From Sphingobacteriales bacterium 50-39 (lineage in GTDB: Bacteria; Bacteroidota; Bacteroidia; Chitinophagales; Chitinophagaceae): a stretch of DNA of 64,000 bases. The translations under genes were made by a program, and so were the position numbers. Positions 1 through 64,000 of the stretch are shown here, piece after piece; the first letter of the stretch is position 1; each line of letters opens with the position of its first letter. The notes under the pieces were generated by a model. The model saw only the letters and a program-made list of their open reading frames with translations. It was not told the DNA's origin and did no database searches. Location: assembly GCA_001898505.1 (NCBI GenBank), contig MKTZ01000021.1, positions 39,151 to 103,150 of the forward strand. Direction: 5' to 3'.

Positions 1-303
1 CCTTTGGAAAAGCTGAATGAAAAGGATTTGTAGGTGAGGCCTACGCCCAGGCTCAATGGTTTGTTGACGGGGTAGCTCATGAGGGCGATGCCTGCCGGAG
101 GCTCCATCTTGAATTGCAGATAGCTTCTGGAAAGATATGTCCGGGCGATGATGGTCCCTGAGAAGCTTCGGTAATAGGTAGTATCATGATCGGGCGCCAA
201 TGTCTGTGCTGCAGCCTTTCCGGGGGCTCCGGGATTTTGCTGGGCGCTGGCTCCGCCAAATATCAATAGACTCACTAGCAGCAGATAAGGGTTACGATTC
301 ATA
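1..303 (-). CDS. hypothetical secreted protein, N-terminal part only (gene runs off the left edge of the window)
   Basis: ATG at 301-303 on the minus strand opens a frame that stays open to position 1. Product begins MNRNPYLLLVSLLIFGGASAQ (signal-peptide-like), followed by Tyr/Ser-rich sequence. Confidence 0.4.
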
Positions 304-324
304 ACGGAAATTATGAATTATTCC

Positions 325-1119
325 TCAAAATGCGGACCTCACCAGGCCGCCTTCGACCCGGATGGCTGCTCCATTGGTGGCGGCGGCCAGCGGGCTGGCC
401 AGGTATACTGCCATATGGGCGACCTCTTCGGGTGTGGCAAAGCGCTGAATGAGGGAGGTCGGTCTGAACTGCTGGAAGAACTTCTTTTCTATTTCGCCCA
501 ATCCAACACCCTCTTGTTCCGCCAGCGCGGTTACAAAATCACCTACGCCACGGGAAGAGGTGGGTCCTGGTAAAATACTATTCACGGTGACATTTGTGCC
601 CTTGGTCAATTCCGCCAACCCTCTTCCAATGGCTATCTGCGCCGTCTTTGTCATCCCATAATGGATCATCTCGTCGGGTATAAAAACTCCCGACTCGCTG
701 GAGACGAAGATGATCCTTCCCCAATTCTTTTTCAACATGGAGGGGAAGAGTTTTCGGGCCAGCCGGACGCCGCTCATGACATTCACGTCAAAAAATCTGA
801 ACCAGTCCTCGTCGGGGATATCGACAAAAGGTTTTGGCTCGAAGATGCCGACATTATTGATAAGAATATCTATTTCGGGGAGTTCATTCAATAGGCGCTC
901 GACTTCTTCTTTTTTTCCAAAGTCTGCGGCAATCCCAGACACCCTGGCATGGGGAATGGAGTGTTTTAGCGTGGCGATGGTCTTGTCTACTGCTGCTTTT
1001 GTTCTTCCGTTGATGATGACGGTGGCGTGTTCTTTGAGGAGCCCTTCTGCAATGGCCAGACCGATGCCGGCTGTCGAGCCGCTGATAAAGGCTTTTTTAT
1101 CCTGAAGCTGGAGATCCAT
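325..1119 (-). CDS. SDR family short-chain dehydrogenase/reductase
   Basis: 264-aa ORF with N-terminal GSTAGIGLAIA Rossmann motif. Catalytic YxxxK-like region (HYGMTKTA) present. Typical SDR length. Confidence 0.85.
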   Translation of the reverse strand: MDLQLQDKKAFISGSTAGIGLAIAEGLLKEHATVIINGRTKAAVDKTIATLKHSIPHARVSGIAADFGKKEEVERLLNELPEIDILINNVGIFEPKPFVDIPDEDWFRFFDVNVMSGVRLARKLFPSMLKKNWGRIIFVSSESGVFIPDEMIHYGMTKTAQIAIGRGLAELTKGTNVTVNSILPGPTSSRGVGDFVTALAEQEGVGLGEIEKKFFQQFRPTSLIQRFATPEEVAHMAVYLASPLAAATNGAAIRVEGGLVRSAF

Positions 1120-1240
1120 TTGTATTTAGTTTGGTAATAATACACGCAAGCGGGGGTTAATGTTCACTGACCAAAAATGCAGGAGAAGGAGTTTTCAATA
1201 TTTATTTACTAGTTTTAGCATTGGGCGAGACGCCAAACAT

Positions 1241-2278
1241 ATGAACAAAGCAAAAGAGGTAACCATTTACGACATAGCGGAAAAGCTGCATCTTTCCATT
1301 GCGACTGTAAGTCGTGGGTTAAAGAACAGCGAGACGGTGAATAAGCGGACCAGGAAGAGGATCATGGACCTGGCGGAGAAAATGGGATACCGGTCAAATC
1401 ATTTTGCCAGGAATCTCCGGCAGCAGCAGACCAATACCATTGGCGTTATTGTACATGAGTTGAACAGCAATTTTATGACCTCTGTGCTTACGGGCATTGA
1501 AAAGGTTACGGCAGAGGCGGGGTATGATATCATTATCGCGCATTCGTCGGAAAGTTTTACAAAAGAAGCTGCGAATGCAAAAAATCTTTTTCACAAAAGA
1601 GTAGACGGGCTGATCGCTTCGCTGTCCTTCGATACGGAGGGCCTGGACCACTTTTCGCCGTTCGTGAAAAAGGGGATACCCGTCATATTTTTTGACCGGG
1701 TGGAGAATAATGGCAATAACAGCGTTGTTATCATCGACAATTACAAGTGTGGCTACCAAGCCACGAGGCATTTGATCGAGCAGGGATGTTCGAGGATAGC
1801 TCATGTTACTTCGAGTCTGAACCGGAATGTCTATGAGCAGCGCTTTAAAGGTTATCGGGCCGCATTGTCGGACAGCGGGATCGCATTTGACGAACGCTGG
1901 GTAATGGTAAAAGATTTAAGCAAGCAGGCTGGCCTAGAATCGGCCCGGCAGATCCTCGATATGAGACCGTTGCCTGACGGCATTTTTTTCACCAATGATT
2001 TTGTGGCGTCTGTTTGTATGCGTGTCTTAAAGGCGGAGGGTATTGCCATTCCCGATGACATTGCCATCGTTGGATTTAATAATGATGCTATCAGCGATCT
2101 GATGGAACCTGCGCTGACCACGATCAACTATCCGGGGAAGGATATGGGTGAGATCGCCGCCAAAAATCTCATCAACCATTTAAAGGGAGTTTACGATATC
2201 AATCAAACAAACTGTATCATCGTTCGCGCTGAGCTGATCATCAGGCAATCGTCCCTAAAGAATAAGCCTGACCGCTGA
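1241..2278 (+). CDS. LacI family transcriptional regulator
   Basis: N-terminal HTH (VTIYDIAEKLHLSIATVSRGLKN) and a periplasmic-binding-fold sugar-binding core. The ORF is open from 1160, but the ATG at 1241 (MNKAKEVTIYD) is the likely start. Confidence 0.85.
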   Translation: MNKAKEVTIYDIAEKLHLSIATVSRGLKNSETVNKRTRKRIMDLAEKMGYRSNHFARNLRQQQTNTIGVIVHELNSNFMTSVLTGIEKVTAEAGYDIIIAHSSESFTKEAANAKNLFHKRVDGLIASLSFDTEGLDHFSPFVKKGIPVIFFDRVENNGNNSVVIIDNYKCGYQATRHLIEQGCSRIAHVTSSLNRNVYEQRFKGYRAALSDSGIAFDERWVMVKDLSKQAGLESARQILDMRPLPDGIFFTNDFVASVCMRVLKAEGIAIPDDIAIVGFNNDAISDLMEPALTTINYPGKDMGEIAAKNLINHLKGVYDINQTNCIIVRAELIIRQSSLKNKPDR

Positions 2279-2722
2279 GACGCTTTCTACGGCTTTATGA
2301 AAGGCAACCGGCCTTTAAAATCTCCATTTTTTTCCAGTGATCTCAACTACCTGGCATGTGCGAGGAGGGGGCCTTGTGCTCGATAGACTGCCTTTGGGAC
2401 GAGGAGGTTTTGGGGATTCCCGGGGTAGTGATCCTCCTCTAAGTTAGTGATACTTTTTTAGCCTAAAATGAGCAAAAACCGACCTTTTTTTAGTAATCCG
2501 TTACATTTTTTTGCAACTTTTAGCATACGGATTGGAAGATTGTTAAAACCATTTTGCAAATGATAATTAATTATTAAGATAGTAGTTAAATAATGTATGT
2601 GATCTAATTTCAATTTAAACTTCTGCAATTTGTTTAAATTTTATGCAATCGGTTTATTTTCCTAATTTGACGACGTCTTTTAATTAAGTAATAAAAAACC
2701 TATTACACTAATTGTTTGCTTT

Positions 2723-5700
2723 ATGAGAAAATACCAAACTGGCTTTGCACAGATTGCAAAGAACTGCTGCTTTCTAATCGCCTTTTTCTCACTTTCATTC
2801 AATCTTTTGGCTCAGGGACCTGTCAAAGGCAAGGTTTTAGACCCTTCAGGTAATCCATTAAGTGGCGCCTCGGTCATCGTAAAGGGGACTGCCAGGGGTA
2901 CGAGCACGGATGCTTCCGGTGTATTTACCATTAATGCAAGCCCCGGCGAGGTGCTGGAGTTTTCCATGGTTGGATTTCAGGTAGGCTCCGTGAAGGTCGG
3001 GGCCGGTGGCAGGGACATCAGTATTCAGCTTCAGACTAAGCTGAGCACCGTAGAGGAGGTCATCGTCATCGGTTATGGTACGCAAAAGCGTGCTAATGTG
3101 ACGGGCGCGATCTCGAGTGTAAACAGCAAGACCTTAAACGAGCTGCCCGTGCCCAGTGTTTCATCAGCATTGCAGGGACGTGTTCCCGGAGTGCAGGTAA
3201 CCAGCAACGGTAGCCCCGGTACAGATCCCATCGTGCGCATCAGGGGTATCAGCTCCATCTCTTATGCGTCCAACCCATTGTATGTAATAGATGGTCTTCC
3301 GACGGGCGACCTCTCTACCATCGATACAAGGGATATAGAGACGGTGGATGTGCTCAAAGATGCGTCCGCGGCCGCCATCTATGGATCGAGAGCTACCAAC
3401 GGCGTCATCATGATCACCACCAAAAAAGGCAGCAGGAGCGGCAAGCTGCGTGTCAGTCTTGATTCTTACGTCGGTACGTCGGATGTAACGAAAAGGCTGA
3501 GCCTGCTGAACACGGCGCAATTCCAGCAGTATGCCATCGCCTACAGGGGCAGCAACGTGCCAAGGCTTCTTGCACCCTGGGTGAACACACCTATCTACCA
3601 GGGCGCTTCACAAACCTATGGTCAGACGAATACGAATTGGCAGGATGCTTATTTCAAGCATGGCGCCATGACGCAGCATAATATCGGGCTCAGCGGGGGC
3701 AATGACGTATCCCGCTACTACGCTTCGGTAGGCTTCTTTGACCAGACGGGGATAGCGCCCAAGGTGGGCTACAAGCGATTCAACTTCCGGATAAATTCCG
3801 AGCACAATATCAGCAAGGTGTTCAATTTCGGAGAGAACCTGTACCTGGCCTCGGGCGAACAGGCATATGACAACAATGAAACGGGTTCCCGGACGAACCT
3901 GGTGAATGTCATCCGTATGATGCCTCACATGCCTGTTTATGATCCGACGACCTCGGACGGTTTCAGGGGTGTGAACTCTGTGCTGGATGGAGGCGACCCG
4001 ACCAACCCTGTAGAGGATGCCACGGTGAAAAATACCGGCACCCGGTCTACGGTAAAGATCCTGGGTTCGACATATGTAGAATTGAACTTTACCAAATGGC
4101 TGAAATTCCGCAGCACATTCGGCATCGACTATGCCAATGGCCTGGACAGTCGTTTCTTACCCATATTTAACGACAGCGGAACGATTGCCGGCTCCAGCGC
4201 CATACTGGCCGGCATTGTCAACAACCGCACTGTATCCACCGTGCAACTATATACGCAGCAGCTGACTTTCGACAAGACCTTCGGCGAGCATCACATTAAC
4301 GCCGTGGCGGTGTACGAGTACCTGCAGCAAAAAGTACATACGGAGAATGCAAGCGGCACCCAGGCCTCCAATAACCTCAAGACCCTGAACAACGCTTCGA
4401 ATCTTTCTATTCAGCAATTGTTCAATGAAGGTGATCTGATATCATACGTTGGCAGGTTGAGTTACGACTACAAAGGCAAATACCTGTTGAGCGGCGCCAT
4501 TCGCCGGGACGGTCTTTCGGTATGGGCGCCTGGAAAGAAATGGAAGGTCTTTCCTTCGGGAAGCATCGGCTGGCGTGTAGACCAGGAGCAGTTCATGCAG
4601 AGTCAGACGAGTATCTCTGAGCTGAAGGTCCGGGCCGGCTATGGCATCACCGGCCTGAATGGATTTGCATTAGGGTGGACGCCCTGGCAGGCCAGCATAA
4701 GCTCGAACAGCGCCTATTATCCTTTTGGGAATGTGTTCAACAACGGTCCGGCCTCTTCGCTTCAGTCGCTTGCCAACCCCGACCTGGAATGGGAAACGAC
4801 AAAATCCCTGAATATAGGCGTGGACCTCGGATTATTGAATAATAAGGTCACCCTTTCTGCCGAGTATTTCCGGCGTAAGACAGACAACCTGATCCTGGCT
4901 GTTCCTCTGCCTTCCTCGCTGGGTTATCTGACAAGCACGGTGCCTATCAATGTAGCTGGTATGAGCAATAACGGCTTCGAGCTGCAGGTGGGTTATAATA
5001 AGCGTGAAGGAGAGTTCAAATGGAATGCCAGCGCCCTGATCAGCGTCATCACCAACAACGTGACGAGACTGGCTCCCGGTGTCACCAGCATCGAAGCCGG
5101 CAATGATGCGGACTTGAGCGAAGGATATAATGTTACCAATACGATGGTCGGTCATCCCATCCAATCCTTTTATGGCTGGCAGGTGGAAGGTATCTTCCAG
5201 GATTCGGCGGATATAAAGAAACACGCCACGCAGACGGGTGGCACGGGTCCCGGCGATCTTAAATTCAAGGATGTGAACGGCGATGGCAAGATCGACAACA
5301 GTGACCGTACGTTCCTGGGCAGCTTCATCCCCAAGTTTACCTATTCCTTCAATTTCGGAGCAAACTATCATGGGTTCGATGCATCGTTGTTCTTCCAGGG
5401 CGTACAGGGCAACAAGATCTATAATGCGACCCGCACGATCTCCGAAGGCATGGTGCGTTTCTTCAATTCGAGTACAAAAGTATTGGATGCCTGGAGACCG
5501 GACCATACCAACACCAGCGTCCCCCGCGCCATAGGTTCGGACCCGAACCAGAACGCAAGGCCTTCCACCAGATTCCTCGAGGATGGGTCTTACCTGCGTC
5601 TGAAAAATCTGATGATAGGGTATACCATTCCAATGAACTCTTTGAACTCCTTGTCAAGGGGCGTAGTCAAGAGCTTCAGGGTCTATGTATCGGCACAAAA

Positions 5701-5845
5701 TGTCCTGACGGTCACGAAATATTCGGGTTTTGATCCTGAAGTAGGTAACAGGACGGTCAATACATCCGCGTTGACGAATGGCATCGATGCAGCTGTATAT
5801 CCTCAACCAAAATCTTATCAAGTAGGCATCCAGGCAAACTTCTAA
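2723..5845 (+). CDS. SusC/RagA family TonB-dependent outer-membrane receptor
   Basis: 1040 aa. Signal peptide, carboxypeptidase-regulatory-like N domain (GKVLDPSGNPLSGASVIVKG) and TonB-plug region (VIVIGYGTQKRANVTGAISSV). C-terminal beta-barrel ends in an aromatic residue (ANF). Immediately followed by a SusD homolog. Confidence 0.9.
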   Translation: MRKYQTGFAQIAKNCCFLIAFFSLSFNLLAQGPVKGKVLDPSGNPLSGASVIVKGTARGTSTDASGVFTINASPGEVLEFSMVGFQVGSVKVGAGGRDISIQLQTKLSTVEEVIVIGYGTQKRANVTGAISSVNSKTLNELPVPSVSSALQGRVPGVQVTSNGSPGTDPIVRIRGISSISYASNPLYVIDGLPTGDLSTIDTRDIETVDVLKDASAAAIYGSRATNGVIMITTKKGSRSGKLRVSLDSYVGTSDVTKRLSLLNTAQFQQYAIAYRGSNVPRLLAPWVNTPIYQGASQTYGQTNTNWQDAYFKHGAMTQHNIGLSGGNDVSRYYASVGFFDQTGIAPKVGYKRFNFRINSEHNISKVFNFGENLYLASGEQAYDNNETGSRTNLVNVIRMMPHMPVYDPTTSDGFRGVNSVLDGGDPTNPVEDATVKNTGTRSTVKILGSTYVELNFTKWLKFRSTFGIDYANGLDSRFLPIFNDSGTIAGSSAILAGIVNNRTVSTVQLYTQQLTFDKTFGEHHINAVAVYEYLQQKVHTENASGTQASNNLKTLNNASNLSIQQLFNEGDLISYVGRLSYDYKGKYLLSGAIRRDGLSVWAPGKKWKVFPSGSIGWRVDQEQFMQSQTSISELKVRAGYGITGLNGFALGWTPWQASISSNSAYYPFGNVFNNGPASSLQSLANPDLEWETTKSLNIGVDLGLLNNKVTLSAEYFRRKTDNLILAVPLPSSLGYLTSTVPINVAGMSNNGFELQVGYNKREGEFKWNASALISVITNNVTRLAPGVTSIEAGNDADLSEGYNVTNTMVGHPIQSFYGWQVEGIFQDSADIKKHATQTGGTGPGDLKFKDVNGDGKIDNSDRTFLGSFIPKFTYSFNFGANYHGFDASLFFQGVQGNKIYNATRTISEGMVRFFNSSTKVLDAWRPDHTNTSVPRAIGSDPNQNARPSTRFLEDGSYLRLKNLMIGYTIPMNSLNSLSRGVVKSFRVYVSAQNVLTVTKYSGFDPEVGNRTVNTSALTNGIDAAVYPQPKSYQVGIQANF

Positions 5846-5876
5846 AAAATCAGGAAACTATTGTAAAACAAATAAT

Positions 5877-7403
5877 ATGAGGCGTAATATAAATATACTG
5901 ATTGCCGCGATTATCCTGGGCGTAGCCACTATAATTGCGTGTAACAAACGATTGAATGTCTTTGACACTAATAACCCCACCACCGCCAGCTATTTCAAGA
6001 CGGCTGCAGAGCTGCGTAACGGCGTGAATGCTGTATATTCCAGCATGCGCGCGGGCAATCTCATAGGACGCGAGTGGTTCTTTACCCATGACATGCGGGG
6101 AGCGGAAACGAATGCGGGTGGTCCGCAGCTGGAGGCGCCGAGGGCCGAATTGATGAAACAGCCTTCTCCGGCCCCGTCCAATTCCGTTATGGGAAGTGTT
6201 TGGGCGGGCGCATATCAAATGATCAACAGAGCGAACCTTGTCATTTCGAAAGCTCCTGATATCAAGGATGATCCTGCGGCAAGGGATGTGATCGTCGGTG
6301 AAGCTGAATTTTTAAGGGCCTGGGCTTACTTCGAGCTGGCATCCATGTGGGGTGATGTGCCTCTGTACACCGAGCCTGTCACTACGGCTACGGGCTATAA
6401 GCCTCAGTCACCTGTTGCGGATATCTATAAGCAGATCATCGCCGACCTGACCGACGCTGCCGCCAAGCTGCCTACAGGACAGTCCAAAGACGGCAAGGCC
6501 AGCAAGGATGCCGCCAATACGCTGCTGGGCAAGGTGAATATGCAGAAAGGCGACTATGCGGCTGCCAAGGCAGCACTGCTGCAAGTGTATGGTAAATATA
6601 CCCTTGTCGACAATTTCCTGGATAATTTTGATGGGGACGTCGTGGTTGGGAGTGTTGCCTATGCACCCGGTTTTGGTCATGAATTCAACAGCGAGTCCAT
6701 TTTTGAAGTCGTCTTTGTGGACAAGGGCGACGACAACTTCAACTGGGGCTATACTGGCGAGGGCGCTTCGGCCGACGGAAGTATCATGCGCAGTCAAGAG
6801 TATGGCCTGGTCTGGGGTAATGTTGTCCCTTCCGATGGTATCCTCAATGAATTCGAGGCTGGAGATCCCCGATATAAAATGACCTTTTATGAGTCTGGCG
6901 ATTCTATATTGACTCGTAGTCTCAAAGAATCTCCTAAAGCGTTGACGGACGCCGGCATGAACGTAGCTACTAGCAACCATAACGGCGTAGTGAAGAAAAG
7001 AATTTATCGAAAATATTCTATTTTGGACTGGTCGGACGATGGGTTCCATCCCGATGGTATCAACCAGCGTATATTCCGTTATGCCGACGTGCTGCTCATG
7101 CTGGCAGAATGCGAAGCGGAAGTGGGGACACCGGCCCAGGCAGCCAGTTATATCAACGAGGTGCGTGCCCGTAAAAGCGTGAATATGACGCCCGTAGTCC
7201 TGACCAACCATGACCAGGCGATAGCCGCGGTGATGCATGAAAGGGCGGTTGAATTTGCCGGGGAAGAGATGAGTAACATCGACGTGCTGAGGTGGAGGGC
7301 CAAGAGCTATTATCCTTCCATCCGCCCTGATCCGAAACCAGGGCAGGTGGCTATGTTCCCCATCCCAACCAGCGAAACTTCTGCTAACCCCTCTATAAAA
7401 TAG
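5877..7403 (+). CDS. SusD/RagB family nutrient-binding outer-membrane lipoprotein
   Basis: 508 aa. Lipoprotein signal (IIAC) and TPR-like SusD fold motifs (FLRAWAYFELASMWGDVPL). Canonical position directly after SusC. Confidence 0.85.
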   Translation: MRRNINILIAAIILGVATIIACNKRLNVFDTNNPTTASYFKTAAELRNGVNAVYSSMRAGNLIGREWFFTHDMRGAETNAGGPQLEAPRAELMKQPSPAPSNSVMGSVWAGAYQMINRANLVISKAPDIKDDPAARDVIVGEAEFLRAWAYFELASMWGDVPLYTEPVTTATGYKPQSPVADIYKQIIADLTDAAAKLPTGQSKDGKASKDAANTLLGKVNMQKGDYAAAKAALLQVYGKYTLVDNFLDNFDGDVVVGSVAYAPGFGHEFNSESIFEVVFVDKGDDNFNWGYTGEGASADGSIMRSQEYGLVWGNVVPSDGILNEFEAGDPRYKMTFYESGDSILTRSLKESPKALTDAGMNVATSNHNGVVKKRIYRKYSILDWSDDGFHPDGINQRIFRYADVLLMLAECEAEVGTPAQAASYINEVRARKSVNMTPVVLTNHDQAIAAVMHERAVEFAGEEMSNIDVLRWRAKSYYPSIRPDPKPGQVAMFPIPTSETSANPSIK

Positions 7404-7433
7404 CAATCGTTTAGCTTTAGCTTTTATTTTGGA

Positions 7434-7458
7434 AAGAGGCTACTTGTTAGCCTCTTTC
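7434..7458 (+). terminator. hairpin after the SusD gene (possible intrinsic terminator, weak U-tract)
   Basis: aaagaggcta-cttgt-tagcctcttt forms a perfect 10-bp stem 30 nt after the SusD stop. It is followed by ctcctta rather than a clean T-run. Confidence 0.35.
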
Positions 7459-7473
7459 TCCTTATATTAATAT

Positions 7474-10400
7474 ATGATAGAAAGATCTTCTTTTGTCGCC
7501 CTTGTTTGTACAGCAGCACTTATTTTGTCAGCCTGTACCCATCCGCAAAAGAATACGCTGTTCACACAGCTGTCATCGGACCAGTCGGGTATCCATTTCC
7601 GCAACCAGGTGAATGATGTGGACAGCGCTACCTCCTTTATCAACGAGTTTGGCTATATGGGCGGGGGTGTGGGGATCGGTGATTTCAACAATGACGGGTT
7701 GAAGGATATATTCTTTTCCGCCAACCAGGTGAGCTGCCGTCTGTATATCAACAAGGGGAACAACCAGTTTGAAGACATAACGGAGCGGGCGGGCATAACG
7801 ACGAATGTATGGGCCACGGGTGTCAGCGTCGTTGACATCAACAATGACGGCTATGACGATATATATGTTTGCGTGCTGGGGAAGGACCTGCTGCACCCGG
7901 CGAAGAATCTACTATTTATCAACCAGCACAATCTCACTTTTAAAGAAGAGGCGGAAGAATATGGTCTGGCCTTTTCGGGCTATTCGACCCAGGCTGTCTT
8001 TCTTGATTATGACAAGGATGGGGACTTGGACATGTATCTCGTCAACTATTTGTTGGGGAACAACAGCAATTCCATCGTCCCCCGGGATATGAGCGGTCGA
8101 AGTCCTGCCAATGACAGATTGTTTAGGAATGACGGCTATTCAGCGGCGAAGGGTCATCCGGTGTTTAGTGACGTATCCATGCAGGCGGGCATCAAGGATG
8201 ACGGTTTTGGTCTGGGGGTGGCGGTGAGCGACTTCAATGGTGACGGCTGGCCTGATATCTATGTGGCGGATGATTTTATTTCCAATGACCTGTTGTGGCT
8301 GAACAATCACGACGGCACTTTTACCAATTGTATCGCCAGGGCCCTGCAGCATCAAAGTTATTCGAGCATGGGAGCGGACGCGGCGGATATCAATAACGAC
8401 GGATTGCCGGATCTCGTGACGCTGGACATGCTACCTGAATACAACCGGAGAAGGAAGGAGTCCTTTTCCTTTATGACCTATGACCGGTACCAAGCGGAGC
8501 GGGGAATGGGCTATGAACCGGAATTCATGCGCAATATGCTGCAGATAAACAATGGTTGTGTTCGTGCGGGCAATACGAGCATTCCTTATTTTAGCGAGAT
8601 AGGGCAACTGGCGGGTATCGAGGCGACGGACTGGAGCTGGAGTGTGCTGCTCGCGGACTTCGACAACGACGGGTGGAAGGATATCCATATCACCAATGGC
8701 ATCGGACGGGATTTTATCAACGCTGATTTTTTGGAGTTCAGCAGTAAAATATTCAACAGCAACAAAAGCAGGGCGGAACAGGAGGCGCTCATCCGGAAGG
8801 GACTGGCGGAGCTGGATCATGTCAACCTGCCCAATTATTTATTCCTTAACCAGCATGATCATACTTTCATAGATGCTTCGGCTTTCGCGGGTATTGACGA
8901 GCCGTCCATGTCCAATGGCGCGGTATATGCAGACCTGGATAATGACGGAGACCTGGACCTTGTGGTAAACAACATCAATAAGGAGGCCTTTGTATTTATC
9001 AACAATACGGTACAAAAAGGCAAGCCTGTCGAAAACCATTTTGTAAGTCTGGATCTGGTGGGGGACACCCTGAACAGGCATGGCTTTGGCGCCAGGGTGT
9101 GTGTATACAGTAATGGAAATATGCAAATGCAGGAGGAGAATCCGGTGCGGGGCTATTTTTCTTCCGTGGACCGGCAATTGCTTTTCGGGTTGGGGAAAAG
9201 CGGGAACATTGATTCTATTACAGTGCTTTGGCCGGATAGCAGCATCCAGGCGATCATGAACATCCACGCGGATACGTTCCTGACCTTGTCGTGGCGGGAT
9301 GCTGCAAAAGGACGAACGCCTTTGCGCCCGGATGGGGCGCAGCTGTTCTCGGATATAAGCGCCGCCTCGGGTATTGTCTACCGGCATCAGGAAAACATTT
9401 TTAATGATTTTGCTATGCAGCGGTTGCTGCCGCACAAATATTCTCAATTAGGACCTGGTATTGCTACGGGTGATATCAATAAGGATGGGGCTACGGACTT
9501 CTTTATTGGCGGGGCAACCGGCTTCTCAGGCAAGCTGTTTATGCAAGGGAAGGGTCAGGGGGAAGGACAAGGGAAGGGCCAGCTGCCGCAGCCAGGCAGG
9601 AAGATGCAGGATCGTCTATTTACGTCCAGGAACCTTGTAGATGGCGATAAGAAGGAGGAGGATATGGGGAGTGTCTTGTTTGACGCGGATGGGGATGGCA
9701 ATCTGGACCTGCTGGTTACGAGCGGCGATGTTCAATACGAGGACAGTTCGGTTTATTATAAACCCCGATTGTATATGGGTGATGGGAAGGGGAATTTTAG
9801 TTTGCGGGCGGATGCCATACCGGATGGGGTCCGGACGAGGGCCGGCTGCGTAGCAGCCGGCGACCTGGATGGGGATGGCGATCTGGACTTATTTATCGGG
9901 GGCCGGGTTTCGGGGCAGTATCCTTTATCTCCCCGCAGCTATATTTTGAGGAATAATAAGGGGGTTTTTACAGACGTCACGGCGCAGGTTTGCCCCGCGC
10001 TGGAAAAGGGAGGTATGATAACGTCGGCGGTATGGGCGGATATCGATAATGACAAGCAGCTGGACCTGGTGGTCACCGGGGAGTGGATGCCTGTTCGATG
10101 GTTTAAGAATGATCATGGTGTTCTGCATGAGGCGACCAGCTCAATGGGGCTGACCAATATGAATGGCATGTGGAGAAGCCTTATTGCAACGGACATCGAC
10201 AATGATGGCGATATCGACCTTGTCGCTGGCAATCTGGGTCTGAACTGCGACTACCATGTCAGTGCGGCGATGCCTATGGAACTGTTTGCGGCGGACATCG
10301 ATGGTAACGGGCGAATAGACCCGGTGATGTTCTATTATATAAAGGACGCGGATGGTGTGCGGCGGTCTTATCCGGCATTCAGCAGGGCGCAGCTTGCCAT

Positions 10401-10890
10401 GCAGGTGCCTGCCGTTAAGAAAAAATTTCTCCTCAATGACGACTATGCCCGGGCAGGTTTTGAGGACATCTTTCCGGGGAAGACAAAGGCGGATGTGCTG
10501 CATTTCTTTTGTGATGAGACCCGGAGCTGCTGGTTCGAGAATGTTGGGAACGGACGATTTGTGAAACATCCGCTGCCGGTGGAGGCGCAGTTTGCACCGG
10601 TGAACGCTATCATATGCGAGGATATCGACAATGACGGGTATAAGGATCTGCTGCTGGCGGGAAACGATTATCAAACGGATGTTATCACGGGGAGATATGA
10701 TGCATCGTATGGCTGTTTCCTGCGGGGCAGCAATAAGGGGGAATTTATAGCCGTGCCGCCGGATAAGAGTGGATTTGTGGTGAGGGGTGATGTGAAGGAT
10801 ATGGCCCTTATCCGGCTGGCGAAAGGGAAGCGAATCGTCGTCGCTGCTGTCAATGACGATAGTGTCCGGACGTTCAGGATCAATAATTGA
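7474..10890 (+). CDS. FG-GAP/VCBS-repeat lipoprotein with ASPIC-UnbV C-terminal domain (CRTAC1 family)
   Basis: 1138 aa. Lipoprotein signal (LILSAC). Many DxNxDGxxD calcium-binding FG-GAP-like repeats. Low-complexity GKGQGEGQGKGQ linker mid-protein. UnbV/ASPIC-like C-terminus. Confidence 0.8.
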   Translation: MIERSSFVALVCTAALILSACTHPQKNTLFTQLSSDQSGIHFRNQVNDVDSATSFINEFGYMGGGVGIGDFNNDGLKDIFFSANQVSCRLYINKGNNQFEDITERAGITTNVWATGVSVVDINNDGYDDIYVCVLGKDLLHPAKNLLFINQHNLTFKEEAEEYGLAFSGYSTQAVFLDYDKDGDLDMYLVNYLLGNNSNSIVPRDMSGRSPANDRLFRNDGYSAAKGHPVFSDVSMQAGIKDDGFGLGVAVSDFNGDGWPDIYVADDFISNDLLWLNNHDGTFTNCIARALQHQSYSSMGADAADINNDGLPDLVTLDMLPEYNRRRKESFSFMTYDRYQAERGMGYEPEFMRNMLQINNGCVRAGNTSIPYFSEIGQLAGIEATDWSWSVLLADFDNDGWKDIHITNGIGRDFINADFLEFSSKIFNSNKSRAEQEALIRKGLAELDHVNLPNYLFLNQHDHTFIDASAFAGIDEPSMSNGAVYADLDNDGDLDLVVNNINKEAFVFINNTVQKGKPVENHFVSLDLVGDTLNRHGFGARVCVYSNGNMQMQEENPVRGYFSSVDRQLLFGLGKSGNIDSITVLWPDSSIQAIMNIHADTFLTLSWRDAAKGRTPLRPDGAQLFSDISAASGIVYRHQENIFNDFAMQRLLPHKYSQLGPGIATGDINKDGATDFFIGGATGFSGKLFMQGKGQGEGQGKGQLPQPGRKMQDRLFTSRNLVDGDKKEEDMGSVLFDADGDGNLDLLVTSGDVQYEDSSVYYKPRLYMGDGKGNFSLRADAIPDGVRTRAGCVAAGDLDGDGDLDLFIGGRVSGQYPLSPRSYILRNNKGVFTDVTAQVCPALEKGGMITSAVWADIDNDKQLDLVVTGEWMPVRWFKNDHGVLHEATSSMGLTNMNGMWRSLIATDIDNDGDIDLVAGNLGLNCDYHVSAAMPMELFAADIDGNGRIDPVMFYYIKDADGVRRSYPAFSRAQLAMQVPAVKKKFLLNDDYARAGFEDIFPGKTKADVLHFFCDETRSCWFENVGNGRFVKHPLPVEAQFAPVNAIICEDIDNDGYKDLLLAGNDYQTDVITGRYDASYGCFLRGSNKGEFIAVPPDKSGFVVRGDVKDMALIRLAKGKRIVVAAVNDDSVRTFRINN

Positions 10891-10910
10891 ACTTCTTCTA
10901 AAATAACTGT

Positions 10911-13124
10911 ATGTACTACCGTGTGATGATCTTTTTGCTGGTGCTTTTTTTTGCTTCCTGCAAGGGAAAGCCGTTGCCCAACCAGGAGATGATCGATCTT
11001 TTAAAGGAGTCTGCGAAGGCTGATCATAACCATGAGAATGTTTTTTCGCCGGAGGCCAAGATCGAGTATTGCGATTCCATTTTGAATACGGATCCGGGGG
11101 AAGATGTCCGGGTAAAGACGCTGGAGAAGAAAGCGAATGCGTTATTGCAATTGGGAGAGGAACAAAAGGCGATAGAGATCTATCAGGGCCTGCTTGACAA
11201 AATATCGCTGGGCAATCTGGAGCAACGGCAGGTGATCATGAAGGGTATGGCCAATGCTTATTTAAGATGGGGCGACAGGACGAATTGTATTCATAATCAT
11301 ACTGCGGAGTCGTGTATTTTTCCTATCGCGGGGGGTGGTGTATATCGTGATAAGACGGGGGCTCAGAAGGCCATCGAGCTGTATAAGAGCCTATTGGCAG
11401 ATGACCCCAATGATCTGGAATCGCGATGGCTGCTGAATGTTGCCTATATGGTCACGGGTGGGTATCCATCGGAGGTGCCACCACAACTTCTTTTGAAGGT
11501 AAAGGATGATGACAGTCTGCATATGGTGAAACCATTCAGGGATGTGGCGGCCAATGTGGGGCTGAATTATAAGTGTATTGCCGGTGGCAGCATTGTCGAC
11601 GACATGAATAACGACGGCTATCCGGATATCGTTTTAAGCAGCTGGTCTTTGACGGAGCCTATGCGGTACTATCGGAACAATGCAGATGGGACGTTTACGG
11701 ATGTATCGGACTCGTCGGGTCTGGGCTATCTCACCGGGGGGCTGCACATCATGCAAACGGATTATAACAATGACGGCTTCAAGGATATATTCGTATTGCG
11801 GGGTGGGTGGAAAGGCAAGTTTGGAAAGAACCCGAATTCTCTGTTGCGGAACAATGGGGATGGTACTTTTACGGATGTGACTGCGGCCAGCGGGCTGTTA
11901 TCCTTTCATCCTTCCCAGACGGCCACCTGGGCGGACTTCAACAACGACGGCTGGCTGGATCTGTTCATCGGGAATGAGACTACTCCCGGCGATGAGCAGC
12001 ATCCCTGTCAATTGTTTATCAATAACAAGAATGGGACGTTTACGGAAATGGCGGCCCGTGCCGGCTGTGCGATAATAAAGTTTGTGAAGGGGGTGACTTC
12101 GGGTGATTATGACAACGACGGCCGAACGGATATTTTTCTTTCTACGCTGAACGGGGATAAGATATTATTAAAGAATGTCACTGGCAAGGATGGCGGGGTT
12201 AGGTTTGAAGATGTGAGCAAACAAGCGGGCTTGACGGGTAACCTGACGCGCACTTTCCCTACCTGGTTTTGGGATTATGACAATGACGGCTGGCTGGATA
12301 TCCTTGTTTGCGGATATGAGTTTACGCAATCGCTGTCCTATTATGCGGCGGCAGAAGCAATACAGCTGCCGGTGGGCAATGCAGGCAAGGTGTTTTTGTT
12401 CAGGAACAAGCATGATGGGACGTTTGAAGAGGTAACGGCTGCGGTGGGGTTGAATAAGATAGCTTTTGCCATGGGGTCGAATTTTGGAGATATCGACAAT
12501 GATGGTTATCTGGACTTTTTCCTGGGGACGGGTAATCCGCAGCTTTCGTCGGCTGTTCCCAACAAGTTGTTCAAGAACATCGGCGGTGTCCGATTTTTGG
12601 ATGCCACTACTTCTGCACGGGTGGGTAATTTGCAGAAGGGTCATGGTGTCTCTTTTGCCGACCTCGACAACGATGGGAACGAAGATATCTATATCAAGAT
12701 GGGGGGAGCCTATACGGGGGATGCATTTGAAAATTCGTTCTTTCTGAACCCCGGGGAAAATAACAATCATTGGGTGAACCTGGTGCTGCAAGGGACTGTA
12801 TCCAACCGGGCGGCTATCGGGGCGAGAATAAAAGTGACATTTAAAGAGAACGGTGTGGAGCGGTCTGTTTTCAGGGATGTGAATTCGGGCGGGAGCTTTG
12901 GTTCCAATCCATTACGTCAGCATATAGGTATTGGGCAGGCGGGCTCTATCGAGGAGGTTGCTATAACATGGCCGGTGACGGGGCGGGTGCAGGTATTTCG
13001 CGGTGTTCCCATCGAGACCAATATTAAAATAACGGAGGGGGATAGTACTTTCAGTACGTACAAGCTGGCCCGGCTGGATTTTCGCAGGCCGGGGAAGGGG
13101 TTGATAAGCTGTGCGGTGAAGTAG
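10911..13124 (+). CDS. TPR plus FG-GAP/ASPIC-UnbV (CRTAC1 family) lipoprotein
   Basis: 737 aa. Lipoprotein signal (FFASCKG). N-terminal TPR-like helices followed by repeated D-x-N/D-N-DG-x-D motifs. Paralog-like to the preceding gene. Confidence 0.8.
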   Translation: MYYRVMIFLLVLFFASCKGKPLPNQEMIDLLKESAKADHNHENVFSPEAKIEYCDSILNTDPGEDVRVKTLEKKANALLQLGEEQKAIEIYQGLLDKISLGNLEQRQVIMKGMANAYLRWGDRTNCIHNHTAESCIFPIAGGGVYRDKTGAQKAIELYKSLLADDPNDLESRWLLNVAYMVTGGYPSEVPPQLLLKVKDDDSLHMVKPFRDVAANVGLNYKCIAGGSIVDDMNNDGYPDIVLSSWSLTEPMRYYRNNADGTFTDVSDSSGLGYLTGGLHIMQTDYNNDGFKDIFVLRGGWKGKFGKNPNSLLRNNGDGTFTDVTAASGLLSFHPSQTATWADFNNDGWLDLFIGNETTPGDEQHPCQLFINNKNGTFTEMAARAGCAIIKFVKGVTSGDYDNDGRTDIFLSTLNGDKILLKNVTGKDGGVRFEDVSKQAGLTGNLTRTFPTWFWDYDNDGWLDILVCGYEFTQSLSYYAAAEAIQLPVGNAGKVFLFRNKHDGTFEEVTAAVGLNKIAFAMGSNFGDIDNDGYLDFFLGTGNPQLSSAVPNKLFKNIGGVRFLDATTSARVGNLQKGHGVSFADLDNDGNEDIYIKMGGAYTGDAFENSFFLNPGENNNHWVNLVLQGTVSNRAAIGARIKVTFKENGVERSVFRDVNSGGSFGSNPLRQHIGIGQAGSIEEVAITWPVTGRVQVFRGVPIETNIKITEGDSTFSTYKLARLDFRRPGKGLISCAVK

Positions 13125-13142
13125 GGAGGTGCCGGGGACGGG

Positions 13143-13679
13143 TCACTCGAGATACTTCTCCTTTAGGATATTCAGATGATGCAGCTCATGTCCTGCCATA
13201 TGGTATAGCAGTGCCCGCGTGCTGTAAACATAATTATTGGCCGTTCCTTTTCTTAGCAGGTCTTCTTCCGAGAAGGATCTGTACAGGGAGAGTGTAGCCT
13301 TGCGGACCGTTTCGTATTCCTTCAAGATTGACTTGACGGTGCGGTCATTGGCTTTCGAGTAGGGAACGTAGTCTTTCTCTTCAAATCCCGGCAGGGGAGT
13401 AGTATCGCCACGGCCGATCCTGAGCGCACGGTAGGCATAGATCCGTTCGTCATCGATGATATGAACCAGCACTTCTTTTATTGTCCACTTGCCTGGTGCG
13501 TAGACATAGTCCCACTTGTTGGCGGGGATGCTGTTGACAAACTCCTCCGTCTTTTTTATCTGGTCCTTTAGATGCTCCAATATCCTTCCGTCATCGGCCG
13601 GCAATTTTATATACATGGCGGCGTAGTCGGGGAATTCTTCGGGCTGGGGCTTGGGAATATGTAAATTCTTTTTACTCAT
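13143..13679 (-). CDS. DinB/YfiT-like (DinB_2) family protein
   Basis: 178 aa with four-helix-bundle pattern and conserved His residues (HIIDDE...HELHH). Confidence 0.7.
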   Translation of the reverse strand: MSKKNLHIPKPQPEEFPDYAAMYIKLPADDGRILEHLKDQIKKTEEFVNSIPANKWDYVYAPGKWTIKEVLVHIIDDERIYAYRALRIGRGDTTPLPGFEEKDYVPYSKANDRTVKSILKEYETVRKATLSLYRSFSEEDLLRKGTANNYVYSTRALLYHMAGHELHHLNILKEKYLE

Positions 13680-13914
13680 GATGGCAAAAATATCTTTCTC
13701 AATTTACTATTATTTGTCAAATCTCCGATCGGCAGCCCAGATCGTGCCAAGGTGTGTTGTCTTGTAATCAACGGCACGGAACACGATCAGTCGTTAGCGG
13801 ATATCCGCCGTTGGGTAACTGGATGCTACACATCGGAAAGAACTCACTCGAATGGCTTGACGGGCAATAGCGGAAAGATATCTTTGTGATATTGTAACAC
13901 AAAACCAATATTTT

Positions 13915-15165
13915 ATGAGATCCATGATCTTTTTGGCGGCAGCCTGTTCCCTAGTGCTGTTGTCAGCCTGTAAGTCCGACACTGTAGCTCCTACTCATGC
14001 ACCTGTTATCACCAGCTTCACCCCCGACAGCGGAGTCATCGGAACGAACATCACGCTCAAGGGCGCTAACTTTTCCAGCGACATAGCCGGCAACGTTGTA
14101 CAGTTCAACGGAGTAACTGCTTCCATCACGGCTGCTTCGGCCACACAGCTTACTGTCATAGTTCCGCCCAATGCCGGTACGGGTAAGATCAAAGTGACAG
14201 TGGCGGCTCTCTCGGGCAGCTCTGCCACCGACTTTAAGGTGGTCGCTCCTCCGCCGGTGGTTACATCCTTCACTCCCGTCCTGGGTCTGCCTGGCGATAC
14301 GATAACGATCACGGGCACGGGATTTTCCACCGTCATGGGTCAGAATACGGTGAACTTTTCCAATAATGCCGCCGCGACCGTGATATCGGCCGCCACTACA
14401 CAACTGAAGGTTTTAGTTCCCCCCGGCGCTGTCACAGGCTATCTTTCCGTCACAGTCGGCGGCCCCGCTGCTACCAGTTCAGCGACCCTGGAAATATTGA
14501 AAGATATACCCCGCGATAGTCTTACTGCATTTTACCCTTTCGATGCCAACGGCAAGGACTGGAGCGGTCATGGATTCGACCTTCCCTCCAGTATAAATGT
14601 TACGTCGACCACAGATCGTTTCGGCCTGACCGGAAAGGCATATGCTTTTGCCGGTGGCAACAGCCAGTGGTATACTACAAACAATACCTATGCATCGGTG
14701 GCGCAGCCGCTGACGATAGGAGCCTGGATAAAATACGACTCCCTGATCAGTTCCGAAATTGTAGGCAAATATTCGCTGAGCCCCGGCGGTTATATATTCG
14801 GAGTTGGGGGCGCCGGCGCTGCCGGGGGCACCATCTACCTTACCATCAATGGAGGTGTCTATAATCAGACCTCCAGCTTTGTCCTGCCATCCAAAACGAA
14901 CGGTCAGTGGATCTTTATCGCAGCGACCTACGATGGTAGCACCATCAAATTCTACAAGAACGGATCGCCGGCCGGCAGTGTTGCCGCAACGGGGGCTATT
15001 ACGGCCACCACCAACAGCAATATGCGCATCGGTCTGGACGGTTACGGCGGGACGACTGGTCCCCAGGCCTTTCTTTGCTCCATCGACGATGTGACTATAT
15101 ATAAGCGGGTATTGAGCGATGCGGAGGTTCAGCAGCTGTATACCGCCACGGTGTCAAAGAAATGA
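13915..15165 (+). CDS. IPT/TIG-repeat lipoprotein with C-terminal LamG/concanavalin-like domain
   Basis: Lipoprotein signal (LLSACKS). Three to four ~85-aa repeats (PVITSFTPDSG..., PPVVTSFTPVLG...) typical of IPT/TIG. The C-terminal ~200 aa have a jelly-roll-like composition. Confidence 0.65.
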   Translation: MRSMIFLAAACSLVLLSACKSDTVAPTHAPVITSFTPDSGVIGTNITLKGANFSSDIAGNVVQFNGVTASITAASATQLTVIVPPNAGTGKIKVTVAALSGSSATDFKVVAPPPVVTSFTPVLGLPGDTITITGTGFSTVMGQNTVNFSNNAAATVISAATTQLKVLVPPGAVTGYLSVTVGGPAATSSATLEILKDIPRDSLTAFYPFDANGKDWSGHGFDLPSSINVTSTTDRFGLTGKAYAFAGGNSQWYTTNNTYASVAQPLTIGAWIKYDSLISSEIVGKYSLSPGGYIFGVGGAGAAGGTIYLTINGGVYNQTSSFVLPSKTNGQWIFIAATYDGSTIKFYKNGSPAGSVAATGAITATTNSNMRIGLDGYGGTTGPQAFLCSIDDVTIYKRVLSDAEVQQLYTATVSKK

Positions 15166-15247
15166 TAAGATGAATTGACCCACTCTTCTATAGAAGCCTT
15201 CGGTGAGATCGTCCAGGTCATAGCCGAGGGCTTCACATATTATAATA

Positions 15248-15601
15248 TTAATCGGCGTGTTGAATAAATGTATTGACCTTTGTGGTGAAGTCGCTGATCA
15301 GATTCGCGGGCTGGTCCCCGATGATTGTTAGCTGGTATCCTCTGTTCAATAAAGACGGTTTGTTTGGGAGCGGGCCTATGGCGCGGTGATGGACTACGGC
15401 GAAGAGTTTGTCGTTCTTACATACCAATAGGAGCCGCAAAATGCCTGTCGGGCCGTATACATAAGATTCATCCAGTTGGAAAGCTTTGTATCCTCCTATC
15501 GAGGTTGTGTCGAACTGAAATCCTTTCAGAAAGTCATGCAGCTGGACTGTTGTCGGGGGCGCGCCCTCTTGGACGAGGCGGTGAAGGATATATTCCGGCA
15601 T
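15248..15601 (-). CDS. hypothetical protein
   Basis: 118 aa counted from the internal Met (MPEYILHRL...). Its start region overlaps the oppositely oriented ORF at 15600-15992, so it is uncertain which of the two is real. Confidence 0.3.
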   Translation of the reverse strand: MPEYILHRLVQEGAPPTTVQLHDFLKGFQFDTTSIGGYKAFQLDESYVYGPTGILRLLLVCKNDKLFAVVHHRAIGPLPNKPSLLNRGYQLTIIGDQPANLISDFTTKVNTFIQHAD

Positions 15602-15671
15602 GGTCTGTGGCTTGATATTTTGTATAGACGTATATCCCCTCAGACCCGGACAGGAGGACACAACCGAGCCC

Positions 15672-15992
15672 GTGCACAAGGTCAAGATCAGCCTGATCGA
15701 CAAGTTCTTTGTTCCGGCGGCCTCCAAAGCGGAATTCTATGAGCGGATGCATTTCAACCGGGAGTTCCTTAAAAAATTACCCCGTCTGATCCGCCAGGAT
15801 GCGTATGAATATACGGATCACGACGGGAACCTCATCTGTGTCACTATTGCCGAATGGGAGAGCAAAGAAGCCATCGACCAAGCCAGGGAATCTGTACAGG
15901 CGGAGTATAAAAGAGAAGGGGTCGACTTGCCAGGAATACTTAAAAGACTGAACATTACTATCGATAGAGGCATTTACAATGCAATACGCTAA
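15672..15992 (+). CDS. small alpha+beta protein, possibly ABM/Dabb-like (function unknown)
   Basis: ORF open from 15600; a plausible GTG start at 15672 gives VHKVKISLIDKFFVPA... The call rests on secondary-structure-like pattern only. Confidence 0.3.
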   Translation: MHKVKISLIDKFFVPAASKAEFYERMHFNREFLKKLPRLIRQDAYEYTDHDGNLICVTIAEWESKEAIDQARESVQAEYKREGVDLPGILKRLNITIDRGIYNAIR

Positions 15993-16171
15993 TGATTGTC
16001 CTGGCGGACAAACCGCTGCCAGCGATTAAAGGGCGGAGGTTAATGCGCAGTAAACGACCGCCTGTCGTAAAACAGACCTTTGTTTGTCGTTTTACCATAG
16101 CTTTGAAGAAGAATGTCCGACGTATGTTTGCATTATCAAATCAAACAACAAAAACTATTAAAACTAAAGTT

Positions 16172-16597
16172 ATGGAAACGGCAACTAAGACCAAGATCAC
16201 GATCCAGGCAAGTATCAAGGCTCCTGTAGAAAAAGTGTGGAACCTTTGGACATCCACGGCTGATATTGTAAAGTGGAGCACTCCTTCTCCGGACTGGCAT
16301 ACTGTTCGCGCCACACACGATCTGAAGGAAGGCGGGAACTTCAACTACCGCATGGAAGCGAAAGATGGAAGCTTTGGCTTCGACTTTGGCGGAGTATTCG
16401 ACGTCCTCAAAAAGAACGAGCTCATCGAATATACCATCGGGGATGGCAGAAAGGTGGTGATCCACTTCACTACCAAAGGAGATATCACTGAAGTCGTGCA
16501 GACCTTTGAAGCTGAAAGTGAGAACCCTGTCGAAATGCAGCGGGCCGGATGGCAGGCCATCCTGGATAGTTTTAAGAACTATGCAGAAAATCAATAG
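16172..16597 (+). CDS. SRPBCC superfamily protein (AHSA1 / activator-of-Hsp90-ATPase-like)
   Basis: 141 aa from METATKTKITIQASIKAPVEKVWNLWT... matches the AHSA1/SRPBCC N-terminal signature. The ORF is open from 15992 but upstream residues are not protein-like. Confidence 0.7.
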   Translation: METATKTKITIQASIKAPVEKVWNLWTSTADIVKWSTPSPDWHTVRATHDLKEGGNFNYRMEAKDGSFGFDFGGVFDVLKKNELIEYTIGDGRKVVIHFTTKGDITEVVQTFEAESENPVEMQRAGWQAILDSFKNYAENQ

Positions 16598-16687
16598 CAG
16601 TATCAGGAGCAAATTCCATGAAGACTGCCGGGTACGACTCGTACCCGGCAGCGGGGCGGCCGTCTTCCACAGGTGAAGACGGTCGTG

Positions 16688-17161
16688 TTATTTCTCGCTA
16701 AAGCTTGCGGATAGCTTGGCGCTGGCTGAGTTGTCCCCAGTTCTTACCACTAATCCCTGTGCATTAATGGTCAGTTTGCCATTGTTGACGGAGACGGTCA
16801 CTGTGCCGGTGCCGTTGGAATAGTAAGACTTGCTTGTGCCCATACCATCGGTCAATGTTGTAACCACCCCCACTTCATTTGGACCAACTGGTAGCGGGAG
16901 CTGTACCGCGGGATAGTTCCCTGCGGTGGGAGGCGTCGTGCCATTGAACCAAAAGACGACGGAGCTGGTAACACTCCCATTGACCGAGGAAGCGGTAAGG
17001 TTGAACTGCCCGGAACCGGAGCGGACTACCGATGTCACCAGATAGCTGGCGGCGTCGACGGTAAAGGTTTGAGTAGTGCCAGTGTTATCATTGTTACTTT
17101 TCTTACAGGATGCTGCCAGGAGCATGACTGTCACTGCCGACCATAAGACTGTGTTTTTCAT
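16688..17161 (-). CDS. hypothetical lipoprotein
   Basis: Signal peptide with lipobox (LLAASCKK). Ser/Thr/Gly-rich beta-type sequence. Confidence 0.55.
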   Translation of the reverse strand: MKNTVLWSAVTVMLLAASCKKSNNDNTGTTQTFTVDAASYLVTSVVRSGSGQFNLTASSVNGSVTSSVVFWFNGTTPPTAGNYPAVQLPLPVGPNEVGVVTTLTDGMGTSKSYYSNGTGTVTVSVNNGKLTINAQGLVVRTGDNSASAKLSASFSEK

Positions 17162-17225
17162 TTGGAGATTTTAGAACAATAATGGCAAATCCCCTGAAGA
17201 TAAAATAGTAAAAAATCGCAAACTG

Positions 17226-18056
17226 TCAGGAACGCACAACGATCTCTTCTTTTGGAGCGGGCAATTGCCGGAGGAATATATTGGGAGTGGAACCTGCAAA
17301 GGTCTTGAAGTCCTTTATAAAATGCATTTGATCATAATATCCGCAGGTATGTGCGATAGTGGTCCATTTTTTCTCTGGCATGGCTATTTTCAGCGCAAGG
17401 GCGTGGTTAAACCGGAGGATGCGGGAATATAATTTAGGGGTCAGACCCACCTGTTCCGTAAATTTCTGTTCAAAGCTGCGCAGGCTCATATTTGCCTGTT
17501 CTGCCAGCCATTCGATGTCTATGGGCGCCTTTGCGTCGGAGATATGATGCAGCACCTTATCGATCCGGAGATCGCCTGCCGTTTGATTCTTAAACAGGGC
17601 ATCCAAAAAGAAACTGTCGGCCAATTCCTTTAGTTCCTGATAGCTTCCTGCTGCCTGGAATTGCTCCTGCAATTGTCCCATCCGGGAGCCCAATACGGCA
17701 TCCCCTTCCAATAATTCATCCGTGATCTCCCGGGCAGGCAGTCCGAAGATCCGATGGAACCCGCCGCCTTTGAACTCGATGCCCAGTAGCTGATATCTTC
17801 CGCTAAAGGCGAGGTGTCCTATATAGCCGGATTGCATTCCCAGCAATTGCCTTTCCCGGACATTCACGGGTGTTATCTTATCCCCGGTGACGAGGTGTAC
17901 CGGAGCCGCGCTTAACCAGAAAGAAAGGAACATGCCGGGAACAGCCGGGATCGCCTTCCGCATCTCTTCTCCCTTTGTATCGAATTGCCGGAGGTTATAA
18001 CAGCGGATATAGTCTTGCAAAGGCGGGGCGGGGACAAGCTCAAGTGTTTGTACCAT
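17226..18056 (-). CDS. AraC family transcriptional regulator
   Basis: C-terminal dual HTH (SLRSFEQKFTEQVGLTPKLYSRILRFNHAL). Start is likely MVQTLELV at 18056; the ORF is open to 18122. Confidence 0.8.
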   Translation of the reverse strand: MVQTLELVPAPPLQDYIRCYNLRQFDTKGEEMRKAIPAVPGMFLSFWLSAAPVHLVTGDKITPVNVRERQLLGMQSGYIGHLAFSGRYQLLGIEFKGGGFHRIFGLPAREITDELLEGDAVLGSRMGQLQEQFQAAGSYQELKELADSFFLDALFKNQTAGDLRIDKVLHHISDAKAPIDIEWLAEQANMSLRSFEQKFTEQVGLTPKLYSRILRFNHALALKIAMPEKKWTTIAHTCGYYDQMHFIKDFKTFAGSTPNIFLRQLPAPKEEIVVRS

Positions 18057-18123
18057 ATTTTCTGCTAAACGCACCCGGGATATATATATTGTTGACCGTA
18101 TTCTTCGGCCAGGGATAAACATT

Positions 18124-18795
18124 TTAAAGACTATTTTTCTTGTACTCCTCTATCTCTTCCAGGTATTTTATCGCACGGATCACCGAAGTCCAATCCTTAC
18201 CGCTGAAGAGCAGTTTGAACCAGCGCTTGTCGGCATTGCGGATGTCGATGTTCCGATACAACCAGATGGAAGCGGCTGTCAGCAGCAGGGTAACGGGAAA
18301 TGCTATGTACCAGAATTTGGGGTCATGGCTCATCCATTGCCAGTTCCAAAAGAAGGTACTGTAAAAGGGTGTCTGGAGAAATAATATGCGGGTGCTGTTC
18401 AGTGTCGATGCCTTCAGTGTGGCTGTTTTTTTCTGGACCTCCACCAGGCTTTCGCTATTGTCGATCTCGTCGATCAACACTATATGCCAGATATAGGCCA
18501 GGACGGAGTAGATGCTGAATCCCAAAACAGCTGCGACGGACAGTGCAAAAAATACTTTCGATAGGGCTATGGAATTGGCCAAAAGAAATATGAGGAATGC
18601 TACCCACAAAATGCCTATCACGATCATTCCCTTCTTGCAATTGCCCAGACTTCTCAGCCTGGATTTGGCTTTCTCTGTCTTTAGGAGCTCAAGGGTCTGC
18701 AGATGTAATACCCAGGATTGCAGGTTCAGAATATTGGCTCTTTCCAATGTCTGATCGTATTGTTTCCAAAGTTTAGTTAACTCCATGTCGTCCAT
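18124..18795 (-). CDS. hypothetical membrane protein downstream of an ECF sigma factor (possible anti-sigma-like partner)
   Basis: Three to four predicted TM helices (IVIGILWVAFLIFLL, VAAVLGFSIYSVLAYIW, IAFPVTLLLTAASIWL). Start MDDMELTK at 18795. Sits immediately 3' of the sigma factor gene on the same strand. Confidence 0.55.
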   Translation of the reverse strand: MDDMELTKLWKQYDQTLERANILNLQSWVLHLQTLELLKTEKAKSRLRSLGNCKKGMIVIGILWVAFLIFLLANSIALSKVFFALSVAAVLGFSIYSVLAYIWHIVLIDEIDNSESLVEVQKKTATLKASTLNSTRILFLQTPFYSTFFWNWQWMSHDPKFWYIAFPVTLLLTAASIWLYRNIDIRNADKRWFKLLFSGKDWTSVIRAIKYLEEIEEYKKNSL

Positions 18796-18851
18796 ATTTT
18801 TAAATTTTATTAGTCGGGAGACTAAGTTTATTTGAAATTCAGTTGCATGCA

Positions 18852-19358
18852 CTAATTTTCTTTGAAACGCAATTGCACGCATTTTTTTAACTTCTCCTTG
18901 ATCCTGCTCAGCTTGGTCGCTACGTTGGTCTCGGAGAGGCCCATGATCTCAGCCATCTCCTGGTATGTTTTTTCCTCGAAATAAAGCAGGATCAATGCCC
19001 TGTCCAATTCATTCAGCCCTTGTATACAGTGCTGCAGCCCGGCAAGCCTTTCTGTCCCGATGGAATTGACAGCATCTTCAATGGTGAGATGCAGAGGGGA
19101 CAAGGGTAGGGTAGTCCGGCGTCTGTCGGCCCTGTAAAAAGAAATGGCGGTGTTCAGCGCCACTCTGTACATCCACGTGGAAAAACGGTATTCCTTATTA
19201 TAACGTTCGGCCGACCGCCACAACTGATAGATGATGTCTTGCGTAAGATCCTCTCTGTCAGCCCGGTCGGGACAATAAAGCTGGCATATCTTTAAAATGA
19301 TCCCTTTATTGGCCAGTATCAGCTGCAGGAAGTCTCGTTCTTTGTCAGTCGGGTGCAT
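18852..19358 (-). CDS. RNA polymerase ECF-type sigma-70 family factor
   Basis: 168 aa. Region 2 (DLTQDIIYQLWRS) and region 4 HTH (SETNVATKLSRIKEKL). Confidence 0.85.
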   Translation of the reverse strand: MHPTDKERDFLQLILANKGIILKICQLYCPDRADREDLTQDIIYQLWRSAERYNKEYRFSTWMYRVALNTAISFYRADRRRTTLPLSPLHLTIEDAVNSIGTERLAGLQHCIQGLNELDRALILLYFEEKTYQEMAEIMGLSETNVATKLSRIKEKLKKCVQLRFKEN

Positions 19359-19408
19359 TTATTATATGATTCGCAGGAAGGGCGGAATAATCACATGTCA
19401 TCAGGAAA

Positions 19409-20128
19409 TTATTTTTTATTGGGCGAGCCATCCGGGCTTGTCTGTTCCAATTCCAGGGTCCCAAAGGCAGACGGCGTATGAAAATCGGGGTGCTCGGTTT
19501 TGGGCCTTATCCAGCTGATCCAGCCGAGGTCGGCCCTCCCATTGATAAATCCTTTACATTCCGCGCGGAACAGGCCGGCCTGCAGGCGTCCGTCCATAAG
19601 CAGTCCAAGGTCTTTCAACGACTGGATGCTGATAGCAAACTGAAGGATATAGCCGTGCCGTGTCCGCGATGTTTTTATGATCAGCTGCCCGTCGGGCCAA
19701 TGCCAGGGGTAATTCATTTTCCGGTAGTAAAAGGCGTCATAATCGAGGACCCTGCCGTCCGCATCCATTTCCAGACAATAATAAGGGTTCATGCTATCAT
19801 CCTTTTTTAGAAATATCTCCACCCTGTCGGAGGCGCCTACTTCCATCTTATTATTATCCTTAACAAAGGTGATGACGGAGTCATCCGTTGCCCGGAAGAG
19901 ACCATAGAGCCAGTCCCCGTCACAAAGTGCGGCGAAAGAAGTTGCAGGAGCGGCGACGCTGTCCCAGGGATAGATAAAATCAGAGAGTAGTTCCGCCCGG
20001 GCCCAGATCTGTGTGGACCCCATGTCTCCCGCCTTTACAGACCCTTTGGGCACTTTTTTGACATGATAGATCTGTGCGGAAACGTGGAGCGCGCAGCAGA
20101 CAGACAAGATAAGGAGGAGGCGTCTCAT
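19409..20128 (-). CDS. secreted protein, possibly CBM9/DOMON-like carbohydrate-binding domain
   Basis: Signal peptide MRRLLLILSVCCALHVSAQ. Beta-rich sequence with aromatic clusters. Family assignment is tentative. Confidence 0.45.
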   Translation of the reverse strand: MRRLLLILSVCCALHVSAQIYHVKKVPKGSVKAGDMGSTQIWARAELLSDFIYPWDSVAAPATSFAALCDGDWLYGLFRATDDSVITFVKDNNKMEVGASDRVEIFLKKDDSMNPYYCLEMDADGRVLDYDAFYYRKMNYPWHWPDGQLIIKTSRTRHGYILQFAISIQSLKDLGLLMDGRLQAGLFRAECKGFINGRADLGWISWIRPKTEHPDFHTPSAFGTLELEQTSPDGSPNKK

Positions 20129-20190
20129 GATCTTTTTGGATAAAGATACGTCCCGGAATCGGTAACTTACGGCTCTAATACGACCTTACT

Positions 20191-21777
20191 ATGCTGCCCA
20201 CTTTCATTATATATATTGCTCTTATATTAGTCATCCTTTTTCTCGTGATGCTGGCCGAAAAGCTAAGGATCGCCTATCCCATCGTGCTGGTGCTTGGCGG
20301 GCTCGTGCTCAGCGTTTTTGACGGCTCGCATGCCATTTCGATCAATCCTGACCTGATATTTATCATATTCTTGCCTCCTCTCCTATACGAGGCGGCCTGG
20401 AACACGTCCTGGAAAAAGCTTTGGTATTGGAGACGGGTCATCGCGAGCTTCGCCTTTCTGATCGTACTCGTCACGTCGCTGGTAGTGGCGGTGATATCCA
20501 GTGCGATATTGCCCGGATTTACGATGGCTCTTGGATTTTTGCTGGGAGGGATCGTCTCTCCGCCGGATGCGGTGTCGGCTACTTCTGTCCTTAAGCATGT
20601 GCCGGTGTCCAAATCCCTCTCGGCTATCGTGGAAGGGGAAAGTCTTCTGAATGATGCGTCGAGCCTTATCGTCTTCCGATTTGCCCTGATCGCTGTGGAT
20701 ACGGGGAGGTTTGTTTTTCAGGAGGCTGCTATCAGTTTTGTGCTTGTCATCGTAATGGGGGTCCTCATCGGGCTGGGTGTAGCACTGATCTATTATGCCA
20801 TCTACAAATGGTTGCCTACGAGCACCAATATGGATATTGTTTTGAGTCTGACGGCGCCATATGTGATGTATATTGCGGCGGAGAGCTTTCATTTCTCCGG
20901 CGTACTGGCCGTGGTCTCGGGGGGGCTGTTCCTTTCGATGAAGAGCCATCTATTCCTTAGTCAGCGAAGCCGATTGCGGGGAGGCAATTTCTGGTCCACG
21001 CTGGGGTTTGTCCTGAATGGGCTGGTCTTTATGCTCATCGGGCTGCAATTACCTGTCATTGTGGGTCAGCTGGGCTCGGTGAAATTATCACAGGCGATCG
21101 GTTATGGTTTGCTGATCTCCGCGGTGCTGATCGTGGCGCGTATCCTCTGTACGTTGAGTGCATCCGCCTTTACGAGGTGGATCAGCCAATATATCACAAC
21201 CGCGGACAGCAATCCGGGTTGGAGGGGGCCGCTGATCTTCGGCTGGGCGGGCATGAGAGGCGTGGTCTCCCTGGCTGCCGCCTTGTCCATTCCATTGCAT
21301 CTCTCCAGTGGCGCTCCTTTTCCGCAGCGTGATCTCATCCTGTTCATCACCTTTATGGTGATACTGGTGACCCTGGTCATACAGGGCCTGACCTTACCCG
21401 TCGTCATCCGGTGGCTGCATGTGGAGACCAGGAACCCTTTTCTGCCGGAACAGGAGCAGGAACGTATACTTAGAAAAAAACTGGCATATTATGGACTGCA
21501 GTTCCTCAACGATGGTAACAAGGAGGTCATCGAAGGTAACCGCGCCTTGCAACAGCTCCGGGCGAGGTTCGAGAATGATCAGCTGCCCGTGGAAGAGAAT
21601 GTTGCTCAGCTGCACGAAGACTATCGCCGGGTGTATCTGCAGCTGCTGGAACGGCAACGGAAGGTATTGCATGAGCTGAATAAAAAGAATGAGATAGAGG
21701 ATGAGATCGTGAGGAAATACCTCACCATGCTGGACCTGGAAGAGGAGAAGCTGCGGATGAAGTTTGAAAGTGTATAG
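20191..21777 (+). CDS. Na+/H+ antiporter, CPA1 (NhaP) family
   Basis: 528 aa with ~12 TM helices plus a C-terminal cytoplasmic regulatory domain. Conserved ND and EGESLLNDA motifs. Confidence 0.85.
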   Translation: MLPTFIIYIALILVILFLVMLAEKLRIAYPIVLVLGGLVLSVFDGSHAISINPDLIFIIFLPPLLYEAAWNTSWKKLWYWRRVIASFAFLIVLVTSLVVAVISSAILPGFTMALGFLLGGIVSPPDAVSATSVLKHVPVSKSLSAIVEGESLLNDASSLIVFRFALIAVDTGRFVFQEAAISFVLVIVMGVLIGLGVALIYYAIYKWLPTSTNMDIVLSLTAPYVMYIAAESFHFSGVLAVVSGGLFLSMKSHLFLSQRSRLRGGNFWSTLGFVLNGLVFMLIGLQLPVIVGQLGSVKLSQAIGYGLLISAVLIVARILCTLSASAFTRWISQYITTADSNPGWRGPLIFGWAGMRGVVSLAAALSIPLHLSSGAPFPQRDLILFITFMVILVTLVIQGLTLPVVIRWLHVETRNPFLPEQEQERILRKKLAYYGLQFLNDGNKEVIEGNRALQQLRARFENDQLPVEENVAQLHEDYRRVYLQLLERQRKVLHELNKKNEIEDEIVRKYLTMLDLEEEKLRMKFESV

Positions 21778-21867
21778 GCCGGCAGGGTCCTGGCTTGTCA
21801 CAAATACCCCCTTTTATTGTCGTGTTTAACCATCCTCGCTCAGCAGTGAAGTATCTAGCTTTGGGGT

Positions 21868-22380
21868 ATGGAAAAAGAACTAACCAACGAGATAGAACAT
21901 ACGGTGGGCGAGCTGTTACGGGCCATCGACGTATTCGGACAGCCGGCATTTAATACGGCGCCGTTCGAAGGCAGCTGGACGCCTGGACAGGTGGTAGAGC
22001 ATATATATCTCTCCGCCTCGGGTATATTGAAGACAGTGGAAGGAAACACCGACGCCACGGAGCGTGATCCCGGCCAGATGGTGGCCCCGATGAAGGATGC
22101 TTTTTTGAACTTCTCCATCAAAATGCAATCGCCGGATTTTATCATTCCTTCCAATGAACCAAAGGATAAGTCCTTTATGATGCAATCGCTGAAAGATGCA
22201 TTCGCAGGACTTGCCCGGGTGGCGAGGTCCCAGGACCTTCTCGTCACCTGTCTGGATTTCGAGATGCCCACTGTGGGACACATGACGCGGCTGGAATATC
22301 TGTCGTTTGTGGTCGTGCATACCCAGCGGCATATCTGGCAGTTGAAGAAGATAGCGGTGATCATGGGGGCGACGGAGTAA
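21868..22380 (+). CDS. DinB_2 family protein
   Basis: 170 aa. Helical His-containing motifs (VVEHIYL...VVVHTQRHIWQ). Paralog-like to 13143-13679 and 23993-24475. Confidence 0.65.
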   Translation: MEKELTNEIEHTVGELLRAIDVFGQPAFNTAPFEGSWTPGQVVEHIYLSASGILKTVEGNTDATERDPGQMVAPMKDAFLNFSIKMQSPDFIIPSNEPKDKSFMMQSLKDAFAGLARVARSQDLLVTCLDFEMPTVGHMTRLEYLSFVVVHTQRHIWQLKKIAVIMGATE

Positions 22381-22417
22381 GCGGCCCGAGGCCGGGCTCA
22401 ATGCGCCTATAATCTGC

Positions 22418-23932
22418 TCACTTATGCGTGACCCTTTCCAGCAGGGCTTCCAGCTCTTTCACCTTTTCGGGGTATTTTGTTGCCAGATTGTTTTTTTCTC
22501 CTATGTCGTCCTTTAAGTTGTAGAGTTGTGGGTATGAAGCGTTGCCAGTTTCTATTCCTACGGCATGCATCAGCGGAGGGCCGGGATGGGGGTGAATATA
22601 TTTCCAGTTGCCTTCCACAATGGCTGTGGGATCGGCCAAGCCTTGCTCCACCAAAATACGACGTCCTTCTGTGTCAGCCTGCCCCAAAAATGTTTGCAGG
22701 TGATCTTCGCTGTCGGGGGCCTCTCCGGCGGGGACCTTTTGTCCTAACAGGTGCGCAAATGATGCTAAGAGATCTATCTGTGATACCAGGGCGTTCGATA
22801 TGCTGGGCGCGATGTGGGTGGGCCAGGAGATAATAAACGGTATGCGGGTCCCACCTTCCAAAGCGCTGTATTTTCCGCCTCGCATGGGACCAGCGGGCGT
22901 ATGCCCGTTGAGCATACTTACAGCGCCGTCCTGATAGCCATCATCAAGCACAGGTCCGTTGTCGCTGGTGAATATGACAATGGTGTTTTTTTTCAGTCCG
23001 CTGAGCTCAAGGTATTTCATCAATTGTCCGATGGTCCAATCCAGCTGCAATATGTCATCGCCACGATAGCCGAGGCCGCTGGCGCCTTTGAACCGTGTGG
23101 CGGGCATCCTGGGGACATGCGGCTCTGTTAGCGCGAAATAAAGGAAGAAAGGAGTTTTACGGTGGTCTTCTATGAATTGAAGCGCTTTGAACATAAAGGT
23201 GGAAGACAACTCTTCATCCACCCAGCGGGCGCGGCGTCCGCCTGACATATAACCAATGCGGCCGATGCCGTTTACAATGGTATTGTTATGTCCTTCTGAG
23301 GACTTCATCTTTAATAGTTCGGGATGTTCCGCTCCTGTGGGGTCGTCTCCGATCTTTTTGGTATAATCCACGGCGATGGGGTCATCGGGATCAGCGGCCA
23401 GGACCTTACGGTTTTCTAAAAATACGGTCGGGACCCTATCTGCAGTGGCCGGGAAAATAAATGAGTAGTCAAAACCTACGTCATTGGGACCAGGTCTTAT
23501 CTCTCCGTTCCAGTTTTTCGCCACACTGTCTCCTAAGCCCAGGTGCCATTTACCTACAATGCCGGTGGAATATCCTGCCTGCTTAAATACTTTTGGTAAA
23601 GTAATTTTGTCAACGGGCACAATGAGCGCCGCGTCCCCCGGCAGGATCCCGGTGCCGCGTTTGCGCCAGGGGTATTGCCCTGTCATCAATGCATAGCGGG
23701 ATGGGGTACAGGTGCCTGAAGTACAATGCCCGTTGGTAAACCGGATACCCGATGCAGCCAGTTTGTCGAGGTTCGGGGTATGTATCTTTGTTGCCCCATA
23801 ACAGCTGAGATCTCCATAACCCAGGTCATCGGCATAGATATAGATGACATTGGGTTTTTGCTGTGCTGGAACCAGATGAAAGGCCAGGATGCACGAGGAC
23901 AGTAAGATCAGATGGCGTAACATGGTGTGCAA
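22418..23932 (-). CDS. arylsulfatase (sulfatase family, formylglycine-dependent)
   Basis: Signal peptide. Canonical C-x-P-S-R sulfatase signature (CTSGTCTPSRYALMTGQYPWR) and GKWHLG motif. Confidence 0.9.
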   Translation of the reverse strand: MHTMLRHLILLSSCILAFHLVPAQQKPNVIYIYADDLGYGDLSCYGATKIHTPNLDKLAASGIRFTNGHCTSGTCTPSRYALMTGQYPWRKRGTGILPGDAALIVPVDKITLPKVFKQAGYSTGIVGKWHLGLGDSVAKNWNGEIRPGPNDVGFDYSFIFPATADRVPTVFLENRKVLAADPDDPIAVDYTKKIGDDPTGAEHPELLKMKSSEGHNNTIVNGIGRIGYMSGGRRARWVDEELSSTFMFKALQFIEDHRKTPFFLYFALTEPHVPRMPATRFKGASGLGYRGDDILQLDWTIGQLMKYLELSGLKKNTIVIFTSDNGPVLDDGYQDGAVSMLNGHTPAGPMRGGKYSALEGGTRIPFIISWPTHIAPSISNALVSQIDLLASFAHLLGQKVPAGEAPDSEDHLQTFLGQADTEGRRILVEQGLADPTAIVEGNWKYIHPHPGPPLMHAVGIETGNASYPQLYNLKDDIGEKNNLATKYPEKVKELEALLERVTHK

Positions 23933-23992
23933 ATTTGCACAAATATAATTCCGATGCTGATACTTTGAGCGCTGCCCGGCATTCGGAGTTTT

Positions 23993-24475
23993 TTAGTTTT
24001 TCAGCAATATCAGCTGGCCGAGGTGATAAGAGATATGGATGGCCCGGCCGATGAGTACATTTAATCTGTTGCGATGCGGCTCCTTCTGAAAATCTTCTTC
24101 GGAGACGGACATGTGTCGCTGGAACCATTGCTCTTCTGTCAGGGTGGCAAGACGTTGTTCAAGGTGTGCATGTACTTCTTTCCAAAGCTCCCTTAATTGT
24201 GTTATGGAAGGGGTTTTCTTTCCTGAGCGGTCGGGGCTGGTGATATAGATCTCTTCCAGCTCGGGGTGAAGCTTTTCTCCTAATCCGAACAGGGGAACGA
24301 TGCCGTCGTGTACGGCAATAAGATGTCCGATCAGATAAGCTCCTGTGTTACGGCCGGGAGCGATCTCTTGTGACAGCTGTTCATCGGTGAGGGTGTTCAA
24401 CAGGCTGGTGACTCTTTTAAGCTGACCTTCCCAGGAGAGCAGGCCCATTTTTACAACAAGGGTTTGATGGTGCAT
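23993..24475 (-). CDS. DinB_2 family protein
   Basis: 160 aa. Conserved His pattern (IGHLIAVHDG...HISYHLGQL). Confidence 0.65.
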   Translation of the reverse strand: MHHQTLVVKMGLLSWEGQLKRVTSLLNTLTDEQLSQEIAPGRNTGAYLIGHLIAVHDGIVPLFGLGEKLHPELEEIYITSPDRSGKKTPSITQLRELWKEVHAHLEQRLATLTEEQWFQRHMSVSEEDFQKEPHRNRLNVLIGRAIHISYHLGQLILLKN

Positions 24476-24536
24476 GGTGGTTATGTGTTTGTCGATGAAT
24501 TACAAACAAAACTACCAATTGTTCGACCGGCCCTGC

Positions 24537-25004
24537 TCAATGTACTTTCCCATGTGCGGACAGGTCCTGGATCACGGGTCTGTCCCAGGACGTTTTATCA
24601 AAGATGGCGGCTGCCATGACACCGGTGGTAAAGCCGCAGGCGGAATGAGGGTCGTCGTACAGGCCCAGGATCTCAACTGTCCTGGGGTAAAAATGGAAGA
24701 TGATGGTACAGGTGGAGTCATTGGATGGGTGATACCGGGCGACGTTGTCGTCATAGGGTAATGTATCTATTATTGACCCCGACTCGTAGTTGGGATATCC
24801 TTTATTGATATAACAGGATATGGCAATCCTGCCGCTGTCCAATAGTTCCACCCTGATCTCGCCCGAGTGACCGAGAACATGATGTCTTTTGACAGTACCG
24901 GTGAGGGTATAGGTACCCGTGGGATTGATAAATTCGGGGGCGACGCCGCTACAGAGCAGGCTCTGGCAGAGTAGTACAACGGGGATGATGAACAGACGTT
25001 TCAT
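24537..25004 (-). CDS. hypothetical secreted protein
   Basis: Signal peptide MKRLFIIPVVLLCQSLLCSG. No recognisable domain. Confidence 0.5.
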   Translation of the reverse strand: MKRLFIIPVVLLCQSLLCSGVAPEFINPTGTYTLTGTVKRHHVLGHSGEIRVELLDSGRIAISCYINKGYPNYESGSIIDTLPYDDNVARYHPSNDSTCTIIFHFYPRTVEILGLYDDPHSACGFTTGVMAAAIFDKTSWDRPVIQDLSAHGKVH

Positions 25005-25270
25005 AAGCGTAGATGCTTTTTAATTGATTGAGAAAAAAGAGTTTCCTCATGTCTGTCGTCGGCTGGAAGATGTTTTTGAAAAAAATATCTTTCTAAAAAG
25101 TTGGAGGTATCAGAGAAATTGTTGCATCTTTGCACTGTTAAAGAAATCTTAAATCAAATGCAACGCACATTCGTCATAGCAAAGTTAGATAATAGCCGGG
25201 AGATTGGGCTATATCCTGTGCGGGGCTTATTTTGTATATAATCTATTTAGAATTAAAACACTATAACGAA

Positions 25271-25296
25271 CCCCGCAAGAGATTGCGGGGTTTTTT
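25271..25296 (+). terminator. intrinsic terminator (no annotated upstream protein gene on this strand)
   Basis: ccccgcaa-gaga-ttgcgggg forms a perfect 8-bp GC-rich stem followed by tttttt. Confidence 0.55.
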
Positions 25297-25480
25297 GGTG
25301 CCCCAAAAAACTGTGTTTCATTCTATGCTCAACCATAGGACACGACGATATAACTGTTCTTGCGACGGATATCAGGCCAGTCAAAACTGGTTTAATACCC
25401 GAATGGAAGAGGTATGTCTGCGACGACCGGGAACGATATCATGGGGATTCGTGTAATGCGGATCTTGAAAAATGGTGGAA

Positions 25481-25508
25481 CCCGGTCAATGATGACCGGG
25501 TTTTTTTT
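25481..25508 (+). terminator. intrinsic terminator closing a ~200-nt non-coding stretch
   Basis: cccggtca-atga-tgaccggg forms a perfect 8-bp stem followed by tttttttt. Confidence 0.6.
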
Positions 25509-25527
25509 GTGGTGTGCCGGACACTTT

Positions 25528-25600
25528 GATCTGTTCGTCTAATGGCTGAGGACGCGGGGCTTTCTACCTCGTAATATGGGTTCGAATCCCATACAGATCA
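25528..25600 (+). tRNA. tRNA, anticodon TTC by position (Glu), atypical U37
   Basis: Perfect 7-bp acceptor (gatctgt/acagatc). D-stem gtct/ggac. Anticodon stem cgggg/cctcg with loop ctTTCta. T-arm atggg-ttcgaat-cccat. 73 nt. A pyrimidine at position 37 is unusual, so the isotype call is tentative. Confidence 0.65.
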
Positions 25601-25611
25601 CGTAGTTGTAT

Positions 25612-25683
25612 TGCGATCTGGTGTAAGGGTAACACGCCACTCTCATAAGGTGGAGGATTCCGGTTCGAATCTGGAGGTCGCAA
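25612..25683 (+). tRNA. tRNA with CAT anticodon (Met, initiator or Ile-lysidine not distinguishable by eye)
   Basis: Acceptor tgcgatc/ggtcgca (one GU pair). D-arm gtgt-aagggta-acac. Anticodon stem ccact/ggtgg with loop ctCATaa. T-arm tccgg-ttcgaat-ctgga. 72 nt. Confidence 0.8.
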
Positions 25684-25688
25684 CGTAA

Positions 25689-25760
25689 TAGTCAGTAGCT
25701 CAATGGCAGAGCGCCGGCCTGTTAAGTCGGTGGTTGAAGGTTCGAGTCTTTCTTCATCCG
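25689..25760 (+). tRNA. tRNA-like sequence with GTT (Asn) anticodon arm but unpaired acceptor stem (probable pseudo-tRNA or tRNA-like element)
   Basis: Good D-arm (gctc-aatggca-gagc). Good anticodon arm (ccggc-ctGTTaa-gtcgg). Good T-arm (gaagg-ttcgagt-ctttc). The flanking 7-mers tagtcag and ttcatcc cannot base-pair. Confidence 0.35.
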
Positions 25761-25786
25761 CAAATATTCGTGAGTGCGACGAAGAT

Positions 25787-25863
25787 GGTGTTCTGGCAGA
25801 GATGGTTCTATTGCACCGGTCTGAAATACCGGCTATTGGGGTTCGATTCCCCGGGCACCGCCA
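25787..25863 (+). tRNA. tRNA-like sequence with GAA (Phe) anticodon arm, degenerate D-arm and weak acceptor pairing (possible pseudo-tRNA)
   Basis: Anticodon arm ccggt-ctGAAat-accgg. T-arm tgggg-ttcgatt-ccccg. 3' end ggcaccg-c-ca. The D-arm is irregular and the acceptor pairs only through several GU wobbles. Confidence 0.35.
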
Positions 25864-25976
25864 AAAAATAAATGTTATGCTGATCCTTGTAATGAAATAG
25901 CATCGTGATCACTCGCCACTTCGGCGGCGGATCAATTATGTAATAGAAAGATCAAATGCCATTTTAAACATTAATT

Positions 25977-27050
25977 ATGGACAACCAACAACTTTCAAAT
26001 GTCATCAATGCGAGTGCATTGTTTGACAGCTACCTTATGGATGGGAAGTCCTTGTATCTGCATTGTTTCAATGCGCTCCCCAATGTTAGCTATATAGGTA
26101 ACATCGATGGAGAAAAGGCATATAAGGCTTTTACTGCGCAATTCAAGGAGAATATTGCACGGATCTATCAATACAGGTGGTATGACAATAGGGACAAGGA
26201 ATTTCGCTTCTCGAACACATTCGTAGTAATGAAAAATAACTGCATTGTCGAGTTCGATGCCGGATACTGCGAAATGCTGCACGACGGGACGGTGGATGTA
26301 TTTATCGATGAGGTGGTTAAGAAAGTGCGTCATTTTAAGGAGAGGAACAAGCGAAAACCGCTGGAGATCAACTTGGTCGTCTCGCATAACGGGAGATTGT
26401 CCCTGAAAACTATGGAGGTCAAGCGTAACAGACTGGATATCGATCTGTACTATGAAGATGATTTCAAGGAGACGGATGCCGTGATAAGGAAGCGCTTGAA
26501 TAAAAAGAACGATAAGGGGATCGTGCTGCTGCATGGTATTCCCGGGTCGGGGAAGACGACGTACTTACGTTATCTCATCGGCAAGATCAGGAAGCGGGTA
26601 TTGTTCCTTTCTCCGTCCCTTGCGGGGAGCCTGACCAGCCCGGATTTTATCCAGCTATTGATGGACAATCCCAATACGGTGCTTGTCATCGAAGACGCGG
26701 AGAATGTGATCATGGACAGGCGGCATCATTCCGGGAGTTCCGTATCCAATCTGTTGAATGTGTCTGACGGGCTGCTGGCGGACTGTCTGAATATCCAGCT
26801 GATATGCACTTTCAATAGCGCCCTGTCGCTGGTGGACAGCGCGCTGATGCGTAAGGGCAGACTGATCGCTAAATACGAATTTGGCAAGCTTAGCATCGCC
26901 AAGGCGCAACGTCTGAGCAAACATCTGGGTTTGGAGACGAATATCGATAAACCTATGACCATTGCTGAAATAACCAATCCTCATGAAAAGGACCATTTGG
27001 AAGGCCGGGTAGAGATCATCGGGTTCAGGACAAGCGCAATGAAAAATTGA
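25977..27050 (+). CDS. AAA family ATPase (classic clade) with a ~180-aa N-terminal domain of unknown function
   Basis: Walker A (GIVLLHGIPGSGKTTYL), Walker B (TVLVIEDAENV), sensor-1 (ICTFNS) and SRH with Arg fingers (DSALMRKGRL). The stop overlaps or abuts the next ORF. Confidence 0.85.
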   Translation: MDNQQLSNVINASALFDSYLMDGKSLYLHCFNALPNVSYIGNIDGEKAYKAFTAQFKENIARIYQYRWYDNRDKEFRFSNTFVVMKNNCIVEFDAGYCEMLHDGTVDVFIDEVVKKVRHFKERNKRKPLEINLVVSHNGRLSLKTMEVKRNRLDIDLYYEDDFKETDAVIRKRLNKKNDKGIVLLHGIPGSGKTTYLRYLIGKIRKRVLFLSPSLAGSLTSPDFIQLLMDNPNTVLVIEDAENVIMDRRHHSGSSVSNLLNVSDGLLADCLNIQLICTFNSALSLVDSALMRKGRLIAKYEFGKLSIAKAQRLSKHLGLETNIDKPMTIAEITNPHEKDHLEGRVEIIGFRTSAMKN

Positions 27051-27070
27051 ATAGAGTAATAGCATGTGTT

Positions 27071-27559
27071 ATGGAACAGTTGCAACAGAAATGGAGGCGC
27101 CTCGACAGGTCGCTGGTTGAAAGGGATATCGAGGACGAGATCAGGGCAGCCCTGGTCAGGGAAAAGGAAGCAGGTCATGAGTTGAAGGTCTGCATCGGCA
27201 CGGACAGCCAGGTAAAGGGCACGGAGACGGAGTTCGCCACTGTCATCGTCTTTATCCGGAAAGGTAAGGGTGGATTTATGTACGTCAATAGCGAGATCTC
27301 CCGGCAGAAAATGAGCGTCAAAGAGAGGATGTTGAAGGAGGTTGCCAGGAGTATTGCAGTGGCGTATCCGTTGAGCCGGCTGTTCACTTTGTATGGAGTG
27401 GATATGGAAGTGCATGCGGATATCAACACCAATCCTGGATTTAAGAGCAACGACGCTTTGAAGGAGGCGATGGGGTATATCCTGGGAATGGGATTTTCTT
27501 TCCGGGCCAAGCCCGAGGCATTTGCCAGCTCCAGCTGTGCGAATAAGGTGGTGCAATGA
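27071..27559 (+). CDS. small protein with predicted RNase H-like fold (YkuK/DUF458-like), translationally coupled to the AAA ATPase
   Basis: 163 aa from the ATG at 27071; an in-frame TTG at 27047 overlaps the upstream stop. Alternating beta/alpha pattern with acidic residues at strand ends (KVCIGTDSQ, TVIVFIR, GVDMEVHADIN), as in RNase H-like nucleases. Fold assignment is inferred, not demonstrated. Confidence 0.5.
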   Translation: MEQLQQKWRRLDRSLVERDIEDEIRAALVREKEAGHELKVCIGTDSQVKGTETEFATVIVFIRKGKGGFMYVNSEISRQKMSVKERMLKEVARSIAVAYPLSRLFTLYGVDMEVHADINTNPGFKSNDALKEAMGYILGMGFSFRAKPEAFASSSCANKVVQ

Positions 27560-27562
27560 GAG

Positions 27563-28585
27563 CTATGCGTCGGCAGCGCTATACAGTTCATGCATAAGCC
27601 GTACCTTTTTCCGGATGGATCGTACAAGACGGGAAGGGGAGAGGACCTTCAATCCCTCCCCAAATCCCATCAGTTCGCGTTCCAGCTCGAAATTTGGGAT
27701 CACCTGAATGCTGAAATGCACACCGGTGGGTGTGGTCTCGATGACCTTTTGGGTGTGATGAATGGGTTTGGTCCGGATGTAGGGAGCATGATAGTGATTG
27801 GCCCAGAAGATGATCTCTATGGGCGCCTCGCCTATATTTCGAGTGACGCCTATGATGGAATGAAAATACGTATGTGGGTCAAAATCCTTTTGCCGGCGAT
27901 AAACTTCTCCAGGCCCCAAGGCTATATCCTGGATGCGATCCAGCGCAAAAGTGATGATATCGCGACCTGCCTGTAGCATACCAAGGACAAACCAGCGGTT
28001 GCGGTACTCCTTGAGCAAGTAGGGATAGAATATCAGGTCGCTTGGTTGGCGGGCTTTGAAGGATTGATAGGTTAGCCGGACGGTGGTGGAGGAAATAATG
28101 GCTTTATAAAGTATATCCAGCCATTGCATGCCGGTGAGCAGATCATTCTTTTCAAAGTCGATGACGAGGGGAGACTGTGACTGTTCGCTGTGTATCTGAT
28201 CTTCCAGCCGGCTGATCATTTCGGACATGCCTGTCAGATGACTGAAGCCTTTGAATTGTTGTAGCAGATGGGATACTTCCTGTAGCACACCCAGGTCCTG
28301 GGAGCTGAGCGGGATATTGGTAATAGAATAGGATGGGTCCTCGTAGCTGTAATATTTCTTGTCGCGTACGATGATGGGGGCATTATAGCCCAGCTTGTCG
28401 CTACGCATGGCGTTGAGATCCATACGGATGGTCCGGAGGCTCACCCCGCGGCGGATGCCTTCGTATTCGTACAAGGCCTCATTACAGGCTTCGATAAGGT
28501 CTTCGATCGTCCATTTCCGGCGGCGGTTTTGCAGGCATTTATCGATGGTGCGATAACGGATAAGGGCATTGCGGTTGACGGGCAT
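27563..28585 (-). CDS. WYL-domain transcriptional regulator (YafY/HTH-WYL-WCX family)
   Basis: 340 aa. N-terminal wHTH (WTIEDLIEACNEALYEYEG...SLRTIRMDL). Central WYL domain hallmark (YPYLLKEYRNRWFVLGMLQAGRDIITFALDRIQDI). Divergent from rsr. Confidence 0.8.
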   Translation of the reverse strand: MPVNRNALIRYRTIDKCLQNRRRKWTIEDLIEACNEALYEYEGIRRGVSLRTIRMDLNAMRSDKLGYNAPIIVRDKKYYSYEDPSYSITNIPLSSQDLGVLQEVSHLLQQFKGFSHLTGMSEMISRLEDQIHSEQSQSPLVIDFEKNDLLTGMQWLDILYKAIISSTTVRLTYQSFKARQPSDLIFYPYLLKEYRNRWFVLGMLQAGRDIITFALDRIQDIALGPGEVYRRQKDFDPHTYFHSIIGVTRNIGEAPIEIIFWANHYHAPYIRTKPIHHTQKVIETTPTGVHFSIQVIPNFELERELMGFGEGLKVLSPSRLVRSIRKKVRLMHELYSAADA

Positions 28586-28624
28586 CAGAAAGAAATTTTT
28601 ACAAAAAAAAGGAAAAATATTTTA

Positions 28625-28645
28625 CTGTGCGAATAGATTGCACAG
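28625..28645. promoter_or_regulatory. inverted-repeat operator candidate in the WYL-regulator/rsr divergent intergenic region
   Basis: CTGTGC-gaatagatt-GCACAG: perfect 6-bp arms with a 9-nt spacer, centred ~88 nt upstream of the rsr ATG and ~50 nt upstream of the regulator ATG. Confidence 0.3.
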
Positions 28646-28722
28646 ATGGGTCCTAACCTTGTATTGTCAACGGACAGACATGAACAAAAAGCCCGGAGAC
28701 AGACAAAAACAGGAGGTATAAC

Positions 28723-30237
28723 ATGAAATTCAATTTAAAAGCAAAAGTCAACAAGGTCCTGAACCATGAAGGCGAAAAAGCTTATGCGCTGACGCCTGAG
28801 ATAGAGCTGTATACGCTGGTAGCTGTTGCAACGCTGGACGACCAGTTCTACGAGAAGGGCGAAGACAAGCTGAACAGGCTTCGGCAACTGATCGGCAAGA
28901 ACGATGCAGGTTTCGTGGCAAAGCTGGCTGTCTATGCGCGCGAGCAGATGTATCTGCGCTCGATACCCCTGGTGTTGGCTGTAGAGCTGGGGAAGGCGCA
29001 TAGTGGGGATGGCCTGGTGGGACGGCTGGTTGCCCGTGTGATACAGCGTGCTGATGAGATAACTGAGCTACTTGGATATTACCAGCTGGCGAATGGTAGG
29101 ACAGAGGTAAAGAAATTGAATAAGCTGAGCAAGCAGATGCAAAAGGGATTGGCGGACGCATTTAATAAATTTGACGAATATCAATTCGCCAAGTACAATA
29201 AGGATACGCAGATAAAGACTCGTGATGCTCTGTTCCTGGTACACCCAAAGGCAAAGGACGAAGCACAGCAAGCGCTGTTCGACAAGATCGTAAAGGATGA
29301 ACTGATGACACCCTATACATGGGAAGTGGAGCTGAGCGCCCTGGGGCAGCAGCCATATAAAACATCGGAAGAACGTGCAGACGCATTCCGGGCAAAATGG
29401 GAGGAGCTGATCTTTAGCAATAAGCTGGGATATATGGCCACTTTGCGTAACCTCCGAAACTTTCTGGAAGCTGGCATCAGCAATGACGCATTGAATAAGG
29501 TATGCAAATACCTGTCCGACGAAAAGGCGGTGGCATCGAGCCGGCAGTTACCCTTCCGGTACCTCAGCGCCTATCGGGAGCTGAAAGAAGTGAAGGATGG
29601 ACGGGTAGGCGTTGTCCTGGATGCGCTGGAGTCGGCGATCCTTTATAGCGTGGCCAATATTCCTGGTTATGATATGAACACACGGGTGGTGGTTGCCGCG
29701 GATGTGAGCGGAAGCATGCAGACGTATATCAGCCCGAAAAGCAAGGTGCAGAATTTTGATATTGGGCTATTACTGGCCATGCTGATGCGCTACCGGTGCA
29801 AGAATGTTATCACAGGGATGTTTGGTAATACCTGGAAAGCGATCCAGGTGCCGAAGGTAAATATCCTGGCTAACGTGGAGACATTTCGGAGCAGGGAGGG
29901 AGAAGTGGGTTATTCCACCAATGGGTTCCTGGTAATACAGGATCTGCTTGACAGACGGCAGGTGGTAGATAAAATAATGATGTTTACCGACTGTCAGTTA
30001 TGGAATAGCCAGGGTAATGGCATCAATATAGCCTCCTTGTGGAAAAGCTATAAAAGGCTGGCTCCGAATGCAAAGCTTTATTTGTTCGACCTGGCCGGAT
30101 ATGGTAACACTCCGCTGAAAGTAGATCAAGATGATGTATACCTGATAGCGGGATGGAGTGATAAGATCTTCCATGTCCTGCAGGCAATCGAAGAGGGGGG
30201 AAGTGCGGTGGAGCTGATCAATGCAGTACCCCTATAA
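28723..30237 (+). CDS. rsr: Ro60-related protein Rsr (TROVE domain plus C-terminal vWA/MIDAS domain)
   Basis: 504 aa. TROVE-domain N-terminal two-thirds. C-terminal vWA with MIDAS DxSxS motif (AADVSGSM). Preceded by a rare strong AGGAGG SD-like element. Followed by tRNA-like RNA modules, as in known rsr loci. Confidence 0.9.
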   Translation: MKFNLKAKVNKVLNHEGEKAYALTPEIELYTLVAVATLDDQFYEKGEDKLNRLRQLIGKNDAGFVAKLAVYAREQMYLRSIPLVLAVELGKAHSGDGLVGRLVARVIQRADEITELLGYYQLANGRTEVKKLNKLSKQMQKGLADAFNKFDEYQFAKYNKDTQIKTRDALFLVHPKAKDEAQQALFDKIVKDELMTPYTWEVELSALGQQPYKTSEERADAFRAKWEELIFSNKLGYMATLRNLRNFLEAGISNDALNKVCKYLSDEKAVASSRQLPFRYLSAYRELKEVKDGRVGVVLDALESAILYSVANIPGYDMNTRVVVAADVSGSMQTYISPKSKVQNFDIGLLLAMLMRYRCKNVITGMFGNTWKAIQVPKVNILANVETFRSREGEVGYSTNGFLVIQDLLDRRQVVDKIMMFTDCQLWNSQGNGINIASLWKSYKRLAPNAKLYLFDLAGYGNTPLKVDQDDVYLIAGWSDKIFHVLQAIEEGGSAVELINAVPL

Positions 30238-30284
30238 TCTATGACAGCCTACGGTTCGCTCAAAGGACAGACATTTTAAAATAG

Positions 30285-30422
30285 TGAATGATGCCGTAGG
30301 ATAGGGTTACTTCGGTAGAGCATGCTGCTGTGCAGCAAGGTATAGGTTCAAGTCCTGTCGTTGCCGAAAGGCAATGTAGCTTAGTTTTAAAGTCCCTACC
30401 GTCTGTCGCTCATTCATTTTTA
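30285..30422 (+). ncRNA. Y RNA-like tRNA-mimic unit A (YrlA-type candidate)
   Basis: Conserved 5' motif gccgtaggatagggttacttcg. D-loop-like ggtagagc and T-arm-like aggttcaagtcct. GNRA hairpin ttgcc-gaaa-ggcaa. Ends pair (tgaatga...gtagg with cctac...tcattca). Run of five T after the closing stem. Confidence 0.45.
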
Positions 30423-30440
30423 AGACATTTTACAGGTGTC

Positions 30441-30600
30441 GTAGATAAGAGTTACTTCGTCATAACGAGTGGGTCGTGGGTTCGAATCCCACCGGGTCCT
30501 CTAGGCGGAACCATAGGAAATGGTTCCTTCGATGAGTGGACATGGGCCCGTAGCTCAGCTGGTAGAGCAACTAATACTCTTTTCGCCTTGTTACCCTGTA
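30441..30600 (+). ncRNA. Y RNA-like tRNA-mimic unit B (permuted T-arm / acceptor-hairpin / D-arm)
   Basis: 5' motif gtcgtagataagagttacttcg. Perfect T-arm gtggg-ttcgaat-cccac. Then cgggtcc pairs across an inserted hairpin (ggaacca...tggttcc) with gggcccg, followed by ta-gctcagctggtagagc (D-arm). No anticodon arm. Confidence 0.5.
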
Positions 30601-30622
30601 AATACTTTATTCGATGATTTTG

Positions 30623-30720
30623 GATGATGCCGTAAAGCAGGGTTACTTCGTAATTCAATTGGTTAGAAAGCTTCGCTTCTGCGAAGAAGCGCGGGTTCGA
30701 ATCCCGCCCAGTCCCTGGTT
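30623..30720 (+). ncRNA. Y RNA-like tRNA-mimic unit C
   Basis: 5' motif gccgtaaagcagggttacttcg (third copy). D-arm-like taattcaattggttagaa. Non-canonical anticodon-like hairpin. Perfect T-arm gcggg-ttcgaat-cccgc. No proper acceptor pairing. Confidence 0.45.
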
Positions 30721-30900
30721 GTCTGTTGCTTATTCAATTTCAAAACCGCTGGAAACGGTTCGTCCGACAGGACAAAAATCATTCCCTCACGGGAAAACTC
30801 GGTATATCGCCGGATTGTAAGGGTTTCAAAAATGCCCGGCAGTGCAGGTGTAGTAACTCCCTGTATCCTGTATGCAATTTGGCCTATATCTACCAAAGGG

Positions 30901-31090
30901 AACTGTGTGTCGAAGGTTCGACTCCTTCTCTCTCCGACATTTTAAGGAGAGGTAGCTCAGTTGGAAGAGCAACAGTCTGGAAGCATGGGTTCGAATCCCA
31001 TTCCGCCTGTCACGCGGATAGCTCAGATGGCTAGAGCACTACGCTGATAACGTAGAGGAACGGCAGTACACCGCTGCCCAAAAAAATGGT
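30901..31090 (+). ncRNA. two tandem circularly permuted tRNA-like modules (units D and E) ending in a hairpin and A-tract
   Basis: Unit D: T-arm gaagg-ttcgact-ccttc; acceptor hairpin tctctcc-N10-ggagagg; ta; D-arm gctcagttggaagagc; flanks actgt/acagt pair. Unit E: T-arm atggg-ttcgaat-cccat; hairpin tccgc-ctgtcac-gcgga; ta; D-arm gctcagatggctagagc; hairpin ctacg-ctgataa-cgtag; hairpin ggcag-tacaccg-ctgcc. Reading them as ordinary tRNAs fails because the acceptor strands do not match. Confidence 0.5.
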
Positions 31091-31435
31091 GACCAGAAAT
31101 AAAGCCAGGTCTATTCGCCGGCCGTCGCGTAGAAAGTCCGTAAGGACCGACTATTCACAGGCAATCCGGCATGAGCCTGCAGCCTGCTGTAAGAGGCAGC
31201 AAGATCTTTTCCATCACCGGCGACGCTCGCCATGGCCGTCCATAAGGATCACGCCCTCAGGGGCGCACATCTGAAGGATGCCTTCATGGATGCAGCCGGA
31301 AAAAGAAAGGACAAACTGTATCCAAGACAGGTTCCGCGCATGCGGGATGGAGAATAGCATCTGGCTTTTAAAAAGAAACAACGGGTCGTTGCCCGATATT
31401 TTAACAAGAACAACTAACAGATAAAACCTAAGACG

Positions 31436-32566
31436 ATGAAAAAGGTAATGATCAACGCCTATCAAATAGGCCTGTTGTACAAGCACGGGACTTACGTGCG
31501 TATGTTGGGGAAGGGCACTTATTGGGCCTTGCCCGGTGATAAGGTGGAGGTGCATGAGTTTACTAAACAGTTTACTCCCACCTGCGAGCTGAATATACTT
31601 TTAAAGGACCGCGAGCTGGCAGAACGTCTGCACGTGGTGGATGTAAAAGATAACGAGCTGGTGCTCCTTTACGAGAACGGCCTGTTGAAGCAGGCGCTCG
31701 GACCCGGCAGATATGCCTACTGGAAAGAGATCATAGTATATGGATTTGCCCGGGTGGATATCGGCAAGATCGAGATCACGGAAAACCTGGACCGGGTTAC
31801 GCTCCTGAGCAAGGTGGTGGCTCCTTATGTCCGGACCTATACGGTAGAAAGCTATGAAAAGGGCTTGCTTTTCGTAGACGGTAATTACGTAAAGACGCTG
31901 GAAAGTGGTGTATATTACTGGTGGAAGAACAGCATCGCCATCAACGTGGGTAAGATCGATACGCGTCAGCTGCAGCTGGAGATCAACGGGCAGGAAATAC
32001 TCACCCGGGATAAAGCGGCCCTGCGGGTCAACGCCTGGGCGCAGTACCGGATAACGGATATAGAAAAGGCGCTGTTGCAGAACAAGGAATACGAAAAGCA
32101 GCTGTACGTGGCATTTCAGCTGGCCCTCCGTGAGTATATCGGCAGATTGAGCTTTGACGAGCTGCTGGAAAAGAAGGAGACGGCGTTGCATGAACGTACC
32201 GGCGACGGCCAGGCACCAGCGACCGTGCTGGAAAAAGTACAGACCATGGCCGATGCGCTGGGCATACAAGTTGCCGGCTTTGGTATACGTGATATCGTGC
32301 TCCCCGGAGATGTGAAGGATATCATGAACCAGGTACTGGTGGCGGAAAAGAAGGCACAAGCCAATGTTATCCTTCGTAGGGAAGAAACGGCCAGCACCCG
32401 TAACCTGCTGAATATTGCCAAGCTCATGGAAGACAACCCCATGCTGTTCCGGCTAAAGGAAATGGAATACGTGGAAAAGATCGCAGAAAAAGTCAGCAGC
32501 ATCAGTGTCAACGGCAATGGTGTCCTGATCGACCAGTTGCGGCAGCTGTTCACGAGTCCTAAATAG
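31436..32566 (+). CDS. SPFH/band-7 (stomatin/flotillin-like) domain protein lacking an N-terminal TM anchor
   Basis: 376 aa. SPFH core motifs (ILTRDKAALRVNAWAQYRITD...ETASTRNLLNIAKL) and C-terminal coiled coil. No hydrophobic N-terminal segment. Stop is 4 nt before the rtcB ATG. Confidence 0.7.
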   Translation: MKKVMINAYQIGLLYKHGTYVRMLGKGTYWALPGDKVEVHEFTKQFTPTCELNILLKDRELAERLHVVDVKDNELVLLYENGLLKQALGPGRYAYWKEIIVYGFARVDIGKIEITENLDRVTLLSKVVAPYVRTYTVESYEKGLLFVDGNYVKTLESGVYYWWKNSIAINVGKIDTRQLQLEINGQEILTRDKAALRVNAWAQYRITDIEKALLQNKEYEKQLYVAFQLALREYIGRLSFDELLEKKETALHERTGDGQAPATVLEKVQTMADALGIQVAGFGIRDIVLPGDVKDIMNQVLVAEKKAQANVILRREETASTRNLLNIAKLMEDNPMLFRLKEMEYVEKIAEKVSSISVNGNGVLIDQLRQLFTSPK

Positions 32567-32569
32567 ACA

Positions 32570-34063
32570 ATGGGCGGCGACCTGCGTGTCGCTGCCCTCA
32601 AAAAAAATAAAATGGGAAAGTTAAAATTAAGAGGAAAAGATTTGCGGGCCATCGGCTACCCCGAGGGACCGGTGATCAGCATTGCCATGAATATCATGGA
32701 AAAGAATTACAAGTTTACAGAACAGGAGGATGTGATGAATTTATTGAAGCAAATACTGACCTCCCCGGTGGAATATGCCAATGATGCTGTGTTAGGTTTG
32801 ATAGCTCAGCAATTGATACCAAAGAAGGAGATAGAAGGGGCGGAAATCTCGCTGAACAATACGGGAATTTCGTTCAATATTTTTGGAGGGGACCAGATCG
32901 AGGAAGGGGCGACCCATCAAATGTACCAGGCGGCTAAGCTACCTATAGCTGTGGCGGGGGCTCTGATGCCGGATGCGCATGCGGGATATGGACTTCCTAT
33001 CGGAGGTGTATTGGCTACGGAGAATGCAGTGATCCCGTATGGAGTAGGGGTGGACATCGGCTGCCGGATGTGTCTGTCGGTGTTTGACATCGACCCGAAA
33101 GAACTGACACAACGGGATCATTATTTTACGCGCGAGCTGAATGAAGCCACTCTGTTTGGTGCTGGAAGACAGTTCGACGAGAGCACTCCGCACGAGGTAT
33201 TAGACCGGAAGGAATTCGACGAGATACCTATCCTGAAAGCCCTGCAGGGGCGGGCAGCCCGGCAGCTGGGTTCATCGGGCTCCGGTAATCACTTTGTCGA
33301 ATTCGGGAAGGTGGAGATCACGGAGAAGGATGCGATATTGGGTCTCGAGCCCGGTGAATATCTTGGTTTGTTGTCTCATTCCGGAAGCCGGGCTCTGGGT
33401 GCAAATATTGCCGGCCATTATACGAAGATTGCCAAACAGAAAAGACGGCTCCCCGGCGAGGCGAACAACCTGGCATGGCTGGATCTTACTGAAGAGGAAG
33501 GGATCGAATACTGGCTGGCGATGAACCTGGCGGGTGACTATGCATCTGCCTGTCACGAGGTCATTCATAATAAGATAGCCCGGCAATTGGGAAGGCAACC
33601 GCTGAAAAGAGTAGAAAACCATCACAATTTTGCCTGGAAGGAAATACATGAAGGAGGAGAGGTCATTGTCCACCGGAAGGGGGCGACCCCTGCGGGGAAG
33701 GATGTGCTGGGTATTATTCCCGGATCGATGACGGCGCCCGGATACATCGTAAAAGGTAAGGGACAAGAAGCCTCTTTATCTTCCGCCAGCCATGGAGCCG
33801 GCAGGAAGATGAGTCGTACGGCTGCCTTGAATGCCTTGACGCAGGACCTCTTAAAAAAGACCCTGCAGCAGCATGGAGTAAAGCTCCTGGGCGGAGGGCT
33901 GGATGAAGCGCCGCAGGCGTATAAGGACATTGAAGCGGTGATGCAGTCCCAGCGGCAGCTCATCGATGTGGTGGGAAAGTTTACGCCTCGCATCGTAAAG
34001 ATGGATGGCGCTGTGCCGAAACAATGGAAAAAACCCAAGAAGGAGGGACAGGACGAATCCTAG
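32570..34063 (+). CDS. rtcB: RNA-splicing ligase RtcB (3'-phosphate/5'-hydroxyl RNA ligase) with N-terminal extension
   Basis: 497 aa. Metal-binding and GMP-histidine motifs (DAHAGYG, GSMTAPGYIVKGKG, SASHGAGR, NHHNF). An alternative start is MGKLKL at 32612. Confidence 0.9.
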   Translation: MGGDLRVAALKKNKMGKLKLRGKDLRAIGYPEGPVISIAMNIMEKNYKFTEQEDVMNLLKQILTSPVEYANDAVLGLIAQQLIPKKEIEGAEISLNNTGISFNIFGGDQIEEGATHQMYQAAKLPIAVAGALMPDAHAGYGLPIGGVLATENAVIPYGVGVDIGCRMCLSVFDIDPKELTQRDHYFTRELNEATLFGAGRQFDESTPHEVLDRKEFDEIPILKALQGRAARQLGSSGSGNHFVEFGKVEITEKDAILGLEPGEYLGLLSHSGSRALGANIAGHYTKIAKQKRRLPGEANNLAWLDLTEEEGIEYWLAMNLAGDYASACHEVIHNKIARQLGRQPLKRVENHHNFAWKEIHEGGEVIVHRKGATPAGKDVLGIIPGSMTAPGYIVKGKGQEASLSSASHGAGRKMSRTAALNALTQDLLKKTLQQHGVKLLGGGLDEAPQAYKDIEAVMQSQRQLIDVVGKFTPRIVKMDGAVPKQWKKPKKEGQDES

Positions 34064-34073
34064 ATTCGTCGTC

Positions 34074-34183
34074 TGTAACCGAGCCTGCGAAGGTTACGAC
34101 CGAGGTAACCGAGGCGGGTCCAACAGTGTTGGAACCAACGAAGGTTATGAGCGAAGCTCCGTGTCGAAGCAGGTCCGACGAAG
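34074..34183. repeat. ~100-nt intergenic repeat element, copy 1 (immediately 3' of rtcB)
   Basis: Shares cgaaggttacgaccg (15/15) and ccgtgtcgaagcag with the segment at 59366-59455. Also shares gtaaccgag and cgacgaa blocks. Contains the hairpin ggttac-gaccgag-gtaacc. Confidence 0.45.
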
Positions 34184-34211
34184 GGCCGCCCGTATCAGGC
34201 GGCCTTTTTTT
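34184..34211 (+). terminator. intrinsic terminator of the rsr-rtcB transcription unit
   Basis: ggccgcc-cgtatca-ggcggcc forms a 7-bp GC stem followed by ttttttt. Confidence 0.6.
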
Positions 34212-34215
34212 AATT

Positions 34216-34737
34216 TTAGTCATTATAATGCACGGGTTGCTGCGGCGGTGGAATTGTGATGTCCTTACTGAGGTTGGGAAGCAGCTTCCGGATCAAGGTC
34301 ATGTCCTTGTTCGATGTGTCCAAAAATGTCCAGGTCACTCCATTGTCCCTGGATATGGCGATGAGCGTAGAGGTGACCGTCGGCCTCCCCTGGCGCATCT
34401 TGATCTCGGTGTGCTGAGGGATGGTGCTTTGCACTTCAGTGCCGGACTTGACTACCTTGGACGGCTCATCCACGCTGATCTTAGTGATGGTCATTCCCTG
34501 GGATGCCAGCTGGCTTTTGGCCTGGCCAAGGGTTTCTTTGTACTTCGCCGTCCCGCCCATGGCCTGTACTAACTTAGGGTAAGTATATTTGGCGAAGGTG
34601 GTATAATCCTCATCAATAAAGGCTTTGCCCATTACTTCGGCCTCATGTTTAAGGTTGTTTGCTGCGTCTTTGACCTGGGCATGGATGGATGGCGTCAATG
34701 CCGTGATGAATAAAAATGCATAGTTGAATTGTTTCAT
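34216..34737 (-). CDS. hypothetical secreted protein
   Basis: Signal peptide MKQFNYAFLFITALTPSIHAQ. No recognisable catalytic motif. Confidence 0.5.
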   Translation of the reverse strand: MKQFNYAFLFITALTPSIHAQVKDAANNLKHEAEVMGKAFIDEDYTTFAKYTYPKLVQAMGGTAKYKETLGQAKSQLASQGMTITKISVDEPSKVVKSGTEVQSTIPQHTEIKMRQGRPTVTSTLIAISRDNGVTWTFLDTSNKDMTLIRKLLPNLSKDITIPPPQQPVHYND

Positions 34738-34761
34738 GTGAATTGATGTCCGGGACCGTCG

Positions 34762-35652
34762 TTATTTCCCGCATTTATCCAGCATATCCAATATTGCCTT
34801 GCGAATGCGGGTCTTTTCTGCAAATGCGATAAGATGCCCTCTCCCGGGGATCATTTGAATATCCAGCGAGGGGACATTGGTCAAGTGGGCCCTGGCGAAA
34901 TCCGCATTGGAAGTGTAGATCAGCTCGTCATTGGCGCCTTGCAGATAAACAACGGGTACATGTATGCGCGGCCATAGGGGCAGCATCTTCTTCAACTCTT
35001 CCTTGTGGTGGATCTTTTCCTGATTGGCCGACTGCAGCATTCGGGGGATCGTCCAATGGAGCAGGGGCGACTCGATCATATTGGTGAACCAGAAGAACCT
35101 TTCCTGGCCGGGACCAATGGCAGGACCTGTCAATACCAACCCATCCACCAGCGAAGGATAGTCCATTGCCAGGCGACATGCAATAGGCGCGCCATACGAC
35201 ACGCCTACGACGATTATGGGATGATGGACATGATGAAGACTGTCCAATATAGGCCGTATCACGGCAGCCTGCGCCTCGATATCCGGCATCGGACTGGCCA
35301 GCCCGGAATAGCCGTAACCCGGTCGATCCAACGCATAGATGGTAGCCCTGCTGCGCAAGGCGCTGTCTGAAAGATAACCTTTCCAATAACTGAGAGAGCT
35401 GGGTGCTCCATGGATAAAAAGGATAGTGGGTTTTGACGAATCGTCGCCTACTCCTATATAACGGATGTCCCGGCCTCCGGCCTTATAATAACCAATATGG
35501 GCGGGGATGCTCAGCTTATGGAAATAATCGGCGAGCTCTGTATCGTCCATGCGGAATTGTACCAGTCGATCGAATAGAAGCAGGAGCAGGATGAATAGGA
35601 TAATCGTCCAGATAAAGGTTTTCAGAATAATACGTCCAATCTTTAATAGCAT
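34762..35652 (-). CDS. alpha/beta hydrolase fold protein (membrane-anchored)
   Basis: N-terminal TM helix. Nucleophile elbow GVSYG. HG oxyanion motif (FIHGAPSS). C-terminal His (GRGHL). Confidence 0.8.
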   Translation of the reverse strand: MLLKIGRIILKTFIWTIILFILLLLLFDRLVQFRMDDTELADYFHKLSIPAHIGYYKAGGRDIRYIGVGDDSSKPTILFIHGAPSSLSYWKGYLSDSALRSRATIYALDRPGYGYSGLASPMPDIEAQAAVIRPILDSLHHVHHPIIVVGVSYGAPIACRLAMDYPSLVDGLVLTGPAIGPGQERFFWFTNMIESPLLHWTIPRMLQSANQEKIHHKEELKKMLPLWPRIHVPVVYLQGANDELIYTSNADFARAHLTNVPSLDIQMIPGRGHLIAFAEKTRIRKAILDMLDKCGK

Positions 35653-35917
35653 ATGTAATACGATCTATTTCATTAACCTCCAACACCAGGGCCTTTATGG
35701 CGCCGGGCGCATCACAGGCTGGCCTGGCCGGTGACGCGCATATGATAAATTTACGACCGCTGTGCTAAAAAGAAAATTATGAAATTACTACAGGATATAG
35801 AACCTTTTTTTGTGCGTAACGGCCTCCGGATGATGGGGAATATCGCTGATCATTTGCTTCAGGTCCCGCTCGATGGTAAAACAGATAGCCGTCATAGGCG
35901 TATCAGTTGGCTTATTC

Positions 35918-36532
35918 TCAAAAGGGTCCTGGAGGTGGATCGCCATTTTTTCTGATATTGTTCACTCTGTTGGCAATGTTCCGGATGGGAGACAGCACCT
36001 GCCGGGAGAACAGGAGCCCGATGCTGAATAGCACGATGATGGAGAGGATACTCGATGTGATCAGTATTTTGGAAAGGCTTGTCAGAAAATTCTGTGCATA
36101 GCTGTGGACGGCTGTAACGATGATAAGGTACTGCTGCTGTCCGGTGGTGTGGACGATGCCGGCAAAGAACTGGAAATTATGACGGGCTATGGCCTTTCCA
36201 TTTTGTTGGGCATCGTCAAAAAATGATGCGCCGGCGGTCTTGTACAGAGGAGTGTTTTTTATCCTGTCGAGGGTATCTGTGCGAATGATAAATTCCTCTT
36301 CTTCAGGCAGCAGCTGCACATGCTGTTTGCGCAGCTGGTCCAGCGCCTCCTGGCTTTCCTGATTGACGTCGAAATTTATTTTGGATGCGATGACGGCCCG
36401 TAACTCCAGTCGGGCGTAAAAATCCTGGAATGCCTTTTCGTTGGCGAAATAATATACGGCTGTACTGAGCAACAGCACCACCGAAAGGCAGAGGAGGGTA
36501 AATAACAAAGTAATCTTTAGCTGTATCTTCAT
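35918..36532 (-). pseudogene. truncated, frameshifted sensor histidine kinase (paralog of 62401-63780)
   Basis: The 204-aa ORF covers only TM1-sensor-TM2 and the start of HAMP, aligning to residues ~1-200 of the intact kinase. The HAMP continuation (TAICFTIERDLKQMISD...) appears in the +1 frame and stops after ~45 codons. No HisKA or HATPase_c region follows. Confidence 0.5.
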
Positions 36533-36536
36533 CGGG

Positions 36537-37106
36537 CTATTCTTCTTTTAAGATATACCCCATCCCTACCACGGTGTGAATGATACGGGGGGCGCCGGCC
36601 GTCTCCAGCTTCTTACGTAAATAGTTGATATATACGTCCACGGACTTGGTATTCATATTGAAGTCGTACCCCCAGACCTTTTCGAGTATATCCATCCGGG
36701 AAAGCACTTTGCGGGGATTCCGCATCAGATATTCCAGCAGTCTGAACTCCGTTGCGGTGAGTTCGATGGTCCTGCCATCGCGACGGGCATTCTTTTCGTC
36801 GAGATTTAATATGAGGTTGGAGAATACGAGCACATTGCCTTTGTCCTGTGCGGGTCCGCCGGCAGGAGCGGCGGGATGCGGTGTTATGGGTTGGCCGGTG
36901 ACAGCGCCCCTTCGCAACAATGAACGTACCCGGGCCAACAGCTCCGCTATCTTGAACGGCTTGGTAAGGTAGTCATCCGCGCCGGAGTCCAGTCCCATCA
37001 CGATATTGTCCACGGACCCAAGGGCGGTCAGCATCAGTATGGGTGTTTCTATACCCTGTTGCCGGGTCTTCCGGCAAATATCCATGCCATTGCCCCCGGG
37101 GAGCAT
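36537..37106 (-). pseudogene. OmpR-family response regulator with a disrupted receiver N-terminus (paralog of 61672-62364)
   Basis: The ORF begins MLPGGNGMDICRK, which corresponds to LPLMNGYDLARH of the intact paralog. The segment that would hold the phospho-acceptor Asp is missing or out of frame. Upstream receiver-like codons (LTPEDERHEQ ~ LVEDEKKIAE) lie in another frame. The winged-helix DNA-binding domain is intact. Confidence 0.45.
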
Positions 37107-37243
37107 GACGTCTTAATATTCGGTTGTTCATGCCTCTCGTCTTCCGGGGTTAAAGATAGGCCGGAACACACTATTATTCCACGGCTGTCGTTAGAAATAA
37201 GCGTAATGGGCCGTGGGCCCTTACTCCTATACCTGATATTCTT

Positions 37244-39139
37244 ATGAGACGCACCCTACCAGCCTTATCATTGGCACTGACCCTTTCCTTCGCTGTTTCA
37301 AAAGCGCCCCTGGCATCCCCTGCTCCTTCGGGGGAAGACAGTAATATCGTCATCAGCAGCAAAACTGATCGATATTCTTTCGAAGAAGGCGAGAAAGATC
37401 ACCCTGTGATCGTCCGCCAGGAGTCAAAGACCCAGTATTACTGTAGTGAATTACGATCTTCCATCGCCTGGGTGGAAACGTATGATAACCAATCCCGGAT
37501 AGATGGTGTAAAAGTATATGTCAACGGGTCCCGCGACAAAAGCATCCAGCCAAAGGATGAATACTATTCGTCGGGTGATATTTTTTACTCGGACGCGCGG
37601 GTCTATTATTTCTCCCTGCCTTTTGTAAAAAAGGGTACCTCGGATGAGGTGGACCTGGAAAAGACTACCCTGGACCCCCGGTACTTTACTACTGTCTATT
37701 TCACTGAAGAACAGCCGATCCGTCAGAAAACGGTGGAGATCGTGGTCCCCAAATGGATGCATGTGGACATTAAGGAAATGAATTTTGCCGGGAATAGGAT
37801 CATCAAGGCCCATCAATCTGACGACAAGAAGGGGGTGGATATCTATACCTACACTATCTCGAACCTGGCTGCCTTTATCAAAGAACGGAATAGTCCCGGC
37901 CCTACGTATATATATCCGCACCTGCTGATCCTGAGCAAATATGCGGAACTGAAGACGGGAAGGCAGCAATATTTCAATGAGCTAAAGGACCAGTATGCCT
38001 GGTACCGGAGCCTGGTGCTACAGGTGAATAACGACGCTGCGGTGATGAAAGCCAAGGCGGCGGAAATTACCAAGGGGATCACGGGCGACCTGGACAAGGT
38101 AAAAGCTGTCTATCAGTGGGTGCAGGAGAACATCCGATACATCGCCTTCGAGAATGGCATGGCGGGCTTCCGCCCCGAAAAGGCGCAGGACGTCCTGAGC
38201 AAGAAATATGGAGACTGTAAAGGGATGGCCAACCTCACCAAGAACCTGCTCACGGCGCTGGGTTTCGATGCGCGTCTGTGCTGGATTGGTACTGACCATA
38301 TCGCATATGATTATTCCACGCCGTCCATGGCGGTGGATAACCACATGATCTGTGCGCTGAACTATAAGGGTAAAATATATTTCTTAGATGCTACGGAATC
38401 CTATATCGGATTTGGCCAATATGCCCAGCGTATACAGGGGAGACAGGTGTTGATCGAGAATGGCGATAGCTATTTGCTGCAGCGTGTCCCTGTCACCGGC
38501 TGCGAGCAAAATGAAGTGCATAGCAAGTATGACCTGCAGCTGAATGGTTCGACGCTTTCGGGACAGGTATCGCATGTGTGGAAAGGAGAAAATAAGGAGG
38601 ATCTCCTCTTCCAGGCTAACGCCATCCACAAGAACAAATTACAGGAATCCATTTTGGAATTCCTTTCGCGCGGCAATTCCAATTACGTTATTTCAGGGGT
38701 GAAGCAGGATGGGCTGGAGAATCGCAACACCGACCTTTCTTTCCAGTATAAGCTGGTATACAACAATGCCGCCACGGTATTCGATAACGATGTTTATCTG
38801 GACCCGGACTTCCGCAAAGAGTTCGGAGAAGCCGATATCGATACGGCCAGCCGTCACAAGGATTATCTGTTCGACTGTAAAGGGGACTGGATCACGGAGA
38901 CCAATATTATGGTGCCTGCCGGATATAAGGTCCAGGAGCTACCTACAGGATTGGATGTCCAGCGGAAAGGGTATAGCTTTTCCATTTCCTATAAGATGGA
39001 GGGCAGTACGCTGAAATACCGGAAAACCATCTTCATCAAGGACGTGCATCTTCCCAGGTCCGGCTTTGCACAATGGAATACGGATATCGCTCAATTGAAA
39101 AAATCCTATCTCCAGCAGATCACTTTAACCCATAAATAA
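37244..39139 (+). CDS. transglutaminase-like superfamily protein (DUF3857 - transglutaminase core - DUF3858 architecture)
   Basis: Signal peptide. Transglutaminase Cys motif (KYGDCKGMANLTKNLLTALGFDARL). 631 aa. Confidence 0.75.
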   Translation: MRRTLPALSLALTLSFAVSKAPLASPAPSGEDSNIVISSKTDRYSFEEGEKDHPVIVRQESKTQYYCSELRSSIAWVETYDNQSRIDGVKVYVNGSRDKSIQPKDEYYSSGDIFYSDARVYYFSLPFVKKGTSDEVDLEKTTLDPRYFTTVYFTEEQPIRQKTVEIVVPKWMHVDIKEMNFAGNRIIKAHQSDDKKGVDIYTYTISNLAAFIKERNSPGPTYIYPHLLILSKYAELKTGRQQYFNELKDQYAWYRSLVLQVNNDAAVMKAKAAEITKGITGDLDKVKAVYQWVQENIRYIAFENGMAGFRPEKAQDVLSKKYGDCKGMANLTKNLLTALGFDARLCWIGTDHIAYDYSTPSMAVDNHMICALNYKGKIYFLDATESYIGFGQYAQRIQGRQVLIENGDSYLLQRVPVTGCEQNEVHSKYDLQLNGSTLSGQVSHVWKGENKEDLLFQANAIHKNKLQESILEFLSRGNSNYVISGVKQDGLENRNTDLSFQYKLVYNNAATVFDNDVYLDPDFRKEFGEADIDTASRHKDYLFDCKGDWITETNIMVPAGYKVQELPTGLDVQRKGYSFSISYKMEGSTLKYRKTIFIKDVHLPRSGFAQWNTDIAQLKKSYLQQITLTHK

Positions 39140-39159
39140 ATTCACTTCAATATCCCGCT

Positions 39160-41337
39160 ATGAACCGCTCATTACGCATTTGCTTACTACTTGCCCTTGT
39201 GGGTGTCTTCCGTATGACAGCCTCCGGCCAGGCTGATCTGACAAAATATAAGGAAAGGTCCGCTGCCGTCCGGTCGGAAGTATGGGGCTGGAAAGATCCG
39301 GCATTTGCCAATAAGACGGTACCCGCCAGGTTTTCGGGAGAGTCCTGCGTGATCATGGCGAGGAAGGCGTTGATAGAGGCGGACTCGAAGAGGCGTATGG
39401 ACTGGGCCCTGGCCAGCCACCGAAACTACTACTACAACAGCACGGTGAGGGAAATGGTAAAGATCAATGACAAGGCATCCCTGGAGGAATTTTCCCAGCT
39501 GAGTTATCACCAGTTCAAAAAACTGAATGGCTGGATGTCCGGCACTACTACCACCTTTGTGGGGGCGCGGATCATCAAGCCGGATGGCTCGATAAAGGAA
39601 GTGAACACGGACGAAACGGTTACGCTGAACGATACGAAGACCAGCAGACAAAGCAAGCTGGCGATCAGCGATCTCCAGGTTGGCGATATGCTCGACTATT
39701 ATGTAAGAACGGAGGAATATTCGCAGGATTATAAGGAGCCGGAAAGACTTATCTTTTATTTTGGGGATGACCATCCTATCGTGGACTTTTCGCTGCACTG
39801 CGAGATAGGGAGTAAATACACGGTGCAGTACACTTCGATGAACAAGGCGCCTGAAGCCAAACAATCGACCAATGACGATAAGGACGTCATTCTCGACATC
39901 GGGATGAAGGATATCCCTTCTGCTCCAACTGGATTTTGGATGTCCTCGATCCGTGAGCTGCCTGCCTTCCGGCTGAATGTCCTGGGTGGCGGTTCCAAGC
40001 CGGTAAAGGATGTTCCCCTTACGGACGTCTTCAATACGATGACCTATTATCTAGTCAATCTCGATGTTCAGACCCAGTTCCAGATGATCAGGCAACAGAT
40101 GGTAGACATTATGCGTGCTACAGACCGCGATTATCGCAAGCTTCCGGAAGACAGCGTGGCCAGGCTGGCTATTTATGCCTATCGCTTTTTGAGATACTAC
40201 AACAAGGTGGATAATGACCTGGAGGTAGGAGAGGATCGCAACAGTATGGATATAAACGACTATTACTACCTGGGGACGCTGCAATACACGTTGAAACATT
40301 TTGGTGTCAAATCGACCTTTGTGACGGCGCCATACAAGCATGGGCCGGATATCCAGCACATCATGGGAGTGGGTGACATGTCGTTGCTCCTGCGCGTGGA
40401 CGTGGACAAACCTTTTTATGTCTCCAATCTGAACATGTTCTCTTGTCCGAACTATATTCCTGCCGCCGTGGAAGGACAACCTTGTGCGGAAGTCCGTTCC
40501 TTCAAAAAAGGCGACATCGTGGGAATGAATGCAAAGATGCCGCTGAGCACTGCCGAGGAAAACCAGCAGCAGGAAAACCTTCAGGTGAAGCTGAATGGGG
40601 CGGATATGCAGTTGCTGCATGTAAACAGGCATACTGTCCTGAAGGGGAAGCTGAAAGAAGCCGAGCAGCTGCGTCTCCTCAATTTCGAAGATTGTTACGA
40701 ATCGGAAAGGAGCGCGTTGCATGTGGAGAAATCCATTATGGATGACCTGAAAAAAGCCCGGAGAAGCAAGAATGTTTCAGAAGACTATGCCACGGCCCTG
40801 AAAAAGGCCAGGGAGTCCCTGAAAGACCGCTTCAAGGAGGAGATTTCCTCCGAGTTCGAGAAGGATCCCAAAGACGTCCTTGCCTGGAAAGTGGAAAACC
40901 CGGGTCTGCGCAGCGCGTCGCCGGACCTGGTCTATTCAACGGAATTCACGGTGGATGGTCTGATGCAACGGGCGGGCAATAACTTTATACTCAATATCGG
41001 CAAGGTGGTCAATTCACCGCTAAAGCTGACTCCCTCTCAACGAACCCGCAATGTAGACATCTATATGCCCTATGCCCGAACCCTGGATTGCTCTGTGAGC
41101 TTCCTCATACCGGAGGGGTACACGGTCCAGGGTATGGACAAGCTGAATAAAACCACACAGAATGGCTGCGGGTCTGTCGTCACGAGCGCCCAGGTTCAGG
41201 GCAACCAGCTGATCGTACATTTTCGCCGTCAGTACAAACATGATCAGGAGCCGGCGGGCAACTGGCCGCAGCTGTTGGCCATTCTCGACGCCTGCACGGA
41301 CTTTGCCGACCAGAAGGTATTGCTTAAAAAAGGTTAA
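39160..41337 (+). CDS. DUF3857-like secreted protein (partner of the transglutaminase-like protein)
   Basis: Signal peptide MNRSLRICLLLALVGVFRMTASGQ. 725 aa. Tandem with the preceding gene, as commonly seen for DUF3857/transglutaminase pairs. Confidence 0.5.
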   Translation: MNRSLRICLLLALVGVFRMTASGQADLTKYKERSAAVRSEVWGWKDPAFANKTVPARFSGESCVIMARKALIEADSKRRMDWALASHRNYYYNSTVREMVKINDKASLEEFSQLSYHQFKKLNGWMSGTTTTFVGARIIKPDGSIKEVNTDETVTLNDTKTSRQSKLAISDLQVGDMLDYYVRTEEYSQDYKEPERLIFYFGDDHPIVDFSLHCEIGSKYTVQYTSMNKAPEAKQSTNDDKDVILDIGMKDIPSAPTGFWMSSIRELPAFRLNVLGGGSKPVKDVPLTDVFNTMTYYLVNLDVQTQFQMIRQQMVDIMRATDRDYRKLPEDSVARLAIYAYRFLRYYNKVDNDLEVGEDRNSMDINDYYYLGTLQYTLKHFGVKSTFVTAPYKHGPDIQHIMGVGDMSLLLRVDVDKPFYVSNLNMFSCPNYIPAAVEGQPCAEVRSFKKGDIVGMNAKMPLSTAEENQQQENLQVKLNGADMQLLHVNRHTVLKGKLKEAEQLRLLNFEDCYESERSALHVEKSIMDDLKKARRSKNVSEDYATALKKARESLKDRFKEEISSEFEKDPKDVLAWKVENPGLRSASPDLVYSTEFTVDGLMQRAGNNFILNIGKVVNSPLKLTPSQRTRNVDIYMPYARTLDCSVSFLIPEGYTVQGMDKLNKTTQNGCGSVVTSAQVQGNQLIVHFRRQYKHDQEPAGNWPQLLAILDACTDFADQKVLLKKG

Positions 41338-42602
41338 TGGGGCAATCGCTCTATCCTGCCGCGTAACAGCTTTTTTTCTGCAAGAGAAGGTGTGAGCTCA
41401 TAGGCGTTTTCCAGCAGCCCACGGGCCTCTGTGATGTTGCCGGCCTTGCTGTAAAGGTCTCCCAGTACCGCGTTGTAGATATAATGATGCTTTAACAGAT
41501 AGGCGATGCCGGGCAGTTCCCGGATGATGCCGATAGCTTCTTCCACCAGACCCAATTGCGCCAGTATGATGGCCCTGTTGAGCATCACTATGGGAATGGG
41601 TTTGTATTCCAGCAGACAATCGTAGAGCTTTAGCATGTGCTTCCAGTTGGTGGAGGCAAAATCGCGGGCCAGGCAATGCTCGGCGGCGATGGCGGACTCA
41701 ATATGATATATGGAAAGATGATCGCCCGTGGAGGAGCGATTCAAATAATAATATCCCCAGCGTATCAGGTCCTGGTTCCACAGGCGGCGGTCCTGATGTT
41801 CCAGCAAGATAATGGAATTGTCGTCTCCGATGCGGCTGTCAAAGCGGGATGCCTGGAAGCACATGAGGGACAGGAGCGCGTACGTGGAAGGGGTATTGCC
41901 AACGGGGTGTTCTGTCAGCAGCTTGCAAAGCCGCATGGCTTCGGAGCAAAGATCGTAACGGATAAGCTCATCCGCCTTGCTGGAATTATAGCCTTCATTG
42001 AACAGGAGATACAGGACGGTGTATACGGATTCGAGCCGGTGGTGCAGCTCCTGGCCGACCGGTATTTCAAACCGGATGGAGTGTTCCTTAATATATTCTT
42101 TGGCTCTGTAGAGCCTTTTTTGGATGGTGGCGTCGTTGGAGACGAGCGCTTTGGCGATCTCGGCGGCGCTAAGGCCCGATACTGTTTTTAGTGTCAGCGC
42201 TACCTGGTCTTCGGTGTTCAGGGCGGGATGACAGCAGGTGAATATCATGCGTAGCTGGCTATCGGCTATTTCCGTGTCGAGAAAGAATTGCTGGATGGCG
42301 TCCTCTGTTCCTGTCTGGAGACGAAGACGGAGCTCTTCGGAGATGTCCGACATTTTTTGCTGACGGCGGATGAGGTCGATGGTCCTGTTGCGGGCCACCT
42401 GCATAAGCCAGCCGGAGGGGTTGTCGGGTATGGGTTGGAATTTCCATACCTGCAGGGCTTTTAAAAATGTCTCCTGCACGGTGTCTTCTACCAGCTCGAG
42501 GTTGTGAATACCGAAGATACGGGTTAACACAGCGATCATCCTTCCCGCCTGGTGACGGAAAAGATGATCGACCAATTGTTGTGAAGAATTTTCTGCGCTC
42601 AT
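41334..42602 (-). CDS. ECF-type sigma-70 factor with long C-terminal TPR-like extension
   Basis: N-terminal region 2/region 4 sigma motifs (EDTVQETFLKALQVW, LSAAEIAKALVSNDATIQKRLYRAKEYI) plus a ~240-aa helical C-terminal domain. Downstream of a YCII-like gene, a known pairing. Confidence 0.75.
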   Translation of the reverse strand: MSAENSSQQLVDHLFRHQAGRMIAVLTRIFGIHNLELVEDTVQETFLKALQVWKFQPIPDNPSGWLMQVARNRTIDLIRRQQKMSDISEELRLRLQTGTEDAIQQFFLDTEIADSQLRMIFTCCHPALNTEDQVALTLKTVSGLSAAEIAKALVSNDATIQKRLYRAKEYIKEHSIRFEIPVGQELHHRLESVYTVLYLLFNEGYNSSKADELIRYDLCSEAMRLCKLLTEHPVGNTPSTYALLSLMCFQASRFDSRIGDDNSIILLEHQDRRLWNQDLIRWGYYYLNRSSTGDHLSIYHIESAIAAEHCLARDFASTNWKHMLKLYDCLLEYKPIPIVMLNRAIILAQLGLVEEAIGIIRELPGIAYLLKHHYIYNAVLGDLYSKAGNITEARGLLENAYELTPSLAEKKLLRGRIERLPH

Positions 42603-42604
42603 AC

Positions 42605-42958
42605 TCAGGGATGCATAGGGATCTTCATGATCTCGCGGATCTCGACGGAACCCTGTATCTCAAAATCAGGGAAGCCCATGGCAAGTTCTGTCGCTTCTTC
42701 CAGGGATTCCGCGGAGAGGATAAAGTATCCTCCGACCAGCTCTTTCCCTTCGGCGAATGGCCCATCCGTAACGACGGGTTTCTTGCCCTGGATCGTTTTG
42801 CCGCCGGGCATCAGGGGATCTCCGCCCTTGTACCGGCCCTTTTGCTGCAGCTGATTGATCCAGCCAAACCATTTTTCCATGGAGGCTTGAGATTCCTCGG
42901 GGCTCATTTTCAGGTCCTCTGGGGTGGGACCGCGGAAGACAAACATAAAATCTTTCAT
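42605..42958 (-). CDS. YCII-related (DGPF) domain protein
   Basis: 117 aa with the DGPFAEGKE motif typical of YciI-like proteins. 2-nt gap to the sigma factor gene. Confidence 0.75.
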   Translation of the reverse strand: MKDFMFVFRGPTPEDLKMSPEESQASMEKWFGWINQLQQKGRYKGGDPLMPGGKTIQGKKPVVTDGPFAEGKELVGGYFILSAESLEEATELAMGFPDFEIQGSVEIREIMKIPMHP

Positions 42959-43043
42959 GTTGACGTTTTTTGGGGATTAATAATGGAATATTATCACCTT
43001 GACGAACGGGTAAAAGCGTTTCGGACAAATTTTGGACAAATTT

Positions 43044-43979
43044 TTATTTTTTCCGAATAGTGTTGCTTAATGCCTGGAAATCCTTTAGATAGACGGGGAA
43101 ATTCTTGTTTGCCTGCCCTTGCATGACAACGGCAGTCTCTCCGATGACAACAACATGCTGGTATATGTATACTTCTTTACCTTGATTCGTGCCATAAATC
43201 TCCCGTTGAAAAGAGGGAAATCCATTGGTCTTTCCCGTGACGACATGATCTGCCGAGAGAACTGTAAGTCCATACTTTCTGGTGTTGCCTAGCATAATAT
43301 CTGCCATCATCGCGGGCATAAGGCCTTCTGCCGGCAGGGGAGTAACCATAAAAAATGCGTTGCTGCTGTCGGGCAATTTCTCCTGGCCGTTGAAGTAGTA
43401 TATATACATGTCAGATTTGTACTGGAAAAACTTTAGCCTTGTCTGCGAATCATCCAGTGTAAAGGTCGTATATGCAAAGGGGTCTACCTTAAAGGACTTG
43501 TCGTAATAGATGGTCTGCATAGCTTTCTGCAGGTCGGTTCCCATTTTACTGTCCGTGCTGGAATAAGCGCCCATTACCGCTACGAAGAAGGTAGTATCAC
43601 CAAAGGCGAGGGTGTAAACATTGGTTCCATCCGGACTTTGCGTCAGGATCATTTTGGCCGGATAACCGTCAATTGTGAGCTCCTTGTAGTCCAATATCTT
43701 TATGCCTTTGGCTTCGAAGGCTGCCCTGCTGAAGTCAGCCGTGCTTATATAAAAATTCCCGTCTGGATTTTCTGCTACTCTGATCACTGCTTTGTCTTCA
43801 TTTTGAATGGCTGACACATCGTTGGATGGCGTAAACCCCTGTGGTGGCACGATAAAGACCTTCGACCTGGGCATATTGATATGCGCAGAGGTCTTTGCGG
43901 ACTTTATTTCCGTAGGTATGGTTTGTTCGTAGCTGAGGATGCCGATGGAGAGCAGGTAAAGAGTAAACAGGTATTTCAT
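43044..43979 (-). CDS. hypothetical secreted protein
   Basis: Signal peptide MKYLFTLYLLSIGILSYEQ. 311 aa. No recognised motif. Confidence 0.5.
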   Translation of the reverse strand: MKYLFTLYLLSIGILSYEQTIPTEIKSAKTSAHINMPRSKVFIVPPQGFTPSNDVSAIQNEDKAVIRVAENPDGNFYISTADFSRAAFEAKGIKILDYKELTIDGYPAKMILTQSPDGTNVYTLAFGDTTFFVAVMGAYSSTDSKMGTDLQKAMQTIYYDKSFKVDPFAYTTFTLDDSQTRLKFFQYKSDMYIYYFNGQEKLPDSSNAFFMVTPLPAEGLMPAMMADIMLGNTRKYGLTVLSADHVVTGKTNGFPSFQREIYGTNQGKEVYIYQHVVVIGETAVVMQGQANKNFPVYLKDFQALSNTIRKK

Positions 43980-44605
43980 TTTCTTACGATGTTATAGATT
44001 GGAACAGGCGGATCGAAGGATTGATTGTTCTCGGGCCTGGCATAAATATTCCGGACGATGTCCATTCCATTTACCACCTTTCCAAAGGCGGCATAGCCTT
44101 GTTTGTCGGGGTTATTGTCTCCTCCGAAGTCAAATCCGGGCTGGGGGCCTATACATATAAAAAACTCGGTTGTGGCGGTGCCCGGTGTTGTACGGGCCAG
44201 GGAGATGACTCCATCTTTATGAAGGATATGCGTTTGTTGGGTACTCTCGTGGGGGGTGCCGGGAAGGGAGGATGCTTTTTTTTGATTGGTCCGCCATATG
44301 CCTCCCTGGATCAGATTGGACCTGTCTGCCTCGGAAGATTGATTTTCATCATTGAGCACCCGGTAGAAGGAGGCATTGTGGTAAAATCCGCTGTCGACGT
44401 AGGATAAGAAGGCGGCAACGGTCTTTGGCGCCTGTTCGGGATATAGTTCCAGCTCGATGTCGCCCGCGGCGGTCCTGATCTGTACATGTGGTTGTTTGCT
44501 ATTCGAGCTTCCTCCACAGGACAGGAGGAATATTGAACAAGATATCAGCAGGTAATAATTGCGCATGATGTACGGGAATTGGTCTTTGCAGTAAATGTAG
44601 CCCAA
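43976..44605 (-). CDS. cyclophilin-type peptidyl-prolyl cis-trans isomerase
   Basis: Lipoprotein-like signal. Cyclophilin motifs (FYRVLN...LIQGG, AFGKVVNGMDIVRNI). Confidence 0.8.
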   Translation of the reverse strand: MGYIYCKDQFPYIMRNYYLLISCSIFLLSCGGSSNSKQPHVQIRTAAGDIELELYPEQAPKTVAAFLSYVDSGFYHNASFYRVLNDENQSSEADRSNLIQGGIWRTNQKKASSLPGTPHESTQQTHILHKDGVISLARTTPGTATTEFFICIGPQPGFDFGGDNNPDKQGYAAFGKVVNGMDIVRNIYARPENNQSFDPPVPIYNIVRK

Positions 44606-44693
44606 TTCCCGTAAACCGCTAATGTCTGTCCTTCGGACGAACCCCTTTCAGGGGTTTAGGCACAAAATACCTAAATAATGACGATATTGCCGC

Positions 44694-45350
44694 ATGCAAC
44701 TGGACTTCCCTTTCCTGCAACTGGTCTTCGTAGGGTTCTTAGCTTTATTTCCGGCAGTCAATCCGGTGGGGTCCGCCTTTATCGTAGATCCTTTGCTCAC
44801 GGGACTGGATCATGCGCAGCGGCGGGCGGCTACTAAACGAATCGCCTTTTACTGTCTGGTCATTTGTACGGTGTCCATTATCGCGGGCTCGTATATCTTG
44901 AAGCTGTTTGGCATCTCCATACCTATCGTGCAGCTATGCGGGGGCATCATGATCTGCCGTATGGGCTGGCAGCTGCTGACTTCCGAAGATGGCATCCAAA
45001 AAGGCAATAAAGAGACCGCCCGGCCGTCGGGGGAGATAGAGAATATCCTCTTCTACCCTATAGCCTTTCCCATGACTACGGGCGCGGGTACTATTTCCGT
45101 ATTGCTGACCCTTAGCGCTCATGGGGAGGATACGGATATGTCCAAGCATCTTGTCAAGCTGGGCGCCCTCTTTATCGCCATCGTACTTATTTGTATCCTG
45201 ATCTATATCTGTTATGTCAACACCCCCCGTCTGATCAGAAAACTCGGGCCAAGGGGCGAGCAGATCGTCAATAAGCTGAGCGCCTTTCTCGTCTTTTGTA
45301 TTGGCATGCAGATAGCGTCTGCCGGCATACGGGCTTTGTTGAAATTATAG
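44694..45350 (+). CDS. MarC family (UPF0056) integral membrane protein
   Basis: 218 aa with six predicted TM helices. Start MQLDFPFLQLVFVGFLALFPAVNPVG is typical of the MarC/NAAT family. Confidence 0.7.
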   Translation: MQLDFPFLQLVFVGFLALFPAVNPVGSAFIVDPLLTGLDHAQRRAATKRIAFYCLVICTVSIIAGSYILKLFGISIPIVQLCGGIMICRMGWQLLTSEDGIQKGNKETARPSGEIENILFYPIAFPMTTGAGTISVLLTLSAHGEDTDMSKHLVKLGALFIAIVLICILIYICYVNTPRLIRKLGPRGEQIVNKLSAFLVFCIGMQIASAGIRALLKL

Positions 45351-46157
45351 CGCATTCTTTATTTCCTTTATCGTCTCTGCAAACGCCTTTTCTTCCTGTA
45401 CGTCCGGCTGCCAGGCCAGGCCTCTTTCCATCAGGTCGATGGACCGGACGATGGTAGAACCTTCTTGCCCTTCCTTTTTACCCAGGATGAATACGGTGTC
45501 GGAGATGGCCACTGTGGTGGGGATATCATGTGACACGATGATCAGGGTCTTGAACTCATGGGAAAGGGATACTTTCAGCAGGAGGTTTACCACTTTGTCG
45601 AGCACACAGACATCGAGCCCGGAAAAAGGTTCATCGAGCAGGAGAAAGTCGGATCCTTTCAACAGCTGCTGTATGATGCTGACCCTTTGTTGCTGACCGC
45701 CGGATAACTGTTTCGGATATCTTTTCAGTACATCGGACAGATCGAACTGGGCGGCATATTCACGGATGGCGTCATTTTCCATTCCTTTAAGCGCTTTGTT
45801 CCGATGGGCCGCCAGCCGCAGGGATTCTTCTACGGTGCGCCAGCCGAACTGATAATAGTTCTGGAAGATGACGCCCATGTCGCCGGCATGTACGGGACGG
45901 AGCGTCCAGGGAAGACCTGAACCAGCCACGAGGATCTGGCCTTTGTCCGGCTTTTGCAGACCCGACAGCGTACGGAACAGCTGTGTCTTACCGATGCCGC
46001 TGCGGCCAATGATGGATACCACCTGTCCCTGCTGCATACCCGGGCGGATGATATCGTCGATGCTGAAATTGATATCACACAAAATGCATTTATTGTCGTA
46101 ATACAGGGAAAGCCCCTTTACTTGCAAAAGGGTTTCCCCTCTGGAATAGATCGTCAT
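45345..46157 (-). CDS. ABC transporter ATP-binding protein
   Basis: Walker A (GRSGIGKTQ), ABC signature (LSGGQQQRVSI), Walker B (LLLDEPFSGLD). Confidence 0.85.
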   Translation of the reverse strand: MTIYSRGETLLQVKGLSLYYDNKCILCDINFSIDDIIRPGMQQGQVVSIIGRSGIGKTQLFRTLSGLQKPDKGQILVAGSGLPWTLRPVHAGDMGVIFQNYYQFGWRTVEESLRLAAHRNKALKGMENDAIREYAAQFDLSDVLKRYPKQLSGGQQQRVSIIQQLLKGSDFLLLDEPFSGLDVCVLDKVVNLLLKVSLSHEFKTLIIVSHDIPTTVAISDTVFILGKKEGQEGSTIVRSIDLMERGLAWQPDVQEEKAFAETIKEIKNAL

Positions 46158-46159
46158 AG

Positions 46160-46915
46160 TTACAATTTGGTATAAGGGAAGAACCAGTTACGTAATACTT
46201 TTAGTAAATAGTCAAAGAAAAGGCCCAGGCAAAAGATCACGGTCTGCAGCGCGATGACGTGTACGAGGTCGTTGTATTTGTTGTACTTGATCAATATGGT
46301 GCCAATACCGCCTTCGCTCATACTCAAGCCCTCCACCATCGTGATCATCATCCAGGCAATGGCAAAGTTCTGCCGGACGATGTCGAAGACCTGGTCGGCC
46401 TTGCCGACAATGATCACTTCATAGAGGCATTGCCAGCGGCTGTAGCCTAATGTCTGGCAGAGCTCGAACTCCTGTGCGTTGGTCTGCAGGATCACGGACA
46501 TAAAGGATGTCGTGAAGAAAGGCACGATACCAAAGACGAGCAGCGAGAGCTTTAGCTGGCTGCCATCCCTTGTCAGCAGGGTAAAGATGAAGATCAGGCC
46601 TGTCAACGTGAGATAGCGACATTTTACGATGAACTGTGCGATGGGTCGGAAGAAGGGTACTACGGACAGATAAGAAAATATCAGCGTGATCAGCACGGAG
46701 AAGAAAAGGGCTTTTAACGTCAGTACCAGGCTCACCAGCACGTTGTCCCATAGCAGGCTTGAGGTGATCAGCCCTCCCAGTCCCTCTCCGATCTTCAGCG
46801 GTGAGGGGATAAGCCCGGCAGGCAATGACTGCCACAGGGAAAGGAAGACGATCACCTGCAGGGTCACCAGTGTCAGGGCGGTGGTGTGGCTGATCTTTTC
46901 AAAAGGTCTAAACAT
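46160..46915 (-). CDS. ABC transporter permease
   Basis: 251 aa with six TM helices. Binding-protein-dependent transport motif region (EGLSMSEGG). Confidence 0.75.
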   Translation of the reverse strand: MFRPFEKISHTTALTLVTLQVIVFLSLWQSLPAGLIPSPLKIGEGLGGLITSSLLWDNVLVSLVLTLKALFFSVLITLIFSYLSVVPFFRPIAQFIVKCRYLTLTGLIFIFTLLTRDGSQLKLSLLVFGIVPFFTTSFMSVILQTNAQEFELCQTLGYSRWQCLYEVIIVGKADQVFDIVRQNFAIAWMMITMVEGLSMSEGGIGTILIKYNKYNDLVHVIALQTVIFCLGLFFDYLLKVLRNWFFPYTKL

Positions 46916-46957
46916 AGAAGTATATTTATGGGGACAGCGTCAGCTGTCCCCGGGTGA

Positions 46958-48724
46958 TTAATTACCTAGTACTATCTCCACACGACGGTTGCGGCTACGG
47001 CCTTCGTCGGTGCTGTTGTCGGCCACGGGCTTGGCGGAACCAAAACCTTTGGACTCGATCTGGCCGTCTTTGAGGCCTTTACGGATCAGGTAGTCTTTTA
47101 CGGCAGCAGCCCTCTTTTCCGACAGGGGGATGTTGACCTCGTCAAGACCCTTGTTGTCCGTATAACCATTGACGCCTACTTTCAGACCTTCGGCAACCAC
47201 GGCCGATTCGAAGATATCATCCAGCGTCCTGTAGGAAGAGCTGCGGATGACGGCAGAACCTGTCTCGAACTCGATGTGGTACGAGCGGGAAGACACGGCC
47301 TGTGTGATCTGATCGGCATATTTGGTCTCGATGGCCTTTCCTTCCAGGAGCTCGGGGTGATTGGAGATCACACTGAGGAGGAAGGATTTGTCTACCGCCT
47401 TTTCATAGGGCATAAAGCTGGGCATGATGGACGGGTACATTTTTACCATCAAATTGCCGAATGTGTTGTAGACGGCTTTATAGCGATCCACCTTGTCACT
47501 GCCTAACCCATAGGTATTGGCCATATCGGACAGGTTGAATACGGTGGAGCCGCCCAGGTGGACGCTCAGTCCGCGTATATCTGTTTCCGTCACACCATTA
47601 TAATACTTCAGCCAGTAGGCTGCGTCCTTCTCCTGGTAGAGTTTGGCGCTGACCTGGGCAGCGAACTGCTTGGCCTCGTTGAAGGAACGTACCTGGTCGC
47701 CGGCCTGGGCCAGGGCGATGATCATGTTCTCGATGTCGGTACGGTGATCATAGGCCCATTTCTTGATCGCGATGACCTGTACGGGCATCTGTGAAGCGTA
47801 CTGCCTGGTGTTGGCGATGGTGATCAGCCCACCCTTTTTGGTGGCGACATTTACGTCACCGGGTGTCCAGGTTGCGACGGCATCCACGCCTACTACGGTG
47901 TCGACTCCTGTGGTCTTGCCGTTGGTTACGATCTTCCTCTTCTCCGTATACCCTGTGATATACTTGTTGGGAGCGTCCAGGAAGTCGCTGGCGGCGATGA
48001 GGTTGATGGCGGCGCCATCATAAGTGGTCTCGTCAGGGTTGACCTTAAGACCATTATCGCCGGCCCATTTCAGCAGGATGTTGACGTCGCCGTCCCTCAG
48101 TACACCGGCTACACATTTACCGATGGCATTGTGAGGGTCCTGTTTCCAGGATTCGGGTCCCATCACCTGGTCCTCACCGTAAGACTTACCATGAGCGATG
48201 GGCAGGATGATGGGTTGATATTCGGGGCCTAAAGGCTCCAACTCTTTGGACAACGAGGTCATAAAGGCGGGCATACCGTCTCCCATGAAGGAGACCAGGA
48301 CACCGGGCTCGTTGGGGTTGTTCTTATACTCTCCGGCGAACTTGACCAGATCGGCCATCTGCTTGTTACAGTCGTCCTGTCTGACATAGGAGATGTCGAG
48401 GTGCGCCTTGTCAAACAGTGAGCTCTTTGTGGTACGTACGCCACCATTGGCATACATGCCGGAGAACTGTGCGTTCCAGGCCATTCGTTCCCAGGTGATA
48501 CGGGTTCCGCCATTGACGGCATCTGCGTCTGTGGGCAGAGGTAAGAGGATGGCGTTGTCTTTAAGCGATGCTTCGGGTGCGTCGGGTAATACTACTTTAC
48601 CGACTTCGACGGCCTTGTTGGCTTCTTTGGGGCGGGCCTGGTACCATTTTACACCCAGTATACCGGCTGTAATGACGGCGGCGATGATGAGTAATTTTCC
48701 GGCAGGTTTGATCTTGACTGACAT
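46958..48724 (-). CDS. periplasmic substrate-binding-like protein fused to a C-terminal OmpA domain
   Basis: N-terminal signal-anchor. ~450-aa alpha/beta region resembling an ABC substrate-binding protein. C-terminal OmpA motif (GYTDNKG...RRVEIVL). Confidence 0.7.
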   Translation of the reverse strand: MSVKIKPAGKLLIIAAVITAGILGVKWYQARPKEANKAVEVGKVVLPDAPEASLKDNAILLPLPTDADAVNGGTRITWERMAWNAQFSGMYANGGVRTTKSSLFDKAHLDISYVRQDDCNKQMADLVKFAGEYKNNPNEPGVLVSFMGDGMPAFMTSLSKELEPLGPEYQPIILPIAHGKSYGEDQVMGPESWKQDPHNAIGKCVAGVLRDGDVNILLKWAGDNGLKVNPDETTYDGAAINLIAASDFLDAPNKYITGYTEKRKIVTNGKTTGVDTVVGVDAVATWTPGDVNVATKKGGLITIANTRQYASQMPVQVIAIKKWAYDHRTDIENMIIALAQAGDQVRSFNEAKQFAAQVSAKLYQEKDAAYWLKYYNGVTETDIRGLSVHLGGSTVFNLSDMANTYGLGSDKVDRYKAVYNTFGNLMVKMYPSIMPSFMPYEKAVDKSFLLSVISNHPELLEGKAIETKYADQITQAVSSRSYHIEFETGSAVIRSSSYRTLDDIFESAVVAEGLKVGVNGYTDNKGLDEVNIPLSEKRAAAVKDYLIRKGLKDGQIESKGFGSAKPVADNSTDEGRSRNRRVEIVLGN

Positions 48725-48809
48725 ATAATTTAAGTTTAGATGATTTTAAAATTCTTTTTACATAATCTGACCAGCGGGGTTTGTCCGGGGGCCAGGGTTA
48801 CATAGGTGA

Positions 48810-49808
48810 TTAGTCCAATAAGCCCTTGTAGCGGTCGGGTGTCTTGACGTCTTTCAGTCTACCCTTGTCTTCGCCTTGTTTGAGGGTATCTTTGGTATAG
48901 TGGAAGTCTGATCCCAGATCGAACTTGTTGATCAGCTCGATGGCCTGGGCTGACTTGGCCTTATCTTCCAGGACCTTGTCGTCCATGAAGCGGGAGGTGA
49001 CATCGATGGCGGACTTGATATGCCCGATCTTTTCCCCGATGTTGACCTTTAAGATGGCCAATGCCCTCTCTGCGTCCTGGTTCAGCTGGTCGTCACCCTT
49101 GAAGGCCTTCATGGCGCTGGTTACAGCGGACAGACCGGTGGTGACGGAATAATAGAGGTCTTTCTTTGCCTCCAGGTCCAACCTGGCGTCTTCCAGCATG
49201 ATACCACTTTCCTCATAGGCGGCGTCGGCAAAGTTTACGAGCTTATTCAGATCGCCCACGATGGGTGTGACATTATCGATGTACTCACGGCAACGGATGA
49301 CGTTGTTGGCGTACAGGTCGATCTGTCTCGGGTTTTTGTTCCCGGCCTGAAGGATCTTTACCTTCTGGATATTCAGCTGGAGCTCTTTTTCTTTGGCGTC
49401 CAGCTTTTCCATCAGTTCGCTCTGCTTGCCTTTGAGGCGACCGGATTGACGGAACAGCGTTTCCCTGTCCTTATAGCCCTGGTCGATCTTGGCCTGCAGG
49501 ATGTTGAAGGGGTTCAGCTCGATGGCCAGCCCGATGGTGTAGTTGGCAATAAAGGAAGAGAGGTATTTGAGCGCTCTCCAGAACTTTTTGCTGCTGACGA
49601 TCATGAGCAGGAAGCCCATTACTACGCCGCCGATGATGAGGTTGATCAGGCTCCATGTCACCGTTACCAGCCAGGGCAATACATAAGTGAGGAAGCCATA
49701 GGCAAGTCCCGCAAAGAGGGACAGACCGATGATGGCGGTGGCGATGTTCTTGGGCTCGCTCCACCATCCGGGGGTTTTTGTTTTTTCGATGAGCTTATTC
49801 ATATTCAT
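48810..49808 (-). CDS. hypothetical membrane protein with cytoplasmic coiled coil
   Basis: Two N-terminal TM helices followed by ~230 aa of heptad-rich helical sequence. First gene-adjacent member of the ABC operon. Confidence 0.5.
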   Translation of the reverse strand: MNMNKLIEKTKTPGWWSEPKNIATAIIGLSLFAGLAYGFLTYVLPWLVTVTWSLINLIIGGVVMGFLLMIVSSKKFWRALKYLSSFIANYTIGLAIELNPFNILQAKIDQGYKDRETLFRQSGRLKGKQSELMEKLDAKEKELQLNIQKVKILQAGNKNPRQIDLYANNVIRCREYIDNVTPIVGDLNKLVNFADAAYEESGIMLEDARLDLEAKKDLYYSVTTGLSAVTSAMKAFKGDDQLNQDAERALAILKVNIGEKIGHIKSAIDVTSRFMDDKVLEDKAKSAQAIELINKFDLGSDFHYTKDTLKQGEDKGRLKDVKTPDRYKGLLD

Positions 49809-49815
49809 TTCATTT

Positions 49816-50436
49816 TTATTGTTGACGTATATATTGTTTTATCTTCTCGATGTCGGCAGCAATCTGCTGCTTTCGGCACGTGCTCTCGGCGGTGTAGTCG
49901 CCGGACCTGCCTGTGATCTTCTGCTCGCTGTCCGTGATCTCGGCCTGTAGTGAAGCTATCTGGCTTTGGAGCTCGCTGATCTCTTTTGCCAGGGCCTGGA
50001 TACGTGTGGTCTTCTGTTCCGCCTCGGCTTTTTTGTCCTGCACTTTTTCCTGCAGAGCTGCCTCTACGGTGGAATGGAAGTGCGCGGCGTCGGTATCCAG
50101 CACTTTCAGGTATTCTTCCGCGGTGGACAGGAGCTTTTCCTTTGTCAATCCCTGGACCTGCAATCCGGCGAAGGCGGCGCTAAACCTTGTGAACTCGTCC
50201 GGGATGGCTTTTAGCGCTGCCACCATCTTCGAAAACTCGAAGTAGTCGGGGCCGGGGATGTTCGCGTCGCTGAAGAGCTTGTCGAAGTATTCCACCATGC
50301 GACTGTCGGTGGATGGCGACTCCACCCTCAGCGGGGCTTCGTGTGGAGTCGCGGTGTTGTCGGATGCTGCCGGCTGGGCGTCGGGAGGATTTACCTCTAC
50401 AAATGCCGACAGTATCTTTTTGCCTAGACCTGCCAT
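49816..50436 (-). CDS. hypothetical coiled-coil protein
   Basis: 206 aa. N-terminal low complexity. C-terminal Q/E/K-rich heptads (LQSQIASLQAEITDSEQKI). Confidence 0.45.
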   Translation of the reverse strand: MAGLGKKILSAFVEVNPPDAQPAASDNTATPHEAPLRVESPSTDSRMVEYFDKLFSDANIPGPDYFEFSKMVAALKAIPDEFTRFSAAFAGLQVQGLTKEKLLSTAEEYLKVLDTDAAHFHSTVEAALQEKVQDKKAEAEQKTTRIQALAKEISELQSQIASLQAEITDSEQKITGRSGDYTAESTCRKQQIAADIEKIKQYIRQQ

Positions 50437-51316
50437 AGTTGTTTGATTTTAATGGTTATTAAAAATCTTTGGGACCGCCGAAGCGGTTTGTCCGAAAGAC
50501 GTATCGTTGGGGCATAGTATGGCCCTTATAGCCTTTTGCGACTATTTAAGACTGTTAGCTATTTCGTTGGGATCACCTTATCACCCACGGGGACCCTTGA
50601 CGTCCGGCGGTGCTGTTACTGCATCAGCATGGACGAGAGAAGGATGTTCTCCCGCACGATGGCGGAAACATTGCACTTTCTGGCAGGCGCCCTGGACTGG
50701 TTGTTCAGCTGGCGCAGGATAAGGAAGATGGCGATAGAGAGCAATAAGGCTAATATGCCTGAAAGCTTTTTCATTTGTCAGTTAATTAAGCGTTGCTGGC
50801 AGAGACGTGGGTTTCCCTGGCTCTTGCCTGGTTGTTTTATGGATCTTTTTTTGTGGGGGGATCAGTCTCGGGCGAACCGAGGGGTCGAAGGACGTCAGCA
50901 ATTGCTGGCTTCCGGAAGTCTGGCGCGATGAGAATAATAGTGGCCAGCTGTATGTAGTTTCATCTTACGTGGGAGACTAGCTCCGTTTTGGTTTGATGGA
51001 GTAAAGATATATTGAGTTTGGTCACCTGGGGAAGAACAAGCGGGAGCATCGGCTATTTTTTCTGAATGCCGGTTAAGTACCTGTGATGAACGGCAAAATA
51101 GGTGGCTGAACGCGAAATATCGGGTCTAAACGGTATTTTTGGACTAATGAATGGTTGCGGGGCTTTACCAGTGGTAATTATGCCTTTTGCAGGGGATGGT
51201 TATTGATACGGTGTTGCATAATGAACGCTGTAAAGCAGGCCCAGTAAGGGTTTGGGCGAGTCGTATTGATACATCGTTGCAGATTTTGTATCTTTCATAG
51301 TACAACTTCTTTCCCT

Positions 51317-51979
51317 ATGCCTCTCCTTAGATGTTCGTTCCTTGTTCTTTTGCTATTCCCGGTGTTGTTATATGGTCAAAGAGGTAACGATCGCGTGATG
51401 ATCGACTCGACAGCCAGGGATACCCACTCATTTAAGATTGATGGCCGCCTATACACCGGAGTATTGAAACAGGATTCTTTTTATTTGTATGATGGGAGGG
51501 GACGGATCTTGTTAAAGCTGTCCAGCGAATATATATTTTCTTTTGAATTTAGAGATTACAACGGCGATGGCTATCGAGATCTGTTATTGGAAGTCGGCAG
51601 CAATATTCCGTCAGTGATGGATGTATATCTTTACTCCCCGTCCCGTCATGGATTTCAAGAACTGAAGGACGCCAGGAAATTCCCTGCGGCGGAGAGAATA
51701 AAAGGGACGCCTTATTATTATTCTTACGAGAGAGGCGGTTGTGCGGATCTAGTCTGGAGCAGTGATCTTTTTTATATCCATAATCGTGCCGCCATAGCAT
51801 TGGGAAATATTCATGGCGAGGAATGTAAGATTGAAGAGGGGGTTTATATTTATAAGCTCCGTGCAGGAAAAAAACAACTGTTGAAGAGATTGCCTATAAA
51901 GGCGATCCATGCGTATAAAAACGGTAAATGGGGTTTTATTGCCGCGTATTGGAAAAAATATTACAGACGATTCATTTGA
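51317..51979 (+). CDS. hypothetical secreted protein
   Basis: Start MPLLRCSFLVLLLFPVLLYGQ (signal peptide). The ORF is open from 51266. Confidence 0.45.
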   Translation: MPLLRCSFLVLLLFPVLLYGQRGNDRVMIDSTARDTHSFKIDGRLYTGVLKQDSFYLYDGRGRILLKLSSEYIFSFEFRDYNGDGYRDLLLEVGSNIPSVMDVYLYSPSRHGFQELKDARKFPAAERIKGTPYYYSYERGGCADLVWSSDLFYIHNRAAIALGNIHGEECKIEEGVYIYKLRAGKKQLLKRLPIKAIHAYKNGKWGFIAAYWKKYYRRFI

Positions 51980-52229
51980 GGAGCCGTCTGCTGGATGTCC
52001 ATCCCATCTATCGCCATGCCGGGGATACGCATGCTCCTGGACAGGCAATAGCCGAGCTCGAACTCATGACAGGGGTTGGGGACATAATACATATTGGACA
52101 TATCCAATGCACCCATTGTCGTGGAGCCGAAAAGCTTCACCTTTCGGCTTTGCTTCACCGACAGCAGGAATGGGATGGCGCCAAAACGGTAAAATAAATA
52201 ACTTGTGGAAAGCTTAAACTCAACGTAAT

Positions 52230-53084
52230 ATGTATTCGAAATTATGTTTCGCCATCCTGGCTGTGATCCTGTCGCTGTCCGTGGGCGCGCAGGATAGTAT
52301 CGGTGTCTTCCCTCTTTGGCCCAAAGGCGCGCCGGGGTTCGAGAGCAGGCGTACTATCCCGGAACAGGCAAAGGATTATTGGGTAAAGAATATCCATAAC
52401 CCGTCGATACAGGTCTATCTTCCGCCAAAGGACAAGGCCACGGGTGCGGCGGTCGTCATCTGTCCCGGTGGTGGGCACCGGCTGCTGGTCTACAATGCGG
52501 AAGGGCGTGACCCGGCCCTTTTTCTCAATAAGATCGGGGTGGCAGCTATTATCCTGAAGTATCGGCTTTTTAGGGAAGATTCTTCCTATACATTTGAAAA
52601 GGACATACGGATGGACGCCTACCGTGCCATGCGGCTGGTGCGTAGCCGGGCCCGTGAATGGGGTATCGATACGGGTAGAGTGGGAATGCTGGGTTTTTCC
52701 GCGGGGGGAGAGGTGGTGGAGCTCATCGCCTACGATCCCGGCAAGGGTGACCCGCAGGCGCCGGATCCGACGGACCGGCTCAATGGCAAGCCTGACTTTC
52801 AGCTATTGGTTTATCCCGGTCCGCTGGGTGTACCTCAAACAGTGCCAAAGGATGCGCCACCGGCCTTTCTGTTGGCGGCGAATGACGACCCATGCTGTGC
52901 CGTACCGGTAGTCAAGCTGCTGGAAAGATACAGAGAGGCAAAAGTTCCTGTAGAAGCGCATATCCTTTCGGGAGGAAATCATGGATTCAACATGGGGGAC
53001 CGAAGCAATCTTCAGGCAGTAAAGACCTGGCCGCAGCGGATGGCGGATTGGATGGGGGACATGGGGTTGCTAAAGGGGCGGTAG
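52230..53084 (+). CDS. alpha/beta hydrolase (carbohydrate esterase / lipase type)
   Basis: Signal peptide. Nucleophile elbow GFSAGG. His near C-terminus (GGNHGF). Confidence 0.8.
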   Translation: MYSKLCFAILAVILSLSVGAQDSIGVFPLWPKGAPGFESRRTIPEQAKDYWVKNIHNPSIQVYLPPKDKATGAAVVICPGGGHRLLVYNAEGRDPALFLNKIGVAAIILKYRLFREDSSYTFEKDIRMDAYRAMRLVRSRAREWGIDTGRVGMLGFSAGGEVVELIAYDPGKGDPQAPDPTDRLNGKPDFQLLVYPGPLGVPQTVPKDAPPAFLLAANDDPCCAVPVVKLLERYREAKVPVEAHILSGGNHGFNMGDRSNLQAVKTWPQRMADWMGDMGLLKGR

Positions 53085-53116
53085 GACGACGGCCGGGGGC
53101 TGGCGAAAAAAAGTAA

Positions 53117-53142
53117 CCCCTGGTAAGACTACCAGGGGTTTT
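53117..53142 (+). terminator. intrinsic terminator after the esterase gene
   Basis: cccctggta-agac-taccagggg forms a 9-bp stem followed by tttt. Confidence 0.55.
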
Positions 53143-53347
53143 ACTAATCAAAGTGTTTTAACCATTAAACCTTATCCTATGAAGACACAAAGCTACGTCA
53201 GGTTAATGGTCGAAAGCAAATTCATTTTATAAGAGTTTACTCTTTAGTGTCAAACTTTACCGAAACACTGGTAATACCCTTAGTGGGCAATACTCCAATG
53301 TTTTAAAGGCTCCGGTCGGGGCCAGGAAGATCTCAGAAGACGCGCGT

Positions 53348-53959
53348 CTATTTCTTTTTCGGCGCTGTCCTTTTGGTGGCTGCAGTTTCGGCGGCCTCCT
53401 GTTTGGCCTTTGCCAGCTCGTCCTCCTCAGACATGATATAAGGTTGGGGGATCGGCAGTTCCAGCATCACATCGGGCATCATGTAGATGATATTGGCAAC
53501 CGTGTTATAGCTGACGTCGAACATCCGCCAGGTCTCTCCACCATCTTTGGACTGGCCGAGAAGATAGGTGACGAGATGATATTTTTTGTTGTCGTCCCGG
53601 TAGATATTCCGGGATTCCTTGATGACACACTGCCATTGGTTCTCACTGGTACTTTCCAACAGGGCTAGGACCTTTCTTTCGGGAAAATCCAGGTCGAAGG
53701 AGCTGACCGTACGGGGATGGATCTTCTGGGCGTTGTTGATAAATCCTTCCTTGCCACCGTAATATTTTAGCACGCTGGCGGGGGCCAGATCGGCGTAGAC
53801 TGACCAGTTTTCGTATACATCCGTCTTGATCAGGCTGTCGGCAAAAAGGAGAGCGCTTTCCTTAATTTTAACAATTTTAGCGCTATCCTGGCAAAAGGCG
53901 TCCGGAGAGGTCGCGGATAGGACTAAAATGGCCACCAGGGGCGTGATAATTAACTTCAT
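53348..53959 (-). CDS. hypothetical secreted protein
   Basis: Likely start MKLIITPLVAILVLSATSPDAFCQ (signal peptide). C-terminal Lys/Ala-rich tail. Confidence 0.5.
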   Translation of the reverse strand: MKLIITPLVAILVLSATSPDAFCQDSAKIVKIKESALLFADSLIKTDVYENWSVYADLAPASVLKYYGGKEGFINNAQKIHPRTVSSFDLDFPERKVLALLESTSENQWQCVIKESRNIYRDDNKKYHLVTYLLGQSKDGGETWRMFDVSYNTVANIIYMMPDVMLELPIPQPYIMSEEDELAKAKQEAAETAATKRTAPKKK

Positions 53960-54087
53960 GGGATACTTGACTTTGAGTGCCAAGATAATATAAAAACCCG
54001 GGCCTTGCAAGCCCCCCTAAGGCCTTGTAAATTTCATAGTTACAATTGGATAAATTATCTTACCTTGACGCACTCACAAATTGACAC

Positions 54088-55110
54088 ATGTTAAGGAAAA
54101 CTGATTTTGTCCATTCCAGCAAGCAAGAACCCCATCGCCTTCGTACCCGGCAGATATTAAAAGAGCATCCGGAAGTCCGGAACCTCATCGGCAAGAACAA
54201 ATACACCATTTTCGCTATCATAGGTCTTGTAACCTTCCAGGTAATCCTGGCCTGGCTGGTAAGCGCACAATCCTGGTGGATCGTATTTGGAGCGGCTTAT
54301 TTACTGGGTGCTTTTGCAGATCATTCCTTATTTGTCATGATCCATGAGTGTGCGCATCATCTTTTGTTCAAGAGCAGGGCTGCCAATCGTCTGGCGGGCA
54401 TTTTGTCCAACCTGCCCCAGATATTCCCTAGCAGTGTGAGTTTCGAACGCTACCATATCAAACATCATTCATTCCAGGGTGTGCATGAGCTGGATGCCGA
54501 CCTGCCCAATCGCTGGGAGGCCAAACTCATCAATAATTATTTCATCGGGAAGGTGATCTGGCTGCTGTTCTATCCTCTTTTCCAGGTCTTCCGTATCTCC
54601 CGCCTGCGTGAGATCAAGCCCTTCGATAAATGGGTGGCGCTGAACTGGCTGGCGGAAATAGCCTTTACTGCGGGGATATGGTATGCATTCGGCCCCAAAG
54701 CGATCGTCTACCTTCTGGCGAGCTTTTTCTTTTCCGTAGGTCTTCATCCTTTGGGCGCCCGGTGGATACAGGAGCATTATCTCACCCATGATGAAGAGCA
54801 GGAGACCTTTAGTTATTATGGGGTGCTCAATGCCGTCGCCTTCAACGTGGGTTATCACAACGAACACCATGACTTCCCGTCCATACCCTGGAACAAGCTG
54901 CCTCAGATCAAAAGGACGGCTCCGGGATATTATGACAGCCTGGCTTCGCACAAATCCTGGACAAGGCTGTTCTTCAGATTCCTCTTCGACAGGGAGATAT
55001 CCCTCTTTCATCGCATAGTCCGCAAGGAGCGTGGCAAGGTAAAGCTCACCGACGAATCCCGGCCGGACATGGATATTGTCAGGTCCGAGGCGCCTGCTAC
55101 AGTAGAATAG
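54088..55110 (+). CDS. fatty acid desaturase family protein (sphingolipid/dihydroceramide delta-4-desaturase-like)
   Basis: Three His boxes (HECAHH, HIKHH, HNEHH). Four TM segments. Confidence 0.8.
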   Translation: MLRKTDFVHSSKQEPHRLRTRQILKEHPEVRNLIGKNKYTIFAIIGLVTFQVILAWLVSAQSWWIVFGAAYLLGAFADHSLFVMIHECAHHLLFKSRAANRLAGILSNLPQIFPSSVSFERYHIKHHSFQGVHELDADLPNRWEAKLINNYFIGKVIWLLFYPLFQVFRISRLREIKPFDKWVALNWLAEIAFTAGIWYAFGPKAIVYLLASFFFSVGLHPLGARWIQEHYLTHDEEQETFSYYGVLNAVAFNVGYHNEHHDFPSIPWNKLPQIKRTAPGYYDSLASHKSWTRLFFRFLFDREISLFHRIVRKERGKVKLTDESRPDMDIVRSEAPATVE

Positions 55111-55139
55111 TTTGTGCGCCGTGGCCGGGATAAGCATTA

Positions 55140-56018
55140 TTATATGAACACTCTCGTTCCCGAATTGAAGTTCTCCCGGAACTCTTTGGGGGTACAGGTT
55201 TTTTTCTTTTTGAAGATCCTGTTGAAGTTGGAGATATTATTGAAGCCGCAGTTATAGGAGATCTCTGCGATGGAATGCGTGGTGTCGATCAGCATCCGCG
55301 AGGCATGTCCCAGCCTTATTTCATTCAAGCTGTCGATAAAGGTGTTGCCTGTCCTCTTTTTTATGAATCTGCTAAAGGATACTTCCGTCATGTTGACGAC
55401 CTTGGCCACCTCGCCCAGGGATATGGGCTTGTCATAATTGTTGTTCATGTATTCGAATGCCTTTTCGATGCGGCGGCTGTTGTAGGTGAAATGTTCGTTG
55501 GTGAAAGAGGCATCGGACAGGGTGCGCATATTGCGTGAGATGGAGAGGTCGTGCAGGATGGACATCAGCTCGAGCACGGAGTCGAAACCATTCTTTTGAT
55601 TGAGGGAAAGAAGGCGTGGCGCCAGTGCGGTTGTAGTCTCCCGTGAGAAGAGGATCCCTTTTTGCGATCGCTCGAACATGTTGCGGATGAAGCTCAGCTG
55701 ATTCCTCCGGAGCAGCTTGTCTTCGAAAAGGTCCTTATGCCATTGAATGGTCACTTCCTTTATCTCTTCGCTACGGCATTGATGCGTAAACCATGCGTGA
55801 TACAGGTTGGGTCCTACCAGCACGAGTTCCAGGTCGTCGATGGTGTCGATGTGATCGCCGACGATGCGTCGGGCGCCTTTGGCATTGACGATAAGGTTCA
55901 ACTCCAGCTCTTCGTGGTAATGCAAGGGGAAGGTGAACTCTTTTTTTACACGGGAGAAAATGGTAAAGCAGTCGTTCTGAGTGAGAGGCGTGATCTCCCT
56001 TATGATATTTGTGCTCAT
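55140..56018 (-). CDS. AraC family transcriptional regulator
   Basis: C-terminal dual HTH (ISLGEVAKVVNMTEVSFSRFIKKRTGNTFIDSLNEIRLGHASRML). Confidence 0.8.
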   Translation of the reverse strand: MSTNIIREITPLTQNDCFTIFSRVKKEFTFPLHYHEELELNLIVNAKGARRIVGDHIDTIDDLELVLVGPNLYHAWFTHQCRSEEIKEVTIQWHKDLFEDKLLRRNQLSFIRNMFERSQKGILFSRETTTALAPRLLSLNQKNGFDSVLELMSILHDLSISRNMRTLSDASFTNEHFTYNSRRIEKAFEYMNNNYDKPISLGEVAKVVNMTEVSFSRFIKKRTGNTFIDSLNEIRLGHASRMLIDTTHSIAEISYNCGFNNISNFNRIFKKKKTCTPKEFRENFNSGTRVFI

Positions 56019-56259
56019 ATTGGCAGGTCGTTATAGTTGAGAAAATGCCGTCAGATTATTACAAAGATGAGATAAAATAGTATAAAGTGAATGAGGGGCG
56101 TTAGATTTTTTAAATAACATTAATAATCATACAGATAACACATATCAACGGACGAAGGGGGAGGATTGGGGTAGAGATATGAGCAATCTGGGATAAAATA
56201 TCATTAGTGTTATGGTAAGTCAGGGTTATATATTTGATGTAATGTAGGATCTTCACTTC

Positions 56260-58110
56260 ATGAAGTTGCAATTACCGGATCTCGTTATCATCGCTGCCTA
56301 TCTACTCACGATGGTTGTCATAGGCTGGGTCTTACGGAAAAAGGCCAGGCTGAACAAAGAGAATTACCTGTTAGGTGGGAAGTCCCTTCCCTGGTATATG
56401 TTAGGGCTAAGTGATGCATCCGACATGTTCGATATTTCGGGAACGATGTGGATGGTGAGCCTGTGCTTTGTATATGGTATGAAAAGTATCTGGATACCCT
56501 GGCTCTGGCCGGTGTTCAACCAGGTGTTCATGATGATGTACCTGGCGCGCTGGCTGCGGAGATCCAATGCTACGACGGGTGCGGAATGGCTGGCCACGCG
56601 ATTTGGTACAACGGGCCGGGGTGTACGTTCTTCCCATAATATCGTCGTTGCGTTTGCGCTGCTGAGCTGTCTGGGATTTATGGCCTACGGCTTTGTCGGC
56701 CTTGGCAAGTTCGTTCAGATATTCATACCCTGGGATATCGTAAATCCCTATGTTCCGTTCCATGTGGCTCCGGAGTATGTGCCGCACTTCTACGGTATCA
56801 TCTTTACGCTCTTTGCCATGTTCTATTCCATTCTGGGTGGCATGCACAGCATTGTGCTGGGAGATGTGATCAAATACGGGATCATGACCATCGCCTGTAT
56901 CAGTATCGCGGTCATTGCCATGATGAGGCTCAAGGGGGGGCATTTAAATGTTCCCCGGGGATGGCTCAACCCCTTTTTTGGTGTAAGACTGGATCTCGAC
57001 TGGCGTACTATTCTACCGGATGCGGATAAAAAAATAGATAGTGATGGCTACTCGCTTTTCAGCGTCTTTTTTATGATGATGCTGTTCAAGGGTGTCTTTG
57101 CCAGCCTGGCGGGCCCTACGCCCAACTATGACATGCAAAAGGCGCTTAGTACCCGGAGCCCACAGGAGGCAAGCAAGATGAGCGGTTTTGTATCCATTAT
57201 CCTGCTGCCGGTACGCTACTGTATGATCATTGGGCTCACGGTGCTGGCCCTGTTGTATTACAACCAGGTCAGCGGCGATCTGCAGACCGGCGGGGGAACG
57301 GACTTTGAAAAAATATTGCCTGCTACGATCAACGCCTTTTTGCCCGTAGGTATAATGGGGCTGGTGTTGACGGGATTGCTGGGCGCCTTCATGGGGACAT
57401 TCTCCGGTACTCTCAATGCGGCACAGGCTTATTTGGTCAATGATATTTATTTGAAATATGTCAATCCTCGCGCCTCTACGCGTAAGATCATTTCTATGAA
57501 CTATGTCGCGGGACTGCTGGTGGTTGTCACTGGCGTCGCGCTGGGAATGTTTGTAAAGGATGTGAATACGGTGCTCCAATGGATCGTGTCGGGGCTGTAT
57601 GGCGGATATGTGGCTGCCAATATGCTGAAATGGCATTGGTGGAGATTTAACGCCAGTGGTTTTTACTGGGGTATGCTGGCGGGTATCATACCTGCGATAG
57701 CGCTGGCTGTACTGAAGTCGAGGGGATGGCTCCATGGGCTGGACCTTTATTACTGGCCCATTCTCTTTGTGCTATCCCTGGCGGGTTCCATCCTGGGGAG
57801 CTATGCCGCGCCTCCTACGGAAGAGGCTGTGCTGCTATCGTTCTACAGGACGGTGCGGCCGTGGGGTTTCTGGAAACCTATTCATGAAAAGGTGGTGAGG
57901 GAAGATCCTTTCTTTAAGGGGAATAAGAATTTCCGTACCGACATCTTCAATATCTCATTGGGCATGATAGGGCAGCTCTGTCTGACCATCCTGCCTATGT
58001 ATATCGTGTTATGGCTAAAGGGCCCGCTTTTTATTACCGTGGCCTTGCTCTTGATTATTTGTTTGATCCTTAAAAAGACGTGGTGGGACCGGCTGGAGGA
58101 AACCACCTGA
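56260..58110 (+). CDS. sodium:solute symporter (SSF) family transporter
   Basis: 616 aa, ~14 TM helices, conserved SSF N-terminal pattern. Confidence 0.85.
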   Translation: MKLQLPDLVIIAAYLLTMVVIGWVLRKKARLNKENYLLGGKSLPWYMLGLSDASDMFDISGTMWMVSLCFVYGMKSIWIPWLWPVFNQVFMMMYLARWLRRSNATTGAEWLATRFGTTGRGVRSSHNIVVAFALLSCLGFMAYGFVGLGKFVQIFIPWDIVNPYVPFHVAPEYVPHFYGIIFTLFAMFYSILGGMHSIVLGDVIKYGIMTIACISIAVIAMMRLKGGHLNVPRGWLNPFFGVRLDLDWRTILPDADKKIDSDGYSLFSVFFMMMLFKGVFASLAGPTPNYDMQKALSTRSPQEASKMSGFVSIILLPVRYCMIIGLTVLALLYYNQVSGDLQTGGGTDFEKILPATINAFLPVGIMGLVLTGLLGAFMGTFSGTLNAAQAYLVNDIYLKYVNPRASTRKIISMNYVAGLLVVVTGVALGMFVKDVNTVLQWIVSGLYGGYVAANMLKWHWWRFNASGFYWGMLAGIIPAIALAVLKSRGWLHGLDLYYWPILFVLSLAGSILGSYAAPPTEEAVLLSFYRTVRPWGFWKPIHEKVVREDPFFKGNKNFRTDIFNISLGMIGQLCLTILPMYIVLWLKGPLFITVALLLIICLILKKTWWDRLEETT

Positions 58111-58164
58111 ACCGGAGACGGCCCTGGCCGGGTAGCCGACGGGCCGTCAATAAAATTTGACAAC

Positions 58165-59379
58165 ATGAAGAATGCTTTTAAGAAAAGACTGGCGGATCTC
58201 AATGAGAAACATGCGGCCCTGCTGAGCCGGCCCAATGAGATCAGTGGAATAGGTAATGGCATATACGATCGCTGGAAGAACCCTGTGCTGACAGCTGCTC
58301 ATACTCCGTTGTTCTGGCGGTACGATCTCAATGAGAAGACCAATCCGTACCTAATGGAACGATTTGGCATCAATGGGGTCTTCAATGCCGGCGCGATCAA
58401 ATGGCAGGATGGTTATGTGCTGATGGCCCGTGTGGAGGGCGCCGACAGGAAATCATTCTTTGCCATTGCGGAAAGCCCCAATGGAGTGGATCAGTTCAGG
58501 TTTTGGGATTCGCCGGTGCATATGCCGGGTAATGGGCACGAAGAGGTAAATATTTATGACATACGTCTGACCCGTCATGAAGATGGATATGTATATGGGT
58601 TGTTTTGTACAGAAAGGAAGGACCCCTCGGCGGCGGCCTCGGACCAGGCTTCTGCCATCGCACAATGTGGGATCGCACGTACAAAGGACCTTATTAATTG
58701 GGAGAGACTGGCTGATCTGCAAACGCTTTCTCCCCAGCAGCGCAACGTGGTGTTGCATCCGGAACTGGTGAAAGGAAAGTATGCTTTTTATACCCGGCCA
58801 CAGGATGGGTTTATTGACACCGGTAGCGGGGGCGGTATTGGCTTGGGGCTCTCCGACTCCATTACGCACGCGGCGGTAAAAGAGGAAGTGATCATCGATC
58901 CCCGGGTGTACCACACGATCAATGAAGCAAAGAATGGATTGGGACCTGCCCCCATCAAGACCCGTATGGGCTGGCTCCATCTGGCCCATGGTGTTCGCCA
59001 TACGGCGGCGGGGCTTCGCTATACCCTTTACCTGTTTATGACGGACCTCCATGATATTGGTAAGGTCATTTACCGGCCGGCGGGGTACTTTATCGCGCCC
59101 AGAGGAGAGGAGAGGGTAGGTGATGTATCCAATGTGGTCTTTTCCAATGGCTGGATCGCAGACGAGGATGGAACCGTATTTATCTATTATGCATCTTCCG
59201 ATACACGCATGCATGTGGCGACCTCTACGATAGAGAAGCTGCTGGATTATGTAGTTAATACACCTTCGGACAGCCATCATTCTGCTGGTTCCGTGAATAC
59301 GCTGCAACAAATTATCGATAACAATAAGGGGTTGGTTGGTCCAATGGACCACAGGTCCATCGCCGGTAACCGAGTGTAA
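58165..59379 (+). CDS. glycoside hydrolase family 130 protein (beta-mannoside phosphorylase-like)
   Basis: 404 aa five-bladed beta-propeller pattern with GH130 signature regions ([28 protein letters not shown]). Adjacent to the SSF transporter, as in mannan-utilisation loci. Confidence 0.75.
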
Positions 59380-59455
59380 CGAAGGTTACGACCGCACCCG
59401 AGGTACGAAGGGTACGAACGAGAAGGACCGTGTCGAAGCAGACCTGACGAAACTT
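59366..59455. repeat. intergenic repeat element, copy 2 (overlaps the last codons and stop of the GH130 gene)
   Basis: Shares cgaaggttacgaccg and ccgtgtcgaagcag blocks with 34074-34183. The element's gtaaccgagtgtaa supplies the final codons and TAA stop of the GH130 ORF. Confidence 0.45.
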
Positions 59456-59518
59456 CTCAGACCTTAGATAGTCTGGACATTTTGGTGTAGGTTTGGGAAA
59501 AGAAAACTTTAAACAGCT

Positions 59519-60220
59519 ATGCGACTCAAACGAACCAACTTGTCCGGACATTTAATTCGGGCGGCCTTGGTGCTCCTGCTTTTCACTTTCGTCACATCGA
59601 TGATCCGCAAAAAACCTATTCGTGTTGTATTCTTTGGCGATAGCATCACCCAACAAGGCGCTCAGCCCGGGGGGTATATTGTTAAAATGAAAGAAGCCCT
59701 GGAAAAAGCTGGAAGAGGCAGCGACTTCGACCTCATCGGCGCGGGCATCGGCGGCAATAAGGTATATGATCTCTATCTCCGTATGGATGAAGATGTCATT
59801 GCGCAGAAGCCGGACATTGTAGTCATCTGGATCGGTGTCAACGACGTCTGGCACAAAGCTTCCTCCGGCACGGGTACGGATGCGGACAAGTTCGAGAAGT
59901 TTTATATAGCCATCATCAATAAATTGCGGGACAAGGGGATAAAAGTGATCCTCTGTACGCCTGCCGTCATTGGAGAAAGGGCCGACTTCACCAACATGCA
60001 GGATGGAGACCTGAACTATTATTCACAGATCATACGCAACCTGGCACAGAAATTCAAGTGCGGGCTTATCGACCTTCGGGAAACATTCCATAATTATGAG
60101 CTGAAGAACAACCCTGGCAATAAGGAGTCAGGGATCCTTACCAGGGACAGGGTGCATTTGAACGATGCGGGCAATCAGCTGGTGGCGGAGAAGATGCAGG
60201 AAGTGCTGGATGCGAAGTAA
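59519..60220 (+). CDS. SGNH/GDSL hydrolase family protein
   Basis: GDS block (VVFFGDSIT). Conserved G block (GIGGN). DxxH near C-terminus (DRVHLNDAG). Confidence 0.8.
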   Translation: MRLKRTNLSGHLIRAALVLLLFTFVTSMIRKKPIRVVFFGDSITQQGAQPGGYIVKMKEALEKAGRGSDFDLIGAGIGGNKVYDLYLRMDEDVIAQKPDIVVIWIGVNDVWHKASSGTGTDADKFEKFYIAIINKLRDKGIKVILCTPAVIGERADFTNMQDGDLNYYSQIIRNLAQKFKCGLIDLRETFHNYELKNNPGNKESGILTRDRVHLNDAGNQLVAEKMQEVLDAK

Positions 60221-60268
60221 GCGCCCTTCCGCCCTGTGAGACCGATCAAATTTCTTAAACTTTCAATT

Positions 60269-60931
60269 ATGGCCAAGACAGTCATCATTACGGGCGCCAA
60301 TGGCAACCTGGGCGTTGCCGCGGTAAAGAAGTTCTTAGATACAGGATATAAGGTCATCGCCGTAGATCATATGGGAACGCACCTGGGTTTTGCCGCAAGC
60401 CACGACAATTTCGAGCTTAGGGATGTCGATCTCAGCGATGAGGGGGCGACGGAAGACTTTATTAATGAAGCGATCAGTCTCTACGGCCGTATTGACGGAG
60501 CTCTTTTGTTGGCGGGAGGTTTTGCTATGGGGGACGCTGCGGTGACAGATGGGGCTGCGATGAGGAAGATGTATTCCCTGAATTTTGAAACCGGGTGGTT
60601 TGTGGCCCGTCCTTTGTTCCAGCATATGTTGCAGAATGGTTTTGGGCGTCTGGTATTTATGGGAGCGCGTACGGCGCTGAGACCAGAGGCGGGGAAGGGT
60701 GCTATGGCCTATGCGCTCACCAAGCGGATGCTTTTCAATCTGGCTGATCTGTTGAATGCGTCAGCAAAGGGGAAGAATGTGCTGGCTTCTGTGCTGGCTC
60801 CGGGCACTATCGACACGGCGCTCAACAGGCAGAGCATGCCAGATGCGGATACGGGCAATTGGATAGAACCATCGCAATTAGCGGATATATTGGAGCTGAT
60901 CTGTAGTGGGAAAGAAGTTTCTTTACAATAA
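60269..60931 (+). CDS. SDR family oxidoreductase
   Basis: Start MAKTVIITGANGNLGVAAVKKF (Rossmann GxxxGxG). The ORF is open from 60236. Confidence 0.75.
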   Translation: MAKTVIITGANGNLGVAAVKKFLDTGYKVIAVDHMGTHLGFAASHDNFELRDVDLSDEGATEDFINEAISLYGRIDGALLLAGGFAMGDAAVTDGAAMRKMYSLNFETGWFVARPLFQHMLQNGFGRLVFMGARTALRPEAGKGAMAYALTKRMLFNLADLLNASAKGKNVLASVLAPGTIDTALNRQSMPDADTGNWIEPSQLADILELICSGKEVSLQ

Positions 60932-60987
60932 AAATGGGCCGTATGGGCCCCATGACAAATTTGCCCGTCGTTAGACGGGCAAATTTG
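60932..60987. terminator. convergent-gene terminator region with two hairpins
   Basis: Read on the minus strand, gggcc-cauac-ggccc followed by AUUUUU lies 3' of the 60989-61300 gene. Beside it sits a perfect 14-bp inverted repeat, caaatttgcccgtc-gtta-gacgggcaaatttg. Confidence 0.5.
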
Positions 60988-60988
60988 T

Positions 60989-61300
60989 TTACACAGTTAG
61001 CACGCTGTTCCATCCAGTGACCCCGTCCGGCTCCCTCAGGGGATTTTCGATGTCTTCCATCCACATCTTGTCGTCAATGAGGAATCTGTAATAATACTTT
61101 CCGTGCGGCAACATGGGAATGGAGATCTTCCATCCACCTCCTTTAGCTTTCTCAGGCATCATCTGCAGCTCATCTGTAGCCCAATGATTAAAACTGCCCG
61201 CCAAAGAAATGTGTCTACAGGCGGCTGCATTCAAATGATGGACATAAAACTCGATTGTTTTCTTTCGCCTGTTGATATAAGGCGATTCGCGTAGTTTCAT
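60989..61300 (-). CDS. CBM48 / glycogen-binding (AMPK-beta-like, isoamylase N-terminal) domain protein
   Basis: 103 aa. Beta-sandwich pattern (VEFYVHHLNAAACRHISLAGSFNHWAT...GKYYYRFLIDD) characteristic of CBM48. Confidence 0.55.
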   Translation of the reverse strand: MKLRESPYINRRKKTIEFYVHHLNAAACRHISLAGSFNHWATDELQMMPEKAKGGGWKISIPMLPHGKYYYRFLIDDKMWMEDIENPLREPDGVTGWNSVLTV

Positions 61301-61671
61301 AGCAACCCCCTTTTTTTAGATTTTAAATATGCAGCTTTCACAAGGGCAGGGCCTTAAGCTTACAGAACGAACTTCGGTTCATAGTCCGACTGTGCCCGCA
61401 TACTGGCGGGAGGACAGATCTTAGACGGCCGATCGGATTATAGCAAGCAATCCGTTGGTGGTTTATACAGTATAGAGTTTGGGAAAGGTTACAAAATTTA
61501 CACTTTTTTTCCTCATAAAGCAAGAATCACGGTTATTTATTTGCTAAATCGGTTTAATTCTTTTTTAATGTCTTCGGGCGTCCGCAGACCCGTCAATTGA
61601 ACTATATTACAGACTTCCGATGGCCGTTCCATCCAGAAAGGAGGGACGGTAGGAGAATAGCTAAGAACACT

Positions 61672-62364
61672 ATGGTAGACACTAAGATCTTGTTAGTCGA
61701 GGACGAAAAAAAGATAGCGGAGACCCTGCGCAAGGGATTGACCGAACAGCATTATGAAGTGGACGTAGCCTATGATGGGCTCGCTGGTAAAAAGCTTTTC
61801 GATACCAACACCTACGATCTGGCAATCCTGGATATCAACCTTCCCCTGATGAATGGGTATGACCTGGCGCGTCATATCCGCCAAACCAATGAGGACATAT
61901 TGGTGATCATGCTCACTGCCATGAATACGACCGAGGATAAGATCGAGGGTTTCGAGGCTGGGGCGGATGACTATATCGTAAAACCTTTCGATTTCCAGGA
62001 GCTGCTGGTCCGCATCCGGGCCCTCCTCAAGCGGCTCCATCACCAGCCGGCGGCAGGCGTCAATATTCTGAAAGTGGGGGACCTCGTCATGAACCTGGAC
62101 AGTAAGGAAGTGACCCGGGAAGGCCGGAACATTCCTCTGACGGCCAAAGAATTCCAGTTGCTGGAATACCTCATACGGAACAAGAATAAAGTGGTGTCCC
62201 GTATCGACATCGCCATGAATGTATGGGACATCGACTTTGACACCAAGACCAATGTCATCGACGTGTATGTAAATTTCCTCCGGAAAAAGATTGAAAAAGA
62301 CTTTTCTTCCAAACTTATCTATACCCAGGTGGGCATGGGATACGTTCTGAAGGAAAACCCCTGA
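61672..62364 (+). CDS. OmpR-family two-component response regulator
   Basis: Receiver domain with phospho-acceptor context (AILDINLP). Winged-helix output (LTAKEFQLLEYLIRN...TQVGMGYVLKE). Start MVDTKILLVEDE. Confidence 0.85.
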   Translation: MVDTKILLVEDEKKIAETLRKGLTEQHYEVDVAYDGLAGKKLFDTNTYDLAILDINLPLMNGYDLARHIRQTNEDILVIMLTAMNTTEDKIEGFEAGADDYIVKPFDFQELLVRIRALLKRLHHQPAAGVNILKVGDLVMNLDSKEVTREGRNIPLTAKEFQLLEYLIRNKNKVVSRIDIAMNVWDIDFDTKTNVIDVYVNFLRKKIEKDFSSKLIYTQVGMGYVLKENP

Positions 62365-62400
62365 GGAGACATCTCCGAAGGGGGCTAGAACTCCTAATTT

Positions 62401-63780
62401 GTGAAGATCCGTTATAAAATAATGTTGTTGTTCACGCTGCTGGTCACGGCCATCATTTCGCTGTTGACATGGGGGGTCTATTACTTTTCCAGCCTGGAAA
62501 GGGTGCAGGTCTTCAACAAACGTCTCCGGTCACGCGCCACCTATAACTCCCAGTTCTATGCCCTTATGGGCGACAGCGCCTTTGACTTTATGCGCCGGAT
62601 GGATACCACGGGCGGCCTTTTGCCTTCCCGGAGTCTTGGCATTTATACAGATGGCGGAAAAATACTTTATAAGTACGATGCGCCCGGCAGCCTGCCCCTT
62701 ACTGTAACCCCGGACATTCTTCAGGAGGCGAAGGAGAAGGGAGAAAAATATTTTTCCCTCGATGAGCGGGAGGCGATCGCCCTTCATCGCGAGACCAAGC
62801 AGAGGGACTTTATCATTGTAGTGGCCGGGTTTGACGAGGATGGCAGGGAAAGAGTGGGGACTCTGAATGAGATACTTCTTCTCAGCCTGGTCGTTGGGGT
62901 CTGTCTTACCGCCCTGGTCAGCTATCTCTTTACGGGTCAGCTGCTCCGTCCCCTGACGCAAATCATCCGGGAGGTGAAGGAGATATCCTCTTATGATCTC
63001 TCCCAGCGTCTGCGTGCCGGCGCTGGCCAGGATGAGCTTAGTCAGCTTGCCAATACATTCAATGAACTGCTGGAGCGTCTGCAGGAGTCCTTTGCTATCC
63101 AGCGAAGATTTATATCGAACGCTTCGCATGAGCTTTCCACCCCTCTGACATCGGTGTCCAGCCAGGTGGAAGTGGCCCTGCAGAAGGAAAGGAATGCGGA
63201 GGAATACAAACAAGTACTCTCTTCTGTACAGGAAGATGTCCAACAGATGCGGCAGCTTACCAAGAGCCTCCTTGAAATAGCCAAGACGGGCTCGCAGGGA
63301 GGTATCGAGCTCAACGAGGTGAGGGTGGATGAGGTCTTGCTGAAAGTGACGGCCGATGTAAAAAGGCTGAGTCCGGAATATAAGGTAGAGCTCAACTTTG
63401 GAGAGTTTCCGGAAGAGGAAAAGGATTGCGTAGTATTCGGTAATAGCGAGCTGTTATATATAGCAATAAAAAATATAGTAGAAAATGGGTGTAAGTACTC
63501 TTCCGACAAGACATCGGTGGTAGACCTTTCCTTCTCCGCACATAAACTGTTCGTAGAAGTAGTGAACCAGGGGGATGTCATTGCCGCGGAAGAGATTCAA
63601 CAGATATTCCAACCTTTCTATCGCGGGTCGGGCACGGGCAGCACGAGGGGGTTTGGTCTTGGCCTGGCTTTGGCTCAACGTATCATCGCCCTTCACAAGG
63701 GTTTTATCCAGGTGAGGTCGGATATGGACACTGGGACCAATTTCACCATTGAAATGCCTTCTATAAAAATTTTCAATTGA
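62401..63780 (+). CDS. sensor histidine kinase (partner of the preceding response regulator)
   Basis: Two TM helices flanking a periplasmic sensor. HAMP. HisKA H-box (NASHELSTPLTS). HATPase_c N, G1 and G2 boxes (ENGCKYS, GFGLGLAL). Confidence 0.85.
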   Translation: MKIRYKIMLLFTLLVTAIISLLTWGVYYFSSLERVQVFNKRLRSRATYNSQFYALMGDSAFDFMRRMDTTGGLLPSRSLGIYTDGGKILYKYDAPGSLPLTVTPDILQEAKEKGEKYFSLDEREAIALHRETKQRDFIIVVAGFDEDGRERVGTLNEILLLSLVVGVCLTALVSYLFTGQLLRPLTQIIREVKEISSYDLSQRLRAGAGQDELSQLANTFNELLERLQESFAIQRRFISNASHELSTPLTSVSSQVEVALQKERNAEEYKQVLSSVQEDVQQMRQLTKSLLEIAKTGSQGGIELNEVRVDEVLLKVTADVKRLSPEYKVELNFGEFPEEEKDCVVFGNSELLYIAIKNIVENGCKYSSDKTSVVDLSFSAHKLFVEVVNQGDVIAAEEIQQIFQPFYRGSGTGSTRGFGLGLALAQRIIALHKGFIQVRSDMDTGTNFTIEMPSIKIFN

Positions 63781-63910
63781 GGCTGCTGCCTGTCCGGGGC
63801 GGGTCGTCAGGGGTTTTTGTTAATGTCCAATTGCGTCCTCTTTTTTAATACGTGTTTAATGCCTGTCCGGCAACGATGGCCTAGTTTTGGCAACCTGCAG
63901 CGAGGCCAAT

Positions 63911-64000
63911 GAACAAGTTATTCAACCATATGCTGGTGCCGGTGGATCAGGAAGATGAGGAGGGCATTGTGCAACAAGCGCTTCACATGGCTGACTGTTT
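63911..64000 (+). CDS. possible universal stress protein (UspA family), N-terminal fragment running off the window
   Basis: MNKLFNHMLVPVDQEDEEG... resembles the UspA N-terminal strand (xILVPVDxS). Only 30 codons are visible. Confidence 0.3.

Follow-up and report, generated by a model that had tools for sequence, protein, structure and literature searches.

The closest described counterparts of the locus reported here are RNA-repair operons in which RtcB is combined with Rsr and a Y RNA (YrlA), or with a Band-7 protein and a band-7-associated tRNA-like RNA (Burroughs and Aravind 2016, as summarised in bioRxiv 10.1101/312249, from which the concept of the b7a-tRNA is taken here). Translational stress in Anabaena induces rtcB along with a long tRNA array that is otherwise silent (PMC8421152), and the TrcR regulon comprises the array, rtcB, a gene for an AAA family ATPase and one for a slipin/Band-7 protein (Table 1 of PMC10272220). 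For the cyanobacterial L-arrays, a supply of replacement or decoy tRNAs along with repair by RtcB has been proposed (PMC8421152, PMC10272220). Two protein families are also relevant. One is PF04308/COG1978, which was founded on Bacillus subtilis YkuK and for which an RNase H-like fold was predicted by Knizewski and Ginalski in 2005 (as cited in PMC3985635); no function of YkuK/DUF458 was reported in the literature searched. The other is represented by mitochondrial BCS1 and Bacillus YjoB.

The window, that is, the whole stretch of 64,000 nt of contig MKTZ01000021.1 from Sphingobacteriales bacterium 50-39 that was analysed, holds RtcB, TROVE and Band_7 proteins, the combination that makes up the core of an RtcB-centred RNA-repair operon. 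The features of the locus are given below with their positions in the window and their strand.

25098–25134, forward: Bacteroidota-type promoter-like element (GTTG at 25100–25103; CATCTTTG at 25125–25132)
25138–25304, forward: leader RNA 1, candidate attenuator/riboswitch, with segment A (GTGCGGGG, 25218–25225), terminator arm B (CCCCGCAA, 25271–25278), arm C (TTGCGGGG, 25283–25290) and then a T-run (25291–25296)
25330–25512, forward: leader RNA 2, by alignment a diverged tandem copy of leader 1, with A' (GACCGGG, 25425–25431), B' (AACCCGGTCA, 25479–25488), C' (TGACCGGGTT, 25493–25502) and then a T-run
25528–25862, forward: short tRNA array (ARAGORN; Rfam tRNA matches of 45–56 bits, one of them truncated)
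25528–25601, forward: tRNA-Glu(UUC)
25612–25684, forward: tRNA-Met(CAU)
25694–25754, forward: degenerate tRNA-Asn(GUU)-like remnant
25786–25862, forward: tRNA-Phe(GAA)
25977–27050, forward: AAA+ ATPase, 357 aa, ATG start, stop TGA at 27048–27050; lineage-specific N-domain (residues 1–175), classic-clade BCS1-like AAA module (about 178–302) and small helical lid
27071–27559, forward: YkuK/DUF458 RNase H-like protein, 162 aa; candidate active site D45, E90, (E113, H115) D117 and N158
27563–28585, reverse: WYL/WCX-domain transcription regulator (Pfam WYL and WCX; PADLOC WYL models)
28723–30237, forward: Rsr (Ro60/TROVE plus vWA; Pfam TROVE, E 7.7e-29, and vWA_Ro60)
30238–31435, forward: non-coding stretch with a candidate Y RNA and candidate band-7-associated tRNA-like RNAs; YrlA-like modules at 30468–30575 and 30904–31037, tRNA-like modules at 30650–30708 and 30946–31078 (across 30468–31078, Rfam YrlA matches of 39, 31 and 31 bits, none of which reaches the gathering score of 69, and tRNA matches of 27–35 bits)
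31436–32566, forward: SPFH/Band-7 protein (Pfam Band_7, E 5e-25)
32570–34063, forward: RtcB RNA ligase (Pfam RtcB, E 6e-83), whose start, judged by the N-termini of orthologues (MAKLKLKGKELRAIGYPEGP), is probably the ATG at 32612 (MGKLKLRGK...)

The likeness to the Rsr/Y RNA–RtcB and Band-7/b7a-tRNA operons, including rsr-yrlBA-rtcBA of Salmonella, lies in the presence of RtcB, Ro/TROVE, Band-7 and candidate tRNA-like/Y-like RNAs, in a modular and shuffled 'syntax', and in the RlaP nucleotidyltransferases of relatives, such as those in the related locus L030. Compared with such operons as far as they are summarised in bioRxiv 10.1101/312249, the locus type described here additionally contains an RtcB-linked BCS1-like AAA+ ATPase, a putative nuclease of the YkuK/DUF458 family, a bona fide multi-tRNA array and a terminator/antiterminator leader. 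Moreover, the regulator is a WYL protein, whereas it is the sigma54 activator RtcR in the Salmonella-type operon. With the trn operon and TrcR regulon of Anabaena the locus shares candidate extra, divergent and horizontally variable tRNA arrays tied to rtcB, and an ATPase of the AAA family (All0263) and a slipin/Band-7 protein occur there too. However, array, ATPase, putative nuclease and RtcB are united here in one operon type and dispersed over a regulon in Anabaena, and control is apparently exerted here by an RNA leader (with the WYL regulator), not by TrcR operator repeats. In addition, the conserved neighbour of the array is DUF458, while it is an HNH endonuclease in the cyanobacterial L-arrays.

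We consider it reasonably probable that the AAA+ and DUF458 genes are accessory to a composite RtcB-centred operon that serves tRNA repair or replacement, each as a component in its own right. This operon type is conserved in the Chitinophagaceae and related Bacteroidota, and its general order is promoter, leader (terminator/antiterminator), an optional and variable tRNA array, optional DUF458, AAA+, optional genes for a PcfJ-like protein, for Band-7 with a tRNA-like RNA and for RlaP nucleotidyltransferases, and finally RtcB; the WYL regulator and Rsr with its Y RNA are added in some genomes. In the window, the operon is split in two. The first unit consists of the leader or leaders, the tRNA array, AAA+ and DUF458, and the second of rsr, the candidate Y/tRNA-like RNAs, Band-7 and RtcB, with the WYL regulator opposite the first unit. 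RtcB of the window is thus located about 5 kb from the AAA+ and DUF458 genes in another transcription unit, which counts against reading them as members of an RtcB operon here. Both ORFs (25977–27050 and 27071–27559) were confirmed as real genes, and the sequence-level statements made in a preliminary description of this DNA hold with small corrections. The pair does lie, as stated there, between the tRNA cluster (25528–25862) and the WYL, rsr and rtcB genes, and the WYL gene (27563–28585, reverse strand) converges on the DUF458 stop with a gap of 3 nt (27560–27562) and diverges from rsr. This regulator occupies the same place in the related loci L001, L025, L039, L040, L049, L060 and L085. 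No shared repeat that could be a common operator was found between the array promoter region and the WYL–rsr intergenic region.

Linkage was counted in 52 Chitinophagaceae-type loci with enough flanking sequence. In 46 of them the AAA+ gene adjoins RtcB and shares its strand, the distance from the AAA stop to the RtcB start is only 4–10 nt in L011, L035, L045, L046 and L072, and the same layout recurs on independent contigs. An accessory role in Ro/RtcB RNA surveillance, one of two options put forward earlier for the pair, fits these figures. DUF458 is found in 21 of the 52 AAA+ loci, always within the same operon, and is absent from the other 31; the order of the two genes flips as well (16 DUF-AAA against 5 AAA-DUF), and in phages each of the two families is found in the absence of the other. 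For these reasons the two genes largely fail to be co-conserved. Furthermore, a same-strand upstream array of at least two tRNAs is present in 18 of the 21 loci with DUF458 and in 6 of the 31 without it (Fisher p 2.8e-6, a value that is not corrected for phylogeny and to which many loci of one genus contribute), and Band_7 belongs to the same operon in 17/52 loci. A search of plasmids yielded nothing apart from Bacillus YkuK and remotely related AAA genes of Cytophagales, in unrelated contexts. Taken together, AAA+ travels with RtcB, DUF458 travels with tRNA arrays in bacteria and phages, and both appear to assist a stress operon by which damaged tRNAs are repaired or replaced.

The small protein had been likened to an RNase H-like or YkuK-type nuclease fold, and this assignment is borne out by a match to Pfam PF04308 RNaseH_like (DUF458/YkuK, COG1978) that scores 122.5 bits (cut-off 25; E 1.7e-35) and spans 133 of the 145 positions of the profile, which places it among proteins with the RNase H-like alpha/beta fold. 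The acidic residues singled out in IGTDSQ (D45) and HADIN (D117) are invariant even among phage homologues, as are E90, E113, H115 and N158 (D in phages) across the Bacteroidota and phage members. These conserved acidic and His positions coincide with the catalytic places of RNase H, namely the end of beta1, helix alpha1, the end of beta4 and the C-terminal helix. Because the homologues (159–162 aa) begin with MEQ..QQWR, the start was set at the ATG at 27071, which gives 162 aa, not 163; the spacing of 20 nt after the AAA stop stands. A TTG overlapping that stop is indeed present at 27047, but the homologues do not support it as a start, so that translational coupling of the two genes is at most a possibility; close co-transcription is likely. 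Sequence and profile searches of the PDB with DUF458 gave no relative, so that the family is one without a solved structure, and NCBIfam gave sub-threshold noise only. With Bacillus subtilis YkuK the protein shares the family, the predicted fold and about 29–32% identity. However, the Bacillus ykuK locus contains DUF1797 (ykuJ), abbA, cbpB and ccpC, and tRNAs, RtcB and AAA+ are all absent from its vicinity. With 76–97% identity across genera, compared with about 60–65% among the AAA+ homologues, DUF458 ranks with the most strongly conserved proteins of the operon; judged from these identities, it appears to be under strong purifying selection, which would fit an enzyme that contacts a conserved substrate.

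The association with tRNAs is also seen in phages. Of 80 DUF458 loci in IMG/VR, 68 lie no more than 2 kb from a tRNA, the 907 tRNAs located within 5 kb of a phage DUF458 gene are without exception on its strand, and tRNAs stand on both sides of it in 43 loci. Phage AAA homologues, taken as a control, lie near tRNAs in 5 of 80 loci (Fisher p 6e-26 against DUF458, again not corrected for phylogeny), and the association of DUF458 with tRNAs holds in 17 of 24 clusters formed at 70% identity. For example, the gene is located within a 22-tRNA array beside that for peptidyl-tRNA hydrolase in Ruegeria phage RpAliso, and in KVP40 it adjoins a DUF2828/DUF7788 'RNA-binding protein' near a tRNA cluster. 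In KVP40-like vibriophages, Otagovirus, roseophages and many IMG/VR contigs, DUF458 (PHROG 11311) is embedded in the array or abuts it on the tRNA strand, which resembles the arrangement described here; the phage loci differ in having longer arrays (10–30 tRNAs) with CCA mostly encoded, and in having neither this AAA+ nor RtcB nearby. The link to tRNAs is a property of part of the DUF458 family, since Bacillus YkuK and one viral clade (L091–L098) are not beside tRNAs. Likewise, no RtcB and no tRNA adjacency was found for the phage AAA+ homologues (PA5oct, XacN1 and the 80 IMG/VR loci); the AAA–RtcB link is thus restricted to those Bacteroidota whose AAA+ has this N-domain. In XacN1, a gene for RlaP is located 4 kb from the AAA+ homologue.

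The tRNA cluster of the window is a short version of the operon-type array, with three tRNAs and one remnant in 335 nt; relatives have same-strand arrays of 2–18 tRNAs at the same place. Array content shifts between close relatives, being Glu-Met-psiAsn-Phe in the window, Glu-Asn-Ser-Phe in L006 and nine other tRNAs in L001, and array tRNAs with the same anticodon show a mean identity of only 70–80% between loci. An encoded CCA is absent from 94% of the Bacteroidota array tRNAs, and trimming of such CCA-less 3' ends by DUF458 was considered. It was dropped as a general explanation because CCA is encoded in 73% of the phage array tRNAs beside DUF458.

The first gene of the pair encodes the classic-clade AAA+ core that had been recognised from its motifs. 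Pfam AAA (PF00004) matches residues 183–302 (E 1.1e-9), and the Walker A motif GIPGSGKT (187–194), E239 and D240 of the BCS1-type Walker B motif VLVIEDAE, sensor-1 N280 and the SRH arginines R292 and R295 are invariant in alignments of 28–42 AAA+ homologues. The N-terminal region had been said to belong to no obvious family, and residues 1–175 accordingly have no match in Pfam or NCBIfam; the N-domain family is small, with only 229 clusters at 50% identity. By sequence and by structure, predicted as a monomer, the AAA module is closest to BCS1 and Bacillus YjoB, which share with it the 'ED' Walker B (LLLEDID there, LVIEDAE here) and the classic SRH, and profile matches to the PDB span residues 183–299 only. 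Membership of the whole protein in the BCS1 family was rejected because there is no match to the BCS1_N Pfam domain. A transmembrane anchor and a protease domain were also looked for in the protein and not found. It differs from BCS1 and YjoB in these two respects of BCS1_N and membrane anchor, and furthermore in its lineage-specific N-domain and in having RtcB as its genomic partner.

Upstream of the array, GTTG (25100–25103) aligns with the TTTG box of relatives and CATCTTTG is TAnnTTTG-like; we take the two to be the -33 and -7 boxes of the Bacteroidetes promoter consensus. Bacteroidota promoters differ from the sigma-70 type. TTTGG...CATCTTTGCA is conserved across a promoter alignment of 18 loci, and nhmmer detected the promoter-plus-leader element in 73 of 86 sequences; it invariably precedes the operon on the operon's own strand, also where array or DUF458 is lacking. 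In leader 1, segment A is complementary to arm B, from which it lies 45–53 nt upstream at constant spacing, and the three segments vary in concert from lineage to lineage. When 35 sequences are compared, 87% of the cells of the A:B helix are paired, with compensatory exchange of G-C for C-G; this value is reached in 0 of 500 shuffles, and slid controls give at most 53%. The fold has a z-score of -2.8. The leader thus combines an intrinsic terminator with a mutually exclusive, covarying antiterminator, which is the make-up of an attenuator. It has no match in Rfam at E<=1. Leader 2 was found as an inverted and direct repeat and aligns with leader 1 and with the second copies in L006 and L001.

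The leading idea of the preliminary description was an autonomous ATPase-plus-nuclease module for anti-phage defence or RNA targeting, placed beside the RNA-repair genes by chance. Such a layout is common among defence systems, a WYL regulator adjoins, and a search of PADLOC-DB 2.0 gave weak matches of the AAA module to mad8 (E 9e-4) and TRIP13 (E 9e-3). However, no AAA+ match was stronger than E 9e-4 and all were of a generic P-loop kind, DUF458 matched none of the models, and the ten flanking proteins, encoded by ordinary genes in a region of flat GC, had no match either, which removes the support for a defence-island cargo. The genes are moreover not co-conserved, with DUF458 absent from 31/52 loci and a variable order, so that the proposed two-gene module falls as well; each gene has a stronger partner of its own in RtcB or the tRNA arrays, and their very high sequence conservation is unlike that of fast-evolving defence genes. 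Since PADLOC gave nothing meaningful for both proteins and their ten neighbours, the defence reading was dropped, and we regard it as highly improbable. Hardly any credence can be given to a chance neighbourhood of housekeeping tRNA genes with a pair of conserved but unrelated genes near rsr and rtcB. tRNA clusters are common in bacteria, and RtcB of the window is 5 kb off in another transcription unit. Yet the linkage recurs in dozens of genomes with differing flanking genes, a leader is shared, the array tRNAs are divergent and variable, and phages show the same association of DUF458 with tRNAs; the bacterial linkage, the leader and the phage association contradict mere coincidence.

SPFH–AAA partnerships, such as FtsH with HflK/C and m-AAA proteases with prohibitins, are well established, and Band_7 shares the operon in 17/52 loci. 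One could hence suppose that the AAA+ and the SPFH/Band-7 protein form a protein quality-control pair and that DUF458 is a true RNase H clearing R-loops at heavily transcribed tRNA arrays, neither of them acting in tRNA repair. But the AAA+ gene is found far more often with RtcB (46/52), which it frequently abuts, than with Band-7, its product has no protease domain or membrane anchor, and clearing of R-loops would not require the gene to be embedded in the arrays of so many phage lineages, so this reading is very unlikely. It is also unlikely, in our judgement, that DUF458 works at the DNA level as a homing-endonuclease-like or recombination-promoting nuclease that spreads or reshuffles tRNA arrays, in analogy with T4 SegB and the HNH genes by cyanobacterial L-arrays, with the AAA+ being unrelated. 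The RNase H-like superfamily takes in transposases, integrases and resolvases (PMC3985635), homing endonucleases accompany the tRNA arrays of T4 and cyanobacteria (PMC8421152), DUF458 is embedded in phage arrays, and arrays turn over quickly between close relatives, as the window, L006 and L001 show. On the other hand, Majorek et al. grouped YkuK with the RNase H1 clade and not with the transposases (PMC3985635), homing endonucleases are sporadic and quick to decay whereas DUF458 keeps 76–97% identity across genera, and it is co-stranded with the tRNAs in the same transcription unit (0/907 opposite), which fits a co-expressed RNA enzyme.

In the preferred reading, that of a composite RtcB-centred operon for tRNA repair or replacement, damage to tRNAs or translation, be it from anticodon nuclease toxins, from antibiotics or from another translational stress, would relieve termination in the leader, and the array would supply replacement or decoy tRNAs. 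DUF458, with its putative D-E-D-(N/D) site, would be a metal-dependent nuclease of the RNase H fold that targets RNA of the tRNA array, and may either process the polycistronic tRNA/mRNA precursor or trim and clear damaged tRNAs, and broken tRNAs would be resealed by RtcB. The BCS1-like AAA+ ring may be an ATP-driven remodeller coupled to RtcB, which could help to load or reset the ligase, or free damaged RNPs of their proteins, a role that would be analogous to that of DDX1/Archease in the metazoan RtcB complex. From the observed genomic context we infer the activities of a tRNA-directed nuclease and an RtcB-coupled remodeller, and equally the inducing signal, the substrate and chemistry of DUF458 and any contact between AAA+ and RtcB.

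To our knowledge, bacterial RtcB is widespread, but apart from the RtcR system of E. coli and Salmonella little has been established about the substrates it naturally acts on, its cofactors and its regulation. The locus type described here physically joins RtcB to a tRNA array, a putative nuclease, an AAA+ ATPase and an RNA switch, and therefore indicates tRNAs as its client, with concrete partners. The leader is a candidate for a new class of cis-regulatory RNA. Furthermore, the locus provides a first functional context for PF04308 (YkuK/DUF458), a family for which an RNase H-like fold was predicted in 2005 and which is embedded in the tRNA arrays of many phage lineages; such phage arrays are thought to counter tRNA-targeting defences. 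As a tentative proposal that joins these lines, which we think possible without favouring it, YkuK/DUF458 may be a dedicated nuclease of mobile tRNA arrays in phages and bacteria and thus an unrecognised enzyme of tRNA processing or repair, and the Chitinophagaceae locus may be a 'tRNA emergency' operon, in which an unclassified riboswitch-like leader would sense translational or tRNA damage, spare tRNAs and DUF458 would be switched on together with RtcB, and the BCS1-like AAA+ would be an ATP-dependent cofactor of bacterial RtcB.

The locus in the window is laid out as follows.

25098-25512, + strand: promoter-like element, then two structured leaders in tandem, both closing in a hairpin and a T-run (leader 1, 25098-25304, a range that includes the promoter; leader 2, 25330-25512)
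25528-25862, + strand: short tRNA array of Glu, Met, a broken Asn-like remnant and Phe
25694-25754, + strand: the tRNA-Asn(GUU)-like remnant, with an Rfam match to model positions 6-65 only and no ARAGORN call
25977-27050, + strand: gene for a BCS1-like AAA+ ATPase of 357 amino acids
27071-27559, + strand: YkuK/DUF458 gene
27563-28585, - strand: WYL/WCX regulator, convergent
28723-30237, + strand: rsr
30238-31435, + strand: 1.2 kb of non-coding DNA separating rsr from the Band-7 gene and containing YrlA-like and tRNA-like modules
31436-32566, + strand: Band-7 gene
32570 or 32612 to 34063, + strand: rtcB

The best matches of the window point to a Puia-like member of Chitinophagaceae; the AAA+ protein shares 94% identity with a metagenomic protein and 88% with one from a Puia MAG. 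The RtcB ORF as listed opens at ATG 32570; since its orthologues begin with MAKLKLKGK..., the sequence suggests that the true start is ATG 32612 (MGKLKLRGK...). The three sub-threshold YrlA-like matches and three or four tRNA-like matches in 30238-31435 presumably represent candidate Y RNA and band-7-associated tRNA-like RNAs. The - strand at 24537-25004 encodes a protein of 155 aa whose N-terminus resembles a signal peptide and for which a Pfam search gave no match; this protein is conserved ahead of the operon in the closest relatives (160 aa, loci L001/L002) and is probably unrelated to it.

The preliminary description had assigned to the first protein a classic-clade AAA+ core behind about 180 N-terminal residues of no obvious family, and both points hold. 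Walker A (GIPGSGKT), a BCS1-style Walker B (VLVIEDAE), sensor-1 (N280) and the SRH arginines (R292/R295) are invariant across up to 42 homologues, and residues 1-175 matched no Pfam or NCBIfam model. The nearest solved proteins by sequence are BCS1 and YjoB; BCS1_N was rejected as the identity of the N-domain, in which no such domain is recognisable. In the predicted structure (pLDDT 80.5) this N-domain is a compact alpha/beta unit, and the family it defines is small, with 229 clusters at 50% identity; ten full-length members whose taxa were looked up belong to Chitinophagaceae and Rhodoflexus (Cytophagales). Relatives of the AAA+ protein that align over residues ~110-350 at about 40–50% identity are present in at least 549 viral stretches, and many of these belong to contigs of 100–390 kb; no RtcB or tRNA gene adjoins such relatives in the IMG/VR loci L173-L252 or in the PA5oct, XacN1 and huge-phage records. 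In Xanthomonas phage XacN1 an RlaP gene lies 4 kb from the AAA homologue.

The small protein had been likened to an RNase H-like or YkuK-type nuclease with notable acidic residues, and this is borne out by its match to Pfam PF04308 ‘RNaseH_like’ (122.5 bits) and by the invariance, from Bacteroidota through phages, of D45 (in IGTDSQ) and D117 (in HADIN), as well as of E90, E113, H115 and N/D158. In its model (mean pLDDT 71) the secondary-structure elements come in the RNase H-like order beta1-beta2-beta3-alpha1-beta4; residues 5-117 are modelled well and the C-terminal third poorly, because the alignment is shallow. A search for solved structures found none among members of the family. Both proteins match PHROG families of unknown function. 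Since the homologues have 159–162 amino acids and open with MEQ..QQWR, the start is ATG 27071, 20 nt past the AAA stop, which keeps the close spacing reported earlier but gives 162 rather than 163 residues. A TTG codon does overlap the upstream stop, but the homologues do not support it as a start; given the ATG, the claimed translational coupling is not demonstrated, and what is likely is close co-transcription. The convergent WYL gene does lie 3 nt away, as had been described.

Gene neighbourhoods were compiled from four homologues looked up individually, a scan of one genome per species, and tblastn and ARAGORN searches over 85 loci, and were counted in the 52 loci whose flanks reach at least 4 kb upstream and 6 kb downstream. 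RtcB is located just downstream of AAA+ on the same strand in 46/52 loci, with only 4–10 nt from the AAA stop to the RtcB start in several genomes, and Band-7 is present in 17/52. DUF458 occurs in 21 of the 52; it precedes AAA+ in 16 of them and follows it, as it does in the window, in 5. In 24 loci, 2–18 tRNA genes form an array immediately upstream on the same strand. Both DUF458 and the array are found in 18 loci, DUF458 only in 3, the array only in 6 and neither in 25 (Fisher p 2.8e-6, a value that ignores phylogeny, many of the ‘neither’ loci being from the genus Chitinophaga). From these linkage counts, AAA+ is the companion of RtcB and DUF458 that of the array; they are no fixed pair. 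The proposed two-gene module is not supported, as 31/52 AAA+ loci are without DUF458 and the gene order varies (16 versus 5). Also inserted into the operon are genes for PcfJ-like proteins and for two RlaP nucleotidyltransferases, and a DEDD-like, exonuclease-looking ORF. The PcfJ-like gene (PF14284) lies between DUF458 and AAA+ in Bacteroidota operons (L029, 8725-9981; L005, 8734-9989), and such a gene also adjoins DUF458 on a viral contig without tRNAs (L091, 5243-6571). The two RlaP genes (PF10127, ‘RNA-ligase-associated’) are between Band-7 and RtcB in one relative (L030, 15199-17002). In Chitinophaga, a very basic protein of ~245 aa, without a match in a Pfam search, fills the AAA+/RtcB gap (L056, 11198-11944; same position elsewhere in the genus), and these loci have the leader, no tRNA array and no DUF458.

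The link between DUF458 and tRNA genes extends to viruses. DUF458 is present in 77 GenBank phage records; it lies within a 22-tRNA array beside a peptidyl-tRNA hydrolase gene in Ruegeria phage RpAliso, 1.2 kb from tRNAs in Pseudomonas phage Astolliot, and against a DUF2828/DUF7788 ‘RNA-binding protein’ gene in KVP40, where a tRNA cluster is 5 kb away. Among the IMG/VR loci, a tRNA gene is found within 2 kb of DUF458 in 68/80, mostly within 150 nt, and tRNAs flank it on both sides in 43/80; all tRNAs within 5 kb (907/907) share its strand. In a matched control of 80 viral loci with AAA homologues, a tRNA lies within 2 kb in 5/80 (p 6e-26). After clustering at 70% identity, the viral association is seen in 17 of 24 clusters. 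Exceptions are a viral clade (L091-L098) with PcfJ-like and ClpB-like genes but no tRNAs nearby, and Bacillus YkuK, which also has no tRNAs nearby. Trimming of CCA-less tRNA 3' ends by DUF458 was considered and is contradicted by the phage data.

The tRNA cluster in the window is a local, decaying version of the array found ahead of the DUF458/AAA/RtcB operon in roughly half the related genomes; the Asn-like remnant, with an acceptor stem that appears broken, is probably a pseudogene within it. Array content shifts between close relatives, from Glu-Met-psiAsn-Phe in the window to Glu-Asn-Ser-Phe in an 88%-identical Puia locus and nine other tRNAs in an 82%-identical locus. Array tRNAs with the same anticodon are on average 70–80% identical across loci (minimum 45%), and 94% of the bacterial ones lack an encoded CCA. 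The commonest specificities are Phe, Asn, Lys, His, Met, Arg(ACG), Asp, Ser(GCU), Trp, Gln, Ile, Glu, Pro, Cys and Tyr, with Thr, Ala, Val and Gly almost absent. We take these to overlap strongly with the targets of anticodon nucleases (colicin E5, D, PrrC, zymocin-type toxins and VapC), which is a lead.

A switch-like leader is common to these operons, along with their complement of RNA-repair genes. A Bacteroidota-type promoter and a 165–185-nt RNA with an intrinsic terminator precede the operon in 73/86 sequences, always on its strand, including loci with neither array nor DUF458; in the window and its closest relatives there is a further tandem copy, which has diverged. Segment A precedes the terminator by 45–53 nt; it is the complement of the 5' arm B and shares its sequence with the 3' arm C, and the three co-vary by lineage: for A/B, most have GCGGGG/CCCCGC and Chitinophaga has CCGGGC/GCCCGG, with TCAGGG/CCCTGA in L005, CCGGGG/CCCCGG in L025 and GCAGGGC/GCCCTGC in L083. 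When 35 sequences are aligned, 87% of cells in the A:B helix are paired, and pairs change from G-C to C-G and from G-C to U-A; these changes represent few independent events, because they are confined to few lineages. None of 500 shuffles matched the observed covariation, and sliding the partner reduced pairing to 53% or less. On this alignment, register shifts bring the score of the terminator, itself certain, slightly below that of A:B. No Rfam match was found for the leader, whose sequence has the anatomy of an attenuator or riboswitch and makes it a candidate new one.

What the preliminary description observed is confirmed, and its interpretation is supported in part. Its reading of the genes as a defence module or defence-island cargo is not supported: the pair is not fixed, PADLOC detected no defence-system signatures, giving only weak generic matches for AAA+ and none for DUF458 and ten flanking proteins, and there is no compositional island around the locus, so an autonomous defence pair is very unlikely. 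It is possible that DUF458 acts on DNA in homing or recombination, as the turnover of the arrays and the occurrence of homing endonucleases next to other arrays would allow, but this fits poorly with its very high conservation and strict co-orientation with the tRNAs. Minor possibilities are that AAA+ is paired with an SPFH protein for quality control and that DUF458 is an R-loop RNase H.

Both proteins are in known families, and the locus is in the known class of RtcB RNA-repair operons. Judged apart from the 2016 RtcB survey (Burroughs & Aravind), the DUF458/tRNA-array link, of which no mention was found in the literature searched, the RtcB-coupled BCS1-like AAA+ with its private N-domain, and the leader switch appear to be new. 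The closest experimental precedent is Anabaena, in which translation inhibitors induce a silent tRNA array together with rtcB (PMC8421152) and the TrcR regulon includes genes for an AAA family ATPase and for a slipin (PMC10272220). We infer a stress operon that would be switched on by read-through of the leader, in which the array would supply spare or decoy tRNAs, DUF458 would be a tRNA-directed nuclease of RNase H fold, AAA+ would be a remodeller coupled to RtcB, and RtcB with the Ro/Band-7 scaffolds would also be switched on, directly or through the WYL regulator.

Follow-up and report, generated by a model that had tools for sequence, protein, structure and literature searches.

Genes for Rsr and Y RNAs adjoin that for RtcB in many phyla, where they have been proposed as cofactors of the ligase, and genes for Band-7 proteins together with a 'b7a-tRNA' also adjoin RtcB and are occasionally mixed with Rsr and YrlA (both as summarised in bioRxiv 10.1101/312249, citing Burroughs & Aravind 2016). 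For WYL and CARF factors, a role as sensors of cyclic-phosphate-ended RNAs and as regulators of RNA repair has been proposed (PMC9503650). Translational stress in Anabaena induces a co-repressed set made up of the tRNA L-array, rtcB, an AAA ATPase and a slipin (PMC8421152, PMC10272220). The literature already covers the Rsr-Y RNA-RtcB and Band-7-tRNA-like-RtcB associations and links WYL factors to RNA repair, and the general architecture of the locus described here is precedented.

That locus is carried by the uncultured Sphingobacteriales bacterium 50-39 (Chitinophagaceae, Bacteroidota; GCA_001898505.1, contig MKTZ01000021.1, positions 39,151-103,150, a 64-kb stretch referred to below as the window), of which Flavitalea sp. 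BT771 is the nearest named relative. Its layout, known from sequence, is that of a chromosomal RNA-damage response cluster, the function of which is most likely an inducible response to tRNA and rRNA damage. For this explanation taken as a whole we would put the probability at roughly 0.7.

Comparison with described systems

The island resembles the rsr-yrlBA-rtcBA/RtcR system of Salmonella Typhimurium in having Rsr, Y RNAs and RtcB on one (here predicted) transcript, a divergent ligand-sensing regulator (here by inference) and a Y RNA with a tRNA-like domain (YrlA). Where Salmonella has a CARF-AAA+ sigma-54 activator, however, the window locus has a wHTH-WYL-WCX protein, a palindrome and a candidate sigma-A-type promoter. 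It also differs in lacking RtcA, in carrying three predicted Y RNAs, each with its own tRNA permutation, in having an SPFH gene with its own RNA before rtcB, and in having a tRNA array, an AAA gene and a DUF458 gene attached.

The soluble SPFH protein encoded directly 5' of rtcB, with a conserved tRNA-like RNA ahead of it, recalls the Band-7/b7a-tRNA/RtcB systems as these are summarised in the preprint cited above. Relative to that summary, the window places the Rsr/Y and SPFH/tRNA-like modules in series in one predicted operon, and its SPFH-linked RNA is a composite of ~300-650 nt rather than a simple tRNA. The likeness to the TrcR regulon of Anabaena PCC 7120 is by annotation only: a supernumerary tRNA array, RtcB, an SPFH-family protein (slipin alr0740 in Anabaena) and an AAA ATPase (all0263), there controlled by a single transcription factor and switched on under translational stress. 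The Anabaena genes are, however, dispersed and controlled by a ribbon-helix-helix repressor at direct-repeat sites, whereas those in the window are clustered and accompanied by a WYL factor and a palindrome.

Layout of the island

Two units make up the island. Unit 1 (25.1-27.6 kb) opens with a leader, followed by four supernumerary genes for tRNAs or tRNA-like RNAs and by the genes for an AAA+ ATPase and for a YkuK/DUF458 RNase H-like protein. Unit 2 (28.65-34.2 kb) is predicted to form a single long transcript that runs from a promoter beside a 21-bp palindrome to a strong terminator, with Rsr/Ro60 first, then the three Y RNAs and the large SPFH-linked tRNA-like RNA, and last a soluble SPFH protein followed by RtcB. 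The features of unit 2 and its divergent regulator are as follows.

27563-28585, minus strand: wHTH-WYL-WCX transcription factor, divergent from rsr (Pfam, PADLOC, fold search)
28625-28645, no strand: predicted palindromic operator, 21 bp, CTGTGCGA-ATAGA-TTGCACAG (consensus TGTGCAA-N5-TTGCACA)
28654-28661, plus strand: candidate Bacteroidota -7 promoter box, TAACCTTG (by-eye alignment of 21 intergenic regions; nAnnTTTG in relatives)
28711-28716, plus strand: AGGAGG Shine-Dalgarno-like element, 6 nt 5' of the rsr ATG
28723-30237, plus strand: rsr, Ro60 orthologue, TROVE ring plus vWA/MIDAS (Pfam, PDB alignment, motif reading)
30286-30415, plus strand: predicted Y RNA 1, closing stem with GCCGUA internal loop and UUACUUCG motif (fold and alignment A1)
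30431-30600, plus strand: predicted Y RNA 2, YrlA type (Rfam YrlA 39.4 bits, E = 7e-7, below gathering score; alignment A3)
30621-30736, plus strand: predicted Y RNA 3 (Rfam tRNA 34.7 bits at 30650-30708; alignment A2)
30776-31435, plus strand: SPFH-associated structured RNA and leader (sub-threshold Rfam matches, conservation, alignment A5)
31436-32566, plus strand: soluble SPFH/Band-7 protein (Pfam Band_7 5e-25)
32570-34063, plus strand: RtcB 3'-phosphate/5'-OH RNA ligase (Pfam 6e-83)
34180-34208, plus strand: intrinsic terminator, 11-bp stem then T-run, closing the rsr-rtcB unit

The single-operon layout is proposed because the gaps are short (~20 nt between Y RNAs 1, 2 and 3 and about 30 nt from Y RNA 3 to the SPFH RNA), conserved structured RNA lies between the genes and one strong terminator stands at the end. 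Within the unit, the terminator scan found only weak hairpins of 5-6 bp (31185-31201 and 31382-31395).

The original prediction placed a WYL gene, rsr, a Y-RNA-like array, SPFH, rtcB and a strong closing terminator between 27563 and 34211, and all of these parts are found there, profile searches recovering WYL and WCX, TROVE and vWA, Band_7 and RtcB. The left edge was drawn too narrowly, the conserved island beginning at ~25120 or 25528. The statement that RtcR, RtcA and archease are absent is borne out by a domain scan of ~50 window ORFs, which also revealed no phage or integrase genes at the locus. The lack of an RtcA or archease partner is one of the points that we count against our explanation.

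Rsr and the predicted Y RNAs

The identification of rsr as a TROVE plus vWA/MIDAS protein holds: TROVE is matched at 7.7e-29 and the vWA_Ro60 profile at 24.2 bits, slightly below its 27.7 cutoff, and the MIDAS is intact (D327-x-S-x-S331, the Thr in 396-GYSTNG-401 and the Asp in 421-FTDCQ-425). The protein aligns over its full length with Ro60 of Thermus phage phiLo (9KOP/9L5Y, E = 1e-27), to which it is nearer than to enterobacterial or Deinococcus Rsr, and scores 30 bits against the NCBIfam Rsr equivalog, far below the cutoff of 900 bits. The phiLo protein is the closest solved Ro60, and its Y-like RNAs, beside the gene, are stem-bulge-stem structures with a CGAA-type motif; the mycobacteriophage Rsr-YrlA loci with tRNA clusters are grouped with it here as related phage systems. 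Unlike the phage loci, the window locus is chromosomal and coupled to RtcB, SPFH and WYL.

The 1.2-kb gap between rsr and SPFH had been described as a Y-RNA-like array on the rsr strand. This stands, on covariation and a conserved motif, but more exactly its contents are three Y RNAs supported by covariation and a separate, conserved SPFH-linked tRNA-like RNA. The three are best described, from their predicted folds, as Y-type structured RNAs built on one putative Ro-binding stem, each with a different permutation of a tRNA. Y RNA 1 has its tRNA-like domain opened within the D-loop, giving the order D-stem 3' half, anticodon-like hairpin, T arm, closed acceptor hairpin and D-stem 5' half; in alignment A1 (23 sequences) 24 of the 32 pairs show compensatory change and 92.9% of cells are paired, against 39-44% when slid. 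Y RNA 2 runs from a T arm through an acceptor-like stem with a 45-nt insert to a D arm, closed by the Y stem (A3: 26/36 pairs compensatory, 96.8% paired). The domain of Y RNA 3 is in normal order (D, anticodon-like and T arms) with the Y stem replacing the acceptor end, and compensatory change is seen at 22/30 pairs (A2).

Might these instead be tRNA genes in decay, or punctuation for the processing of a polycistronic transcript, that do not bind Rsr? Rfam gives only sub-threshold YrlA matches across the array (39.4, 31.5 and 30.7 bits, gathering score 69) and weak tRNA matches, one tRNA of the window's own array is degenerate, and Chen et al. warned that tandem tRNAs can mimic YrlA (PMC4201824). 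Against this, the motif G[CU]CGUA-N(3-12)-G(U/A)UACUUCG (one mismatch permitted in the second block), which forms the conserved 5' part of these RNAs, is strand-specific and linked to Rsr, with 300 copies on the rsr strand, 3 on the opposite strand (the window included) and 0 in shuffles. It occurs in 76 of 80 loci and beside phage Rsr genes but is missing from the five Rsr-less islands (L093-L097); the closing stems are long with heavy compensatory change, and orthologous Y types are kept across families. Covariation effectively refutes the decayed-tRNA or punctuation explanation, which we consider very improbable. The putative Ro-binding motif of the window Y RNAs is CGUA, compared with the published CGAA. 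This difference, the YrlA scores below the gathering score and the low equivalog score of Rsr also weigh against our explanation.

SPFH, its associated RNA and RtcB

The core of the SPFH RNA (30904-31085) shows T arms, D arms and closed acceptor-like hairpins, two of each, plus a single anticodon-like arm, with sub-threshold Rfam matches to YrlA and tRNA at 30904-31078. It is conserved 5' of SPFH in 10 rsr loci as well as in L093, L094 and L095, with compensatory change at 31 of 50 pairs (A5), and is probably the counterpart of the 'b7a-tRNA' described by Burroughs & Aravind, to judge from the summary in the preprint. No transmembrane segment is predicted in the SPFH protein itself.

RtcB has the full catalytic motif set that had been claimed for it. 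The metal ligands (Asp and Cys of 161-VDIGC and the His in GSGNHF, SHSGSR and NHHNF) and the GMP-accepting His (SHGAGR) all align with those of P. horikoshii RtcB. The ligase is present in 42/81 rsr loci.

The WYL regulator and its predicted operator

The divergent gene encodes, as proposed, a WYL-domain HTH regulator (Pfam WYL 2e-13 and WCX 1.3e-9; PADLOC WYL 2.6e-24). Its moderately confident AF2 model (mean pLDDT 64, pTM 0.33) matches solely WYL transcription factors in the PDB, namely PafBC (1.8e-10), DriD (3.9e-10), CapW (2e-6) and BrxR (4e-6), at sequence identities of 11-17%. As with these activators (PafBC, DriD) and repressors (CapW, BrxR), a wHTH-WYL-WCX protein is found with an operator (here predicted) upstream of its own gene and a stress or conflict operon, though in the window the predicted target is an RNA-repair operon in Bacteroidota. 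Among rsr-anchored Bacteroidota loci, 24 of 80 carry the WYL gene (48-73% identity), divergent from rsr in most.

The palindrome, of which there is a single exact copy in the window, is conserved in 22 of the 23 loci with a WYL gene, its arms shifting symmetrically to TGCGCAA/TTGCGCA in distant families. When the WYL gene was sought within 7 kb in 76 informative rsr loci, the palindrome was present in 22/23 loci with the gene and 14/53 without it (odds ratio 61, Fisher p = 1.4e-8). The 14 are mostly Chryseobacterium, and 39 of the 76 loci have neither gene nor palindrome; WYL control would thus be one option among several, a further point against our explanation. Additional copies lie upstream of the SPFH RNA in three loci. 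The palindrome occupies the position of the -33 promoter element, 8 nt upstream of the candidate -7 box, a spacing that is invariant across families; the Bacteroidetes -7 consensus is TAnnTTTG. The AGGAGG before rsr, pointed out as rare for this type of genome, is found ahead of rsr alone among 53 predicted window genes and is conserved there in relatives.

It is possible, though on the doubtful side, that the same parts serve another signal, the WYL protein being a sensor of ssDNA like PafBC, DriD and CapW and the operon part of an SOS-independent DNA-damage regulon. PafBC and DriD head the fold matches, above CapW and BrxR, and these nearest structural relatives (PafBC, DriD, CapW) sense ssDNA, not RNA, a point that counts against our own explanation. 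In PafBC/DriD-type activation the operator likewise replaces the -33 element at fixed spacing, and DinB_2 genes recur in the islands. All the regulated genes act on RNA, however, WYL1 of Cas13d systems binds ssRNA, and sequence cannot separate ssDNA binding from ssRNA binding. From the literature, Salmonella rsr-rtcBA is induced in the SOS response (PMC9879122), which favours ssDNA, whereas Aravind and co-workers put forward RNA ends as the ligands of WYL in the setting of RNA repair (PMC9503650).

The tRNA array, AAA+ ATPase and DUF458 gene

The mini tRNA array, AAA ATPase and YkuK/DUF458 gene (25528-27559) belong to the island, as judged from conserved gene neighbourhood.

25120-25527, plus strand: predicted tRNA-array leader, promoter-like -7 box CATCTTTG at ~25124-25131, two conserved terminator-like hairpins
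25528-25601, plus strand: tRNA-Glu(UUC), first of the mini-array (ARAGORN; Rfam tRNA 55.5 bits)
25612-25684, plus strand: tRNA with CAU anticodon, Met or Ile2 (ARAGORN; Rfam tRNA 56.4 bits)
25694-25754, plus strand: degenerate tRNA-Asn(GUU)-like element, broken acceptor stem (Rfam tRNA 45 bits, model positions 6-65 only; no ARAGORN call)
25786-25862, plus strand: tRNA-Phe(GAA), CCA encoded (ARAGORN; Rfam 45.6 bits)
25977-27050, plus strand: AAA+ ATPase (Pfam AAA 1.1e-9; Walker A GIPGSGKT at residue 187, Walker B VLVIED at 235)
27047-27559, plus strand: YkuK/DUF458 RNase H-like protein (Pfam RNaseH_like PF04308 1.7e-35)

The leader, which matches no Rfam family, has hairpins at 25270-25297 and 25477-25504 (CCCGGTC..GACCGGG, then a T-run to ~25511; terminator scan), and these and the promoter-like block are kept in four other loci, L093 and L094 among them. 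The order Glu, Met, Asn, Phe agrees with that of the larger arrays of relatives, and across the arrays 447 of 448 genes are on the strand of rsr. The window array may be decaying, being small and having one degenerate member, which again weighs against our explanation. The AAA+ ATPase, with an uncharacterised N-terminal region of ~160 aa and BCS1 as its nearest PDB entry (6e-8), is found in 30/81 rsr loci and in L093, L095 and L096, always within the island. The DUF458 gene follows tRNA arrays in ten loci, including L093, L094, L096 and L097, and probably starts at the ATG at 27074, since its homologues are of 161 aa.

The arrays are rich in Phe, Lys(UUU), Gln(UUG), His, Arg(ACG), Asn, Asp and Glu tRNAs, and those for Ala, Gly, Thr and Val are nearly absent. 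The enriched kinds are classic anticodon-nuclease targets, which is in keeping with the idea that the RNAs are mainly decoys or sponges and spare parts for targets of such nucleases (toxins, phage defence), merely stabilised by Rsr and SPFH. Two Bacteroidota phage contigs with Rsr, the same CGUA..UACUUCG motif and tRNA arrays but without RtcB would also fit, and a sponge role has been proposed for the operonic tRNAs of Anabaena (PMC8421152). We nevertheless consider this somewhat unlikely: a canonical 7-nt anticodon loop is missing from most Y domains, and an RtcB with an intact active site is in the same predicted transcript, as well as in 42/81 loci.

Modularity across relatives

In Puia dinghuensis (L095) the WYL gene and operator lie at the same chromosomal site but directly face the SPFH RNA, SPFH and RtcB, with no rsr. 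The rsr and Y-RNA segment is missing from both syntenic islands, L094 and L095, and the WYL-anchored L096 and L097 are RNA-ligase/DUF458/tRNA-array islands. WYL is thus tied to the RtcB/SPFH island generally, rsr and the Y RNAs forming an optional cassette.

Such separability could also mean that Rsr and its Y RNAs serve RNA degradation or quality control, as in the RYPER complex of Ro, Y RNA and PNPase, and are no more than operon neighbours of an independent SPFH/RtcB repair module. The phiLo Ro60, the closest solved homologue, makes Ro-Yrl-PNPase complexes (PMC12135203) and D. radiodurans Rsr tethers PNPase (PMC4201824). The cassette sits inside the repair operon, however, not beside it, and in roughly half of the loci rsr adjoins an RNA ligase gene, rtcB or another; we regard this reading as distinctly unlikely. 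The original view of the locus as a WYL-gated variant of the Ro/RtcB damage operon is favoured by synteny, by co-occurrence of operator and WYL gene and by the rsr-less WYL islands, the regulation itself being inferred.

Proposed mechanism

Computation establishes the domain identities, the catalytic residues, the covarying RNA structures, the conservation of the operator and its co-occurrence with WYL, and the synteny and modularity of the island. Under the RNA-damage reading, a dimer of the WYL protein would bind the palindrome and, as repressor or activator, switch unit 2 and probably its own gene. The trigger would be binding by the WYL domain of single-stranded nucleic acid produced by damage, with fragments of tRNA or rRNA, or ssDNA, as candidates. 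The Y RNAs, excised from the transcript, would form an RNP with the Rsr ring, making contact by their stem and the conserved G(C/U)CGUA internal loop, their tRNA-shaped domains recruiting tRNA-handling enzymes or broken tRNAs. SPFH and its own tRNA-like RNA may provide a second scaffold, RtcB would join breaks with 2',3'-cyclic-phosphate (or 3'-phosphate) and 5'-OH ends, and the array would supply spare tRNAs of the kinds often hit by nucleases.

Concluding remarks

What is new here is the predicted operator, the three tRNA permutations on one putative Ro-binding stem, missed by Rfam, and the modular history of the island. It is the regulator and the make-up of its RNAs that set the window locus apart within the known Ro/RtcB systems.

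Gene content of the rsr–rtcB locus

The best-supported reading of this locus is an inducible response to tRNA/rRNA damage, all functional steps of which we infer: a WYL sensor would switch a promoter driving Rsr, Y RNA adaptors, a scaffold RNA associated with SPFH and the RtcB ligase, with an adjoining unit providing spare tRNAs, an ATPase and an RNase H-like nuclease. Pfam profile searches recovered each of the ORFs and domains named in the original prediction (WYL, TROVE plus vWA, SPFH and RtcB), the vWA domain slightly below threshold. The protein-coding genes are as follows.

25977-27050, plus strand: AAA+ ATPase (in 30/81 loci)
27047-27559, plus strand: YkuK/DUF458 RNase H-like protein (in 23/81 loci)
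27563-28585, minus strand: WYL+WCX protein (Pfam WYL 2e-13, WCX 1.3e-9)
28723-30237, plus strand: Rsr/Ro60 (Pfam TROVE 7.7e-29, near-threshold vWA_Ro60)
31436-32566, plus strand: SPFH/Band_7 protein (Pfam Band_7 5e-25)
32570-34063, plus strand: RtcB (Pfam RtcB 6e-83)

The best named protein homologues come from Flavitalea, Ferruginibacter and Puia. NCBIfam provided no equivalog for the Rsr, WYL, AAA or DUF458 proteins of the window, and PADLOC matched no defence systems there, returning generic WYL models only.

The Rsr protein has the TROVE/HEAT-repeat ring domain and, as anticipated, a vWA domain with an intact MIDAS (DxSxS, T, D), comprising D327-V-S-G-S331, the threonine in 396-GYSTNG-401 and the aspartate in 421-FTDCQ-425. 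The vWA_Ro60 score (24.2 bits) is slightly below the cutoff of 27.7, and close Rsr homologues carry a precomputed PF25045 match. The protein aligns over its full length with the Ro60 of the Thermus phage phiLo (9KOP; E = 1e-27) and barely with D. radiodurans Rsr (E = 0.08), and it scores 30.1 bits against the NCBIfam RNA-bind_Rsr equivalog (NF041674), for which the cutoff is 900 bits. Taken together, these comparisons indicate that the window Rsr belongs to a different, phage-related clade of Ro60 proteins. Under a rival reading, which overlaps with the damage response, Rsr would have a RYPER-like role in degradation. The damage-response reading agrees with a proposal in which RtcB has either Rsr/Y RNA or Band-7/tRNA-like RNA as its cofactor (bioRxiv 10.1101/312249).

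Residue-by-residue alignment of the window RtcB to P. horikoshii RtcB (4DWR and 1UC2) shows that the Asp, Cys and three His metal ligands and the GMP-accepting His are all retained, so that the full catalytic motif set claimed for it is indeed present. The terminator said to close the locus lies at 34180-34208 and is the strongest in a 10-kb scan. The AGGAGG element 5' of rsr (28711-28716) was correctly singled out as rare, being the only one among 53 predicted genes, and it is conserved ahead of rsr in relatives. The ~50 window ORFs scanned include no RtcA, archease domain, Sigma54_activat or RtcR-like (CARF) ORF, in line with the absence of RtcR, RtcA and archease noted earlier, and no integrase or transposase. 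The 117 nt that follow the rtcB stop codon, up to the terminator (34064-34179), contain repeated GGUUAC/GUAACC hairpins, fold together with the terminator at -61.5 kcal/mol and are absent from L094, a locus without rsr.

The tRNA array and its neighbours

The locus had been bounded at 27563-34211; the genes named do lie there, and the island itself is larger, the AAA, DUF458 and tRNA genes (25528-27559) recurring within islands. The AAA and DUF458 genes vary in position among loci, always within the island, and come after same-strand tRNA arrays. The YkuK/DUF458 family is listed as uncharacterised (PMC3985635), and the window protein has no sequence match in the PDB. The damage-response reading also agrees with a regulon defined by experiment in Anabaena, where a tRNA L-array is co-repressed with rtcB and with genes for an AAA ATPase and a slipin, all of them inducible by translational stress (PMC8421152, PMC10272220).

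For comparison, 80 rsr loci (L001-L080) were fetched from Bacteroidota genomes. ARAGORN identified 448 tRNAs in them, 447 on the rsr strand, in the recurring order Glu-Asp-Gln-His-Arg-Ile-Leu-Met-Val-Lys-Asn-Tyr-Ser-Cys-Phe-Trp. The window array (25528-25862; Glu, CAU, degenerate Asn, Phe) follows this order. It is not a long L-array, having three tRNAs and one degenerate copy where relatives have up to 16, and is, judged by this comparison, a reduced remnant of theirs. Across the 80 loci, arrays are rich in Phe(GAA), Lys(UUU), Gln(UUG), His, Arg(ACG), Asn, Asp, Pro and Glu tRNAs, with those for Ala, Gly, Thr and Val nearly absent. Many of the favoured species are classic targets of anticodon nucleases. 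A species uncommon in bacteria, tRNA-Ile(UAU), is often found in the arrays.

Ahead of the window array lies a leader of ~400 nt (25120-25527). It contains a promoter-like box and a pair of terminator-like hairpins, the sequences as well as the structures of which are conserved in L094 and L093 (both rsr-less) and in L006, L007 and L019. The second hairpin (CCCGGTC..GACCGGG followed by T8) stops ~20 nt 5' of the first tRNA. The leader, in which Rfam found no family and terminator-like noise only, resembles an attenuator or conditional terminator, which would keep the array silent. Another short, recurrent element (GCAGAAGGAGGA..CCCCGUGAGAUGCAGCGGGG.., AGGAGG and then a hairpin) precedes the arrays of L001, L002, L004, L008, L011, L019 and L093 and is not found in the window.

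Y RNAs and the SPFH-associated RNA

Allowing one mismatch in the second block, we found the motif G[CU]CGUA-N(3-12)-G(U/A)UACUUCG 300 times on the rsr strand of the 80 loci, three times on the opposite strand and never in shuffled sequence. It is present in 76 of the 80 (median four and maximum eight copies per locus). The three window copies each start a module with a long two-part 5'/3' stem around a CGUA internal loop, which is the architecture of a Y RNA. In YrlA, an Rsr-binding motif, GNCGAAN0-1G, lies near the 5' end (Chen 2014, PMC4201824); the corresponding position here reads G(C/U)CGUA(G/A), with U for A at one position, and does so universally in this clade. The CGUA loop resembles the published Ro-binding motifs GNCGAAG and CGAA (PMC4201824, PMC12135203). 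The array that had been called Y-RNA-like thus consists of Y-type RNAs with covariation, followed by a further structured RNA.

30286-30415, plus strand: Y1 (23 sequences; 24/32 pairs compensatory; 92.9% of cells paired)
30431-30600, plus strand: Y2, YrlA type (21 sequences; 26/36 pairs compensatory; 96.8% paired)
30621-30736, plus strand: Y3 (12 sequences; 22/30 pairs compensatory)
~30776 to the SPFH start, plus strand: SPFH RNA, conserved and distinct from Y1-Y3

Pairing in Y1 drops to 39-44% when the partners are slid, and none of 500 shuffles was as good. ORFs overlapping the 1.2-kb gap between rsr and SPFH (30330-30617, 30726-31034 and 31086-31274) were rejected as genes because the conservation is RNA-type covariation.

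Y1-Y3 lie 49-500 nt 3' of rsr (within 4 kb) and sort into orthologous classes, and their tRNA-like bodies represent three different circular permutations. Y2 follows YrlA in having a closed acceptor and a junction on the anticodon side, giving a T arm, closed acceptor stem and D arm with a long closing 5'/3' stem. Y1 is joined via an opened D-loop, with a long-range GAGC/GCUC D-stem that is 97.6% paired, and Y3 keeps the normal tRNA order with the Y stem replacing the acceptor end. At gathering threshold Rfam reports tRNA only, in the window and eight related loci; YrlA matches are sub-threshold (best in the window 39.4 bits, against a gathering score of 69 for RF02553) and tRNA matches between rsr and SPFH are weak, and Rfam therefore cannot call these Y RNAs.

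Rsr and Y1-Y3 are linked by adjacency and motif co-occurrence, and Rsr may bind these RNAs. A decoy or sponge role for the RNAs is a rival that overlaps with the adaptor role they would have in the damage response. Reaching further, we consider it possible, if on balance doubtful, that in the Bacteroidota/phage Ro60 clade at least five Y RNA classes share one Ro-binding stem (the CGUA loop plus UUACUUCG) with a tRNA body opened at the anticodon end, D-loop or acceptor end, each class presenting a different tRNA face and recruiting or decoying a different tRNA-acting enzyme, and that a WYL sensor reading damaged RNA deploys the set along with the SPFH RNA scaffold, RtcB and target-biased spare tRNAs. 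If true, the Y RNA toolkit and WYL sensing would make up a programmable tRNA-damage response, not a simple ligase operon.

T arms, closed acceptor-like hairpins and D arms each occur twice in the SPFH RNA, together with a single anticodon-like arm, and a long leader follows. The RNA is found with SPFH in ten rsr loci and three rsr-less loci. [quoted passage not shown] The SPFH RNA begins only ~30 nt after Y3 in the window and ~20 nt after DUF458 in L094; this leaves SPFH-rtcB no space for a promoter of its own, and transcription would have to enter it from upstream.

The WYL regulator and its candidate operator

The WYL protein combines a WYL Sm-like barrel with a C-terminal WCX domain. No HTH was matched by Pfam; an N-terminal three-helix bundle in the AF2 model (moderate confidence, pLDDT 64) can be read as a winged HTH. 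Foldseek searches of the PDB with this model matched WYL transcription factors only (PafBC, DriD, CapW, BrxR, WYL1), with alignments to the first four spanning the full length. At a pTM of 0.33, the model is too uncertain for ligand residues to be read. WYL and CARF factors have been proposed to sense damaged RNA ends and regulate repair (PMC9503650), in agreement with the damage-response reading; sensing of ssDNA by the WYL protein is a rival that overlaps with it.

A palindrome, CTGTGCGA-ATAGA-TTGCACAG, occupies 28625-28645 between the divergent WYL and rsr genes. Alignment of 21 such intergenic regions gives the consensus TGTGCAA-N5-TTGCACA and, at an invariant distance of 8 nt on its 3' side, an nAnnTTTG box, a candidate for the Bacteroidota -7 promoter element. 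None of the 21 has a TTTG -33 element at the proper distance, and the candidate operator would thus occupy its place. The palindrome lies 5' of rsr in 22 of 23 loci with a WYL gene vs 14 of 53 without (odds ratio 61, p = 1.4e-8); the 14 are mostly from Chryseobacterium, whose regulator gene may lie at another site. In more distant families (Rapidithrix, Rikenellaceae, Flammeovirgaceae), whose WYL proteins are ~50% identical, both arms shift symmetrically to TGCGCAA/TTGCGCA. We infer from these patterns that the palindrome is the cognate operator of the WYL protein.

A whole-window search found no second exact copy, so the tRNA/AAA/DUF458 unit is not obviously under WYL control here. Extra copies precede the SPFH RNA in L021, L041 and L077 and, in six loci, a small T-arm RNA between WYL and rsr. 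The latter is a conserved RNA of ~250 nt (..GCAUAAAAGGAAGUGCUGCGG..CACCGAAA..AGUAGGGAAGCG..) with a T arm at its end and its own operator and promoter copy, found between WYL and rsr at L001:6650-6935 and in L005, L006, L009, L021 and L066, and also in L012 and L020; it is not in the window, and Rfam has no match at gathering threshold. An operator-like palindrome of the TGTGCAATTGATCTGCACA type is also conserved inside the AAA ATPase coding sequence of several loci (L002:5090, L018:5590, L026:11054, L039:10655, L040:10764; more than two mismatches in the window copy) and may reflect coding conservation or an internal binding site.

In a control analysis, loci were re-gathered from WYL homologues instead of Rsr. 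In one of these, from Puia dinghuensis (L095), WYL and the operator directly face the SPFH RNA, SPFH and RtcB, with rsr and the Y RNAs absent, and two others (L096 and L097) are RtcB/RlaP or RNA-ligase/DUF458/tRNA-array islands. As WYL-anchored loci are RNA-repair islands even without rsr, the factor would appear to regulate the island rather than rsr specifically. The proposed WYL control of the rsr locus is supported by the co-occurrence of operator and regulator gene, and revised as to its object. The fixed spacing, missing -33 box and closer PafBC/DriD fold match slightly favour activation that depends on a ligand; repression of the CapW or BrxR kind fits equally well.

An island with an optional rsr–Y RNA cassette

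Synteny between L095 and the window extends to both flanks, and with L094 the two form a series at the same chromosomal site, which has hyp155 to its left and an alpha/beta hydrolase to its right.

L094: tRNA x9, DUF458, SPFH RNA, SPFH, RtcB
L095: DUF458 remnant, AAA, WYL / operator / SPFH RNA, SPFH, RtcB
Window: tRNA x4, AAA, DUF458, WYL / operator / Rsr, Y1-3, SPFH RNA, SPFH, RtcB

The flanks of the window island are ordinary Chitinophagaceae chromosome, and a mobile-element explanation of this copy was discarded, integrase and transposase not having been found. The rsr–Y cassette also occurs in phages: two IMG/VR contigs encode Rsr proteins (56-62% identical), L081 with 7 copies of this Y motif and 11 tRNAs and L082 with 4 copies and 27 tRNAs, and carry no RtcB, WYL, SPFH, AAA or DUF458 gene. 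Related CGUAGAUAA..UACUUC motifs lie beside more distant phage Rsr genes.

Islands in relatives also contain RlaP nucleotidyltransferase, 2H phosphoesterase, PHA02142-type RNA ligase, calcineurin-like phosphoesterase and DinB_2 genes, all described as known RNA-repair components. DinB_2 genes lie inside the rsr islands of L001, L004, L026, L033, L039 and L048, and the window has three paralogues, at 13143-13679 (minus), 21868-22380 (plus) and 23993-24475 (minus); this recurrence may reflect a functional link or merely an abundant family. A conserved protein of ~250 amino acids (cluster X248), with no Pfam, NCBIfam or PADLOC match, is encoded between AAA/DUF458 and RtcB in 15 rsr-anchored loci (e.g. 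L025:12823-13719) and probably in L097, and L096 has a domain-less 750-amino acid ORF (3741-5993) at the expected place of rsr. Elsewhere in the window (35918-37106, minus), an OmpR-type response regulator is missing ~50 residues from the start of its receiver domain and adjoins a 204-amino acid ORF resembling the N-terminal fragment of a sensor kinase; the pair may be a disrupted two-component system.

Significance

Both the component families and the pairings among them have been published, and comparative work has connected WYL factors with RNA repair. New with respect to the accessible literature are a defined candidate operator that co-varies with the regulator, the tracking of the RtcB island by WYL independently of rsr, Rfam-invisible Y RNA classes with three tRNA permutations and one predicted Ro-binding stem, the presence of both cofactor modules in series, the DUF458/AAA/tRNA-array linkage and a natural series with and without the cassette.

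These results flag Y RNA families missed by the current Rfam model and associate tRNA arrays with an AAA ATPase and with the YkuK/DUF458 RNase H-like family. They bear on what bacterial Ro60 and Y RNAs do beside RtcB and what signals RNA repair outside the RtcR paradigm. Together with its ~100 relatives, the window locus makes a compact system whose parts can be separated genetically, having variants with and without rsr–Y at one site, a defined candidate operator, a small soluble regulator and Y RNAs differing in tRNA mimicry, in which ligand sensing by WYL (RNA vs DNA), Ro/Y-assisted ligation and the role of SPFH and its RNA become testable.
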